From contig NC_135250.1 in NCBI RefSeq assembly GCF_964204865.1, forward strand, positions 6,820,001 to 6,884,000: 64,000 nucleotides of DNA, in the 5' to 3' direction. Position numbers and translations under genes: made by a program. The notes under the pieces are model-generated. The model made no database searches and was not told where the DNA came from. It saw only the letters and a list, made by a program, of their open reading frames with translations. Origin of the DNA: Styela clava. Its lineage: Eukaryota. Shown here in pieces: positions 1 through 64,000 of the stretch; the first letter of the stretch is position 1; the number at the start of each line of letters is the position of its first letter.

Positions 1-3000
1 GACATGCTCCCGGCACAAATTCGCAAGATCATTGCATATCTGTAGAGAAACATAAAATAACAACATTTTTAATGAAAGAGCTTCCAAAATTATATAGATC
101 AGAGTTTCTCAAACTGAATGCCTGATCTTCCTAGTGGGGTAAGGAACTTTGGGGGGGGGGCACAAGTAAAAGCCTGGGCCCAACCTAAAGCCTAAAAAAA
201 TACTGTATCATTCATGATGAGTACATTAATTTAAAGTAGGCTATATTGACAGTGATTTGTTCAACTTTTTGACTGCAATGCATTTAATCATTTTGCTTTC
301 ATTTGTTGGCGGAAGGAGGCCATGGAGCATTGAGTGTCTTTGGAAGGAGGCCATGGAGCATTGAGTGTCTTTGGAAGGAGGCCACGGAGCATTGAGAGTC
401 TTTGGAAGGAGGCCACGGAGCATTGAGAGTCTTTGGAAGGAAACCATGGAGCATTGAGTGTCTTTGGAAGGAGGCCATGGAGCCTTACGAGTCTTTGGAA
501 GGAGGCCACGAACCATTGAGAGTCTCGGAAGGAGGCCATGGAGCATTGAGAGTCTTTGGAAGGAGGCCACGGAGCATACAGTGTCTTTGGAAGGAGGCCA
601 TGGAGCCTTACAAGTCTTTGCAAGGAGGCCACAAACCATTATGAGTCTCGGAAGGAGGCCATGGAGCATTGAGTGTCTTTGGAAAAAGGCCAAGGAGCAT
701 TAAGAGTCTTTGGAAGGAGGCCACGGAGCATTGAGAGTCTTTGGAAGGAGGCCATGGAGCATTGAGTGTCTTTGGAAGGAGGCCATGGAGCCTCACAAGT
801 CTTTGGAAGGAAGCCATGAAGTATTAAGAGTCCTCGGAAGGAGGCCATGGAGCATTGAGTATATCTGGAAGGAGGCCATGGAGCATTGAGTGTCTTTGGA
901 AGGAGGCCACGGAGCATTGAGAGTCTTTAGAAGGGGCCACGAAACATTGAGAGTCTTGGAAGGAGGCCATGGAGCATTGAGTGTCTTTGGAAGGAGGCCA
1001 CGACGCAATTGAGAGTCTTTGGAAGGAGGCCATGAAGCCTTACGAGTCTTTGGAAGGAAGTCATGCAGCATTGAGAGTCTTTGAAAGGGGCCACGAACCA
1101 TTGAAAGTCTTGGAAGGGGGCCATGGAGCATTGTGTGTCTTAAGAAGAAGACCATGGAGCATTGAAAGTGTTTGGAAGGAGGCCGCAAATCATGACAGTT
1201 TGGGAACCATTGACATCGATTCATGCTGGAATAAACTTGAGGCCCATTTTTCAGATCTTAGTAAGTAGGCCCTATTTGCTGCCTATCTGGCTATGATGTA
1301 CGATGGTTATTAAAATGATAGTTAAATAATGCTGAAGCAGTAGCATATAAAGCCATCTTATCAAATGAGTATAAGAATCCAACACAATGCACACCTTTTT
1401 GCACAGTAATCCCAAATATCCAGATCTTGCATAATAACGGGAGACAGATTCCATTTGTCGAATCGCTGCTATGAGAGCTGGCAGAATAATATTGACTGCA
1501 ATAGCAGGATTATTCTCATGGTGAAGCTGTTCCAGATGTCGTCTGAGAGCTTCTAGGTATTTCACTTTGTCTTTGGTTTCGTTTTGAGCATCAGTGATAC
1601 TGAATAAAAGAATATGACAGAGAAATATGATGGTGATAATGGCATAATGATTGGATAGAATTTACTATTTACATATTTATCCAGGGGGACAGGAAAACCA
1701 ATAAGACGGCTCAATCATGGCCTCTTGTCCGATTACCAGTCCATGTGGGGTATTGGATTAGTTAGCCAATTATTTGTTTTTGGAAGCATGGACATGTGAG
1801 AAAGCCGTAATGACAATAGCCTTTGGCAAATTGCAGAAAAGTGGGATGAGAGTTGCATAATTCTTTTGGGGAGAAATCGAACAATAAGAGCATAAGTCTA
1901 ACTCTGGTATAAGTATAGATAACTAGTGATTCGTTTCAGCTGCATGAATCTGAATGATGCAAAAAGCCACAATGAACCGGCCGGCACATAAACCGCGCTG
2001 TGACAGTAAGAAGTCCAGCAATTCTCTCTTGCAAACAAATTTTTACAAGAATTTTTAACTCATTCAGGATAATTGGAACAGCGATGTATATCCTGAAAAC
2101 ATATTTTTGTCCTATTTTAGTCGTTTCGCAAGCAAATATTATACTTAGTATATTGACGACAAGATGGCAAAGTAGTACTTTTTTCAAACTTTAGTGGTTA
2201 AAATAAACTTATTTAATCAAGACTTACAATAAATCCATTGCTTTCCATTTCTTTAGTAATTTGGATTTTGCTTGGATAAGAACACCAATAACATTCTTGC
2301 ATTCTTTTGTTTTCAATTGTTCCATAATTGTTGCCAGTACTCGCTGTCTTCTGTGCCATCTGTCAACTTCAGTCAGTGGACCAGAGTGAACATCCAGAAG
2401 ACTGAAGAAACAGAAATTTGAAAAAATTAGAATTTCCCTATTTATCTTAGGGGCCAGGAAAGTCGATAAGATGGCTTAATCATATGGCAAACCACGTCCT
2501 CTCCTCTGATATGTTCATGTCGGGTATGGGGATAGTTAACTAGATATTTGTTCCAGATGCATGGACTTGATGGTGGAGGAGTCGTAACCCAACAGCAGTT
2601 AAATAAACCACTCTACGACGGCAATAACTCCAGCAATCCTATCGCATATAATTATTCGTCACAAGATTCAGACCCCTCAAACCCACACAGGGTAATGATT
2701 TGCCAACCATCCAGTTATTTGCTAGTGAACGCTTTAGATTTGGCATAACATAAGATGTTTTGATTTGATTGACTTGATTGATGTAATGGATTGTCACAAA
2801 AATAGTCTATGGCCACAACTTCAAAAACTATGCATAAAATACTACGCACTCACTTAATAACATATGCAATAGCTATGTGAACATAGCAGGCTATTTAGAA
2901 CTAGAAACATGTTGATTTTGAAAAAATTATTTTATTACGTCCTCTTATCCAAACCAGGCCAAACATGAACATAAAATCTTCTTATACCTCTTGAGTGGCT

Positions 3001-6000
3001 TTATTAACAATATTACAGTCATGGGTCATAGTCACACTCAAACAGAATTCACCCACAGTTAGGAAATAGATTGTGAAGTTTCGCATGCATTTTTTGTTAA
3101 AAACACACACAATTTCCAGTATATAAGAGAAATATCAAAAATGGTTACCGTTCATCATTTCCTTCCGACAATACACCATCAATAGTTTGCATCCAATCTT
3201 GAACAACTGATTCATATTCTCTTATAACAGCACTATCAAACTGACTACTGATACGATGTTGCTTGAAATCGCTGCTGACGAGAGTCTCTGGAAGTCGGAG
3301 TATCTAAATGAAAAAATAAGTTAATGTCAACTTGTTATGCACAATCATTTTAAGGGATTTTACCCTATCTTTTCATGAAATGTATGAAGCTTTCTTGACC
3401 TTAGGATAACTATCAAAGCCTTACCATATATAATATATTTTTGTGTCTTTATTGGCCAAGTTAATATACCCCTTTGCCCATAGGCTTCAGTCCCTTTCCA
3501 CAACTTGATGTAAAGTGAGCGAACAAAATTAGTTACCTCCATATTGGTACACATACTTCTGGAGTGCGCATTTAAGGCTATTTTGCTCTATCATTTTTTC
3601 ATTAACCCTACTCACTTGTTGTTTGGTTGCATCACTTTTATTCGTAGCTGAAGCAAATACATTGACGTATTTTTCAACATTGTGTAAAAACTGTTGCTTG
3701 TGATCAGTAGGACATTTCTGCCAGTCTCTTTGAGATCGGAGCAATGGATAAAATACCTTCGAACAAAATAAATAAAAAAAGGTTAGCTTTGAATTTTTAC
3801 ACTGGGATGGTAAATTAGTGTCATTTATCACGACTAAATTAAGAGATCATGTCATTTAAAACCGATTCATTTGATGCCAACGCGGATAAGTATAACTTGA
3901 AAAATTGGAACAGAATATATCAAATGGGATAGATAAACATTGTTAATAACCAATATCAATATTCAACAAAAATACCTGAGATAATACAGTGCTTAGTTGA
4001 TGAAGTGGATTGCTTTTAATTTCACCACAATATATATCTCTATGTAAATGCATAGGCTCAACTTCATTATGAGTGGATTGTCGAAGAAAGAATACGCAAA
4101 CAAAATCATTCATTCCAATGTTCTAGAAATCAAAAAGTTCACATGTTTATATATATACTATTATTGGACACAAAGTGAATATATGGATCAGTTTTCTAAA
4201 TTGTTGCTGTTATTTAGTTCCTTTGCAACTAAATAATCAATCAATTTCGAATTTCTGGTACCTAGATATTGAACGAGTCACTAGATGGCTATTTTGGGAT
4301 AAAAAAATCAGGTCTAGTGTCGTATCGTACCTCGAGTACTTCTAATGGGCGGAGCATAACAATTTTCGCATATGTCAATCCTAACCCCCTACGATTTCAT
4401 AGGGCGGTTCAAACTAGCTGCCATCCGAAACTCGCATACGTACACCCAAAATTGAGCAAGCTATTTCTCTCATTTTCTCGTCGCAACGATCTCGATATGA
4501 GAGAGATTGCTGCCATTGGTGAGATTTTTATTATCGGCGCAGATGCCATTTTTGGGCGATAGTAGGTATACTTTGGCAAGCTCTATGGCAAGATTGTGAT
4601 GTCGTAGTGACGTAATTTTGGCGTATGCCCTAGTCAGGTGGGGGTTAGGATTGACATGTAAAAAAATCGTTATGCTGCGCCCACTAGAAGCTCTTGAGAT
4701 ACAAAACTACACAAGACCCCAAAAATCTATCAGTAGGAGCATAACAGGAAAAAAATTCGTAGAAGTGGATAAACAATTTTATGGGTGCACCAGGTTATAA
4801 GACGCACTGTCAATGAATCGCTTAGATTGGACAGTTTATAAGGAACATGAACAGGTTTTGAAATAAGTAGTAAAAGTATTTAAAGCGCATCTTATGGTCC
4901 GTAAAATATGGTACCTTATTATGAACAAAATGTGATTATTATTATCGATGACTTTGAAAAGTGCTGTGGAGGGCTTTGGAAAGACCCAAGATAGCTTGGG
5001 TCTAATCATTATAAAGATTTTTGTCAATATTTACCGAGATGTTGATCAACGATGTTGTCATATTTAAATCTTCCTGCATCCATGCTCTGTTCTCTGGTCG
5101 TCGACCGTAAATGAATAACTTATTCAATCCATCAGCAGCAAAAAATTGTGTTACAACAGACAGTTGATTTGGATCAACTAGAAATTGCTCCAATGCTGTT
5201 GGGCTGAAAAATACAAAAATCCATTTAAATGAAACTCGATGAATATAGAAAAATAAGGCTTCTACTATAGCGTAAGTTTTACTGCCCTATGTCCTATAAA
5301 TGCATTGATTTTGCTTTTTTTCTGGAATGGCTTGTTCATTATTGAAACATGACAGTGAATACAGAATGGTCAGGAAATAATAATGTTTTAGTTGAGCTTA
5401 GATATTTTAACTTTGTAGGATTAAAATTTTTTGGCTTTACCCGAATGCCCGCAATCTCACCCAAGGTACAATAAATGGGTCTGGTATATTTTAGTCTCAC
5501 ATGCACTTCTAGTTGGCCTGGCTCAACAATTTTTGCATATGTCTTGTCTAACCCCCACATGACTATGTCACCAACGGACAATGGTGGATATACTGGGCAA
5601 ACTCTATGACATGATTGTGACGTCGTAGTGATGTAATTTTTAATAGACATAGTCAGGTGGGGGTTAGGAATAACATATACAAAATTCGGGTTCTAGTATA
5701 GTTTAGTACCACAAGTACTTCCAGTGGGCGTAGCATAACGAATTTTGTTATGTTATTCCTAACCCCCACCTGACTATACTATGTCATTCAAAAATTACGT
5801 CACTACGACGTCACATTCATGTCATAGAGCTTGCCAAGTATAGCTACTATCGTCCGAAATGGCCAATGGCCATCTGCGCCAACGATACCGAACTCACTAA
5901 CACCAGCCTTCCAAATAATATTATCCAAATAACCTGTCTGTATCATCAACTTGAAATGTCTCCTGAATTTTCGTCGCAATCCACCAATGTCTCTCATCCA

Positions 6001-6024
6001 TCTTGTTTAATCTGTCTTCAAAGA
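1..6024 (-). CDS. Axonemal dynein heavy chain, DNAH5/DNAH8 (outer-arm gamma)-like, N-terminal tail (DHC_N1); 5' part only, continues beyond the left edge
   Basis: Phase-compatible GT-AG exons: 5934-6024, 5035-5203, 3976-4122, 3616-3756, 3149-3303, 2228-2401, 1395-1599, 1-39. Translation includes GPLTEVDRWHRRQRVLATIMEQLKTKECKNVIGVLIQAKSKLLKKWKAMD...ITDAQNETKDKVKYLEAL...LIAAIRQMESVSRYY, which parallels the DNAH5/8 tail (GP..E...W.., AAKSKLLKTW, ITD..NEAKDNVKYL, AIRMIHSISRYY). Start may be the ATG at 6001 (MDERHWW) or in an upstream exon. Confidence 0.88.
311..1190. repeat. 31-bp intronic minisatellite, ~28 copies, consensus GGAAGGAGGCCATGGAGCATTGAGTGTCTTT
   Basis: Tandem periodicity is directly visible; lies in the dynein intron between exons 1-39 and 1395-1599. 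Confidence 0.95.
1655..2040 (-). mobile_element. Two degenerate fragments of a tRNA-derived SINE family
   Basis: Shares blocks (ataagacggctcaatcat, aagtccagcaattctctc, catggac) with copies at 2430-2750, 6385-6700, 24005-24095 and 37088-37250. Confidence 0.6.
2430..2750 (-). mobile_element. tRNA-derived SINE, near full length, diverged
   Basis: Reverse complement is colinear with the 6385-6700 copy (gtgggtttg..tctgaatc head; ctccaccatcaagtccatgcat core; gattaagccatcttatcgactttcc tail). Confidence 0.7.
3450..3570 (-). mobile_element. Partial MITE, same family as 25416-25621
   Basis: Reverse complement matches 25418-25525 (gcactccagaagtatgtgtaccaatatggaggtaactaattttgttcgc..tttacat..gggactgaa.cctatggg). 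Confidence 0.75.
4310..4719. mobile_element. MITE with ~80-bp imperfect TIRs and probable 8-bp TSD
   Basis: Left end ggtctagtgtcgtatcgtacctcgagtacttctaatgggcggagcataac..atgtcaatcctaaccccc pairs with the right-end reverse complement gggtcttgtgtagttttgtatctcaagagcttctagtgggcgcagcataac..atgtcaatcctaaccccc. Flanks aaaaaatc / caaaaatc. Confidence 0.8.
4780..4913. mobile_element. Tc1/pogo (Tigger-type) MITE end fragment
   Basis: tataagacgcac motif and a terminus cttatggtccgtaaaatatggTA resembling pogo-type ends; partner end not found. Confidence 0.35.
5477..5890. mobile_element. Two adjacent fragments of the 4310-4719 MITE family forming an inverted pair
   Basis: 5477-5686 has a left TIR and part of a right arm (gacgtcgtagtgatgtaatt..agtcaggtgggggttagga); 5688-5890 is the reverse complement of ~4530-4719. 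Confidence 0.7.
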
Positions 6025-6384
6025 CTAGATTGTGACATCACAATATCAATGAACTCCCATGTATAGATTGGGTACATCACATGACAATTCATCAATCACT
6101 ATATATTTTATCAGTCAAATGGAGAGATAACTGGGAAATAAAATAATATATAATAATATGCCAAATAGGAAATATAAATTGTCAAGGCATTTTATATATT
6201 TTTCTCATTTGCAAATATTGCATGGTAGAACAAAATAGCTGATGTTCGAGGAAACATCTATTAATCATTGTAATGTACTCGGTATGACTAACAGACTATA
6301 TGTTTTGACAGTCCATATTAAATATCTTAAATTTGCAAATGATAATTATATACAGAAATGGTACCCAAAAACAATAAGCAGATA

Positions 6385-6700
6385 TGTGGTGGTGGGACGC
6401 AGCATTAGAAATATGCTAACCACTGCATCCCTGTTTATCCCATGTGGGTTCGCAGGTTTGAATCTTGTGGTGGATAATTATCACATGGTGTGTCATAGGG
6501 TGGTTCACATAACCGCGGGTTGATTGAGACTTTCTCCAATATAAAGTTCATACATTTGAAACAATTAACTAACTAATCCCATACTTGGCATGAACTAGTA
6601 CAGTAGTAACCAGACCAGAGACAGTGGTTCGCCTTACGGTTAAGCTGCCATATCAACTTTTCCCTCCCAGCCTCCTCAGGATAAATAGGTTAATCCTACC
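6385..6700 (+). mobile_element. tRNA-derived SINE, near full length
   Basis: B-box-like GGTTTGAATC in gtgggttcgcaggtttgaatc near 6445-6464, core agggtggttcacataaccgc, tail aactaatcccatac..gtggttcgcc..ggataaata; several dispersed copies in the window. Confidence 0.7.
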
Positions 6701-7213
6701 CTAAAAGAAAAAAAATAGTGGACTTCAATAAATAGTAATATGATGAAACTTATTTAAGTATAATAGATATCTGAATATCTGAATATCAGAATGACATCTG
6801 TCGGCGGTTCTGTGGTTTCAGGGTTAAGTGTCTCTGTGACTGGAGAGTGTCCTTTTACAGCTTCATCGCATATTTTCAGCTTTTGCCTATTTTCATTATT
6901 ATCTGTATATTTGTTTGTTTAAATTGTGTATTTCTATACCACACTTAATTTGTTTAATGGGAGTGCTGTAGTAAACGCATTGCTATGATTATGTGCCCAT
7001 ATCGGTGACGGTGCCGACTGTCAACTGGCATTCTGCCAGTGGCCTATGGTATTTTCTGACTTGTCTGCATCGTCAATATAATCAAGTTTAATACAAAATA
7101 AGTGAGCTTCATTCACAAGTTCTAACTCCCAAGTGACATCACAAATGCCAAACTTTGTTTAATTATTTCGTCACAAAATTGCTACCGGTAATTCTGGCGC
7201 TTCTGGCGTTGAT

Positions 7214-7227
7214 GTTTCCATGGCGAT
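7214..7227 (-). promoter_or_regulatory. RFX X-box upstream of the dynein gene
   Basis: Minus strand ATCGCCATGGAAAC fits the X-box consensus RYYNYYATRRNRAC at every position and lies 5' of a ciliary gene. Confidence 0.65.
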
Positions 7228-8564
7228 TTGTATCGCCACCTTGTGGATACAGAGAGAGAGATTTATTATTTTGTCAACCAAAAACAACCAGTCATCAATA
7301 CGAAAAAATACATAACACAAATAAAATTGCTTTGGTATTGACGGGAGAGAGTGATACGACCAACCCTATTTGCTGAAGTGATGAAGGTTCACATTGAAGA
7401 CTTTTAAAAATTCGATGTAATCTCAGAAAACTATTGGGGGAGGGCATGTTTTATTGAGAACTCATTTACACAATAAAAGTTCTATATGCTTTATGATTAG
7501 ATGATGGAAAATACTAATATTTAGAAACATTCGATATAAGAAAAGAGAGAGAAAAAAATATATATACATATATAAACTCTATATCAGTGGATGACGGGCT
7601 CGAAAAAAATGTGGTAAAAATGTATCACCAGCATGACAAAAGATTATATGCATCTTGGTAGGATTACTAACATATTTAAGCCAGTAATAAAATATATTAT
7701 TTGGAAGCAGAACACAAGGGGGAATTCAAGTTGATTAATATGGCTACAACAGAATAGCAAATGGTCCAATAACCAAACTCAATCCAAATAATTGAGTTGA
7801 GGAAATTATCATTTAAATGTCATGTCTGGCTAAATGTATGCCAGTTTGAATATGGTAAAAGTAGGACACTCAATCCTCAAGATTTTTTGTTTTGTTAAAT
7901 ACGATGCAGCATTATTTAGTCCGGTTAGTTCCACACTAACATATGATGAAAATGAATTAATTACAAATTTTGTTTCGACTAAATGTCAAAATATAATACA
8001 AGATAGAATAGATAGGAACAATAACACTTTTTCATGTGTATTATTCAAATAGTCAGCGCGCGTCAACTCTCGTTCACACATACGTCTATTCTATAGTAGC
8101 CTACACTGATTACAAAATTTAATTAATAAATATACATCATTAACCAGATTCTGTTTCATACTGGGATTCAAAGAATGAGGAAATATTTAACAAATTGTTG
8201 AAACTTGACTTGCAAAAAAAACTGAGAACAAATATTTCATCGTCATCATTTCAGGATACGCATCATTGTACACGGTAATATATAAAGTTATTCTACGAAT
8301 CGCAGTGCCAATCACCGATCGCTGTACATATATACCCTGAGGCAACGTACGTGGTCGAAACATGATATATATAGGGTTAAGGTTACAAATAGGGAATATA
8401 TATAGTAAACTACTCACTTCTTATAATAAGTAGTGGCTTATTCGACGATTGGTTTCACATGAAACTGAAAGTTTGTTCAATATTGGGTAAACAACCGGAA
8501 AGAGACATAGCAAAGATATAACTGGATTAAAATTTATCGAAATGATCAAAACAACTTTTAAAAG

Positions 8565-11500
8565 ATGATTCCACTTGGAAAAAAGACGACGACACAGTTG
8601 TGTATTTTTACAATATCGTTTGCAATTGGTATAATGTTCTACAAAATAGTTAAGAATCCAAAATATATCGCAATTGTAGATCTACGGGAGAGAAAAGAAA
8701 AAGAAGTATTGACGAAGGTTTGTAATAGCTTGGAATGTGGAAATAGATCGATCTAATGATGCCAGAAATGTCTTCACTCGCTGTCATATTCGATTGAGTG
8801 ATATCAGCAAAACTTCCGTGTGAATTTCTGGGGGAACTCTGTAAGTCAACAGAAGAGTGTGGGCCACAGATATTTAATCAATGTTTGTATCTATGAAAAA
8901 CTTGCTGCTACATCTTAACTTGCAAATCTTATAAGATTCAGTTACTGTTGTGTAGTTTTGGGCATTATTCATGCATCACTTTTGTCAGGGACTAGGCTAC
9001 AAGACTCTTTATGGCACTCGATTTTATGAAATTCGTGTACAAAAACACGCCTATGGCTATGAATTACCCAACGTTTAGGATGATACGACAAATTATTTTA
9101 CGCCGCCGAATGGTTTGGAGGGAATTCCACTCTGAGATAGTTATATTTCTCGGTCAGCTTTCAACTACTTTCACACAGTCGCATTGTTATTCTAGGTCTC
9201 GATTTTAAGTCTAAAAGATTTTGTTTTCTCAACGATATTGTGGGCGAGAAACTAATAAACGCAAAGTAGCGTCTAGTTCTCTATTTTTTGAATTATTAAA
9301 ACCATTGTCTGGATATATATATACTTATTCATACAGGATGAATTGAGCATAACATCATCAAGCGAAAACCAAACTGAGACGACATGTTCTCCCATTCGAA
9401 GCTTTGTGTATTTGAAGACTCACAAGACGGGCAGTACAAGTTTATACGGAATTCTAAACAGATATATTGAAAAAAATAACATATACAACAGGGTAAGGAC
9501 ATTGGAACAGATAAACTTTTACTGAACGATAGTTGATTAATACGCTCTAATCAGGTTTTAAACTTGTGGCGATAACCGCCGTTCTCGATAGCACATAAAT
9601 ATTATACTTATCCACACAGTACCTTGGAGCACATGTTTTCGTTTTTCTTCGTTGCGATGCAAAGCGTTTCTCTAACATTGTCGCACGAAATATAAACAAA
9701 TTATATACCGTACTTGATTCTGGGGAAATTTTGAACTAGAGATTCTTGGTTCTTCCAACATTTTTGATTAATTACGGGCCTACAGGACCAGGTCATGGAA
9801 CTAGCTACATCCTACATGTATGTAAAATGCATCCTGTGCGCGAAAGAGATTCGAACGCCTTAAACTTCTATTTTTATTTTTTTTTATTCATATGCTTTAA
9901 GCATAAGAGTATTATTAACGTTCATTCCAGCGTTCACATCATTTTCCAGGTAAACGCGTTTCCTCGTCCATTTCTTGGAGGTTACCCGGGAACATTTAAA
10001 AGAAGCTTATGTGAAAGTATGTCAGCTAATAATACACAAACCCAGAGAAATGATGTTGTACAAGGAAACATAATACCTGATGTCGTATCGGGTCATTTTA
10101 GATTTAATAAAGAAGAGTTAAAAGCGTTATTGAATCCCGATGCCAAGTAAGCACCAGTTGCGAATCATTAGATATGCTTCACTCAATTTTGAGTTTCATA
10201 TCAGAATGCATTTATAAATATCTACTTCTTATCCGACAGAAAAACTGTCAACACTCCCGTGTGAAGATGATAATTTTAAAATTACAAATAAAAGGGGAAT
10301 TAACACTTTACCTAAAAGTCCTTGTCTTGTTTTGATTCAAAAGCAAGAAGAGTCCACTAGCACCCCGTTGCCGGTACCGAGTATAATAGGACTTAACTTG
10401 GCATGATTTGTTCAAATGTCTTTGCGTAATGAATTGTAATTTCTATTTTAGATACATCACAATATTACGAAATCCAATACAAGCATTTGAATCATCGTTT
10501 CACTATTATTACCTGACTCAATTGAAGAAACGCCATCTTCAGCATCCGGTAATGGCAATTTGATCATTTTGGCATGTCTTTATAAACTCAAATACTTGGT
10601 GTATTCATCACTCTCTAGCCCACGACACTTTTTTACGTAAATTTACTCGGAGCAAGGTCTCGCGCAGTCACCCAGCAATTGATCTCTGAACGAAGCTACG
10701 GACGACTAGGGATGGACCAGAATTAATTCCGGTGCATTGGAATCGATTCTCAAGGTTAAAACTTCGATTGCAAACAATGTGTAACGTTTTTTGGCAAGTC
10801 CTCCACATATATGTATAAACTGCTTTACTGTTATGCTGAGTTCATACGACGCCGCAAACTACACTATATATATATATATATATTTTTTTTTTTTGCTAGA
10901 AGCTGGAAAGATGTTACGTTTATTTATTGTAAAAATCTCTGTGGGTTCGGAGGGATTCGTTTTTTTGTGCGATTTTGTATACTGTGACAGATTAAACACC
11001 CATACTACTTAGTTTTGGCCTTCTTGTCCGTCCATATATTTGAACATCGCCCTCTTGTTTAATTTCACGTGGTATTGTTAAGTGGGTATGCTTTCTCGGA
11101 AAATATGCCGAGGAATGGAGATTCGGAATTGAGAATCGAAATCGAAAATTTAGGATTCGGATGAGAATCAAATACTTGTAAGTAGTCATACTTGGCATCC
11201 TCACGGACTACTACGAATGACACAAGAGCTACTGAGATTATAAAAAATCATAGCGTGTAACAACGCGTTGGTAAATGTCGATTGACACGAGACAAAATGC
11301 AGTTCATATCAATACGATAAGGGATACAGATATGAGATGAAAATTTCACAGAAGTGAAGTTCTTGAAAAAAATTCTGGAGATAATTTTTTTGTCCTCTGG
11401 GCACGCTGACAGTAAACGGCTGAGGGCTTTATTGGAATCACAAATATTTCACTAATAATTTTATTTTCCTATCATATGTGAGTGGATTCGATGGGATTGT

Positions 11501-14500
11501 TGAGTACTGTACAGTATCTATAAATAAAGATAGCTACATAATTATGATGCTTATCTTTGCAGATTGCTTGTGCAGGTGAACCATATATCCAGATAATGAA
11601 AAAGAAGGATGCCAGTTATTCGGAATATCTCAGGGTTGTGAATTCTTCAAACCTTGAGTCTTTCGCGTGGTATTTTAGGTAAGATAGCAGAAACTAATTG
11701 ACTAACCAGTGATGTGATACTTGAAGAACAACGAGGTTACTGTTACACAAAACTTACATCAAATTAAATTATACCTTAACCGCTTGAACCCGGCAAGCCG
11801 GTTTACCGGCTTGTTTGAGTACGCTCTGTGCCCCGGCAAGCCGGTTTACCGGCTTGTTTTTCGTGTCGGAAGGAATCAACTTTATGATCTCGTATCTCAA
11901 GAACCACAATGAGTATTTAAATAAATTTTAGATTGCATGAAAGCTTGTTATTGGGACTAATTATATTGTAAATATCGGTGCTCTAATATACGATGTTTCA
12001 GTAAAATTGGCAATTCGAAAGTGCGTATGAAATTATTGTATGATAACAAATATTTAATATAAAGAATTTCGACTTCTTGCCTAAATAGCCACATATTCAA
12101 TCGGCAATATATGTGGAGAATTTGAATAGCTTTTTATATACGTATCCAAAACGATTTTACGATGAGCCATTCAAATTTTATGGCCAAATATATTAGATTA
12201 TCTGTAGATTTAACAGCGACGCTGCGTCAAAATGATGTTCTCATTAAAGAGAGGCTACGTCTCGTCACGCACAACTTTACGTATATTACGCAAATGCAAC
12301 TAAACGTGACGATATCCGCAATGACGTTACGTCGAGATGTTGTTATTTAAATGTCCGCAGGAAGTAATTAATTAACCCGATGCTACGCATTCAAAATTCG
12401 CACTACGCTTTGACTTTGACTGCCCGCTCAAGACCCATTAAGTTGTGGTTACGTATACGCAATATGAACAAGATTGTGATTTTATTAGCAAATAACGAAA
12501 CAATAAAAACCATGAAAAATGTATGTACATAAAAGACTGCTTGCTAAAAAATTTAAATTGAATATTGCACTTTGTTGTGCCCGGAACAATGAAGAACATG
12601 AAAATATTATGCAGATAAAAGACACATTCTAAATCCAATATTGCACTTTGTTGTGCCAGTTATACCCATGGTTGTTGGTTTCGTTACCTATACATAGGTA
12701 CTCATTACAGTATTTGTACTTATATACCGTCTCGCATCGTTTCAGCAACGCTTTGTCTTTAGCAGCTGGATTGTTTTTTTGGCAATAATGTGAATTTTGC
12801 TGCATACGACGCATCTATTATTAGAACTGGCGTTTTGCGGTAGGGTATCTAGTTCTGGCGACGCATATGATCTTGTTGGAATAAGAGTTGCTCTTTCTGC
12901 ATTATTAGTTCTCTCAGATATTGATCCATCCACTTGCTTCGCCTAACATTCGTACAATCAGATATTTTGATCTGCAGAGCAGGCAAGTACTTATTTTGGT
13001 TGATATTTGAACAAATACTGATGGGCGAATAAAACATTTTCCACGTGAAATTTTATATGACGATATTAACTTCCCTTCACTTCGCTATTACTGCACGCAT
13101 TACTCGACGTCGGTACTTCAATCCATACAGGGTTAATATCATATCGAAACTCGGCGACCGATGTCCCGCTGAGAACGTCGTCGTGAAAGTTATCTCGCGC
13201 ATTTTGCCACGCAATACGTTTCGAACGTACTTATCAACATCTTCATGACGGTAGTCACGTGATCGGCTTTTGCGTAGCTGCGTAATCAGTGCGTCATGGC
13301 CGCTTATCGAAGTTGTTCACCCGACACAATGATACACAATTAAATATTTAAATATAAAATTGGTTATATGGCAGCCACAATAGTAATTCGAATATCAACA
13401 AAACGCTTATAAAAAACTCTTTATGAACATCAAATATTGGCAGTATATTTTGTACCAAAGTAACAAAATTTCAAGCCAAAACTCACATACATGCAGAAAA
13501 ATCACTGTTAGATTAGGGTCAATTTTATTAATTTTGACAAAATGTATTTCGAAATGGAAAATACATTCTGAATGCACGATAAAATTTCCTTTCGATTGAA
13601 ATGTCACACAACGTGCTACCTATAATTGGTAAAAAATTATAAGCGTGCCAAATAGCCCGTATTTAGACTTATTTTATTGTTCCACCAATACGGCGCCGCA
13701 AACCTTCAGGGTGAGCGAGTAACTTCGCTCTGAGCCGTCAGAGTTCAAAGAGTTTAAGTTGACTATTATCAATTTAGATAACATAATCAATAACTTCTAC
13801 AAGTTTTATCATAATCTATTAATATAATATCTTATCTAATAACGTACTTTTTACATTTAAAAGAACTAGGAATTATCAATCGTTTGATCTTGGTTTGGAT
13901 TCTTTAAATATGGATGAAAAATATATTCTGGAACAAGCTCGTCAACTTGACGATACTTTTGATTTGGTTCTGATAATTGAACATTTCATGGAGTCTCTAA
14001 TTTTACTAAAGGTTTGTTGTTATTCACTTAATTTGAACCATTACGAAAAATATTACATTTAGATTACGGAGATATACAATTAAAATGCTATTATTAGTCA
14101 CGAAGTGCGTACATGGATCGTTTATTGTTATTGAAAACAGTTTTTCTGCTAAAATGAACCAATCGTTTCGAAATTATCCGTAATAAAAAGTTTTTTTTAG
14201 GAGATTTTTTCCGAGTCCTTTCAAATGTCTAAAACATGCTGTTTATTTTGATTAAATTAAAACACACTATTTTCTTTTCAAGAACTTATTATGCATGACT
14301 TGGGAAGATATTATTCCACTCCACAGTAACGAAGGAAGATATAAAAAACACCTTTATACAAAGGATGAAGAGGTCATAGTTCATTCTTTGACGAACCAGG
14401 TAATATATATATGTCTGTGAAGGTTCCATTACTTACATTTGAACCCGTGTACATTTGAACCCACGTACATTTGAACCACGTACATCTGAACCCACGACAA

Positions 14501-15174
14501 TTGCACCTGCATATTATTGCATCTATGGAAATTTTTTTTGTTTTACGGATATTTGAACCCATACTAACCCTAACCCAAGGGTTTCAGCACCCGCATATAG
14601 ATTGAACCCGCGGATAAACACATGGATTCAAATGTACGTGGGTTCAAATGTACGATCACCGTCTGTGAATTACCTTCAGTTAACTCCATACTTCGTCTGG
14701 CTGGGGAAATTAATTCCCACGCACCCAAGCTCCTGAAAAGGTCCCGTACAAGTAGATGTTATGTTTCGACGATGCTATGTTTCGACGAAAATAATATTTT
14801 TTCCCCTTCAGGATCGAGTGCTCTATGACTATTTTAACAAGACACTGTGGCGGAAAATAGACGAGTATGGGCATGAGAAAATGGCCGAAGATCTGGTAGC
14901 TTTAGAAACGTATATCAAAACTGACCGGGCTGTTTCAAAAAACAAATCGAAGCATAAGAAGAAGAAAAAATCAAAGAAAAGAATTGCAGGCTTGGACACT
15001 TTGCCGGAAGTTAATACAAATGCTGTCAGTGATATGGTAAACCAAATGACCCAGGTTATCCTCGCCCAGGAAAAGTATTACACTGAATCAAAACATTTTT
15101 CATTGGGTGTTGTGCACAAAATCGCACAATATATGGCTGTCAATGAAGGATGGTGTCCGAAGCGACCTGATTGA
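8565..15174 (+). CDS. GAL3ST: Galactose-3-O-sulfotransferase family protein (type II Golgi membrane), 8 coding exons
   Basis: Exons 8565-8717, 9337-9492, 9950-10146, 10452-10548, 11563-11678, 13864-14011, 14283-14399, 14812-15174, all phase-compatible. N-terminal TM; 5'-PSB FVYLKTHKTGSTS; GGYP; GHFRFN; 3'-PB YITILRNP..FESSFHYY; RNYQSFDLG; FDLVLIIEHFMESLILLK..LCMTWEDI; DRVLYDYFNKTLWRKI. Confidence 0.93.
10707..11203. mobile_element. hAT-type MITE, decayed
   Basis: Ends tagggatg / catcctca; 8-bp flanks cggacgac / cggactac (7/8); subterminal gaatc/gattc motifs. Confidence 0.55.
11780..13753 (-). mobile_element. Internally deleted piggyBac transposon
   Basis: TTAA at 11776-11779 and 13754-13757; weak TIRs ccgcttgaaccc / actctttgaactc; two palindromic subterminal repeats at 11789-11859; transposase C-terminal relic inside. 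Right boundary is tentative. Confidence 0.55.
12629..12933 (-). pseudogene. piggyBac transposase C-terminal cysteine-rich domain, frameshifted relic
   Basis: Joining ORFs 12742-12933 and 12629-12814 across the T-run at ~12774-12780 gives RCVVCSKIHIIAKKNNPAAKDKALLKRCETVYKYKYCNEYLCIGNETNNHGYNWHNKVQYW, a decayed RCxxC..T.Y.C..C..YLC..C...H pattern. Confidence 0.7.
14422..14660. mobile_element. Foldback/Mutator-like MITE with 9-bp TSD and ~15-bp subterminal tandem repeats
   Basis: Perfect TSD gtctgtgaa (14413-14421, 14661-14669); gtacatttgaacccac repeats on the left inverted against gtgggttcaaatgtac on the right; internal ctaaccctaaccc. Confidence 0.85.
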
Positions 15175-15287
15175 TACAGAACCAGAATACAGTTGCCACA
15201 AAACTACCCTATCTGGCCAATGCTCGGCAACCTAATTCCAATGAAAACGGCGAAGCTTTTTGCCAAAACTAGAGGCCGTGATTTGTG

Positions 15288-15313
15288 ATATATATATATA
15301 TATATATATATAT
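15288..15313. repeat. (AT)n microsatellite
   Basis: Uninterrupted AT run just downstream of the GAL3ST stop codon. Confidence 0.9.
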
Positions 15314-15607
15314 GTAATTTAAAACATACCGATCTACATAAATGCGACAACACCCATTCCCATTATACGAGGTACGTAGTCCGGTTTCTAGCTGGATTAT
15401 GTTTGTGTATTCTTCATCCAAGGGTTACGAAGATGCTAAATCTTATTCGTGTCTCAATATTCATTACAGCTTTGATGCGACCGTTTAAAGGAGGTTATGA
15501 CACGATTTATTGGACGGAGGACTATCTGTGCTGCAGGTTAAAAATTATCTGTTGTGCTCAACGACAAATATACGGTTGTGCTTGAAGATTGGATCATCGG
15601 TCTAAGC

Positions 15608-16329
15608 TAGGGATGCCAACTTTGTGTTAACCATTCCGGGACACTTCAATGTCTAGAATTTGAAAATTGATACAACAGAAGCTGGCGAAACACGAAATAC
15701 AAAAAAAAGCAGTGCGAGCTGCGCTTCAATAATTGATGATCGCACGGCGTTATTTTCACAAACTTCATTTCAGGCCTGTAAATAATTTTATCATAATCAA
15801 AGAAACTTGTGAAACGTTGATTCTTTGAAGCATCAATGCAAAAAAACAGGGAAAATGCACAATTTGTGCAAAATAAATTTAATTATCTAACAAAAAATCA
15901 GTCTTTCTGGTATTTAAATTTTTTTTGTGATTTTGCCGCTTTAAATTTTTTAAAACAAGTAAATTTTTACTTCCTGCCAAAAGTTTATGTTAAAATTTGC
16001 AATCCTTACGGAAATATAATAATCGATGAACTCTCGCTAACACAAAAAGCTGTCAGCGAGTCGTCCTACGAACTGACTGAATAATATGCACTAGCAGTGC
16101 ATTATGAACTTAAAACAAGAAACACAAAACGTCGTTTCAAACCGCTACTTAATAACTAAATTCTTCAAATCTCACTGGATTGGGTTATTTAAAGTTTCCA
16201 GTTTTGAACGAAGCCCACACGCTTACAGTGACTTCTATTTTACAACGCTTTGGTTGTCAGTAAATTCCGGGACAACCTCAGCTCAGCCCGGGACGCCAGA
16301 GGTCAATTCCGGGACGGTTGGTAGCCCTA
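15608..16329. mobile_element. hAT MITE
   Basis: TIRs tagggatgccaac / gttggtagcccta; perfect 8-bp TSD gtctaagc (15600-15607, 16330-16337); subterminal ccgggac repeats at both ends. Confidence 0.9.
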
Positions 16330-19300
16330 GTCTAAGCTGGGGGTGTGCAAAAGGCGGACCGCAACCCATTTAGTGTGGTCCCTGTCAACACTCAGATTCA
16401 CCGCTTCAAGCATGAAATCCCAATCCGACAGTTTAAAGAGGCGCTTACATGGGTAAAAATACGTACTTTTGCCCGGTGCCTTTTGCTACTGGTAGAGCAA
16501 GCAATAGCCGCATTATCTTCTCTTGCCGTTGTGTATATGGAAAAACTAATTTTTGTGTGGCCCAGATAGATGTCTGAAGTTGGTTATATAAACCATTGAA
16601 ACCATCGGCTGAAATGTTGCACGCCCCTGGTATAAAGAACACACCTGCCACTTCAAAGTTGACCCGTGTTACCAGAACGTTTGATGGCACTATGTCATAT
16701 TACAACTTTATATGTTTATTCACAAAACAGTTAACAAATATTAAAAGACAAGATCCGCGACAGCGTATTCTTCACGTTATATCAGATACAAAATATGGCA
16801 TCATATCATGTCGTCATAAGCTCCATCTTTGGAATCCCCCCTCTCATCAATCATGTGAGATAGTATTGCTGGACTCGTTGTCGCAAACTTAACCCATTTA
16901 TGGTTTCGTGAGCTCAACCGTCTGAATGATATACACTGAAAACAATCCACCGCCGCGATAAAGTTGAAACAATGAATACATCCCTCAAAATTTATTTGAA
17001 GAGTAAGGCATTAAAGGCTTATCGCTACAGATAATACACTTATTTTGCACTTCACGAAATAAATACTAGCAGAAAATATAAACGATAATCGCGATATCAT
17101 TCAGTAAATAAAAAGATACTGCTATTCCATATAAATATTTTATCCCTAACGGACAATTCTCCCCTGTCAACTCCATAAATACACAGATTGTACTCAATAT
17201 TTCCAGAAGCCTACAATGTTTAACCAAACCGGAAGCAGTCATTGTGTTCATAGCAGAAAATACGCAGAAATTTATAAAATCTTTAACAGAAAACTAAAAA
17301 AGCATCAAGTTGATTAAGGACTAAGTATTCTCAGTAGACAATTAAAATAAATATTGCATACACCAAAATATCAGTCAGACTCGTTTATGAATATAAATAC
17401 ACCGTCTGGTGTAAATTTCATGGGATTTCACAGGCCAGATGCAATCAATGTTTGATACTTGTTAGACATAACTAAATAAGCATCATATAGCGGGATAAAC
17501 CATCAAACGTGAATGTACCTTTTCATTGATTGACTATAGTATTGAAGTTAATGAAGTATGGTATTCCACTCTCAAATCTCATGCATAGATCAAAATTATA
17601 CACACGCACAGCCAGAATTAGGAAACCTGCTGAATAGTCGAACCAAATAAAAATGAGAAATATAAAAATTTGTTACAATACGATGAAAATGAAATACCCA
17701 GGGGATGACTGGAAATGTGTGATCTACTTTTGGAAGGAATCCTAAAAATAATATATTATATCTGGAATTCTAAATTAGACCCCCAAAAAGGTAAGAAAAA
17801 TTCAACCGAAACCAATTCTACATTTAAATAAAGATTAATAAATTCATCATTTTAGTTGACAACCTACTCTTTTTCGTTAAAACAAAGGTTTCCAAATTTA
17901 CAATATTCTGAACGCAAATTGATTCAAAGGTATAATAACAAAATTGATCTGTATTAATTGGTTTTGGAAAGACTAATTCACACTGTTTTCAAATTTGTGT
18001 TTGATGTACAGAAAATGAATATATTTACAGCCATGGAATGTTGGTTTGCCAATGACCAATTGATTGATTCAAAGCACAACTTTAGATACTGGTTAATTGT
18101 TATATATAGAAGCATGAATTTTGAAATAAAGTAAATTTGCAGAATTTGTTCTATTTTAGTCATGGAATAGTTATGTTCACCTTATTGTAATAAAAGAAGT
18201 ACCTAACAAAATATTGCTCAAGTTTCATATTAAAGAATAATTAAGGTTATGATTCGGGTTCTAAAATACTTTTGAAATGAGAAAAAAATCACAAAAGTTC
18301 ATACCATATAGTTGTACAGTGGTATCGTGTCAAAATTTCATAACTGTACAACCCTCACATAAAAAGTGTCATTAATTTTTTCAACAAAACAAAAAATTTC
18401 TATTCGAAAAATAACAGCATTTTCTCACACAGAGAAAAGGCTGTTTTCATTCATGGACAATACTGAAGGAAAACTATATTTTAGACTTGATAAACTTCTT
18501 TTTGTATCCAATTGAAGAATTCCAACACGTTAATATAATGATGAAATGTATAAAAGTTGTAGTTCACATTGGGACCAAACAGACACTAATTTCTGGACAT
18601 GTCTTCAATTAGTTTCTAAATCTCAAAAGACATCATATTTTCCTTTGAGCTTGCATTAATGAAATATTTAAACGAAATGGACTTAATTATCTCATTATTA
18701 TAGATAAACAAGTTTCTTTTACAAAATGATACTTTTATGTGTACACGTCTTCAAAGAACAGTTTTGTTTCAATTCTGAATTGAATAATTTTTTTGGTATT
18801 TGATGCATGACCAAATATGATAATGTTTTTAAAAAGACAATATCAGAACCATACTTGATATAATGCTCAGACTACAAATATTTCAGCAGATTTTCAATAA
18901 GGTAATCAGGTACATTATCGGTTTCCCATCTTATACATAAACCATTAAAATGTGAAATGATGCTATTAACAACACAGTAATTATAATAATCTACTTCGCT
19001 GTTCACAAAGCAGAATCGTCATGGGAAAATATTGCATAAAAAAATTTACTTGGCAAGCTATAAGTAATGAGCATATTGCAAAAATTTAGAATAAGACATA
19101 CTGCAAATAATATTATTATATACAACCTTTTTTTCTCGCAGATAGAAAATAAAAGATAAACAATTAGGAAGAAAAAGAAACACTAATAATCTCATTGAAG
19201 GCAGCGATATTACACAAAAATTTGAAGACTTAATGATTACAACATTGAAGAACAAGAGAGAAAACAATGTGTTAATGTAAAATACAAGAATACATTCACA

Positions 19301-19717
19301 ATAAATACAAACGTTGAAAACACTACAAACTACCTGAGGATCCATATACTCGGAAGACTGGTATGAAAAAGTGGGTTTAAGATTAGAAAATAACAAAATT
19401 ATCCAGTCATGGAACGATGAAGAATGTTATTTTGAATAACTTATGGTGATAGAACGAACTTACAAGGAAAAAGATGCAGCTGAAGCTACAGAAATGGGCA
19501 ATTCAAAAAAAACTTTTGTCTCTGCAAGAATCGGTCAATGATTTCAAAGGGGTGCGAAAAGGATAAAAGATTAAAAACTTCTGGTCCAGAGTTCTTATTT
19601 ATTCTTTCTATATACCTAGTTGTTCAGTAATTAAAAAAATCCCTAAAATTACTAACAAATTGTGAATTTGCCACTAACGCATTTAAAAAAAATTTGAATA
19701 ACACTTGACATGTATTC

Positions 19718-22700
19718 TTATTTTAGTTTTGGACGCCATCCTTTCAGGAACATAACCATTTTCTTTTGTTGGAAAGGAGTTAATCGAAAATGTTGGGTTA
19801 AAACTTCATTCTCGATTGCACACAGTAGATGACCGTCAACTTTTTCAGCACGAAACCATTCAACGGTGTCTTCATTCATGCCAATATACCTTATAATTAA
19901 GAGAAAATAGAATAATTTTAGGGGGAAAATATACAGAGGTGGTGTAAATAAATTTTATTTGTGACATACCAGTTATTGTGTATTAGCGTTATATTCATAG
20001 ATAGTCCAAGTTATATTCAAGCTAGTCCATTACATCTAGCAACAATGTTACCATATTTACATATGTACCCAAAGTAGATTGACCGGAGATCAAAATTAGA
20101 AGCAGAAGAATATTCAGGGACTGGAAGAGGAGAGCGCCGCAATGGGCCGATACCGAAATACCGGTATAGTTGAATTGTTAGGATATACATGTGTTAAAAC
20201 TGTGATAACGACGTAACAATTGGCGTATCAAAGACGAAAAAATACAAAGCCTTAGATGGATGATAAACCACACATACCTATTATCTAAACCTGACTGATA
20301 AAATTTTTTTTGTCTATATAACAGTAATTGCCTATTGAAAGTGGCTCAGTTCTAAACTGACTGAAATTTTAACCAGCATTTAGGTAAAAGTGAAATTCGT
20401 GAGAGAATTGAAAGTAGATTTTTAAAAGAATAAAAAATTATACCTCAGTGCATCTGATACTTCGGAAACGGACATTCCAGAGAGGTCATATGGTGGAATC
20501 CAATTTCTTGGCGACTAGATAATTTGAAAAGAGAAAATTGAATAATTGTGAGATTTTTCAACTCAAAATTGAAAGTTTTAAATATGGAGCGTAAATATAT
20601 ATTGTAAAGCATGTCGAGCTAAAAAATTTTTGTTTTAAAGATGTTTGGATTTTCCAACTCTTATTGATCTAATGTTTTAAAACAGTTTGTGGAAAAAATA
20701 TCTAATATGCATAATTATTACTACTTGACCATATTAACATTGATAACTGACAGAATGGAATTTCATATACTCCGTGAGTCTCTGTCTACTGTCTTCATTA
20801 ATAATTGACGAGATTAGCTAGATTGAATGCCTTACATAAAAATTTGCTCAAAACAAGGTCATTCACACTCACTCATAAGTGAGCGGCAATCTGAGTAATA
20901 TTACGGGCGGCCAACAAAATGAAGAGCTGCTGAAACTATATAGAAATATGATGGTTACGTGCCAACCAGTTTGCATGATATTTTGACATGGCAATAAGCA
21001 GATGTAAGATCAGACTCAAACCAGTATAATTGTTCTTTATTCTTTCCAGGTGAAAATTGAATTGAAATACTGATAGTTTAACTTACTGGAACATAGTTAC
21101 AAGCAAAGGAAACATGTTGTAATGGATTGCTGTCATCACTTATAACAGAGAACTGAGAAACATGATAGAATCCTGTAAAGAAAAGTAAGTTTTATTATTT
21201 TTTACAAAAGTAATTTGTAAGGGACTTGCAACGATTTAATTTATTAGTAGAACTTACGAGTATTGAGGTAAACACATCAATACTTTGTTTAAAAAGAGAT
21301 CAATGCTCAAATATATGGACATTAAGTCAAGATTGAGGATGAAGTATTCAAGTACTGAAAATTTGAAATTGATTGGTTTATTACTTGTGGGGTTAAAAGC
21401 GAATAACAACACAGTTCATGAAATATTGGGCCCAGCAAGACTTTGTGAAAAAATTTGAAGTGATAGCCTTCTACCGATTTCATCTTTTCTAGCCTTCTAC
21501 CGATTTCATCATTTTCAAGTACTTATAATTTAATTTAAATGGCCTATCACTTGCGAAGAAAATCATTTTTAAAAACTTTAACAACGACAACAAATGTAGC
21601 AAAACGAACCATTTTATGTCCAAAAAGCTGTTACAAAATCACTTTATTTTGCATCTACAGACAATTACAGACAATCTTAACACATTTTACCATCCCGTTG
21701 ACGACCTGATTTCGAAGTGCTGGAACTGCTTGTTGATGACGTCGACGGGAATGTTGAACTTTGAGAATTTTGACTTCGATTAGGTTCATCTTCATCACTT
21801 TTTTCTGCACTTGAACTTGACCTTGTGGAAGAGATTGAAATTTCCAAGCTAGTTATTTGCGATTCGGAATCTTCAACTGCTGCCTCAGCATTTATTTCTT
21901 GCTGTTTCGCTGACTCTGCATTTATTTCCTGCTGTTTCGCTGACTCAGTATTTATTTCTTGTTGATTTGCTGACTCGGCATTAATTTCTTTTTGTGTTGA
22001 TGACACAGCATTTTCTGAATTATGTTTGGATGACTCTTCCATATTTTCATTTTTCTCTGGTATTTCAACAATTAAAGACTCTGCTTTTTGATTTTCATCT
22101 GATATTACTTTGATTGAAACTTTATTTTCCAAAAAAACAACATTTTCGTAGGGGTTCATATTGACTGAACGAGTAGGGTTCGCAATTTTGTTCCCGACGA
22201 CAGATGAAGCTTCTTTAGAAATTTCAACTGTGGGTGTCAAAACACTGACACTCTCTACTGAACTGTCTGTTTCTACTGAACCTTCTGTTTCGACTAGAGA
22301 TGGAACTGCTGATTGTGCAGATAATGTAAATTCAGGTGACACTGATCTCCTAGGAGCTTCTATAGTGCTTTCAGAAAGATGAAACACTCCATCGTTCAAT
22401 GAACTTGTTGGTACAGGGAGACCTGTTAAGTTTTCAATACATAGATTGTTAAAATCCTCTATGCAAACAAATAAATTTCAACTACTTCTTTTTCTTATTG
22501 CAAATGTTTAAAAAGTGTCTATAAGAAGTGAAGACTGAAATTATTAAAATCTTAAAATTCATCTTAAATATGTTAGAAACCTTTAAATCATTTTTAACAT
22601 AGTCTTTGAAAAAAGTTGAATTTTGCAAATATGATATAAAGTAGCCCAAAAACAAGGCGGTCTTTCAACAAACCTGTTCGTTGCTCTGTTGCATTGTTTT

Positions 22701-25700
22701 CAAACACAGAATCATTCCTCTCTATCTCCTCAATTAAACCTTTTTCTTCGCGTAATTTTTTCAAGCAACTTTCATCCAATGATTCCCAAATTCGTTCTCC
22801 AGACATATGATTAACAGTGCTATAAAATTAGGGGAAAATCATCAAATGAATTTATGCGTTATTGTAATCGTGTTATTTTTTATATAAAAGTGTACTTACT
22901 CATTAGCCAAACATTAAATAAATAAATGAAGATGAAAGATAATTATCAAAATACTGTCAACCTATATTCAGCAGTTTACTGTAATCTGTGCTAAATCGAA
23001 AAATTTGAAATAAAATAAGTCTTTACATAGGAATAGCATTTGAGCAAATTTCTTCATATTTTCTCTTATTCTAATTTGGCAAATTACCTTTCATTCATTG
23101 ATGCTGCCTTTGGTCTTTCAGGTGGATAATTAGGTGGAGGTGGGGGCGGTCTCGTTGGGAAATCATCGAAGTCTATTGGACTTAGGCTCCTTAATCTGGC
23201 TGAAAGTGGCCTTTTTGGTATTCCTGCACCATTTACTCGCAAATTGGATCCGCACCGAGAATTCCTCGGAGGTAATGGTGGAGTGACTTCTTGAGTAATT
23301 TGAGGCGGAGCAGGTAAAGGCATCGAGTGTCTTTGAGTAAGATGAGCATCAGAAGGATGACTGGATCGCCGATCAAAGTTTCTAAAACTAAGAAAAGTGC
23401 AATAAATTTAGAAAACAAATATATGGATGTTATGATGATAATGTCAGCACAGCTGTTTGTTGAATAATAGATTAGTTCAGGAAATGGACAAAAACGCCGA
23501 AGATGGAAAGTCCTAGTCCACAGTTCAGTCGAAATTTAGAATTCTTAGGCATCTGAATTTCAAAAATTTGATGGTGATTATCGAAGTTTAAAAAAAACTC
23601 CAAAAGCATTAAGTCGACTAAGCATTCTCAAAACAACATTTTTGTCAACTTTGAGCCAGAAAAAGTTTGAAAACGGTTCAGAGTTTGAAGTCAGGTATAA
23701 ATTTCAAAACCCGAAAGCCCCTTGAAAAGACTTATTATGGTAGTCAATTTTGAATAATTTGTAGAAAATGATAGAAAAAAACAAACAAAAAAAATCATAC
23801 TTGTTAGAAGTGGACAATAATGCAATCGCTGGCATTCCATTTTGAAATGACATTTGAGTGGCATTGTACTTGTAAACACGATTTGCAGCAGTTTGACTGA
23901 GAGCTTTGGGTTTGGTTGGTCGAACTACCCTTGAAATATGACTTCGTATTGATCTGTGGAATAAAAAATTACAAAATTATCTGTACACAAAAATTTCAAA
24001 AAACAAAAATGAACTGGTATCTGGACAAGAGGCCGTAGATCGCAATATGATTAAGCCGTCTTATCGGCTGTCCTCTCCCCTGGGATAAAAATGAAATGCT
24101 ATCTTATTTTTTTAATATAATTATCGGAATAAGCCTTTCCAAATGATATTTATGATTTACAGAATCCTACATAAACCTCTATCGAAATCAGTCATATTGA
24201 GTCGACCTAATAATTCAACAATAATGAAAGTAAAGTATTTCATATAATATAATCCTTATACGATAATACTTATATACTTTAATGTAAAGCCGGACATACT
24301 TTTGATAATCTTTTATATTGACTGGGGAATTCTTTATCTGACACTCCATGAGAAAACGTTGCAAAGCAGTCTGATAAGCAATTTCCTGGTCTTTGTCCTA
24401 TACAAAATAAAAGTGTTCCCATTTAATTTATTTTAGAAACATAGCATGATAGAAACATATCTGACGAGATGAATTTTTACAAGGCGAAACAGAAGAACAC
24501 TACAACCTTGTATAAGTGGGAGGTTGAGAAATATATTATATACCCAACTAACGCAAGTGCAATAGGCTTCCTTCAAGTGGAATATAAACTTGGTGAAAAT
24601 ACTTACCGTAATTCAGACAAGACAAAAAGGATAACTATCCTATTGAACTGCATCTAACAATATTAACCCAGTACCAATAAAAGATACAGAATACCTGTCT
24701 AAATTAACAAGTGAATATAAATAAAATTGAAGCAAATTTTCATTTTTTTTATTATTTGTGATCAATACAAATTACAGTTACCAAGGCTGAATACATTTAG
24801 ACAATATCGTTTCATACAGAATTAGTAAGCGCAAACATGAATTAAATCGACCTTTGTAATCCTAAAATGTATAACAATTATCTATAAATCGATATAGCTC
24901 CCATAAAAGTCTAATTTAGGTTCAAAAATAATATTTATTCCTTGATTTTTGTTTCGAGTTATACCTAAAGTGTAAATTCACAAAAAATCACACTTCACAA
25001 AATTGAATGAAACAAAATTGAAAATCATTTGGATATTAAAAATAAAAAAGTCATATTTTACCCCTCCGGTTTCCAAATGTTTCGGTAGTATAAATTCAAC
25101 ATCTTCTGCAGCAAATTCAACTACATTTTCTTGGATTGATATTCCCAGTATAACTTCATGTTCTTCAACCTGGATAGGTAAAAAATTGGAAAGATTTCAT
25201 TTTACCATTTTTTGTCAGTCTTAAATGGTTTTAATTAAAAGAAAGTGTTTTGTAAATTCGCTTTTATTTATCAAAATGTTTTGAATTCAGATGAAGTCTG
25301 TAGAATCAAAAATAAGATTGAAGGATGGAGTGACCAGATAATCGGAGACAAACATTAGCCAGACAAACATAATTCAACTACAACAAAGAAAACATCCTTT
25401 ACATTGCTGTAAAAACGGCACTCCAGAAGTATGTGTACCAATATGGAGGTAACTAATTTTGTTCGCCTACTTTACATTGAGTTGTGTAAAGGGACTGAAA
25501 CCTATGGGTAGGGGGTATATTCACTTTGCTAACACAGACAGTCCCGAACTCGTAATAGAACTAAAATAAGGAATAAAATTATGGCCTAACCCTAACCTGG
25601 TATACACACTCAGGAGTACCGAAAAAAATGTAAAATTTGGCACATATCATAGATTTGCTGTTCAATGGTTAATTCAGAATATGGTAAATTAAAATTAAAA

Positions 25701-28700
25701 TCAGAGAAGAACTTGAGACATTATTATATTAGGCTATTCAATATGTACATTCTTCGTCCACCACAGAAATACAAATATTGAGATAAAATAATATTGTTTT
25801 GACTTGTATATTAATAACATGTATTTCGAGCAACAATGTAAAAAGAATGTCCAAATAAAAAACCAAATTGAAATAAATTTGAAATTGCATACATACTCAA
25901 TATATAAATTTAGAATGTATTGGGAATAGTAAATTATTAGATTTTGGCCATTCCTGATGTTTGTGCAATACTAAACTCATATCGACTCATACATGAACTA
26001 GAAACAACTTACAACGTCACTGTCAATGAAAAATTTTCCAAAAATGGAAGCATTCACAGCGAATCAATACTGTAATTATTATTTCTATATATAACGGAAA
26101 ACTTTAGTAGATAGTATCATATTATTAAAAAGCCCTGTCACAATTTGAATACTATTTAAAATGATTACAGCAAGTGATTCAGTAATGGCAGTGTAAGCTA
26201 TTGGCAAAAAGCACCATCAAAAATGCTACTATGCAATAACTTCATAGCCAATTTCATGGCTTGAATAATATTATCAACTAAGCTATTCGATAACTTCCAA
26301 AATTTAGATATTGTCTTATAAAAGTCGATCCACGCAAAAACCTATTACTTTGCCTATTTTTGGAATAGAAATTGATATTTCGCACAATAAAGTTTCAATT
26401 TCTAAAATTTTAATAACTTTTCTGTAATGCAAAATGAATTTTACCAGAAGGATGGGCAAAACACAATTTCTAACGAACATTTGGGTAAATAGCCTACCTA
26501 ATTTGCTGAATTTTGGAATAGAAATTGATATTTCGCACAATGAAATTTCAATTTCTAAAATTTCAAATTTTCATGTACTGCCATATGAATTTTGCCAAAA
26601 GGGTATTTTTATTGCATGTATGTGAGAAAGTACCAGACTACATAGCAACAACGGTAATCCACAAAATCTGTTCCTACAGGCTCCGTCTCGAACGTCAACA
26701 TTAAACTATTCTGTGCGCACAATAAAATCACAGAATCGATAAACTCACCGCAGTCAGCCTCAAACGCATTCCTGGTCGTATAAAATGCTCATCCAAAAGA
26801 GTTTGCGGACAGTTGCGACATGTTATTAGATTGATAGGAAGATCAAGTTCATCGATGATGTCTTTGAAACTGTATTCTCTTCCATGTGATGGAATATGCG
26901 ACAACGTAGAAAATTTTCCTTTTGTGGAGAGAGGCAAGCTGTAAAAATAAACAAAAGAATAAATACTGTGATATTCCAAAAACTTTTGTAAATTTTGAAG
27001 GTAAAATTTAAAAAAAATTATGTTGGTATAGGAGCTAATAGTAATACAGTGAGTGATACCTCAGTAGTCGACGTCGTATACATTCTAAATTTGGGGCAAC
27101 ATATTTTCACATTGATCATATCTAAAATGACATAAATATAAAGGTCATTGGTTTTTTGTGTTGTTTGGTACCAGTTGAAATATCATAAATTTTATTCCAC
27201 TTGTGTAACTGCTCAAATCCCTAATTTTTTAAAAAATGTTGTAAATTATTCCTAAAGTCAAAAACTTACTATATCAAATATAATGACTTTTAAGTGTATT
27301 CAAATATTCGTTGGTATGGTATGACTTAAGTGTGCCATATCAGGTTACCACCAGATAATCAATTTTGCATGGCATAAGCCTACCAGGAACTGGCTCCTAA
27401 GTACAATACTGGGTTATCACCTATTTGAAATTCCCAGAAATCAATTTAATGTGATATCCGGTTGTCAACCTTCATACAATAACATAATGACATACGTACT
27501 ACTGAGTAATCAATCAGTCTGAGTTAAAGATATAAGTAAGAGATATGTATTGAAAATTAGAATATCATGCCAGAATTCTAGAATTTTTTGAAAGTCAATT
27601 TTATTTATTTTGAATAAGATTGTACAAAAAATGAAGAATCTTTCTCAATATCGTCGAAATCAAAAATCTTCAAACTATCGATGTAATGGTAATAGCCATT
27701 TTGACTATATCAGATCAATAATTGATTGGTCATTAAAAATAGTCACGAAATGAAATACAAGTAATAAATTTACAATGACCACGCTATAACTGACAATACA
27801 AATTAAAATAAATTAATCTGGATTAAATATCTCAAACTCAAATCTTGATAAATATTAAAATCTTATTATATTGTATGAAATTAGGTTCTTTATATAGAAA
27901 TTCAAGTCACCATTTGCCATTAGTTTGATAATGACAGTATATCAGCTTAATCCGAATTTTATTGTTGTATAAATTCAATCTATATTAAATTTCAAGGCTA
28001 TATAACTGAAACTCTATGACTACATTCTACATATAATTTATATGATAATTGTATATAGTAATATTTCCATCGACTGTAATATTAAAATTAGCCAAATAAA
28101 TGCTGTCTATTTCAAATTTAAGTCTTTAATTATTTTCCTGAAAAGTATGAAAGGTGGAAATTTACATTAAATGAAGTTATTTGAACGTTGAGTCTATTCA
28201 GTGAGGTGACACATGTAACAGAAATGATGTGTGAATAGCTGAGTAGGTGAATATTGACAGGAAATGAGGTATTGTTTGAACTCTGTATGTTTTCGCTTTG
28301 ATTTCAAAGGTTTCGGTAAAATTTGAATATCCAAAGGTTCATAGTACAGTAATTACAGATCATCGAACTGACCAACTCAGCAGCAACTGACATAATTTAT
28401 CTAGAATCTGTTGTCTGCTTATCTTCGGTGCTGAAGTTAAAACTCTAAGATTAAAAACCTATGTGGCCCATTTCAGGTCCTTGCCGCCAAACCGTATATC
28501 GTATTTTGTGTTAGAGAAGTGGTGAATGCAGTGTTTAATTAAGAATAGATAAACAAGACAGAAACGCTTGGATATATGGACAGTTGGACACCAAGTACAA
28601 GTAACCATTATGGCCACCCAAATGAGAAAAAAATTCCAGCCAAATGTTAAAAGAATTGTTCCATATGTCGTTTGAAGTCATGCCTGTGAAACAAAGTAAA

Positions 28701-31700
28701 TGACAACATTCAGGGTGGAATATTGCTCTATAAAATCTGAAAATATTATAAAGTAGTAGCGTCCTACGGATTGATCCATTAGTTGCAGAAAAGAGCAAAT
28801 TTTTACAACAACAATTTGAATCAAAAATACAACTGGAATATTTTTCCAAGAGGCTCAGATGGCCGATTGATCCTAGGGGTATACTGTAATATATATCAGT
28901 GCTAAACCAAAGAATTATAATAAAAAATTGCAATTGTAAAGGCATGGGATGAATCACTGTATCATACCAATCCCTTATATTATAGCATATTGTATTGTAC
29001 ACACACAAGCATTTTTTTCAAAAAAATTCCATCATGTCATTGTTATGAAACAAATTCATGCAATAATGCGATAATCTGGAATAACTCATATGTACTTCCT
29101 TCCTATCAGACAAAATCTAAATCCATGTCAGTTATATTCAATACATAGAATTCTTGATGCTTTGCTTAATATTCAATTATTGGCATTCAAATGTTTATTC
29201 CTGTTATAACTCAATCGATCTCAATGAATATAATAATATGTTCATGTAAATTTCTCAGTTATATCATGATTCAATTAATGATAGTAGATCATTTGATTTC
29301 CTGTTAATCCTTAAATTACTGTAAAATCCATATTAAAACCAAAACAAGTACTTGTATTATTATATGATACTATTATGATAAATGAGTTTTCCTTAAAATT
29401 TTTGGAATATTTCTGCAACTGCAAAAATCGATAAATGGGCATGAAACAATAAGTGCAATTTTCTAAAATCTAGCAAAATTCAGGATAATGCAACAATCTC
29501 AAGGGAATTATATTGACCGTATATAGAATTGCATTCTGAGAGACTCCTCCAACAATTTCTGGAGCTGATAAAATTAACAATTTTATCCCAAACAGTTTTT
29601 CAAAACAATTCATATGTTTTTGCTACTACAACATGGCCTAATTTCGAGTGTTTCCCAAAGCTGGCATTGAGCAAACCATAAAAAATAATTCTGTGATTAG
29701 AAACTGATAAAAAAGGTGTATCCATATACTCCAAATAAAAACTTTTAACATAAAAAAAAACATACTTTACGACTTCTTTTGTCATTTCAATCATAAATGC
29801 TACACAAGGTACAGCAACAAACTTGTACTTTGGTTTTCCACTGAAAGCGGCAAACTGTAAAAAAGACTATCATTAGTTTCTGCACTATTAACTTCAAAAT
29901 TGACCCAATTTTAACAAATGACCTTTAACCTGATCTGATGGTTGAATCTCAACCAAGCAGGAAATTCATCACATGACTATAATTGATTGTCGGTTTTATG
30001 CCAATTCATATAAAATTTGCAATTATTCCAGATTCTTGACAGTGAAAAACGAAACTATCTATTGCAAAATTGGAATGAGAAAATATATTTTCAAAGCTTT
30101 GCAGAAGAATGACAATTTAGGCTATTTATGAAAGAATTGATTGCATAACTGAATGCAAAATTTTCAAATATCGCCATGTCAATGCTAAATAGATAAGGGT
30201 AACACGCACTGACTTTCATTATAAAAATCTCACCAATGTAAACAGTAGCAGACAGAACTAGGGGATCTATATATTAATTAACATAATTTGTTGTTCAAGA
30301 ACTATATCTCACAATTCACACAAATCAAACTATTTCGTAGCAAATTACAATATCATAGTTTTCAGGATGCCACTGTGGATATGGCAAATTACAGAAAAAA
30401 GATGTCAATTTGATAAAATGATTGATTGCAGCACATTTATAGCAGTTCTTATTTAGAAATTACACTGAATCATTACATTGTCAATACCTGAGGTGAGGTA
30501 TGTAGGCTACTAATTTGGTTGACTCATTTTCAATATAAATAGAAAACCAAAAGAATGGGTTATCAAAATATTGGAAATTTCAATCTGAAATAATGATAAT
30601 AATGCTGCGAAGAATTTCCGATTTAGGAAGGTTTTACACCTCAACTCATAACAAGCAGACAGTGATATGCAGAGGGCTGCATGTTTTCATAAGAACCAGG
30701 ACCTTTCCAGTCCGGCACAAAGCTTACCTAATTCATCATAACCTGCATAATCTGAGAGCATGGAATTTCAACTATAGCTAATATGTCATTGTACACCACT
30801 CAAATCAAATACAGTAAAACAAATTTTTACAAATAGACACTTTTAGCAATAAGAAATAATAACTTATCATGAGTTAAAAAACACATTGCTAAAATACTAA
30901 CCCTAGACGGTGTCACAGTATAAACTTCCTTCTTTTCAATAACAATGAGTTGATCAGTAGGCTGCAAGACCAAAGATTTTGTTTTTTCACCAGATGATGA
31001 CGCAATTTCTTGAGTGGTCACTGGGTAAACAACTAATCTTTCTTGAGGAAACACTCTCTCTGGCATTGACATAGAAATCTCTTTGACGGAATGGAACATC
31101 TGGAAAAAGAATTGTACGCAATTGAAGCTTGGGTTATGTTTACTATGGGGCAAAGTAGACGTTATGCATATCCACAAAATAAAAGCACTGATAAATGTCT
31201 TATTTAAAGCATAACTTTGTAATTATTTTTCATGTATTATTTGATAAATAGTTGTCGAATATGTTTTATTTGCTAAAACATAACATCATAATACAAATAC
31301 CGTAGATGTTCTTGTTATTCAGATTAAAGTGAAACTTAATCACAAAGAGCTGCAGTGGAGGGGTACCGAATATGTTCAAAACGAATTGATTAATTGTTTC
31401 ATTTGTACTTGAACAAATCCCTATCTAAAATATTTTTGAATTCAAACTCGTATTTTAGAATTTTTTTAAAATAATAGAATGATCAGTTTTGACTATACTT
31501 AGTGAGTACTATGAGCCTAATATGTTAAACCCATAAAGTTTACTAAATAAATTTTGTATCATAATTTCAATGTAAAATATTTCAGGGTAACAAAGAAATG
31601 TGTAACATAGAGCATAGTAACGGCAAAAATTTCCTATGACACAAATATCTATTTACAACTTCATGAAATGAATAGAAGGAAAATTTCAACTATACTGATC

Positions 31701-34700
31701 ATATTAATTTATCTATTCATTGCTTAGGTCATATATATTTGGAATTTTTGCGAAAGTACATGACCCACACTCTACAGGTTACGAATTTCCCTCCTTACTT
31801 AATAAAGTCCAAAGTGCTGATAGTGATAACATTGATATCCCCTCTGTTCAGAATTTTATATCAAAATAGTAAGTACAAATACGTTTTAAAATGTAATCTT
31901 ATTAATTGTCAATGTCTATAAAATTGGGTCATACATATGGATACCATCAAAACTTTAAAATCGAAAAACTCAAACCGCTTTTTCATATAAATTCGGATTC
32001 CAAATTAAAAATATTGATATTTATCTAAAGCAAACCAAAATTATATTTCCCAATATTGCAGATGAATAACGACTAAACTGGAACAATATTCATCAAATAG
32101 CTGTAATATTAAATCAATTTTCATTTCCAAATCAAAAATAGTGATTTATACCGGTAGCAAAAAATTTATGATTATACAATTCTGTAACTATCTAATATAT
32201 TTGAATTTGAAGGCTGATATTCGATATATTAGAATGAATAAGTGATTACGAAACACCCAGATCATTGAAAAATTATACCAAGAATAATTAACTAATTTAC
32301 ATGAACATCTTGATTGCCTTTCTGATCGTTTCTGTATTGGAAAGTTCCGTTGTATTCTGATGAAATTTCAAGTTGTGGGCCAACAACATAAGCACCTTCT
32401 TCTTCTAAGCTTTGAACTGTTAACCTTTATTGAAATAATTACTCATAAACGTTTAAATCACATAATTTGATTAATGATGATAATAGGAGAATATCATACT
32501 AGTCTGCTTTGCATCACATTGGTAATGATTCATTTCCATTATACTAGGCCGGTTATAATAACAAAATACAACTGAATTAAAAATCTGATTCAATGTAGGG
32601 GATAACAGGTTGTTATAACTATTTTGGCATTACAGGTCTAATAACCAAAACTTTCCTATAACTGAGCAAATAGATGATCTGAGGTAATGAGAAATGAATC
32701 AGCTATGAAAAAAAATTCACAGACGCGATGACCTAGTGGTTAATTAGAGTATTAAACTTAACTGATGCCAATGTTAGCATCGCAAGTTCCACATATCTAA
32801 CGAATTTCATGCACAACACCATAGGCGTAGGCAAGGGGCCTAAGGGGCAATGCCCTCCCCCCCCCACCAAAAAAAAATATTTTACATTTTTTTTCAAATG
32901 CAAGTTTGCAGCATTCGCAAGAAGATATAAATTTCTACAGCTTTTCCAACATTATTTTATTCTTGACTTGCTATCAATATTCCTTTCGCGAAATGAACCA
33001 ATCAACCAATCATGAAAAAGCATGTTTGTATACCTTGGATAACTTAGACAGCGAAGTAGAGGGATTCTTTATGATATCAGTGGCTGCTTTTATCTAGCCT
33101 TGTTCAAAGCAAAAAGCACGAGTAAGAGCCATATTAAAAATAAAAAATGGCCTCAAAATTTTGGGTTGGCTACACTTTTGCCTACCACCTTACCAAGAGT
33201 GTGTGTAATAAATATGGTGGGTAATACCGAAGCGGAATTATTCTAGTCCTGAAAACAATAGCTACTTACATATCGTTACATATCAGTGGCTGCTTGTGCA
33301 CACCTTGGTTACGACAAAATACACGAATAAACAAATGCTTGGTATAAAAACTATTTCAACAATCAACAGCAACTTTATAAAATTGTTCCTTTCTTAATCA
33401 GATTAATTAAAAACATTTTGGTGTTTGTAGTAGCCTATTTCATAATTTTAATATATTTTACCAAATATAGAATTATTTAATAAATAAAAAATACCTTTGT
33501 GTCACCCAAAAATGATGCAACAATATTGGATCCTCTGAAACATTATAAGTGGCAGCAGTTTCAGCAGTGGGCTTGACAATCTTAAAAGAAAGAAATGAAA
33601 TTTGAATAAATTATAAGACGAGACAAAGAAGCGAAACCAAATAATTCACTATTCTGAATACATTCCAAAATATGAAATATTGAATCGATATTCTAGTTTG
33701 CGCCATATTCAAAATGAACACATGAACGTTGATGTATACTCAGTCAAGTTTGTAGGAAAGATGACTTAAACAGATATCCAATTGGATCTCTATATTGTCT
33801 ACAGTTACCAGAAAATAATGTATTATTTTTTGAGAAACTGTTGTTTCCGAAACGCAACTATTCCTAAATTAAGGAATTTGAAATATTCTTTACACATAAC
33901 GATCAGTTTTCTATGAATTTGATTATTCGACTTGTGTTTAAAATCCCAAGATCGGGCTAACATCATGAGGCAATATGAAGAGTGTCCTGATGTGAAAGCT
34001 AAATATTGATAGAAATGCAGATGAAAAGGTTATCAAAAGATAGAAGCAGAATAAGACAGATGCCAGTGCACAATTATAAACAGTACAGAGATGACGAAAT
34101 GACTAACTGGAAATGATTCTAGGGTGAATAAATATCACTACCATAACCAATTAGGATTTTAGAGACTGTCTAATGCCTTATTAAACTATTTGAACCCAGA
34201 ATCCCAATCAGGGTTGATTTTTTAGTAAAATCGATGTGTTAATTTTTATTATCCAGTAATGTAACACCTGGGATATGTAGTCAAAAGAATTGCTATGAAA
34301 ATTTAAGTCTTGTTTAATTTAGAACAGCTCGATTTCAAAAAGCAAGAAATGGTACCAAAAACACTTCTACATAAGGATGAGAATAATCTAATACGTCCAT
34401 TTTGTATACAATGTACCAATGATTCCTACTAGTGGCGAAGTTGTTCTAAACTAGTGGTGGAGTTGTTCTGACAATGGGACACAAATAAGGCATTATCTGA
34501 TCAAATTGAAGACATAGATAAATCATAAATGAACTCAGTACGTTACAGTTCTCCAATTTCAAGAATAGCCCCTACATTGACAGACATCAATTATAACAGA
34601 AGGGGAAATCCCTCATTTGAGAGACAGTCTGGGCCTCCATTTTGGCAAAACAGCTTCGCGCAATAAACTAAAAGAAAGCACAATCTAAAAACGTGATCAT

Positions 34701-35123
34701 TGGATTCCTCGTAAATAAATAATCCAATTTACCAAAAAAAAAAAAATTTTACCGTAGCATCAGTTTTCTGCGAAAACGCAATTTGGTTATGATCAATTTA
34801 GATTATTATCAAGACAAGCATGGCGCAATCTGACACATCTGCCGTCGTGCCAGACGTCCCTGTTTCAGAGACAAAAAGGTTGTTTGTTTTATTGAACCCA
34901 ATGTCTTGCAATTGAAGAACTGTGCCCTATTCAGCTATTGGAACTATTTATTCAAAAGAATCATATTATCATGAGAAAAATGTCATACATAGCCTACCAT
35001 GGGATAAGAAGAGTTTCGGTTAAATTTCTGGACACTTGTAGACCATTCCACAGACCGCAACAAGTTTTTGACATCATGTATTCCATTCGATGACACTAGT
35101 GAGCTGTTACTTAAAAAGTTCAT
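19718..35123 (-). CDS. GAREM: GAREM-like adaptor (N-terminal CABIT, proline-rich region, C-terminal SAM), 15 coding exons, ~890 aa
   Basis: Exons 34998-35123, 33495-33580, 32301-32424, 30902-31099, 29766-29854, 26749-26938, 25062-25169, 24300-24397, 23801-23953, 23088-23381, 22674-22819, 21691-22422, 21087-21172, 20444-20514, 19718-19889 (2673 nt, in phase). Motifs SLEEEGAYVVGPQLEI, FHSVKEI...PERVF, LPLSTKGKFST, PPLPPR, and C-terminus WIPPYDLSGMSVSEVSDALRYIGM..FRAEKVDGHLL..KKMVMFLKGWRPKL match vertebrate GAREM. Confidence 0.92.
21877..21995 (-). repeat. Coding 30-bp tandem repeat x4 (QQEINAESAK-like) in GAREM
   Basis: QKEINAESAN QQEINTESAK QQEINAESAK QQEINAEAA in ORF 21677-22399. Confidence 0.9.
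24005..24095 (+). mobile_element. SINE 3' fragment
   Basis: ggacaagaggccg..atatgattaagccgtcttatcggctgtcctctcccctgggataaa matches the tails of the other SINE copies. Confidence 0.7.
25416..25621. mobile_element. MITE with ~25-bp imperfect TIRs and internal cctaaccctaacc
   Basis: cggcactccagaagtatgtgtacca / tggtatacacactcaggagtaccg; second partial copy at 3450-3570. Confidence 0.8.
26335..26600. repeat. Imperfect direct duplication, ~154-bp period
   Basis: ttttggaatagaaattgatatttcgcacaat.aa.tttcaatttctaaaattt occurs at ~26357 and ~26511. Confidence 0.8.
32820..33180. mobile_element. Old hAT-Tip100-like MITE
   Basis: Left cataggcgtaggcaagggg..ggggcaatgccctccccc; right ttggctacacttttg; TSD degraded (5/8). 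Confidence 0.4.
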
Positions 35124-35865
35124 TGTTATGTTGTCAATGGAGTGGAATTCCAATAACTTTAAATTCTTTTGCGACAATCTTTAACATTTTTCGTAATTTT
35201 AGTGTATTCTATTCCAGTTCTCATTTTCATGTTGTTTTCCAAGTAAACAGATATGAAAATTGTGGTGCTTATTTTGTTTAGAAATATATCTTCAATTACA
35301 GAATTATAAACAAGTACAGAATTAAAAATTGATTCAAATAGTCTACCTTTGTCATTTGTAAATTCACTATTCTGCTATTACTGCATTTGTTTACACAACC
35401 TGTTTACCTAATAAAGTAAATGTGATCTGTGTGATGGGCCAAGCTAGTCCAGAAGTTGATACCCTAAATAATCAGATAAGTCTGTAAGTTCAAATTTTCC
35501 TCTGCTGTTCTACTGGCTTCCCTGTCAAATCATACATTCTTCTATCTATTCTGCATATGTTTATTTAAATTTTGCGATTGAATCAACATAAAATCTATCT
35601 ATCTACTGCTGCCGGTACGGTACCGGTATATAATATAGTACTTTTTTTTTTTTTTGCCAAATAAATTCCATTGCCAAACGGAATTTTCGTATATTAATTT
35701 TATTGTCGAATTAGTATAATTTGCACCCAATTAAAACAATTTCATAATTTCAAAACACATTGCCCATATAGTACTGTAGTACGGTACAGCACTAACAGCA
35801 TCATGTTTTGATGTTGCAGAAAGATGCTGTGATGGGTCAAATGTCAGGATGTGAGTAGTAGCTAG

Positions 35866-36551
35866 TAGGGCTGGGAATGGTTTCCGTAAACGATTTCAGA
35901 TGGTTAACGGTTACGATTTTAAGGGCCGTTAACTGACATCTCAGGTACAAATCATCTTAATAATGTACAATTCTTTCAAAAATGATTACGTCATCGCAAA
36001 TTTATCTCCTGTGGCGTTTAATTCAAATGGAGGACCAACGACTAACATACCGGTGAGGACCTAATAAATGTGAAAAATAATTGAAGTACCAAGATTGCTG
36101 ATTATTCAAATTTGACAATAATTAGTTATGAATCAGTTTTCGGTCGAAATATATTGTTCACGGTTTTATTTCATAATCATATATTCAATGTCAACCAACA
36201 AGTGCGTAGTTGATGCTGTTTTTCTTTATATATCTCAAAGTAGAATTTGCACATCAATCACTGGAAATTTGTCACATAAATGACATTTGATAACGGAATC
36301 GGGTTTTACTCAAATACTTCCATATGTCCTACCAATGCTGCATATCTCTTGCAGCAGAGCGATCACGAAACTATCTCCATTCGTGAATAATTTTGAGCGA
36401 CACCGGGATGAGGTCACATGAAATTGCTTTGTAACCATTGTGACGTAACAATCTTAAATTATAAATTATTATGTGAAACGTCACGCTGCGGTTATCGGTT
36501 AATTTTACCCGGTTAACGGTTAAAATGTTTTCGCTAAAATTCCCAGCCCTA
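35866..36551. mobile_element. hAT MITE
   Basis: Perfect 13-bp TIR tagggctgggaat / attcccagcccta; subterminal ggttaacggtta at both ends; 8-mer gatgtgag on both sides (left copy offset by 10 nt). Confidence 0.85.
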
Positions 36552-36600
36552 GATGTGAGTAATAACTGACACTTGTAAAAAAAAGTAAAATAGCCTACAT

Positions 36601-37081
36601 CAGGGTGGTCCAAAGTTGTCGGCTCCGCGGGCCACAAAATTATTTTTGCATTGTTAGCGGGCCACAATAGTGCCAAGAATGGGGAAACTGTGCAATACAA
36701 AACAAACACTTTTATTGTGCAAACATAGTTATCAGGCATAGGCATTCTAGGCTGATAGAATCCGCAATCAATTTTTATTTTTCCCTGATTCCTATATTGT
36801 TAGCATATATTCCCGACCAAAAAGTTAGATACCCAAATAACAATTCAAACTGCCAAGCACATCATTCAAATTTCAATTTCGCTAGTTGCCTCAGCTAGTC
36901 AAAACACTATTTAATTCAGTGACATTAGTGATGACAATATGTCAAAAGATTTTTCTGAATAATTCTATGACGAAACAAACGAAATGCGATTTTTTTGATT
37001 ACTCTCCGAATGTGACGCGGGCCACAGATAATGAAGCGTCGGGCCACATGTGGCCCGCGGGCCTGGGTTTGGACCACCCCA
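36601..37081. mobile_element. hAT-Charlie-type MITE
   Basis: TIRs cagggtggtccaaa / tttggaccacccca; repeated gcgggccaca subterminal motifs; flanks gcctacat / gcctataa. Confidence 0.85.
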
Positions 37082-37087
37082 GCCTAT

Positions 37088-37250
37088 AATGCTTCTTCCA
37101 TCATCAAGTCCATGCACCTTAAACATATAACTGGCTAGTTTCATATCTGACATGAACGAAAGTCCGTGGTTCTCCATACGGAATACCGTAATCTCCAATA
37201 TCAACTTTCCTCTCCCGTTCTCTCGATTTCCTAAATATTGTAAATCCTAT
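37088..37250 (+). mobile_element. SINE 3' half
   Basis: cttcttccatcatcaagtccatgc..ccgtggttctccata..ctttcctctccc..aaatattgtaaatcctat matches the family tail. Confidence 0.6.
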
Positions 37251-38274
37251 TTTAAATGTTATGTGTTCTGCACTCCTTAGCATCGCATAGCTTGCCTTTT
37301 CGTATGTCAGTCACGAGTAAGACAAATATATTACCTTAGGAAATTATAGGATTAAACAATTGTATTGGGATTTACTATAAAACTGATTCACGCTGATGAC
37401 TACCTTGCAAAAGAAATTGACTACCAGTGGAATGAATTGTCTGTTCTGTATTTGCTGTTTTATTTTTACACCCCTTTCCTCGATGATGGCCGCTGCGTGA
37501 ACGTTACATCGATTACATATAATAGGTTGGATTGCGTGCATGTGGATTTGAGTTCAACAAAGTTGGCGTTGGATACAAGGAGAGATATAAATCATAATTT
37601 ATCTACATTATTGGTGAAAGAGGTAAATAAGCGAGAACCCCAATTTTCTAAAATTCTACTCAGTCTCAATATAAGCTTGTCATCGAAAAATCTCCTCAAA
37701 AATTCTTATTTTGACAAAAAGTAGTTCAGTGAGAAGAAGCATTTTACAATACCATACATACAGTATAGCAAAAAATTGTGTATGCACAGTATTCTAATGA
37801 ATATTTATTCAAAAACCAAAAATATTGATGCCGATTAGTCGATAGATTAATGGTAATAAATTGACGATTATTTGATTAACGCTTTAGGATCATGCGAACC
37901 GTGATTTGATAACTTCTGTTGCATCGGAAATTGTTTGTTCATATAGATATATAGAATATACCAGAGTAACTGGATGAATAATTCTACATTTATATTTAGC
38001 AACAAAATATTCCGCCACCATTTGATCATCTTGCACATCTCGTCAACTCCGTACAATAGGAGACGTTGCTCGTTCAGCTGTAGGATAAAACAAGGGAAGG
38101 CGTTTTAATATCATATTCAGATAAATATATTTATTTAATATAAATGAAATTCATGATGTCTTTATCGAAACATAACTTAATTTGGCGTTTTTTTTTATAA
38201 AAAATAATGAACATTTATTGACCTTTTGTAATATTTTCGTACTTACAACCTGCAGAAAAGCGTGGGACGATTGA

Positions 38275-40245
38275 CTAACTCATGTTGCTGTAGTTGTCAC
38301 CAGCTTTCAACAAACCTGATGTCGCCTGCACGTTACACAAGACATCTTGAAAAGCGTTGGAATACTTGATGGCTTCGTTTGAAGGGGCGTAAAACATGAA
38401 TGCGGGTTGTCCTCCAGGTATCGTCATGTTAGCTGACAGGGAAGAACCTGTAACGAGCTCATCTTGGAAATGTTGAGTGCCCTTAATATAAGAATTCAAA
38501 TTATTGCACAACGGTATTGTAGTAATTCGTCATATTTTTGTATGTATAGTATATTTTATAAACTTTTCAGATCAAAACTTCGAAAAACAACATACCTAAC
38601 ACTTAACAGGTATAAACTGTCGGGTTTGATTCATGTACAGTTAACATAATGCATGGAAAGAATAAATACGATGGTCAGGATATTCTATTTTGCCTATCAA
38701 ATATATAACATTACATTCACTCTCTGTATCGATTTTGCATATATAAAAATATTGAATGGATGATATTAATATAAACATCTGAAAATACCCTATCCGTGAA
38801 CCAGCGATCGTCATGTGAGGTCAAGGCTAGGTATCCAAGCAACGCAGTTGATGACGTTATCACAACTTCAGCGAGAACAAAAATGCTCATGATAGTTCCA
38901 ATAACTATTCCCATAGATTTGTTCTTTTCATCATAATAATCAACCTAAAATGTGCGAAACTTTTAGAAATTACCAAATGGTTTTCATTTGTCATTTTGCC
39001 TGAAGTTTTGTTCAAATATTCAAGACATTTGATTTGCTATGTTCGAAGCCAATAAGTGACACGGTTTTTAATCATTCCGTCTTATTATACAGCAATATCC
39101 AGATATTATTTATTACTTGAATGGAGCAACATGAAGTGCACGGATGGACACGGTACTCGGATCCAACAATTGCATATGAAAAGTATTACCTCTTGTGCGA
39201 TAGACATTGTGATTACGGCCATCAGCGATATCGCCATTAAAACAGCAAGCGCTGAACATCCAAATGATATAGCAGCCTAAAAAGTTTAAAAAGACGTACT
39301 AAATTAAAAGTGCCGGAGGAATGAATTATCAGAAATTAAATATTTTCCAAATACAAACCACAAATCTGTCTTTTCGTTTGTAAGCAATAATAACGCCGAA
39401 ACCGCTTAGCAATATCTGAAACAAAAGTACAAAAGAAAATACCAATTTAATGTCAATTTACTATTGTCAATACCCACAAAATAATTCTCTAAGTTTAAGT
39501 TGTTTCCACACCTGAGGTATTGGCTAAAACTTTGATAACGTTATAAGCGAGCTTGTGTTCTTGCGCTCAGTATTTTTTTTTATGAAATCCATAGTGCTGT
39601 ACAAAGCATAATATATACTCACCAGAAGTGAAATCCAAACAGGAACACCGGGTGCACCAAGGAAAGATGGCGATGGAGAAGTCAATTCTTTAAATTGGCA
39701 GAAGATTGCAAGTAAATCAAGTATAATCAACATCACCCCTAAAAAAATCATTTAAACCATATCGCTTATGTCGTCTGCACATCTAGTTTAATTAGCGAGA
39801 CTAACTACAGTATATGGGTAGAATATTTCATGCCGTATTTTAACAGGTGGGAGGGACTGAGAGAATAATTGTTGTTAAAGAAAGGGTTCAAAAACGCGTG
39901 ACAAATCAAATGCAAGTCAACAGTTCTGACGATTGAATTTGGTTTTTGCCCTGAAGTCACTAGGAATTCACTGACTCTGTGACAATATGCTCTAAAAATC
40001 AAACCCGCGGTCCATATGACAACCTAATTGCGCCAAAATATTTTGTAAATATGGACATAAAAATAATTATTCCTGATAGATTAGAACTACCTACCGCACC
40101 CGGCCTGCGCTATTCCAAACGTCAAAATCTTAGGGCTCTGATTAAATTGCACTGTATCCCCTGGTCGCATAACACGAAGATACCATATCTGAAAACTTGT
40201 ACAATATGTGTCGCAACATCCAGGATCCACTGATATTTCCGACAT
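38275..40245 (-). CDS. MS4A: MS4A/CD20-like four-TM protein, copy 1 (full-length, 257 aa)
   Basis: Exons 40095-40245, 39623-39738, 39359-39415, 39190-39276, 38789-38944, 38275-38481 in phase. Family-like motifs FGIAQAGCG (TM1), GVPVWISLLILLSG (TM2), hydrophobic TM3, FVLAEVVIT (TM4); 68-aa last exon. Confidence 0.82.
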
Positions 40246-40398
40246 TTTTAGTCCAAGTTAGTAATCTGATCTTCAGTTGTTTGTAAATTGTGGAATGTCG
40301 ATATCGGCGAATAGTAATCACAAATTGTTCAGAAAAACAAAAACAAAAAACCTCTAAATTGCTTTTAAAAATCAAATTGAAGCTATATTTTCATTTAT

Positions 40399-40419
40399 GA
40401 AATAGAAACGCTGACGTCA
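40399..40419. promoter_or_regulatory. Adjacent IRF-like (GAAATAGAAAC) and perfect CRE (TGACGTCA) motifs ~160 bp upstream of the MS4A ATG
   Basis: Direct motif match; also present at 51602-51622 and 63912-63932. Confidence 0.4.
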
Positions 40420-41288
40420 CTTACGGAGACAATCACACAGAACATTATTGTTGTACAGAATGGGGTACTTGAAAATCAAAAGCAGTGTTTTCATTCCACG
40501 TAGAACCTCAGAAATTAGGTTTTCTTCATAAGATAGTATCGTAATCTACATGTACGTCAATGGTGCTCAATTCAATGTAAGTTATGTTTCGTAGAAATGT
40601 TTCATTCTTACGATAGAACTGAAAGCACTTCAGGTAACTTTCAGGTGTCTTCAAGTGTCCATAATAAACGTAAGTAGAATATTTCACACATAAATAATAT
40701 TGGTGTAATTGAACGAGTAATAATCACGATTACTCACATATGGAGGTATTAGAAAATGAAGTGTTTATTTCCAGTATAATTATTAAAAATCTACATATTG
40801 TAAAAAGAGCATGTTTTTTTGCTTCGCCATAAGTATGCATAAAAATGCCGCTTTTATTAATAGATTTAGCTTATCGCTTTCCTGAAAATCAATATTTGTC
40901 CATTTATCAATTCAAAAAAATAATAGTTTAGGACAAAACAAGACAGGGAGGCTCAAATTAATAGACACAGAGGTCAAATGACTAGTATCAAAGTGACTAA
41001 CTTCGGATAAACTGACCCTATTTTCAACGATATTTCCACAATTTATTGTTAAAATACGACAGAATATCCATCCGTATGTAAAGTGCGATGATGCAGAATC
41101 TAATCGCCTGGGTTACGCAATCGCCTGATGTCCCTGAGCTACAGCAAAAGTCTGGTCATCTACTTTTTCAATATCCTCAACATTGTATAACATCAAATTA
41201 CATATATATATATATTAGATATAATATCCAGTTAATATGTAAATACAAGTAAATACAATTGGTTAACAAATATTTAGACATCAGCAGT

Positions 41289-43591
41289 TTAGTAAGCGAT
41301 TGTTTCTGGCATGCTGAATTTATGACAACCGGATAAGTACAGGGGAAATGCGCTCCAGCCACCACCGATAGTAACAAGCTTGTTGTGAACTCGTAGAATG
41401 TCTTCTGCAGCGGGATGTGGATTACGACTGTAAACCCATGCATGCTTTGGACCTAAAAAGAGAGAATTGGAAAGCGTTTATAATGTTACATTGTCCATGT
41501 AGAATAATCGACATTAATAAAATCGATCGATTTAAAATGGCAAAGCTTCTCACTTCTTCAATCAAATCGATCATGAAGTTGTCAGTTTTGATTTCATCAA
41601 TGGCAAACGTGATTTTCACCATACTATTTTGAAAAGAGTACAATTTGATGAATGTTTCGAATTATAGGTCTATAAACATCTGTGTCAATGTTTATAGGAA
41701 ATGTTTTCGTGGTGTCAAAGGTCGGCAAAACATGCACTCTATCAACAGATGACAACGAACGATCAGGTTCGGTGATCGATTTTATAAAAGGTAATTGCGA
41801 ATCGAAATATCTTCCCAATAATGAAAATCCGACGTTTTTAAATAAATCTTCCACGCGACGCTTGAAGAACCTATTTAATAACATGATAATATACGGACAT
41901 TTGATTGAATTGCAGCTGAAAGTGTTCAGCTAAATTCAATACTGACCTTCTTCACCACACTGCAAGCACATGAAATAATGCTCATAATCTGTGAAGCAAC
42001 TCATCCGATGCTCATAAGCGTATCGAATCTCTGCATAACAAAAAAGTAGGTATATTTATTGATACGTTTCTTCATTAAGAGTCCAACATCTTGTTTTAAA
42101 ATAATATTTATCACCAAAGGCAGGGCAAATTAGGCATTTACGGACTAAGCAATGGGTGTATCTTCCCGGCTAATCCAAAAAATGGCACTTAAAAAAAGAT
42201 TAAAAAAATTTATCATTGTTATATTCATTTTGAGTTACATTTTGAATTTTTGTTATGATTGGCTCATTATATATATTTGCTACATAGTTGTTTTTGAAGT
42301 ACATCTGATTTGATAAATTTTTTATCTAGAATAATTTTTAGCAATGTGAATTATAGTGATAATAATAGTTATCATAAAATGAAAGGTATCATTAAAACAT
42401 TTTACCTTCCAAAACATGTTCATCTGCTCCGTTATGTTTTGCCCCATTCAACCACAATAATTCTATAAAAAATAATCATTTGTTATAAAAGTTTAAAATA
42501 CTTCAAATATAAATTTAATAAGTAGAACATTTTACGTGCCAAAACGTGTGTCGTATCTTGTGATTGAAGTTCCATTTTGATACCAACGGAATGGTATGAC
42601 TTCGTTGATTGACATTGTACCTCTGCATAGAAAAATCATGTTAATCGTAAGCCCTTACACAAAAAGCTGAAACTTTCATTTGTAACTTCCTTTATTTCAG
42701 TCGTGAAACATTTATTTATAAAAAATATAACGTATACCGCTCCCGTTATTGGTTTATCGGATACCCGGTGGATCAATTCCCTGCGTCTGCAGAATTCGTT
42801 CTACTATTATTTGTTACACCAGTTTGTCGGATGTTACAACTTTTATAAATCTCAAACTCAGAAAATATCGGACATATTTCTTCTGAGAAAAATGATAGAT
42901 TTATAGTCCTGATTAGGGTACAAACATAACTCAATCCGTAAAAAACTCAATACTAACCGGGCGAAAACGTTAAAAGCAATAATACGTCGGTATGTTTCAT
43001 TTTGATCTTAAAGTCAAGCCATTTCACCTATCTCTATCGTCCGAATCTATTCGCTATTGTCAGTTGTTAACACCAGTTAACATACTTATTTAACTTTCAT
43101 AATTCCGAAGACCTATTGGGCAGTCCATACCAAAACAGATTAGTAACCTTTTTACAATAAATTATTTATGTATATAAAATTATTTACTTTTCCGCTGATG
43201 AAATATCCTGAAATTCTCCAAAAATTCCGTCGAGAGTTTCTTTGAAATACTTGAACGCATAACACGGCACACCGCGTTCAAGTGGATCATTGGTGTTCAG
43301 TATGTGATACCAAGAATCAGGAAGCTGGAATATGGTGATACAAGATTTTTACAAAAGAAGCTGGAAAATTGAATGATACAGCTGGTGGCGCAATCAAACC
43401 CTTTCAGTCGTCACGTAATTTTCGTTCAACTCAATTCAATAATTTTTATGAATGCTCACCATATTATAATTGACTTCATCAAAAACGGGCAACGCGCAAT
43501 TTTCGTTTTCACGACGGTATCCTGGTTTTCCAACTGTCGGATTGAACAACAAGCAAACTATCAAAATGGAGACACAGCTTAAGAAGATCAT
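41289..43591 (-). CDS. Secreted lipocalin (ApoD-like), copy 1
   Basis: Exons 43460-43591 (signal peptide MIFLSCVSILIVCLLFNPTVG..CALPVF), 43188-43324 (LPDSWYHI, SCR1-like), ~42536-42622, 42406-42462, 41947-42030 (FTDYEHYFMCLQC, SCR2), 41289-41452 (HAWVYSRNP, SCR3; terminal Cys). Splicing between 43188 and 42462 is not fully resolved. Confidence 0.72.
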
Positions 43592-45981
43592 TGTTACTCG
43601 TTAGACTGTCTTCAGCGAAATGATGAAATATGCTCAGATAAAGCAATATTAAATCGGGAATGTAGGCAAAAGGAAGTACTTCTCCACGTTTTTCTCACCT
43701 GCTGCTTAGCATGCAATGCACTACGCACGTTTCCACTGCATGTTCAGCCTATGCAATATCAAATTGCAGACGTTATGAGATTCTCTGTATGTCAATAAAT
43801 CATTCTTTTCAATTCAGGCAAAGATAAGTCAAGATAGAACAAGGAGAGATGCTCAAGGATATGGACTCAAACCATCCTAAAATACTTGCACACAAATCAC
43901 TACCTTCAAAGTGCCTAACTTCGTATGAAGGACTTAATTTCAAGGTAGCGTCACCATCTTAAATCCGTTTTAAATTTACCGAATGATATATTTATTTGCT
44001 CGCATTTTATTTAAGAAATGTCGCTTTTTACCCGTGGTTAAAATGCATTCGAAATAACTCCCATTGGCGACATAATGCAATGATATTGATTGATGTTTTC
44101 TAAAATGTCATTCACATCATGGTATTTGTCTGCTTAACCTAAAACGCTAGAAACTCTCACAAATGAGGCTTGTGGACTCGTTGTCGCATGCATATTAGTG
44201 CAACCGACCACCGACTAAGTCAATAAAAATAGATTGGACAAGCGTGGCATACCAAGTGGTGGCGCAACGTACGCAAAACCAGCCCAACAACAACAATTTG
44301 GAGAAAATCGAGTTTCACCGGAAGATCCGCACGTAAAGTGATGCAGAATCCGGTATCTACCTCGGCCGCACTATTGCTGTCGCCTAAAAAATCTTCACGA
44401 AAGTCGAAGTATGGCCGGCTGCTTAATCTACGATTAACCGTATGAGTCAAACTGATACACACTTCAGACATGGTCCCAACCCAACAACTTGTGTTTTTTG
44501 CTAATGAAAACTTGTGTTTTTTGCTTTTAACAAGATTTATGAAAAGATATTGTTCCGGCTTTGTTCAAATTCATCACGATTATTGCGTTAATTTTCGATT
44601 CTCTTAACATTGTATAACATTAATTACCAGTGGCGGCGCGTCAATAGGGCCAACCGGGGAAATGCCCCGGTTGTTTTTTCGATATAATAAAAAATATTTG
44701 AAAAATACCTCAATATCGGTTGCACCAATGACATTAAACAACATGATGCGCAACTCCGGCATTTTTGGCCGAAGATCGTATTCGATAACACGCTCCAATG
44801 CACATACTTTACGAGACGAGAACGAGCGGATGTGTGCTGTTTTCAAGGCATGGCACGAATGGTGTTCGTGCCTGCTTTGACAGTTGTTGTCGACTTTAAT
44901 GATATTTTGGAAAGTTGAGTTAAAAAAAAATCGGAAAAAGGTAAGGTAAATACTATTGTTGTATATCACACCCGGGCATCGCACTGTTAGGTGCATGTGG
45001 GAAAGCCAGCTTTTTCAAATACTACAAAGTTATTAATTCAGTACGGTACGTAGTTGCCCATTTGCCGAAATTGCATATTTACTTACCCCTTATGGTTTCA
45101 AATAGTTCATGTACCTCCATTTAGATTTTTCTAACCAATGGGGATATTTACGTATTGCTGTAACATACTATTGCTCAATCACTTTTATTTGCGTATTGAT
45201 TCAAAGGGTTAACAAGTTCACCTAACATTTCACCCATTCCGGTCTATATTGTATAGTATGATCTCTCAAGTATATGAAGCCACGAATGCCTGTAATTTTT
45301 GGACTAAACCCCTTCATTAGTTGGTTTATATACCAAATTCAGTAAAACATTTTTTACACTTAACATGAGATATTGGATTTATTAACTTTTCCATTTTAAA
45401 TCATATAGACTGCTTTAAATATTCTTGACGAAAATTAATAAATCTCCTCTCTTTCTTCAGATGTGAATGTTGTGGACAAATCTGTATAAGCATTGTGAGA
45501 TTCCTGTAGCACAAGAGGCAATAGCAAAAATAGTAAGAATATCAATCAAGAAATTAAGTCGACATAGAGCAAAACTTTCAACTATTCGTCTAACCTCAAT
45601 TTCCCATTATTTATTCACAAGACAACTGTAGCAGACGGGGAGATATCAGAAGTATGGCGAAATATAAGTGACAGTGTGATTGCAAGAAATACAATTAGAG
45701 TACTCCATGAGTGTTTGCAATAGAAGAACAACCTATGGAGGCATGCAAAGACATTTGACCCTCCGGTAGAGTTGTGTATGGGTTTTATTTGTAAAAAGGC
45801 ACAAAACACGCCAGACATACTGAAAACAGCTTTGGAAATGTAGATTATGGGTCACTCACTACACCATGTTAGAATTGGTTCCATAAAATTTTGGTAGTAC
45901 TATAGAAGAAATTCAGGGAAGGGTATAATCATGATTCATGATAAAATACTGTTCAATAATTTGGACAACTTCAATATAGAC

Positions 45982-47150
45982 CAGGGATGTCAAACTCGCG
46001 GCCCCAGAGAACTTCCAGTGCGGCCCTCGAACGCTAAACAATAATTGTAATAGATTTTTGAAAGTGTTTTTTTTTTCTAAATGTAAAAGATTTTTCCAAT
46101 TTTTTGAAGTGAAATTGATTATTCACGCAAAAAACAATTTACTGAAAGTAGTTTTGGAAAATTATTATTTTTTTGTTCACATTTTGACCCAATTAAGAAT
46201 TTACAAATTAAGCTAGCAAAAGAATACTTGAATAAAACATTTGAGTGGATAAATTAAACGCAAAGTACATAAAGAAGGTGGCATTTTCGAAGAAAAATGG
46301 GAGTTACAATATTTCTGCATTTCTCAAAATTCTGAAGCACATTGTTTTTGTTTTGTCATATTTCCATCAGTACAATGAAATAACACAATAAACTCAGCAG
46401 TCAATATGACAAATTCAAAGACCAACTTCGAACAGAAAATTTCCATGCGTTTGTATATTAATATAATTATACAACGACTTAGTTTACTAAAAATCAATAT
46501 CACCAATAATTCAATGCCACGCAATGTGGCGCAAAATTTCTTGTCAAAAAATTCTGTCATTTGTTTGTTTACTGATCTATACGCTTTCTTGCATTACTGG
46601 AATTAATTAAACATTCTCGCAGATCCATATTAACCCATGATCATGTGACCTCGTTAGTTACTATAAGAGTCGGTACTATAAAATCATTTCAGCCTGGCCT
46701 TAGTATGCTGGTGACACAAAAAAGTTGTCAAACGTCAGGACAAATGTAATTGAGTAAACATTGAGTTTATACTACAGTATTTTGGTTAATTTTAGGTCCA
46801 TATATTTAGATTAAGTCATTCTTAGTGTATGTATCATTCTTTTCCTATCCAAAGCTTGTTCAAAAATGATTTTGATGGTTGTTCATAGAATTTTATGATT
46901 TTTTTGTAATAAATACAGTAACTTGCAATAATAGTGGAATGCAAATATTAATATTTAATTGCATTTGAAATTAGAGAAAATAATAGAACTTAATCCAACT
47001 GTTTAATTGCATCACAATATATGTCACAAACTAAAACTATCTTAAAAATATCTTTTAAGTATACATTATCAAAAACTGTTTGCGGCCCTTTTTACAATTT
47101 CCGAAATGCGATGCGGCATATGGTATGACTTGTATTTGCTGTCACGATGT
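45982..47150. mobile_element. Nested, decayed Charlie-type hAT element
   Basis: Left end cagggatgtcaaactcgcggcccc..gcggccctcg; degenerate right end tgcggccc..gatgcggc near 47080-47150; no clear TSD. Confidence 0.45.
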
Positions 47151-47389
47151 ATTATCTCAATGTGTCAAACTTTTAATTAGTGTGCATATTTTGCTTCCAG
47201 GTAACATGAACGTATTGTCTTGTTTATTACCTCAGCTTGGAGTATTGACAAGAAAAAGGTGCCAGTAAATTACTTAAAAATTTTTTCAACTCTTTGTTAT
47301 AATCTGAATTCACAATTAATGGGAAATATAAACAGCCAACAATCAATGAGAACTATATGCAAAATTCCTCAGATTAAATTTGTCTTCTA

Positions 47390-47900
47390 AAATCGGAGGA
47401 AGGCAAAACATATAGGTAGTTTCCATTCATACAAGTCTTTCAAGAAGACTTGCTCGAGCCAAACTAAATGAGCATCATCAGGTGATCGGTAAGGCTGCAA
47501 GTTGAATTCAGCCCTGCAACCTCCTGCATAGACGATAATATTAATTAGTGGGCTATGAGCTAAATTCCTAAATTTAGACACAAACATATCTACGAGGCAT
47601 TATGTACCATCAATGTTAACTACGATAAAATGAATATGTAATATGTCTAATAAACTCACCTACTAAAGCAAATTCGATGGGTGCAAACTTTGTGTTATGG
47701 AATTGTATCACAGCACCGTTAAGAGGAGTATAAACAGTCTTGCTGTTTTGTAAGAAACCCTCTTTAAATAAAATTTCAATGTTCAAGTACAAACATTAAA
47801 ACTAGTAACCTTGAACATTGTCATTATCTGCAAAATGTTCCACACAAATCTTTACACTATCGCGTCTGTAATCTTCTCTGATAATATAAAAACGTCTATG
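47390..47900 (-). pseudogene. P-element/THAP-type transposase relic, spliced fragments
   Basis: Exon-like pieces: ..RDSVKICVEHFADND (THAP CxxHF, ~47810-47880), ..TPLNGAVI (AVP-box-like, ~47660-47762) and NLQPYRSPDDAHLVWLEQVFLKDLYEW (ORF 47387-47587), resembling P-like transposase C-terminal segments. Confidence 0.55.
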
Positions 47901-49603
47901 ATGTCCAGAATTACTCTGCTTAGCTTGTCTGCCATTCCAGCTTTCCAAGTGAGCAAAACTTCTTAGATTTAATGATTATTTTCTTTCGTCACAGGCGCAA
48001 AAAGGCAGATACTACACGTAAAGAAGTCGCCGAGTAGCAAAAGCGAATGGGAAACGGTCTCGAAAGGCGACGATAACTATGTGCATTGAAGCGTATCATG
48101 AAATACAATCTTTCGCGTGTAGTCTTATGGAGTGACGTCAGAGTTGCCCATCATGTTGTTAAATGTCATTGGTTGCACAGACTGTCTACACTAGCCATAT
48201 TCTCCCGACACGGTTCATTTTTCGCTCGCAAAGCCTTCGCCGAACGTCGACGGGGCGACGCCGATTTTGCCCCGGTTGCTCATTGTATATCGTATTCTCT
48301 CTTTTATCTTCCACTCGCCGTGTTTGTCTCGTTTGTTTTCTGTTTCTTTTACTAAATCATCGGGGCCGATCGGGGCTAGCCCCGAAATTATGACGACACA
48401 ATGCCGACGTTTCTTACAACAACGTGTTGACATATTCACGCATTCCTTCTCGTTCGTTGGCTGCTTGAAGAGTTGATAGTTTCCTCGCCTTCGTTTTTGT
48501 CGCTTGTTTCGCTATTTGAATCAGTTAGAGACCTTTAGTCCATTTGCTTTCGATTTTCCACATTCCTTTTGAGTTCCTCACTTCTTTCCGGCGTTATTTC
48601 TGGGATGCATGACTTTAATCAGCGCGTTATTGAGAATTTTGCTTCCAAGAAACCGCGGCGTGTTGCATATATGTTCAAGCAGTAGAAGTCTAGCAGCATA
48701 TATATCTATGCGTGAGCGACGCATGTCCTTATCTTTGCATTAACTTTCCTTTCTTCATAGTAACGTTTTAAACCTTATTTTAGGTTTTGTCTGCTTTCCC
48801 GAAGTTTCTGTTAATATGTCATTGTATTTATCTGGGTAAATATTGCCTTTCCTTTTGAAAGAGGTTTCAAAATAAACTATGTCTATATTTATTAATCCCT
48901 TGACTTGGACCGGTTTTTATAGACACTTTCTTATCGTTAAAAATTGTCGCTTTTGCCGATTGGTTGTTACCGATGGAATGGTTTTATACTCATAAAATGA
49001 TGGGAGAACTTACAGCGCTCATCCTGTCCCCGTAGATGGGGATGACTTGGTCCCGCAGTAGCTTGCCCCGGTTGTCAAAATGACCACGCGCCGCCACTGT
49101 TAATTACATATATTGGAGATGATATTGTGAAATTGAACACAATGTGGAACGCACCTTGTGGCTACTGGGACAAATTGTATTATCGTACCATTTTGTTTCT
49201 TCTTCGTGTCCATATATTTGAGCATCGCTCTCCTATAATAATTGTTTGATAATCGTAAACGCCTTTCTCTTTAAGTTTTGTGTGATGACGTCATCAAAAT
49301 AAAAATTGCTTGACGTGGTTCCGTGATCAGATCTCGGTGATTTAATGGTCAGACTACTGTAAAAGTGTTTAAAGATTGAAATTTTCAATTCACGTTGAAA
49401 CTGAGTCAGGAAAAATGGATCATCGTTGCATGACCCGGAAAGCCACGACAGCCCCTTTACCGCTATGGCACCGCGATACAGGTACTTTTTTTCGAGATAT
49501 AAAATTTCATTCATATATAATTTCACCAAAGGAAAACTTGATTTTTACTAGTTGGAAAAGAGTACAATTTGGTGAATGTTTCCCGGAGGTTCGAGTTCTA
49601 TGT

Positions 49604-51448
49604 CTATGTGTAGGAAATAGGTATCGTCATGTTAGCTGACAGGGAAGAACCTATAACGAGCTCATCTTGGAAATGTTGAGTGCCCTTAATATAAGAATTC
49701 AAATTATTGCACAACGGTATTGTAGTAATTCGTCATAGTTTTGTATGTATAATATATTTTATAAACTTTTCAGATCAAAACTTCGAAAAACAACATACCT
49801 AACACTTAACAGGTATAAACTGTCGGGTTTGATTCATGTACAGTTAACATAATGCATGGAAAGAATAAATACGATGGTCAGGATATTCTATTTTGCCTAT
49901 CAAATATATAACATTACATTCACTCTCTGTATCGATTTTGCATATATAAAAATATTGAATGGATGATATTAATATAAACATCTGAAAATACCCTATCCGT
50001 GAACCAGCGATCGTCATGTGAGGTCAAGGCTAGGTATCCAAGCAACGCAGTTGATGACGTTATCACAACTTCAGCGAGAACAAAAATGCTCATGATAGTT
50101 CCAATAACTATTCCCATAGATTTGTTCTTTTCATCATAATAATCAACCTAAAATGTGCGAAACTTTTAGAAATTACCAAATGGTTTTCATTTGTCATTTT
50201 GCCTGAAGTTTTGTTCAAATATTCAAGACATTTGATTTGCTATGTTCGAAGCCAATAAGTGACACGGTTTTTAATCATTCCGTCTTATTATACAGCAATA
50301 TCCAGATATTATTTATTACTTGAATGGAGCAACATGAAGTGCACGGATGGACACGGTACTCGGATCCAACAATTGCATATGAAAAGTATTACCTCTTGTG
50401 CGATAGACATTGTGATTACGGCCATCAGCGATATCGCCATTAAAACAGCAAGCGCTGAACATCCAAATGATATAGCAGCCTAAAAAGTTTAAAAAGACGT
50501 ACTAAATTAAAAGTGCCGGAGGAATGAATTATCAGAAATTAAATATTTTCCAAATACAAACCACAAATCTGTCTTTTCGTTTGTAAGCAATAATAACGCC
50601 GAAACCGCTTAGCAATATCTGAAACAAAAGTACAAAAGAAAATACCAATTTAATGTCAATTTACTATTGTCAATACCCACAAAATAATTCTCTAAGTTTA
50701 AGTTGTTTCCACACCTGAGGTATTGGCTAAAACTTTGATAACGTTATAAGCGAGCTTGTGTTCTTGCGCTCAGTATTTTTTTTTATGAAATCCATAGTGC
50801 TGTACAAAGCATAATATATACTCACCAGAAGTGAAATCCAAACAGGAACACCGGGTGCACCAAGGAAAGATGGCGATGGAGAAGTCAATTCTTTAAATTG
50901 GCAGAAGATTGCAAGTAAATCAAGTATAATCAACATCACCCCTAAAAAAATCATTTAAACCATATCGCTTATGTCGTCTGCACATCTAGTTTAATTAGCG
51001 AGACTAACTACAGTATATGGGTAGAATATTTCATGCCGTATTTTAACAGGTGGGAGGGACTGAGAGAATAATTGTTGTTAAAGAAAGGGTTCAAAAACGC
51101 GTGACAAATCAAATGCAAGTCAACAGTTCTGACGATTGAATTTGGTTTTTGCCCTGAAGTCACTAGGAATTCACTGACTCTGTGACAATATGCTCTAAAA
51201 ATCAAACCCGCGGTCCATATGACAACCTAATTGCGCCAAAATATTTTGTAAATATGGACATAAAAATAATTATTCCTGATAGATTAGAACTACCTACCGC
51301 ACCCGGCCTGCGCTATTCCAAACGTCAAAATCTTAGGGCTCTGATTAAATTGCACTGTATCCCCTGGTCGCATAACACGAAGATACCATATCTGAAAACT
51401 TGTACAATATGTGTCGCAACATCCAGGATCCACTGATATTTCCGACAT
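49604..51448 (-). CDS. MS4A: MS4A-like copy 2, C-terminally truncated by the duplication junction (215 aa)
   Basis: Exons 51298-51448, 50826-50941, 50562-50618, 50393-50479, 49992-50147, 49604-49684; last exon reads GTQHFQDELVIGSSLSANMTIP-ISYT* across the junction. Confidence 0.75.
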
Positions 51449-52491
51449 TTTTAGTCCAAGTTAGTAATCTGATCTTCAGTTGTTTGTAAATTGTGGAATG
51501 TCGATATCGGCGAATAGTAATCACAAATTGTTCAGAAAAACAAAAACAAAAAACCTCTAAATTGCTTTTAAAAATCAAATTGAAGCTATATTTTCATTTA
51601 TGAAATAGAAACGCTGACGTCACTTACGGAGACAATCACACAGAACATTATTGTTGTACAGAATGGGGTACTTGAAAATCAAAAGCAGTGTTTTCATTCC
51701 ACGTAGAACCTCAGAAATTAGGTTTTCTTCATAAGATAGTATCGTAATCTACATGTACGTCAATGGTGCTCAATTCAATGTAAGTTATGTTTCGTAGAAA
51801 TGTTTCATTCTTACGATAGAACTGAAAGCACTTCAGGTAACTTTCAGGTGTCTTCAAGTGTCCATAATAAACGTAAGTAGAATATTTCACACATAAATAA
51901 TATTGGTGTAATTGAACGAGTAATAATCACGATTACTCACATATGGAGGTATTAGAAAATGAAGTGTTTATTTCCAGTATAATTATTAAAAATCTACATA
52001 TTGTAAAAAGAGCATGTTTTTTTGCTTCGCCATAAGTATGCATAAAAATGCCGCTTTTATTAATAGATTTAGCTTATCGCTTTCCTGAAAATCAATATTT
52101 GTCCATTTATCAATTCAAAAAAATACTAGTTTAGGACAAAACAAGACAGGGAGGCTCAAATTAATAGACACAGAGGTCAAATGACTAGTATCAAAGTGAC
52201 TAACTTCGGATAAACTGACCCTATTTTCAACGATATTTCCACAATTTATTGTTAAAATACGACAGAATATCCATCCGTATGTAAAGTGCGATGATGCAGA
52301 ATCTAATCGCCTGGGTTACGCAATCGCCTGATGTCCCTGAGCTACAGCAAAAGTCTGGTCATCTACTTTTTCAATATCCTCAACATTGTATAACATCAAA
52401 TTACATATATATATATATTAGATATAATATCCAGTTAATATGTAAATACAAGTAAATACAATTGGTTAACAAATATTTAGACATCAGCAGT

Positions 52492-54794
52492 TTAGTAAGC
52501 GATTGTTTCTGGCATGCTGAATTTATGACAACCGGATAAGTACAGGGGAAATGCGCTCCAGCCACCACCGATAGTAACAAGCTTGTTGTGAACTCGTAGA
52601 ATGTCTTCTGCAGCGGGATGTGGATTACGACTGTAAACCCATGCATGCTTTGGACCTAAAAAGAGAGAATTGGAAAGCGTTTATAATGTTACATTGTCCA
52701 TGTAGAATAATCGACATTAATAAAATCGATCGATTTAAAATGGCAAAGCTTCTCACTTCTTCAATCAAATCGATCATGAAGTTGTCAGTTTTGATTTCAT
52801 CAATGGCAAACGTGATTTTCACCATACTATTTTGAAAAGAGTACAATTTGATGAATGTTTCGAATTATAGGTCTATAAACATCTGTGTCAATGTTTATAG
52901 GAAATGTTTTCGTGGTGTCAAAGGTCGGCAAAACATGCACTCTATCAACAGATGACAACGAACGATCAGGTTCGGTGATCGATTTTATAAAAGGTAATTG
53001 CGAATCGAAATATCTTCCCAATAATGAAAATCCGACGTTTTTAAATAAATCTTCCACGCGACGCTTGAAGAACCTATTTAATAACATGATAATATACGGA
53101 CATTTGATTGAATTGCAGCTGAAAGTGTTCAGCTAAATTCAATACTGACCTTCTTCACCACACTGCAAGCACATGAAATAATGCTCATAATCTGTGAAGC
53201 AACTCATCCGATGCTCATAAGCGTATCGAATCTCTGCATAACAAAAAAGTAGGTATATTTATTGATACGTTTCTTCATTAAGAGTCCAACATCTTGTTTT
53301 AAAATAATATTTATCACCAAAGGCAGGGCAAATTAGGCATTTACGGACTAAGCAATGGGTGTATCTTCCCGGCTAATCCAAAAAATGGCACTTAAAAAAA
53401 GATTAAAAAAATTTATCATTGTTATATTCATTTTGAGTTACATTTTGAATTTTTGTTATGATTGGCTCATTATATATATTTGCTACATAGTTGTTTTTGA
53501 AGTACATCTGATTTGATAAATTTTTTATCTAGAATAATTTTTAGCAATGTGAATTATAGTGATAATAATAGTTATCATAAAATGAAAGGTATCATTAAAA
53601 CATTTTACCTTCCAAAACATGTTCATCTGCTCCGTTATGTTTTGCCCCATTCAACCACAATAATTCTATAAAAAATAATCATTTGTTATAAAAGTTTAAA
53701 ATACTTCAAATATAAATTTAATAAGTAGAACATTTTACGTGCCAAAACGTGTGTCGTATCTTGTGATTGAAGTTCCATTTTGATACCAACGGAATGGTAT
53801 GACTTCGTTGATTGACATTGTACCTCTGCATAGAAAAATCATGTTAATCGTAAGCCCTTACACAAAAAGCTGAAACTTTCATTTGTAACTTCCTTTATTT
53901 CAGTCGTGAAACATTTATTTATAAAAAATATAACGTATACCGCTCCCGTTATTGGTTTATCGGATACCCGGTGGATCAATTCCCTGCGTCTGCAGAATTC
54001 GTTCTACTATTATTTGTTACACCAGTTTGTCGGATGTTACAACTTTTATAAATCTCAAACTCAGAAAATATCGGACATATTTCTTCTGAGAAAAATGATA
54101 GATTTATAGTCCTGATTAGGGTACAAACATAACTCAATCCGTAAAAAACTCAATACTAACCGGGCGAAAACGTTAAAAGCAATAATACGTCGGTATGTTT
54201 CATTTTGATCTTAAAGTCAAGCCATTTCACCTATCTCTATCGTCCGAATCTATTCGCTATTGTCAGTTGTTAACACCAGTTAACATACTTATTTAACTTT
54301 CATAATTCCGAAGACCTATTGGGCAGTCCATACCAAAACAGATTAGTAACCTTTTTACAATAAATTATTTATGTATATAAAATTATTTACTTTTCCGCTG
54401 ATGAAATATCCTGAAATTCTCCAAAAATTCCGTCGAGAGTTTCTTTGAAATACTTGAACGCATAACACGGCACACCGCGTTCAAGTGGATCATTGGTGTT
54501 CAGTATGTGATACCAAGAATCAGGAAGCTGGAATATGGTGATACAAGATTTTTACAAAAGAAGCTGGAAAATTGAATGATACAGCTGGTGGCGCAATCAA
54601 ACCCTTTCAGTCGTCACGTAATTTTCGTTCAACTCAATTCAATAATTTTTATGAATGCTCACCATATTATAATTGACTTCATCAAAAACGGGCAACGCGC
54701 AATTTTCGTTTTCACGACGGTATCCTGGTTTTCCAACTGTCGGATTGAACAACAAGCAAACTATCAAAATGGAGACACAGCTTAAGAAGATCAT
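52492..54794 (-). CDS. Secreted lipocalin (ApoD-like), copy 2
   Basis: Apparently identical to 41289-43591 at offset 11203. Confidence 0.72.
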
Positions 54795-55683
54795 TGTTAC
54801 TCGTTAGACTGTCTTCAGCGAAATGATGAAATATGCTCAGATAAAGCAATATTAAATCGGGAATGTAGGCAAAAGGAAGTACTTCTCCACGTTTTTCTCA
54901 CCTGCTGCTTAGCATGCAATGCACTACGCACGTTTCCACTGCATGTTCAGCCTATGCAATATCAAATTGCAGACGTTATGAGATTCTCTGTATGTCAATA
55001 AATCATTCTTTTCAATTCAGGCAAAGATAAGTCAAGATAGAACAAGGAGAGATGCTCAAGGATATGGACTCAAACCATCCTAAAATACTTGCACACAAAT
55101 CACTACCTTCAAAGTGCCTAACTTCGTATGAAGGACTTAATTTCAAGGTAGCGTCACCATCTTAAATCCGTTTTAAATTTACCGAATGATATATTTATTT
55201 GCTCGCATTTTATTTAAGAAATGTCGCTTTTTACCCGTGGTTAAAATGCATTCGAAATAACTCCCATTGGCGACATAATGCAATGATATTGATTGATGTT
55301 TTCTAAAATGTCATTCACATCATGGTATTTGTCTGCTTAACCTAAAACGCTAGAAACTCTCACAAATGAGGCTTGTGGACTCGTTGTCGCATGCATATTA
55401 GTGCAACCGACCACCGACTAAGTCAATAAAAATAGATTGGACAAGCGTGGCATACCAAGTGGTGGCGCAACGTACGCAAAACCAGCCCAACAACAACAAT
55501 TTGGAGAAAATCGAGTTTCACCGGAAGATCCGCACGTAAAGTGATGCAGAATCCGGTATCTACCTCGGCCGCACTATTGCTGTCGCCTAAAAAATCTTCA
55601 CGAAAGTCGAAGTATGGCCGGCTGCTTAATCTACGATTAACCGTATGAGTCAAACTGATACACACTTCAGACATGGTCCCAAC

Positions 55684-56757
55684 TAGGCTTGCACGTAATT
55701 TACGGATTTACGGAATTACGGAATTATTTCGAGTTACGGAAGCGAAGTTACGAATTACGTAAAGTCGTAATCATTGGTCGAGCGCTTTCGCGATTGAAAC
55801 GAGCTCTCTTCAGAGCAGTCAATTCCCTTGATTGTAAAAAATTAAGTTTAATAAGTAGAAGAAGTTAGAGTTCCGGTATTAGCAGCCGTTTTTCTCTCTC
55901 TTGTTACGCAGGTGGGGAAGGCATAACGCGTTGCCATTTACTAACCTATTAACAACTTATCTAGCATGGCCAAAGTACATATTAACCGTAGATAGGGAAT
56001 AGAATTGTGTTGAGACCGATGGACGCCAACACACCTGGTTTCAACTTCTTCGGGTGAAATGACTAACGAATGTAAGAGATCAACTTATCAAACATGGTCT
56101 ATTTGTAAATGCCGTGATAATTAATGTCGCGCTTATCAAACAGCCATATGACGACGGAAGAGAAATTGCGTAATAAACCAACGCAACTTACTTAAGTAGT
56201 TTTTTCGGCATCGGTAAATCGATTGAGACGGCAGAGAAAACGAAACGACGGGATTTCCCGTGTTTATTCTGCGCGAGAACCATTTTCTATTACAAAGTCG
56301 GATATTGTAAAAAAAACGGTGAAATAACTAGTCTGATTATTAAATTATAAATCTGGAATTTTTATTTAATACGAAAGTCGTATTAATACGTTAATACGAT
56401 TTTAAAAAGTCAACTATCGTTTCATAAATATCCGTATACCAGTGTTGGTAATGATAAAATTGATCGCATGAAATTGGGTGATAAAGGAAAATCAAAACTA
56501 AAACAAAAGATAAAAATCAGAATAAAATTAATTTGAATTCACTCCTTGATATTTGTCTTCAACATATGTCGCCGGCGTGTAGTACTGCCGGGAATATGAA
56601 AACCAAACTTCGATGTCCCATTCGGAATAGAAGTGGATTCAATTGGTTGTTATGATAGGTTTGAATGTGTGAAAAAAATATGGCAATTACGGGGTCATTA
56701 CGTAATCGATTTGGCCGTAATTACGGAATTGATTTTTGTCAATTACGTGCAAGCCTA
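55684..56757. mobile_element. Young hAT MITE, 1,074 bp
   Basis: Perfect 17-bp TIR taggcttgcacgtaatt / aattacgtgcaagccta; perfect 8-bp TSD gtcccaac (55676-55683, 56758-56765); ttacg subterminal repeats; absent from unit 1. Confidence 0.96.
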
Positions 56758-56907
56758 GTCCCAACAACTTGTGTTTTTTGCTAATGAAAACTTGTGTTTT
56801 TTGCTTTTAACAAGATTTATGAAAAGATATTGTTCCGGCTTTGTTCAAATTCATCACGATTATTGCGTTAATTTTCGATTCTCTTAACATTGTATAACAT
56901 TAATTAC

Positions 56908-59900
56908 CAGTGGCGGCGCGTCAATAGGGCCAACCGGGGAAATGCCCCGGTTGTTTTTTCGATATAATAAAAAATATTTGAAAAATACCTCAATATCGGT
57001 TGCACCAATGACATTAAACAACATGATGCGCAACTCCGGCATTTTTGGCCGAAGATCGTATTCGATAACACGCTCCAATGCACATACTTTACGAGACGAG
57101 AACGAGCGGATGTGTGCTGTTTTCAAGGCATGGCACGAATGGTGTTCGTGCCTGCTTTGACAGTTGTTGTCGACTTTAATGATATTTTGGAAAGTTGAGT
57201 TAAAAAAAAATCGGAAAAAGGTAAGGTAAATACTATTGTTGTATATCACACCCGGGCATCGCACTGTTAGGTGCATGTGGGAAAGCCAGCTTTTTCAAAT
57301 ACTACAAAGTTATTAATTCAGTACGGTACGTAGTTGCCCATTTGCCGAAATTGCATATTTACTTACCCCTTATGGTTTCAAATAGTTCATGTACCTCCAT
57401 TTAGATTTTTCTAACCAATGGGGATATTTACGTATTGCTGTAACATACTATTGCTCAATCACTTTTATTTGCGTATTGATTCAAAGGGTTAACAAGTTCA
57501 CCTAACATTTCACCCATTCCGGTCTATATTGTATAGTATGATCTCTCAAGTATATGAAGCCACGAATGCCTGTAATTTTTGGACTAAACCCCTTCATTAG
57601 TTGGTTTATATACCAAATTCAGTAAAACATTTTTTACACTTAACATGAGATATTGGATTTATTAACTTTTCCATTTTAAATCATATAGACTGCTTTAAAT
57701 ATTCTTGACGAAAATTAATAAATCTCCTCTCTTTCTTCAGATGTGAATGTTGTGGACAAATCTGTATAAGCATTGTGAGATTCCTGTAGCACAAGAGGCA
57801 ATAGCAAAAATAGTAAGAATATCAATCAAGAAATTAAGTCGACATAGAGCAAAACTTTCAACTATTCGTCTAACCTCAATTTCCCATTATTTATTCACAA
57901 GACAACTGTAGCAGACGGGGAGATATCAGAAGTATGGCGAAATATAAGTGACAGTGTGATTGCAAGAAATACAATTAGAGTACTCCATGAGTGTTTGCAA
58001 TAGAAGAACAACCTATGGAGGCATGCAAAGACATTTGACCCTCCGGTAGAGTTGTGTATGGGTTTTATTTGTAAAAAGGCACAAAACACGCCAGACATAC
58101 TGAAAACAGCTTTGGAAATGTAGATTATGGGTCACTCACTACACCATGTTAGAATTGGTTCCATAAAATTTTGGTAGTATAATAGAAGAAATTCAGGGAA
58201 GGGTATAATCATGATTCATGATAAAATACTGTTCAATAATTTGGACAACTTCAATATAGACCAGGGATGTCAAACTCGCGGCCCCAGAGAACTTCCAGTG
58301 CGGCCCTCGAACGCTAAACAATAATTGTAATAGATTTTTAAAAGTGTTTTTTTTTTCTAAATGTAAAAGATTTTTCCAATTTTTTGAAGTGAAATTGATT
58401 ATTCACGCAAAAAACAATTTACTGAAAGTAGTTTTGGAAAATTATTATTTTTTTGTTCACATTTTGACCCAATTAAGAATTTACAAATTAAGCTAGCAAA
58501 AGAATACTTGAATAAAACATTTGAGTGGATAAATTAAACGCAAAGTACATAAAGAAGGTGGCATTTTCGAAGAAAAATGGGAGTTACAATATTTCTGCAT
58601 TTCTCAAAATTCTGAAGCACATTGTTTTTGTTTTGTCATATTTCCATCAGTACAATGAAATAACACAATAAACTCAGCAGTCAATATGACAAATTCAAAG
58701 ACCAACTTCGAACAGAAAATTTCCATGCGTTTGTATATTAATATAATTATACAACGACTTAGTTTACTAAAAATCAATATCACCAATAATTCAATGCCAC
58801 GCAATGTGGCGCAAAATTTCTTGTCAAAAAATTCTGTCATTTGTTTGTTTACTGATCTATACGCTTTCTTGCATTACTGGAATTAATTAAACATTCTCGC
58901 AGATCCATATTAACCCATGATCATGTGACCTCGTTAGTTACTATAAGAGTCGGTACTATAAAATCATTTCAGCCTGGCCTTAGTATGCTGGTGACACAAA
59001 AAAGTTGTCAAACGTCAGGACAAATGTAATTGAGTAAACATTGAGTTTATACTACAGTATTTTGGTTAATTTTAGGTCCATATATTTAGATTAAGTCATT
59101 CTTAGTGTATGTATCATTCTTTTCCTATCCAAAGCTTGTTCAAAAATGATTTTGATGGTTGTTCATAGAATTTTATGATTTTTTTGTAATAAATACAGTA
59201 ACTTGCAATAATAGTGGAATGCAAATATTAATATTTAATTGCATTTGAAATTAGAGAAAATAATAGAACTTAATCCAACTGTTTAATTGCATCACAATAT
59301 ATGTCACAAACTAAAACTATCTTAAAAATATCTTTTAAGTATACATTATCAAAAACTGTTTGCGGCCCTTTTTACAATTTCCGAAATGCGATGCGGCATA
59401 TGGTATGACTTGTATTTGCTGTCACGATGTATTATCTCAATGTGTCAAACTTTTAATTAGTGTGCATATTTTGCTTCCAGGTAACATGAACGTATTGTCT
59501 TGTTTATTACCTCAGCTTGGAGTATTGACAAGAAAAAGGTGCCAGTAAATTACTTAAAAATTTTTTCAACTCTTTGTTATAATCTGAATTCACAATTAAT
59601 GGGAAATATAAACAGCCAACAATCAATGAGAACTATATGCAAAATTCCTCAGATTAAATTTGTCTTCTAAAATCGGAGGAAAGCAAAACATATAGGTAGT
59701 TTCCATTCATACAAGTCTTTCAAGAAGACTTGCTCGAGCCAAACTAAATGAGCATCATCAGGTGATCGGTAAGGCTGCAAGTTGAATTCAGCCCTGCAAC
59801 CTCCTGCATAGACGATAATATTAATTAGTGGGCTATGAGCTAAATTCCTAAATTTAGACACAAACATATCTACGAGGCATTATGTACCATCAATGTTAAC

Positions 59901-61379
59901 TACGATAAAATGAATATGTAATATGTCTAATAAACTCACCTACTAAAGCAAATTCGATGGGTGCAAACTTTGTGTTATGGAATTGTATCACAGCACCGTT
60001 AAGAGGAGTATAAACAGTCTTGCTGTTTTGTAAGAAACCCTCTTTAAATAAAATTTCAATGTTCAAGTACAAACATTAAAACTAGTAACCTTGAACATTG
60101 TCATTATCTGCAAAATGTTCCACACAAATCTTTACACTATCGCGTCTGTAATCTTCTCTGATAATATAAAAACGTCTATGATGTCCAGAATTACTCTGCT
60201 TAGCTTGTCTGCCATTCCAGCTTTCCAAGTGAGCAAAACTTCTTAGATTTAATGATTATTTTCTTTCGTCACAGGCGCAAAAAGGCAGATACTACACGTA
60301 AAGAAGTCGCCGAGTAGCAAAAGCGAATGGGAAACGGTCTCGAAAGGCGACGATAACTATGTGCATTGAAGCGTATCATGAAATACAATCTTTCGCGTGT
60401 AGTCTTATGGAGTGACGTCAGAGTTGCCCATCATGTTGTTAAATGTCATTGGTTGCACAGACTGTCTACACTAGCCATATTCTCCCGACACGGTTCATTT
60501 TTCGCTCGCAAAGCCTTCGCCGAACGTCGACGGGGCGACGCCGATTTTGCCCCGGTTGCTCATTGTATATCGTATTCTCTCTTTTATCTTCCACTCGCCG
60601 TGTTTGTCTCGTTTGTTTTCTGTTTCTTTTACTAAATCATCGGGGCCGATCGGGGCTAGCCCCGAAATTATGACGACACAATGCCGACGTTTCTTACAAC
60701 AACGTGTTGACATATTCACGCATTCCTTCTCGTTCGTTGGCTGCTTGAAGAGTTGATAGTTTCCTCGCCTTCGTTTTTGTCGCTTGTTTCGCTATTTGAA
60801 TCAGTTAGAGACCTTTAGTCCATTTGCTTTCGATTTTCCACATTCCTTTTGAGTTCCTCACTTCTTTCCGGCGTTATTTCTGGGATGCATGACTTTAATC
60901 AGCGCGTTATTGAGAATTTTGCTTCCAAGAAACCGCGGCGTGTTGCATATATGTTCAAGCAGTAGAAGTCTAGCAGCATATATATCTATGCGTGAGCGAC
61001 GCATGTCCTTATCTTTGCATTAACTTTCCTTTCTTCATAGTAACGTTTTAAACCTTATTTTAGGTTTTGTCTGCTTTCCCGAAGTTTCTGTTAATATGTC
61101 ATTGTATTTATCTGGGTAAATATTGCCTTTCCTTTTGAAAGAGGTTTCAAAATAAACTATGTCTATATTTATTAATCCCTTGACTTGGACCGGTTTTTAT
61201 AGACACTTTCTTATCGTTAAAAATTGTCGCTTTTGCCGATTGGTTGTTACCGATGGAATGGTTTTATACTCATAAAATGATGGGAGAACTTACAGCGCTC
61301 ATCCTGTCCCCGTAGATGGGGATGACTTGGTCCCGCAGTAGCTTGCCCCGGTTGTCAAAATGACCACGCGCCGCCACTG
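56908..61379. mobile_element. Non-autonomous hAT (Tip100-like) element, copy 2
   Basis: Same TIRs and ttaattac TSD as 44628-49099, so it was copied by the segmental duplication rather than by transposition. Confidence 0.92.
59670..60180 (-). pseudogene. P-element/THAP transposase relic, copy 2
   Basis: Duplicate of 47390-47900 at offset 12280. Confidence 0.55.
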
Positions 61380-61883
61380 TTAATTACATATATTGGAGAT
61401 GATATTGTGAAATTGAACACAATGTGGAACGCACCTTGTGGCTACTGGGACAAATTGTATTATCGTACCATTTTGTTTCTTCTTCGTGTCCATATATTTG
61501 AGCATCGCTCTCCTATAATAATTGTTTGATAATCGTAAACGCCTTTCTCTTTAAGTTTTGTGTGATGACGTCATCAAAATAAAAATTGCTTGACGTGGTT
61601 CCGTGATCAGATCTCGGTGATTTAATGGTCAGACTACTGTAAAAGTGTTTAAAGATTGAAATTTTCAATTCACGTTGAAACTGAGTCAGGAAAAATGGAT
61701 CATCGTTGCATGACCCGGAAAGCCACGACAGCCCCTTTACCGCTATGGCACCGCGATACAGGTACTTTTTTTCGAGATATAAAATTTCATTCATATATAA
61801 TTTCACCAAAGGAAAACTTGATTTTTACTAGTTGGAAAAGAGTACAATTTGGTGAATGTTTCCCGGAGGTTCGAGTTCTATGT

Positions 61884-63758
61884 CTATGTGTAGGAAATAG
61901 GTATCGTCATGTTAGCTGACAGGGAAGAACCTATAACGAGCTCATCTTGGAAATGTTGAGTGCCCTTAATATAAGAATTCAAATTATTGCACAACGGTAT
62001 TGTAGTAATTCGTCATAGTTTTGTATGTATAATATATTTTATAAACTTTTCAGATCAAAACTTCGAAAAACAACATACCTAACAGGTATAAACTGTCGGG
62101 TTTGATTCATGTACAGTTAACATAATGCATGGAAAGAATAAATACGATGGTCAGGATATTCTATTTTGCCTATCAAATATATAACATTACATTCACTCTC
62201 TGTATCGATTTTGCATATATATATAAAAATATTGAATGGATGATATTAATATAAACATCTGAAAATACCCTATCCGTGAACCAGCGATCGTCATGTGAGG
62301 TCAAGGCTAGGTATCCAAGCAACGCAGTTGATGACGTTATCACAACTTCAGCGAGAACAAAAATGCTCATGATAGTTCCAATAACTATTCCCATAGATTT
62401 GTTCTTTTCATCATAATAATCAACCTAAAATGTGCGAAACTTTTAGAAACTACCAAATGGTTTTCATTTGTCATTTTGACTGAAGTTTTGTTCAAATATT
62501 CAAGACATTTGATTTGCTATGTTCGAAGCCAAAAAGTGACACGGTTTTTAATCATTCCGTCTTATTATACAGCAATATCCAGATATTATTTATTACTTGA
62601 ATGGAGCAACATGAAGTGCATGGATGGACACGATACTCGGATCCAACAATTGCATATAAAAAGTATTACCTCTTGTGCGATAGACATTGTGATTACGGCC
62701 ATCAGCGATATCGCCATTAAAACAGCAAGCGCTGAACATCCAAATGATATAGCAGCCTAAAAAGTTTGAAAAGACGTACTAAATTAAAAGTGCCGGAGGA
62801 ATGAATTATCAGAAATTAACTATTTTCCAAATACAAACCACGAATCTGTCTTTTCGTTTGTAAGCAATAATAACGCCGAAACCGCTTAGCAATATCTGAA
62901 ACAAAAGTACAGAAGAAATTACCAATTTAATGTCAATTTACTATTGTCAATACCCACAAAATAATTCTCCAAGTTTAAATTGTTTCCACACTTGGGGTAT
63001 TGGCTAAAACTTTGATAACGTTATAAGCGAGCTTGTGTTCTTGCGCTCAGTATTTTTTTTTTTATGAAATCCATAGTGCTGTACAAAGCATAATATATAC
63101 TCACCAGAAGTGAAATCCAAACAGGAACACCGGGTGCACCAAGGAAAGATGGCGATGGAGAAGTCAATTCTTTAAATTGGCAGAAGATTGCAAGTAAATC
63201 AAGTATAATCAACATCACCCCTAAAAAATCATTCAAACCAAATCGCCTATGGCATTTGCACATCTAGTTTAATTAGCGAGACTAACTACAGTATATGGAT
63301 AGAATATTTCATGCCGTATTTTATCAGGTGGGAGAGACTGAGAGGATAATTGTTGTTAAAGGAAGGGTTCAAAAACGCGTGACAAATCAAATGCAAGTCA
63401 ACAGTTCTGACGATTGAATTAGGTTTTTGCCCTGAAGTCACAGGGAATTCACTGACTATGTGACAATATGCCCTAAAAATCAAACCCGCGGCGGTCCATA
63501 TGCCAACCCAATTGCGCCACAGGAGGAGGCCATTATGATTTCAAACAGAAATAATTTGACAATATGGACATAAAAATAATTATTAATATTAGATCAGAAC
63601 TACCTACCGCACCCGGCCTGCGCTATTCCAAATGTCAAAATCTTAGGGCTCTGATTAAATTGCACTGTATCCCCGGGTCGCATAACACGAAGATACCATA
63701 TCTGAAAACTTGTACAATATGTGTCGCAACATCCAGGATCCACTGATATTTCCGACAT
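61884..63758 (-). CDS. MS4A: MS4A-like copy 3, C-terminally truncated (215 aa), diverged introns
   Basis: Exons 63608-63758, 63105-63220, 62839-62895, 62670-62756, 62269-62424, 61884-61964; splice sites intact; same ISYT* ending. Confidence 0.75.
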
Positions 63759-64000
63759 TTTTAGTCCAAGTTAGTAATCTGATCTTCAGTTGTTTGTAAA
63801 TTGTGGAATGTCGATATCGGCGAATAGTAATCACAAATTGTTCAGAAAAACAAAAACAAAAAACTTCTAAATTGCTTTTAAAAATCAAATTGGAGCTATA
63901 TCTTCATTTCTGAAATAGAAACGCTGACGTCACTTACGGAGACAATCACACAGAACATTATTGTTGTACAGAATGGGGTACTTGAAAATCAAAAGCAGTG
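61899..64000. repeat. Tandem segmental duplication, unit 3 (partial, more diverged)
   Basis: Colinear with 38416-~40487 but has many intronic substitutions and indels (7-bp deletion near 62084, insertion near 63520-63550). Confidence 0.95.

What the first reader, a model, noticed from the sequence alone, without database searches (positions are those of the whole stretch)
44473..44485. Apparent hAT excision footprint at the empty site of the unit-2 MITE
Unit 2 has gtcccaac-[1074 bp]-gtcccaac. Unit 1 has gtcccaac+ccaac, i.e. both TSD copies minus 3 nt, not a single target. The offsets agree: 1077 = 1074 + 8 - 5. This is the type of scar hAT excision leaves, so the element was probably lost from unit 1 rather than gained in unit 2. 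With the units otherwise nearly identical, this implies a very recently active transposase.
Basis: partly seen in the sequence, partly recalled or inferred. Interest (0 to 1): 0.7.

Follow-up and report, generated by a model that had tools for sequence, protein, structure and literature searches.

The report
hAT exit scar, cut-and-reseal scars
One of two nearly identical DNA repeats carries the small scar that a known kind of jumping gene likely left when it recently cut itself out, and about one in seven sampled copies of that jumping gene that are still in place carry scars likely made by being cut and resealed on the spot, which would make failed jumps readable from a genome.

Summary
Unit 2 has an 8-bp duplication around a 1,074-bp element; unit 1 has the duplication minus 3 nt. 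Unit 3 and four older paralogs have a single target, so the 5 extra bases are derived. Read contigs hold the scar, filled and pristine alleles. The element is a non-autonomous hAT of Ac/Hermes type: 17-bp TIR, perfect 8-bp TSD in 127 of 161 copies, nTnnnnAn target bias. Loss from unit 1 is the best reading, within about 0.04% divergence. This is ordinary hAT biology. No intact partner transposase was found in a partial search.

A family-wide pattern is the more interesting result: 24 of 161 copies still in place have scarred flanks. The first junction base is the complement of the lost TSD base in 22 of 26 junctions. The lost base itself sits next to the TIR in 19 of 22 (shuffled control 0.29 and 0.27; hold-out 6 of 8 and 5 of 6). 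This fits hairpin cleavage followed by resealing in place.

The parts
44473..44485 (+). Excision footprint in unit 1: two TSD copies minus 3 nt (7+6 or 8+5 parse; one C fits either side)
   Evidence: pristine outgroups; read contigs
55676..55683 (+). Left 8-bp target-site duplication
55684..56757 (.). 1,074-bp non-autonomous hAT element; internal-deletion derivative of a ~1.56-kb subfamily; repeated subterminal hexamer TTACGG
55684..55700 (+). Left 17-bp terminal inverted repeat
56741..56757 (-). Right 17-bp terminal inverted repeat
56758..56765 (+). Right 8-bp target-site duplication
38416..49618 (+). Tandem unit 1 (footprint allele)
49619..61898 (+). Tandem unit 2 (filled allele); chimera: first ~135 bp are unit-3 type, the rest unit-1 type
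49753..49799 (.). Inferred unequal-crossover interval that made unit 2
   Evidence: last unit-3-type SNP at 49752, first unit-1-type difference at about 49800
61899..64000 (+). Start of older unit 3; its copy of the site lies about 3.9 kb beyond the window end and is pristine
44511..44524 (+). About 14 bp copied from just upstream, replacing about 75 bp present in unit 3; shared by units 1 and 2 (56791-56804)

Best explanation
The 13 bp at 44473-44485 are likely the healed donor site of a non-autonomous hAT (Ac/Hermes-type) element, which sits intact at the same target in unit 2 and likely sat there in the common ancestor of units 1 and 2. Shown: unit 3 and older paralogs have the single target; units 1 and 2 differ at 4 places in 11,022 bp; the family makes 8-bp TSDs. 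Inferred mechanism: a transposase supplied in trans nicked one base into each flank and sealed the flanks as hairpins. Host repair opened and trimmed them and joined 7 left plus 6 right target bases, possibly through the one shared C. Inferred from the family survey: the same cut is often resealed without loss of the element. The opened hairpin flank (7 target bases plus palindromic bases) is ligated back to the element end, which still carries the one flank base left by the offset nick.
For: Pristine outgroups. All three alleles in read contigs. TSD length 8 in 127 of 161 copies, none at 9 bp and 1 at 7 bp; T at position 2 in 77 of 127 and A at position 7 in 86 of 127, the Hermes target pattern (PMC10368747 Introduction). 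Junction rule: complement of the lost base first in 22 of 26 junctions, lost base next to the TIR in 19 of 22; hold-out set 6 of 8 (p=0.02) and 5 of 6 (p=0.011); shuffled flanks give 0.29 and 0.27. The focal element is 1.7-1.8% from its nearest copies, far more than the 0.036% between units. Near-identical copies sit at different TSDs: L079/L214 with 0 substitutions in about 1,600 bp, L269/L270 with 1 substitution and 1 gap in 2,330 bp. The hairpin model with a one-base overhang and 1-bp losses or exchanges is in a passage of PMC2921059.
Against: The focal scar has no palindromic bases, so on its own it is compatible with hairpin repair but not diagnostic. No intact transposase with this TIR was found among 75 of 150 scored PF05699 places (1,855 candidates) or among the 161 copies. 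The rule fails at 4 of 26 and 3 of 22 junctions, and 10 imperfect copies could not be parsed. About 6% of random flank pairs parse, so about 2 of the 24 parses may be chance. The 'retained base' rule was formed after seeing sets A-C, so only set D (6 junctions) is a true test. Copies were picked by similarity or by place on contigs C1-C3, not at random. Runs X1-X4 belong to one study and may be the source of the assembly.
Confidence: 0.9

Rival explanations
1. The element was gained in unit 2 after the split, and unit 1 independently acquired a 5-bp slippage duplication at the same pristine target.
For: The extra bases read as a perfect 5-bp tandem duplication next to a short AAC repeat. The family has inserted recently elsewhere.
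Against: No other indel separates units 1 and 2 in 11 kb. Rough chance about 7e-5. A brand-new insertion should have a near-identical donor, but the best is 98.3%; the donor could have been lost.
Confidence: 0.02
2. Units 1 and 2 are two alleles that the assembler placed in tandem (false duplication). The scar is then a heterozygous or somatic excision, not a difference between paralogs.
For: The units are 99.96% alike and unit 2 is a mosaic at its start. In X2 and X3 no filled-junction contig was seen.
Against: In X1 the shared left contig has depth 1,595, while the filled and pristine contigs have 685 and 675 and two longer contigs from elsewhere have about 600. That fits three copies at similar depth. 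Contig depth is a poor copy-number measure, so this is only a hint. Under this rival the site is still an excision scar.
Confidence: 0.1
3. The scars at filled sites come from full excision followed by copying the element back from the sister chromatid or homolog (gap repair) and end-joining to the hairpin-derived flank, not from resealing the cut end.
For: Template-directed repair of donor sites is a known route (PMC5499845 Introduction). It would also give palindromic bases at one side, and 18 of 24 scarred copies are one-sided.
Against: Copy-back should end at varying points in or beyond the TSD, yet exactly one TSD base lies next to the TIR in 19 of 22 junctions. Six copies are scarred on both sides.
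Confidence: 0.2
4. The element was lost by a transposase-independent deletion.
For: A templated deletion-insertion 25 bp away shows error-prone break repair at this locus.
Against: Both breakpoints fall inside the two 8-bp TSD copies and no element base is left. Recombination between the TSDs would restore the single target, not add 5 bases.
Confidence: 0.04

Closest known systems
Ac/Ds, Hermes and TcBuster (hAT) excision footprints (passages of PMC2921059, PMC3499496, PMC3744419)
   Same: 8-bp TSD, loss of one or a few element-proximal TSD bases, complement exchanges and palindromic additions from flank hairpins, nTnnnnAn target bias as in Hermes.
   Different: Here a natural germ-line record with filled, scarred and pristine states in one tandem array; the transposase is not identified.
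'Self-inflicted wounds' / 'open-and-shut' cleavage of mariner, Hsmar1 and Tdr1 (passages of PMC5224488; Lohe et al. 2000 seen only as a reference)
   Same: Damage at the ends of elements that stay in place, ascribed to transposase cutting followed by repair.
   Different: Those wounds mutate the inverted repeats and follow nicking. Here the TIRs mostly stay intact (134 of 161 copies have a perfect 17-bp TIR pair), and the scar is in the flank, with hairpin-type palindromic bases plus one retained TSD base.
V(D)J open-and-shut joints with P nucleotides (recalled; two papers seen as search listings only)
   Same: A hairpinned flank is rejoined to the end it was cut from.
   Different: A somatic RAG reaction in lymphocytes. 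RAG ends are blunt (recalled), whereas the retained base here implies a one-base offset.
Fused Ds ends and episomal circles from abortive Ac/Ds and Hermes transposition (passages of PMC3470690, PMC2803484)
   Same: Cut hAT ends are ligated by host end-joining instead of integrating.
   Different: End-to-end joints; here the end is joined back to its own flank.

Membership tests
hAT superfamily, non-autonomous element | 8-bp target-site duplication | tested here: met
   127 of 161 copies have a perfect 8-bp TSD; other lengths are at background
hAT superfamily, non-autonomous element | Short TIRs and repeated subterminal motifs | tested here: met
   Perfect 17-bp TIR pair in 134 of 161 copies; 946 exact TIR matches against 0 in the control; 5-10 TTACGG/CCGTAA motifs, mostly near the ends, in 11 of 11 representatives
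hAT superfamily, non-autonomous element | Cleavage through a hairpin on the flanking DNA | tested here: met
   Indirect, from junction sequences: complement of the lost base in 22 of 26 junctions, palindromes up to 7 nt. MULE and Transib also hairpin the flank, so this feature alone is not specific
hAT superfamily, non-autonomous element | A cognate hAT transposase (BED, DDE, dimerisation domain) between the same TIRs | tested here: inconclusive
   None in 161 copies or at 75 of 150 scored PF05699 places. A variant right end (about 78% over 84 bp) lies 3-11 kb downstream of broken hAT transposase pieces at three places on C16, but host-like DNA lies between; all close relatives of that protein are broken
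Ac (Hermes/hobo/Tol2) group of hAT | nTnnnnAn target preference | tested here: met
   T2 in 77 of 127, A7 in 86 of 127; Hermes pattern in PMC10368747. That the pattern marks the Ac group is recalled
Ac (Hermes/hobo/Tol2) group of hAT | Transposase phylogeny places it in the Ac group | not tested
   No cognate transposase to place
MITE (strict sense) | Short, uniform, high-copy, non-coding | tested here: inconclusive
   About 470 copies and no transposase remnant, but lengths of about 1.0-2.5 kb in several subfamilies; the 1,074-bp form has 3 copies. Better called a non-autonomous hAT
Excision footprint | The never-inserted allele has a single target | tested here: met
   Unit 3 and 4 of 4 spanning paralogs
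Excision footprint | Depends on transposase; varied footprints at one site | not testable with these tools
   Only contigs and 6 raw reads cover the site

The most novel reading that the evidence does not exclude
hAT transposases often cut and the host reseals them in place. About 15% of this family's genomic copies carry a fixed signature: 7 target bases, palindromic bases, then the single flank base left on the element end. That is a fossil record of the first-nick position and of abortive excision, the hAT counterpart of V(D)J open-and-shut joints. If general, many 'decayed' TSDs of hAT elements in any genome are such scars, and nick offset and abortive-excision rate can be read from an assembly alone.
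Probability: 0.65. Interest if true: 0.55.

Novelty: new variant of a known kind. Interest (0 to 1): 0.4.

Why it matters
The footprint itself is textbook hAT behaviour and shows only that this family was mobilised recently. The filled-site scars matter more. They give a sequence rule that reports cleavage geometry and failed excision in a natural germ line, with no experiment and no known transposase. The rule can be tested at once on any hAT family, including extinct ones. It also warns that strict perfect-TSD filters drop about one copy in five here (34 of 161), many of them for a mechanistic reason.

Tried and rejected
Search for the autonomous partner. PF05699 in the own genome scored 150 of 1,855 candidates; I inspected 75 of those places and found open hAT frames of other TIR families only. 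One inspected locus, L156, merely neighbours a copy of the element. tblastn of 133 open frames from hAT loci against the 161 copies found only nested other elements. A TIR-variant pattern gave 17 hits (control 6). Three of them, on C16, lie near broken transposase pieces, but linkage is not shown. A protein search with that clade found only broken close copies. The protein alignment was not used further.

A minimal-junction parser misread right-side scars and was replaced; that script also ended in an error before its last step. Duplication by alternative transposition (PMC3744419 passages) was rejected because the unit boundaries are not at the element's ends. Host gene: 27 frames scanned with Pfam gave nothing above a cut-off, and paralog alignments near the site show gaps and no clear codon pattern. 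No RNA holder was listed. No filled-junction contig was seen in X2 and X3; contigs cannot show absence.

Literature: 10 searches found no description of hairpin scars at hAT elements that stay in place. Subscription papers are not searched, three key papers were not held (PMC4105704, PMC109017, PMC6212770), and no supplements were read, so prior description is not excluded.

Full report
Observation. The 8-mer GTCCCAAC occurs three times in the window (44473, 55676, 56758), and the 13-mer at 44473-44485 once. A 1,074-bp element with 17-bp inverted ends fills 55684-56757. Units 1 (38416-49618) and 2 (49619-61898) align with one 1,077-bp gap and 7 other difference sites. The 13 bp can be parsed as 8+5 or 7+6 target bases.

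Polarity. Unit 3 continues beyond the window and has the single target. So do the 4 of 4 older paralogs (65-80% identical) whose alignments span the site; nine further hits did not span it. The 5 extra bases are therefore derived. A chance slippage at this spot is about 7e-5 under my own rough rates. The element is 98.2-98.3% identical to its nearest copies, which is much older than the split of units 1 and 2, so it likely predates that split.

History of the array. At the first three difference sites (38450, 38535, 38549) unit 2 matches unit 3; from about 49800 on it matches unit 1. I infer an unequal crossover between older units 1 and 3, which are 96-99% alike. In the unit-1-derived part, 4 events in 11,022 bp give 0.036% divergence (95% interval 0.010-0.093%). 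The excision happened after these two lineages split, either before or after the crossover.

Reads. All runs but X16 are contigs. The scar allele is spanned with no difference in X2 and X4, with 22-25 letters on the shorter side, below the tool's 31-letter bridging standard. It also shows as a loose end in X2, X3 and X4. The filled left junction is in X1 (depth 685) and X4 (13.5) and was not seen in X2 or X3. The pristine allele is in X1 (675) and in 3 of 6 reads of X16, a different study. No scar contig was seen in X1. Depths in X1 fit three copies, but this is weak evidence, and X1-X4 may be the assembly's own source.

The family. The TIR has 946 exact matches in the 377-Mb genome (control 0). 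I collected 161 non-redundant two-ended copies: set A 27, B 41, C 50, D 43. Loci with only one end were dropped: 38, many of them single-end views of copies counted elsewhere, and 3 of the 60 set-D loci, of which 14 more were repeats. Of the 161, 127 have a perfect 8-bp TSD, with T at position 2 in 77 and A at position 7 in 86. This is the Hermes pattern (PMC10368747, Introduction and passages). Copies are mostly 1.0-2.5 kb; the focal one is an internal deletion of a ~1.56-kb form. No transposase remnant lies inside. Two pairs at different targets are almost identical (L079/L214, L269/L270), and 15 of 161 have a neighbour at 99.5% or more. This supports recent mobility, though gene conversion could explain a pair.

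Scars at filled sites. Of 34 copies with imperfect TSDs, 24 parse (18 one-sided, 6 two-sided; 30 junctions, 15 left and 15 right) and 10 do not. Where 7 target bases remain and other bases follow, the first is the complement of the lost base in 22 of 26 junctions, extending to a 7-nt palindrome in L023. Where the junction allows the test, the base next to the TIR is the lost TSD base in 19 of 22. Shuffled flank pairs parse in 6% of 34,796 trials and give 0.29 and 0.27. The first rule was noted on set A and held in B+C (9 of 11). The second was noticed after seeing A-C. With the parser frozen, new set D gave 6 of 8 (p=0.02) and 5 of 6 (p=0.011).

Mechanism. Shown in print: hAT transposases cut the non-transferred strand first and hairpin the flank (passages of PMC6900584; PMC5499845 Introduction and passages). 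The cut has a one-base overhang and repair gives 1-bp losses or exchanges (passage of PMC2921059). Kat1 cuts mostly 1 nt from the TIR (passage of PMC4763223). TcBuster footprints carry complementary additions (passages of PMC3499496). That Hermes leaves the one flank base on the element's 5' end is recalled from Zhou et al. 2004, which I did not read. Inferred here: at the focal site both ends were cut, the element left, and trimmed flanks were joined as 7+6. At the filled sites the opened hairpin was ligated back to the element end that still held its one flank base. One-sided scars do not prove one-ended cleavage, because the other end could have been resealed perfectly. Copy-back from a sister chromatid is the main rival; it does not readily explain exactly one retained base.

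Transposase. Not found. I inspected 75 of 150 scored PF05699 places, out of 1,855 candidates. Long open hAT frames belong to other TIR families. A variant right end lies downstream of broken hAT transposase pieces at three places on C16, but host-like repeats intervene. The close relatives of that protein on C6 and C18 (BED, DUF659-like and dimerisation domains) are interrupted. So present-day activity is not shown.

Comparison and novelty. The footprint is an ordinary hAT footprint. End damage at elements that stay in place is known for mariner-type elements as 'self-inflicted wounds' or 'open-and-shut' cleavage, but there the inverted repeats are mutated (passages of PMC5224488). Abortive Ac/Ds events known from the papers I saw are fused ends and circles (passages of PMC3470690, PMC2803484); PMC3744419 and PMC3239180 were seen as passages on alternative transposition. 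Ten searches found no account of hairpin scars with a retained base at filled hAT sites. The library lacks subscription papers and three key papers, so this is not proof of novelty. Earlier scan notes, unchecked, describe empty-site hAT scars in other genomes and pogo scars in an array of this genome, which they call a sea squirt; none matched the filled-site idea or this element.

Verdict. Observation confirmed; interpretation supported, with 'very recent' bounded at about 0.04% divergence and no enzyme in hand. Confidence in excision 0.9; in resealing as the cause of the filled-site scars about 0.7. Interest 0.4.

Noticed in passing
window 44511-44524 and 56791-56804: About 75 bp present in unit 3 are replaced by about 14 bp copied from just upstream, with 2-nt overlaps. 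This looks like polymerase-theta templated repair (recalled). It lies 25 bp from the insertion site and is shared by units 1 and 2.
   Followed up: partly
window 44628 to about 49099: A second hAT element of another family (ends CAGTGGCGG, 8-bp TSD at 44620-44627, about 1 kb in unit 3). Full-length relatives with 529-713-aa open frames exist (L136, L137, L139).
   Followed up: partly
window 44726-48171: A 3.4-kb insertion with inverted ends and an apparent 7-bp TSD, nested in that second element and absent from unit 3. Three of the 4 unit-1/unit-2 differences lie inside it.
   Followed up: no
L013-L020: Among the focal element's closest relatives, 4 of 7 two-ended copies have imperfect TSDs (3 parse as hairpin scars), more than the family average.
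   Followed up: no
window 41.2-44.6 kb and about 70 kb beyond the window end: An old array of many 65-83% identical paralogous segments in both orientations, with a hint of codon periodicity near 43.2-43.6 kb but no Pfam family.
   Followed up: partly
L125, L126, L097-L099, L094, L101, L102, L109 family: Several other hAT families with long open frames and near-identical copies, suggesting many recently active hAT lineages in this genome.
   Followed up: no
L089, L090 (C1:5.55 and 5.60 Mb): Two copies with the same flanks, so a local segmental duplication carries a filled site twice.
   Followed up: no
L072, L062, L055, L092: Copies with nested insertions of other elements, one with a 2,016-aa retrotransposon-like frame.
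   Followed up: no
window 310-1206: A GC-richer tandem repeat array with a period of about 62 bp.
   Followed up: no
window 14737-15171: An exon-like frame with a weak galactose-3-O-sulfotransferase match, below the Pfam cut-off.
   Followed up: no

What the first reader, a model, noticed from the sequence alone, without database searches (positions are those of the whole stretch)
49604..49684. Breakpoint creates tail-truncated MS4A paralogues
Copies 2 and 3 keep the promoter and all four TM exons, but the last 46 residues of copy 1 (GGQPAFMFYAP..IKYSNAF..DNYSNMS, three tyrosines) are replaced by ISYT*. MS4A proteins oligomerise and some signal through C-terminal tyrosines, so one full-length plus amplified tail-less copies could form a signalling/decoy pair.
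Basis: partly seen in the sequence, partly recalled or inferred. Interest (0 to 1): 0.7.

Follow-up and report, generated by a model that had tools for sequence, protein, structure and literature searches.

The report
Young cut-off copies of CD20-like gene
A sea-squirt CD20-like membrane gene lies in three back-to-back copies, and two of them are cut inside exon 6 and lose a tail motif kept in other sea squirts; they are likely young by-products of a duplication, not a signalling-and-decoy pair.

Summary
The breakpoint is real. A minus-strand CD20/MS4A-like gene of Styela clava lies in three tandem units. Copies 2 and 3 keep exons 1-5 and end ISYT* (215 aa), because a non-homologous junction joins exon 6 to a decayed neighbouring gene.

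One correction: an RNA contig and the NCBI protein show that copy 1 splices to a seventh exon. Its tail is 44 aa with two tyrosines, not 46 with three. Neither tyrosine lies in an ITAM, ITIM or YxxΦ motif. The lost block is, however, conserved in two other ascidian orders.

Copy 2 is a very recent unequal-crossover hybrid. Copy 3 differs from copy 1 by 1.71%, matching the species' published heterozygosity (1.72%), so the duplication may be young. An older copy on another contig has decayed. Full-length transcripts were seen; junction transcripts were not (2 shallow RNA runs laid, one covering exon 6).

Most likely these are ordinary young 3'-truncated partial duplicates. A selected decoy role stays possible (about 12%) and untested.

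The parts
38043..40245 (-). Copy 1, intact CD20/MS4A-like gene, 7 coding exons (40245-40095, 39738-39623, 39415-39359, 39276-39190, 38944-38789, 38481-38316, 38077-38043), 255 aa (P0002)
38078..38315 (-).
   Evidence: joint in RNA contig of X6
38347..38415 (-). Residues 212-234, the ascidian-conserved tail block with Y220 and Y229; absent from copies 2 and 3
38416..49618 (.). Tandem unit A (11,203 bp)
49619..61898 (.). Tandem unit B (12,280 bp): unit-C type for its first 134-181 bp, unit-A type after
61899..64000 (.). Start of tandem unit C (continues about 5.7 kb past the window; 1.71% from unit A)
49604..51448 (-). Copy 2, 3'-truncated gene, 6 coding exons, 215 aa ending ISYT* (P0001)
49604..49684 (-). 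Hybrid exon 6 of copy 2: 66 nt of MS4A exon 6 plus 15 nt recruited across the junction at 49619/49618
61884..63758 (-). Copy 3, 3'-truncated gene; same protein as copy 2; junction at 61899/61898
49519..49618 (-). 3' side of the junction: end of the last exon of a decayed paralogue of the neighbouring multi-copy gene X
49753..49800 (.). Interval of the inferred unequal crossover that made unit B (after the last B=C site, before the first A=B difference)
41627..44462 (-). Gene X in unit A: unidentified multi-exon gene of a tandem family (11 units in about 70 kb), carried in each unit; boundaries approximate
55684..56757 (.). 1,074-bp non-autonomous DNA transposon with terminal inverted repeats and 8-bp target duplication; present in B, excision-type footprint in A, empty site in C
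44726..48171 (.). 3,446-bp insertion with terminal inverted repeats and 7-bp target duplication, in A and B, absent from C

Best explanation
Copies 2 and 3 are 3'-truncated partial duplicates of a CD20/MS4A-like gene, likely young and likely unselected passengers of a tandem duplication at the edge of an unstable gene array.

Step 1 (junction shown, mechanism inferred): a non-homologous join with 1 nt of microhomology fused exon 6 to the last exon of a decayed gene-X paralogue. It probably joined two alleles, giving intact copy 1 plus truncated copy 3.

Step 2 (mosaic shown, crossover inferred): an unequal crossover 134-181 bp from the junction made copy 2.

Step 3 (inferred): the copies keep the upstream DNA, so they would be transcribed with copy 1. 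They would end at a cryptic poly(A) signal, or be degraded if a downstream donor is used first.

Step 4 (inferred): any protein made would be a four-helix membrane protein without the conserved tail block, probably a docking or sorting element. It would be inert or mildly interfering, and its likely fate is decay, as with the older duplicate on contig C18.
For: Junction and microhomology. Unit B mosaic: 128 A=B, 3 B=C and 1 A=C sites, with the three B=C sites first (P = 2.7e-6). A and B differ at 5 sites in 11,022 bp beyond that (0.045%). A vs C differ at 131 of 7,662 aligned sites (1.71%), against 1.72% k-mer heterozygosity for the species (PMC7540406, one passage). The divergence is patchy, from 1 to 21 substitutions per full 500-bp bin. 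The unit boundary cuts this gene but carries gene X, and it borders an array of 11 X-family units. The C18 duplicate lacks exons 1, 6 and 7 and has a stop in exon 5. Orthologues in two other orders keep long tails. Partial duplicates are common among young duplicates (21-76% across the studies cited in PMC3449122, passages).
Against: Coding divergence between copies 1 and 3 is constrained: 1 non-synonymous change in about 485 sites and 3 synonymous in about 148 (Fisher P = 0.04), against 42 in 1,189 intron sites. If the duplication is old, this means selection on the truncated protein: 8.6 non-synonymous changes expected at the intron rate (P = 0.002), or 4.1 at the unit-wide rate (P = 0.08). 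The truncated form was amplified a second time. Run X5, from another study, holds both A-type and C-type pieces and a record with 3 differences where the 3 junction-linked sites lie, so the haplotype may not be private; its independence is unknown. All human 3'-truncated duplicates examined in PMC6169893 were transcribed, and some are functional (passages).
Confidence: 0.68

Rival explanations
1. Selected decoy or dominant-negative pair. The tail-less copies would be co-expressed, would co-assemble with the full-length protein or its partner through the membrane helices, and would dilute a conserved tail motif that is not an ITAM.
For: The cut falls one residue before the conserved block. All membrane exons are open in both copies, with 1 non-synonymous to 3 synonymous changes. 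The truncated form was amplified twice. CD20 forms homo-oligomers (PMC3711070, abstract start). A truncated FcεRIβ competes with the full-length form (PMC8776166, passages).
Against: No tyrosine signalling motif in the tail. No junction contig in X6, the one RNA run of two laid that covers exon 6; its depth was 6.3 and contigs drop rare forms. The coding constraint is equally explained by allelic divergence that predates the junction. The earlier duplicate decayed.
Confidence: 0.12
2. The units were kept for extra copies of gene X, and the truncated MS4A copies hitch-hike.
For: Each unit carries gene X. The family has 11 units in about 70 kb here, and X also travelled with the C18 duplicate.
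Against: Gene X is unidentified: no Pfam match for 8 candidate exons and no homologue for its last exon. Many paralogues carry stops, and X in unit C has a 63-bp deletion at the end of its last exon.
Confidence: 0.12
3. Assembly artefact: alleles of one locus laid in tandem, copy 2 in particular being a false duplication.
For: A-C divergence equals heterozygosity. A and B are 99.9% identical. No junction-spanning read was seen: X10 gave only 13 reads.
Against: The junction is non-homologous and occurs twice. Its 3' side differs from unit C's own end at 3 sites, where other paralogues mostly share the junction's base. The transposon site shows three states: empty in C, filled in B, excision-type footprint in A. 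The A/C switch in B lies in a stretch of under 50 bp, too short for a long-read overlap (inference). X5 holds both types.
Confidence: 0.08

Closest known systems
3'-truncated partial gene duplicates 'with recruitment' (PMC3449122, passages; PMC6169893, passages; examples SRGAP2C, ARHGAP11B)
   Same: Duplicate keeps the ancestral 5' end, loses downstream exons and gains a short new C-terminus from flanking DNA.
   Different: SRGAP2C and ARHGAP11B are described as fixed and functional. Here fixation, transcription and function are not shown, and the copies look young.
FcεRIβT, truncated splice form of MS4A2 (PMC8776166, passages)
   Same: A truncated MS4A-family chain lacking the signalling tail beside a full-length chain; it competes with the full-length form.
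   Different: It arises by intron retention from one gene, also loses helices 3-4, and the tail lost holds an ITAM. Here it is a genomic duplication, all four helices stay, and the tail has no ITAM.
CHRFAM7A (PMC6169893 passages; PMC10999709 abstract start)
   Same: Partial duplicate of a membrane-protein gene fused to other duplicated DNA; reported as a negative regulator of the parent receptor.
   Different: It is 5'-truncated, with a demonstrated effect. Here the truncation is 3' and no effect has been tested.
Ascidian MS4A genes (bioRxiv 10.1101/2022.08.15.492342, passages) and the CD20-like Pfam family PF04103
   Same: CD20 domain and four-helix fold; lineage-specific duplication is typical (29 genes in Ciona robusta).
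   Different: That paper found the termini too variable to align. This gene has a tail block conserved across three ascidian orders and no close paralogue in its genome besides these copies and the C18 relic. It may be a separate conserved orthogroup; vertebrate MS4A orthology was not tested.

Membership tests
CD20-like / MS4A superfamily | Pfam PF04103 above the curated cut-off | tested here: met
   33.7 and 33.3 bits vs 27.9, residues 43-147
CD20-like / MS4A superfamily | Four membrane helices with an FcεRIβ/CD20-like fold | tested here: met
   Model helices 38-66, 82-103, 106-144, 148-180, mean pLDDT 62.7; Foldseek ranks 1-3 are IgE-receptor chains (best E 4.3e-4) and rank 4 is CD20; only sequence hits in PDB are FcεRIβ, at a non-significant E 0.3
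MS4A proper (vertebrate clade) | Orthology to vertebrate MS4A rather than TMEM176, TMEM196 or MLC1-like branches | not tested
   No tree built; Atlas neighbours include CD20, MLC1 and TMEM196 clusters; PMC2826416 treats invertebrate sequences as only possibly related (passage)
Tyrosine-signalling MS4A (FcεRIβ type) | ITAM or YxxL/I motif in the C-terminal tail | tested here: not met
   None in P0001-P0004; no ITIM, YxxΦ or PPxY either
3'-truncated partial duplicate with recruitment | Keeps 5' exons and upstream DNA, loses 3' exons, new terminus from non-homologous flank | tested here: met
Functional decoy paralogue (SRGAP2C / CHRFAM7A type) | Truncated copy is transcribed | tested here: inconclusive
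   No loose end at the junction and no junction-linked base in X6; X7 does not cover exon 6; depth 2-6
Functional decoy paralogue (SRGAP2C / CHRFAM7A type) | Fixed in the species and under purifying selection since truncation | tested here: inconclusive
   Coding constraint present but confounded with allelic divergence; X10 too shallow; X5 of unknown independence
Functional decoy paralogue (SRGAP2C / CHRFAM7A type) | Binds and inhibits the full-length product or its partner | not testable with these tools
   Needs co-expression and binding assays

The most novel reading that the evidence does not exclude
A newborn dominant-negative paralogue: a duplication breakpoint removed exactly a tail motif conserved across three ascidian orders, left the membrane core intact, and was amplified again, giving a copy-number-tuned inhibitor of a conserved CD20-like protein whose tail motif is of an undescribed, non-ITAM kind.
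Probability: 0.12. Interest if true: 0.6.

Novelty: new member of a known kind. Interest (0 to 1): 0.25.

Why it matters
As a passenger duplicate it is ordinary: a clear small case of gene birth and death, with a non-homologous join, an unequal crossover and a transposon excision readable in 30 kb. Its practical value is that it is a natural deletion of a conserved cytoplasmic motif in an unstudied ascidian CD20-like protein. If the decoy reading held, it would be an invertebrate SRGAP2C-like case caught while young. No paper was found for this locus: 'Styela clava' + 'MS4A' gave 0 papers and 'Styela clava' + 'copy number' + 'structural variation' gave 0, within the library searched.

Tried and rejected
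Rejected:
- The 46-aa, three-tyrosine tail; it is intron read-through.
- My first reading frame for exon 1 was wrong and was corrected.
- My first idea that the transposon entered unit B after the duplication; unit A carries an excision-type footprint.
- Junction-associated mutagenesis as the source of the 3 differences just past the junction; other paralogues mostly share the junction's bases.

No verdict:
- Complex prediction of P0002 with P0001: score 0.00 twice, alignments not used, no controls folded. This is evidence neither way.
- Run search: no holder on record as RNA was listed; 14 runs listed, 8 guessed to be RNA.
- Only 4 of the 14 runs were laid, and only on 37600-40300. The junction sequence itself was never the reference, so junction reads could show only as loose ends. 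X10 gave 13 reads.
- X6 and X7 each show one unlisted difference in pieces holding exactly one copy-1/copy-3 site. The letters were not printed, so this shows neither expression of copy 3 nor copy-3-like alleles.

Led nowhere:
- Gene X stayed unidentified: Pfam 0 of 8 candidate exons, homologue search none, Atlas unavailable.
- Word-index searches found only the gene itself.
- Atlas structure hits were all under TM 0.5 by query.
- Earlier scan notes: none near this place, one loosely similar case in another genome.
- No supplements were read.

Full report
Setting. The window is G000:C1:6820001-6884000 of a 377-Mb genome. NCBI names the proteins encoded here as Styela clava. Self-alignment shows tandem units A 38416-49618, B 49619-61898 and C from 61899; C ends about 5.7 kb past the window. 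A genome search with the gene finds these three copies and one 85%-identical relic on contig C18.

The observation. Each unit boundary cuts exon 6 of a minus-strand gene after codon P211. Copies 2 and 3 have open exons 1-5 with GT-AG introns, and read ISYT* after the junction, 215 aa. NCBI holds this protein under two accessions (P0001); a gene model is not proof of expression. The one contig of run X6 (696 nt, depth 6.3, RNA by guess but spliced at five introns) joins 38316 to 38077. That is a 238-nt GT-AG intron, and P0002 (255 aa) has the same seventh exon. The lost tail is 44 aa with Y220 and Y229; the third tyrosine is intronic.

The protein. Pfam CD20 passes its cut-off. The model has four membrane helices with a low-confidence tail, and its best structural matches are IgE-receptor chains, then CD20. 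A search of 1.84 billion representatives gave 7 hits: the protein itself, Clavelina P0003, Phallusia P0004 and four unnamed fragments. The three species belong to three ascidian orders. Residues 212-234 are 13 of 23 and 16 of 23 identical to these orthologues. For comparison, the membrane region is 49 of 143 and 24 of 51, the linker before the cut 6 of 17 and 2 of 19, and residues 235-255 are 1 of 18 and 4 of 21. So the cut removes a conserved block and keeps the conserved stretch next to helix 4 (10 of 12, 12 of 12). No ITAM, ITIM, YxxΦ or PPxY pattern occurs in the 4 tails scanned (motif definitions recalled). The model puts Y229 in a helix (226-249) at pLDDT under 50. I infer a docking or sorting element rather than phosphotyrosine signalling.

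The junction. Its 3' side is the end of the last exon of a decayed, frameshifted paralogue of the neighbouring gene X. The shared sequence at the join is 1 nt once the ancestral base is taken from paralogues. X is an unidentified multi-exon family with 11 units in about 70 kb here. After the new stop lie ATTAAA at 49346 and AATAAA at 48893, and a candidate donor at 49154 (scored with recalled weights). Ending at 49346 would give a stable mRNA; splicing from 49154 would likely trigger decay (inference). Skipping from exon 5 of copy 2 to exon 6 of copy 1 would keep the frame but was not tested.

History. Of 132 variable three-way sites, 128 are A=B, 3 are B=C and 1 is A=C, and the three B=C sites are the ones next to the junction (P = 2.7e-6). 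Unit B is therefore a C/A hybrid, as an unequal crossover at 49753-49800 would give. Beyond that, A and B differ at 5 of 11,022 bp. A 1,074-bp transposon (103 matches in a capped genome search) is absent in C, present in B and left an excision-type footprint in A; a 3,446-bp element is in A and B only. A and C differ at 131 of 7,662 sites (1.71%), patchily. The published heterozygosity is 1.72% (PMC7540406, one passage).

Selection. Copies 1 and 3 differ at 4 of 633 coding bases (3 synonymous, plus T200I) against 42 of 1,189 intron bases. This is the best argument for the decoy idea: had copy 3 drifted for the whole divergence, 8.6 replacements would be expected at the intron rate (P = 0.002) or 4.1 at the unit-wide rate (P = 0.08). 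But the same pattern follows if both were working alleles until a recent join, and my data cannot separate the two. The C18 relic lacks exons 1, 6 and 7 and has a stop in exon 5, so an earlier duplicate decayed. A weak hint of polymorphism: P0002 is held by NCBI, UniRef and nr under what I recall is an older accession series, while P0001 is held by NCBI alone.

Reads. I laid 4 of 14 listed runs on 37600-40300 only. X6 shows the full-length form with the copy-1 base at 38450 and no loose end at 38416. X7 (3 contigs) does not cover exon 6. X10 gave 13 reads. For X5, 8 of 16 records were printed; of the 7 inside the unit, 3 match the count of C-type sites exactly and 4 show no difference from A, one of them judged by an indel. 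One X5 record has 3 differences where the junction-linked sites lie, but it stops 7 bp short of the junction. Contigs show presence, not absence, so transcription of copies 2 and 3 is open.

Comparison. This works like a 3'-truncated partial duplicate with recruitment, a common class (PMC3449122 and PMC6169893, passages). FcεRIβT and CHRFAM7A show that truncated chains can compete (PMC8776166, passages; PMC10999709, abstract start). CD20 forms homo-oligomers (PMC3711070, abstract start). Ascidian MS4A genes duplicate often (10.1101/2022.08.15.492342, passages). PMC2826416 (passages) is cautious about invertebrate membership. Searches for this locus found nothing.

Verdict. The breakpoint and the truncation are real, the tail is corrected, and tyrosine signalling is unsupported. 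Young passenger duplicates 0.68, selected decoy 0.12, hitch-hiking with gene X 0.12, artefact 0.08. Interest 0.25.

Noticed in passing
window 41627-44462 (-) and G000:C1 up to about 6931000 (L001-L005); also L006: Unidentified multi-exon gene family X in a tandem array, 11 units in about 70 kb, both orientations, many with stops. No Pfam match or homologue found. Its last exons loosely recall SAM-dependent methyltransferases (recalled, untested).
   Followed up: partly
window 44473-44485, 55684-56757; unit C past the window: One transposon site in three states: empty (C), filled with an 8-bp target duplication (B), and a 5-bp footprint (A). This points to recent excision; copies 98% identical lie on contigs C6 and C8.
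   Followed up: yes
window 44726-48171 and its copy in unit B: 3,446-bp insertion with 18-bp terminal inverted repeats (one mismatch) and a 7-bp target duplication, absent from unit C; family not identified.
   Followed up: partly
G000:C18:8927000-8934400 (L006-L007): Older dispersed duplicate carrying gene X and MS4A exons 2-5, with a stop in exon 5 and an insertion of about 1.2 kb between exons 2 and 3.
   Followed up: partly
G000 contigs C14, C18, C16, C5, C13: 24 CD20-family matches elsewhere, 19 of them in open frames of 228-404 aa without stops, clustered on C14 and C18: an apparently intron-poor MS4A-like expansion distinct from this seven-exon gene.
   Followed up: no
P0002 residues 9-32 and 178-192: A cysteine-rich N-terminal motif is shared with P0003, P0006 and P0008, and a juxtamembrane motif after helix 4 is nearly invariant in P0003 and P0004; function unknown.
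   Followed up: partly
window 311-1184: 31-bp minisatellite, about 28 copies, 81% matches.
   Followed up: no
window 21677-22477 (-): 266-aa Ser/Glu-rich open frame containing a 30-bp coding repeat of 4.5 copies at 21879-22013; likely an exon of another gene.
   Followed up: no
window 41617-41680 versus unit C: Gene X in unit C has a 63-bp deletion that removes the end of its last exon and the stop.
   Followed up: no
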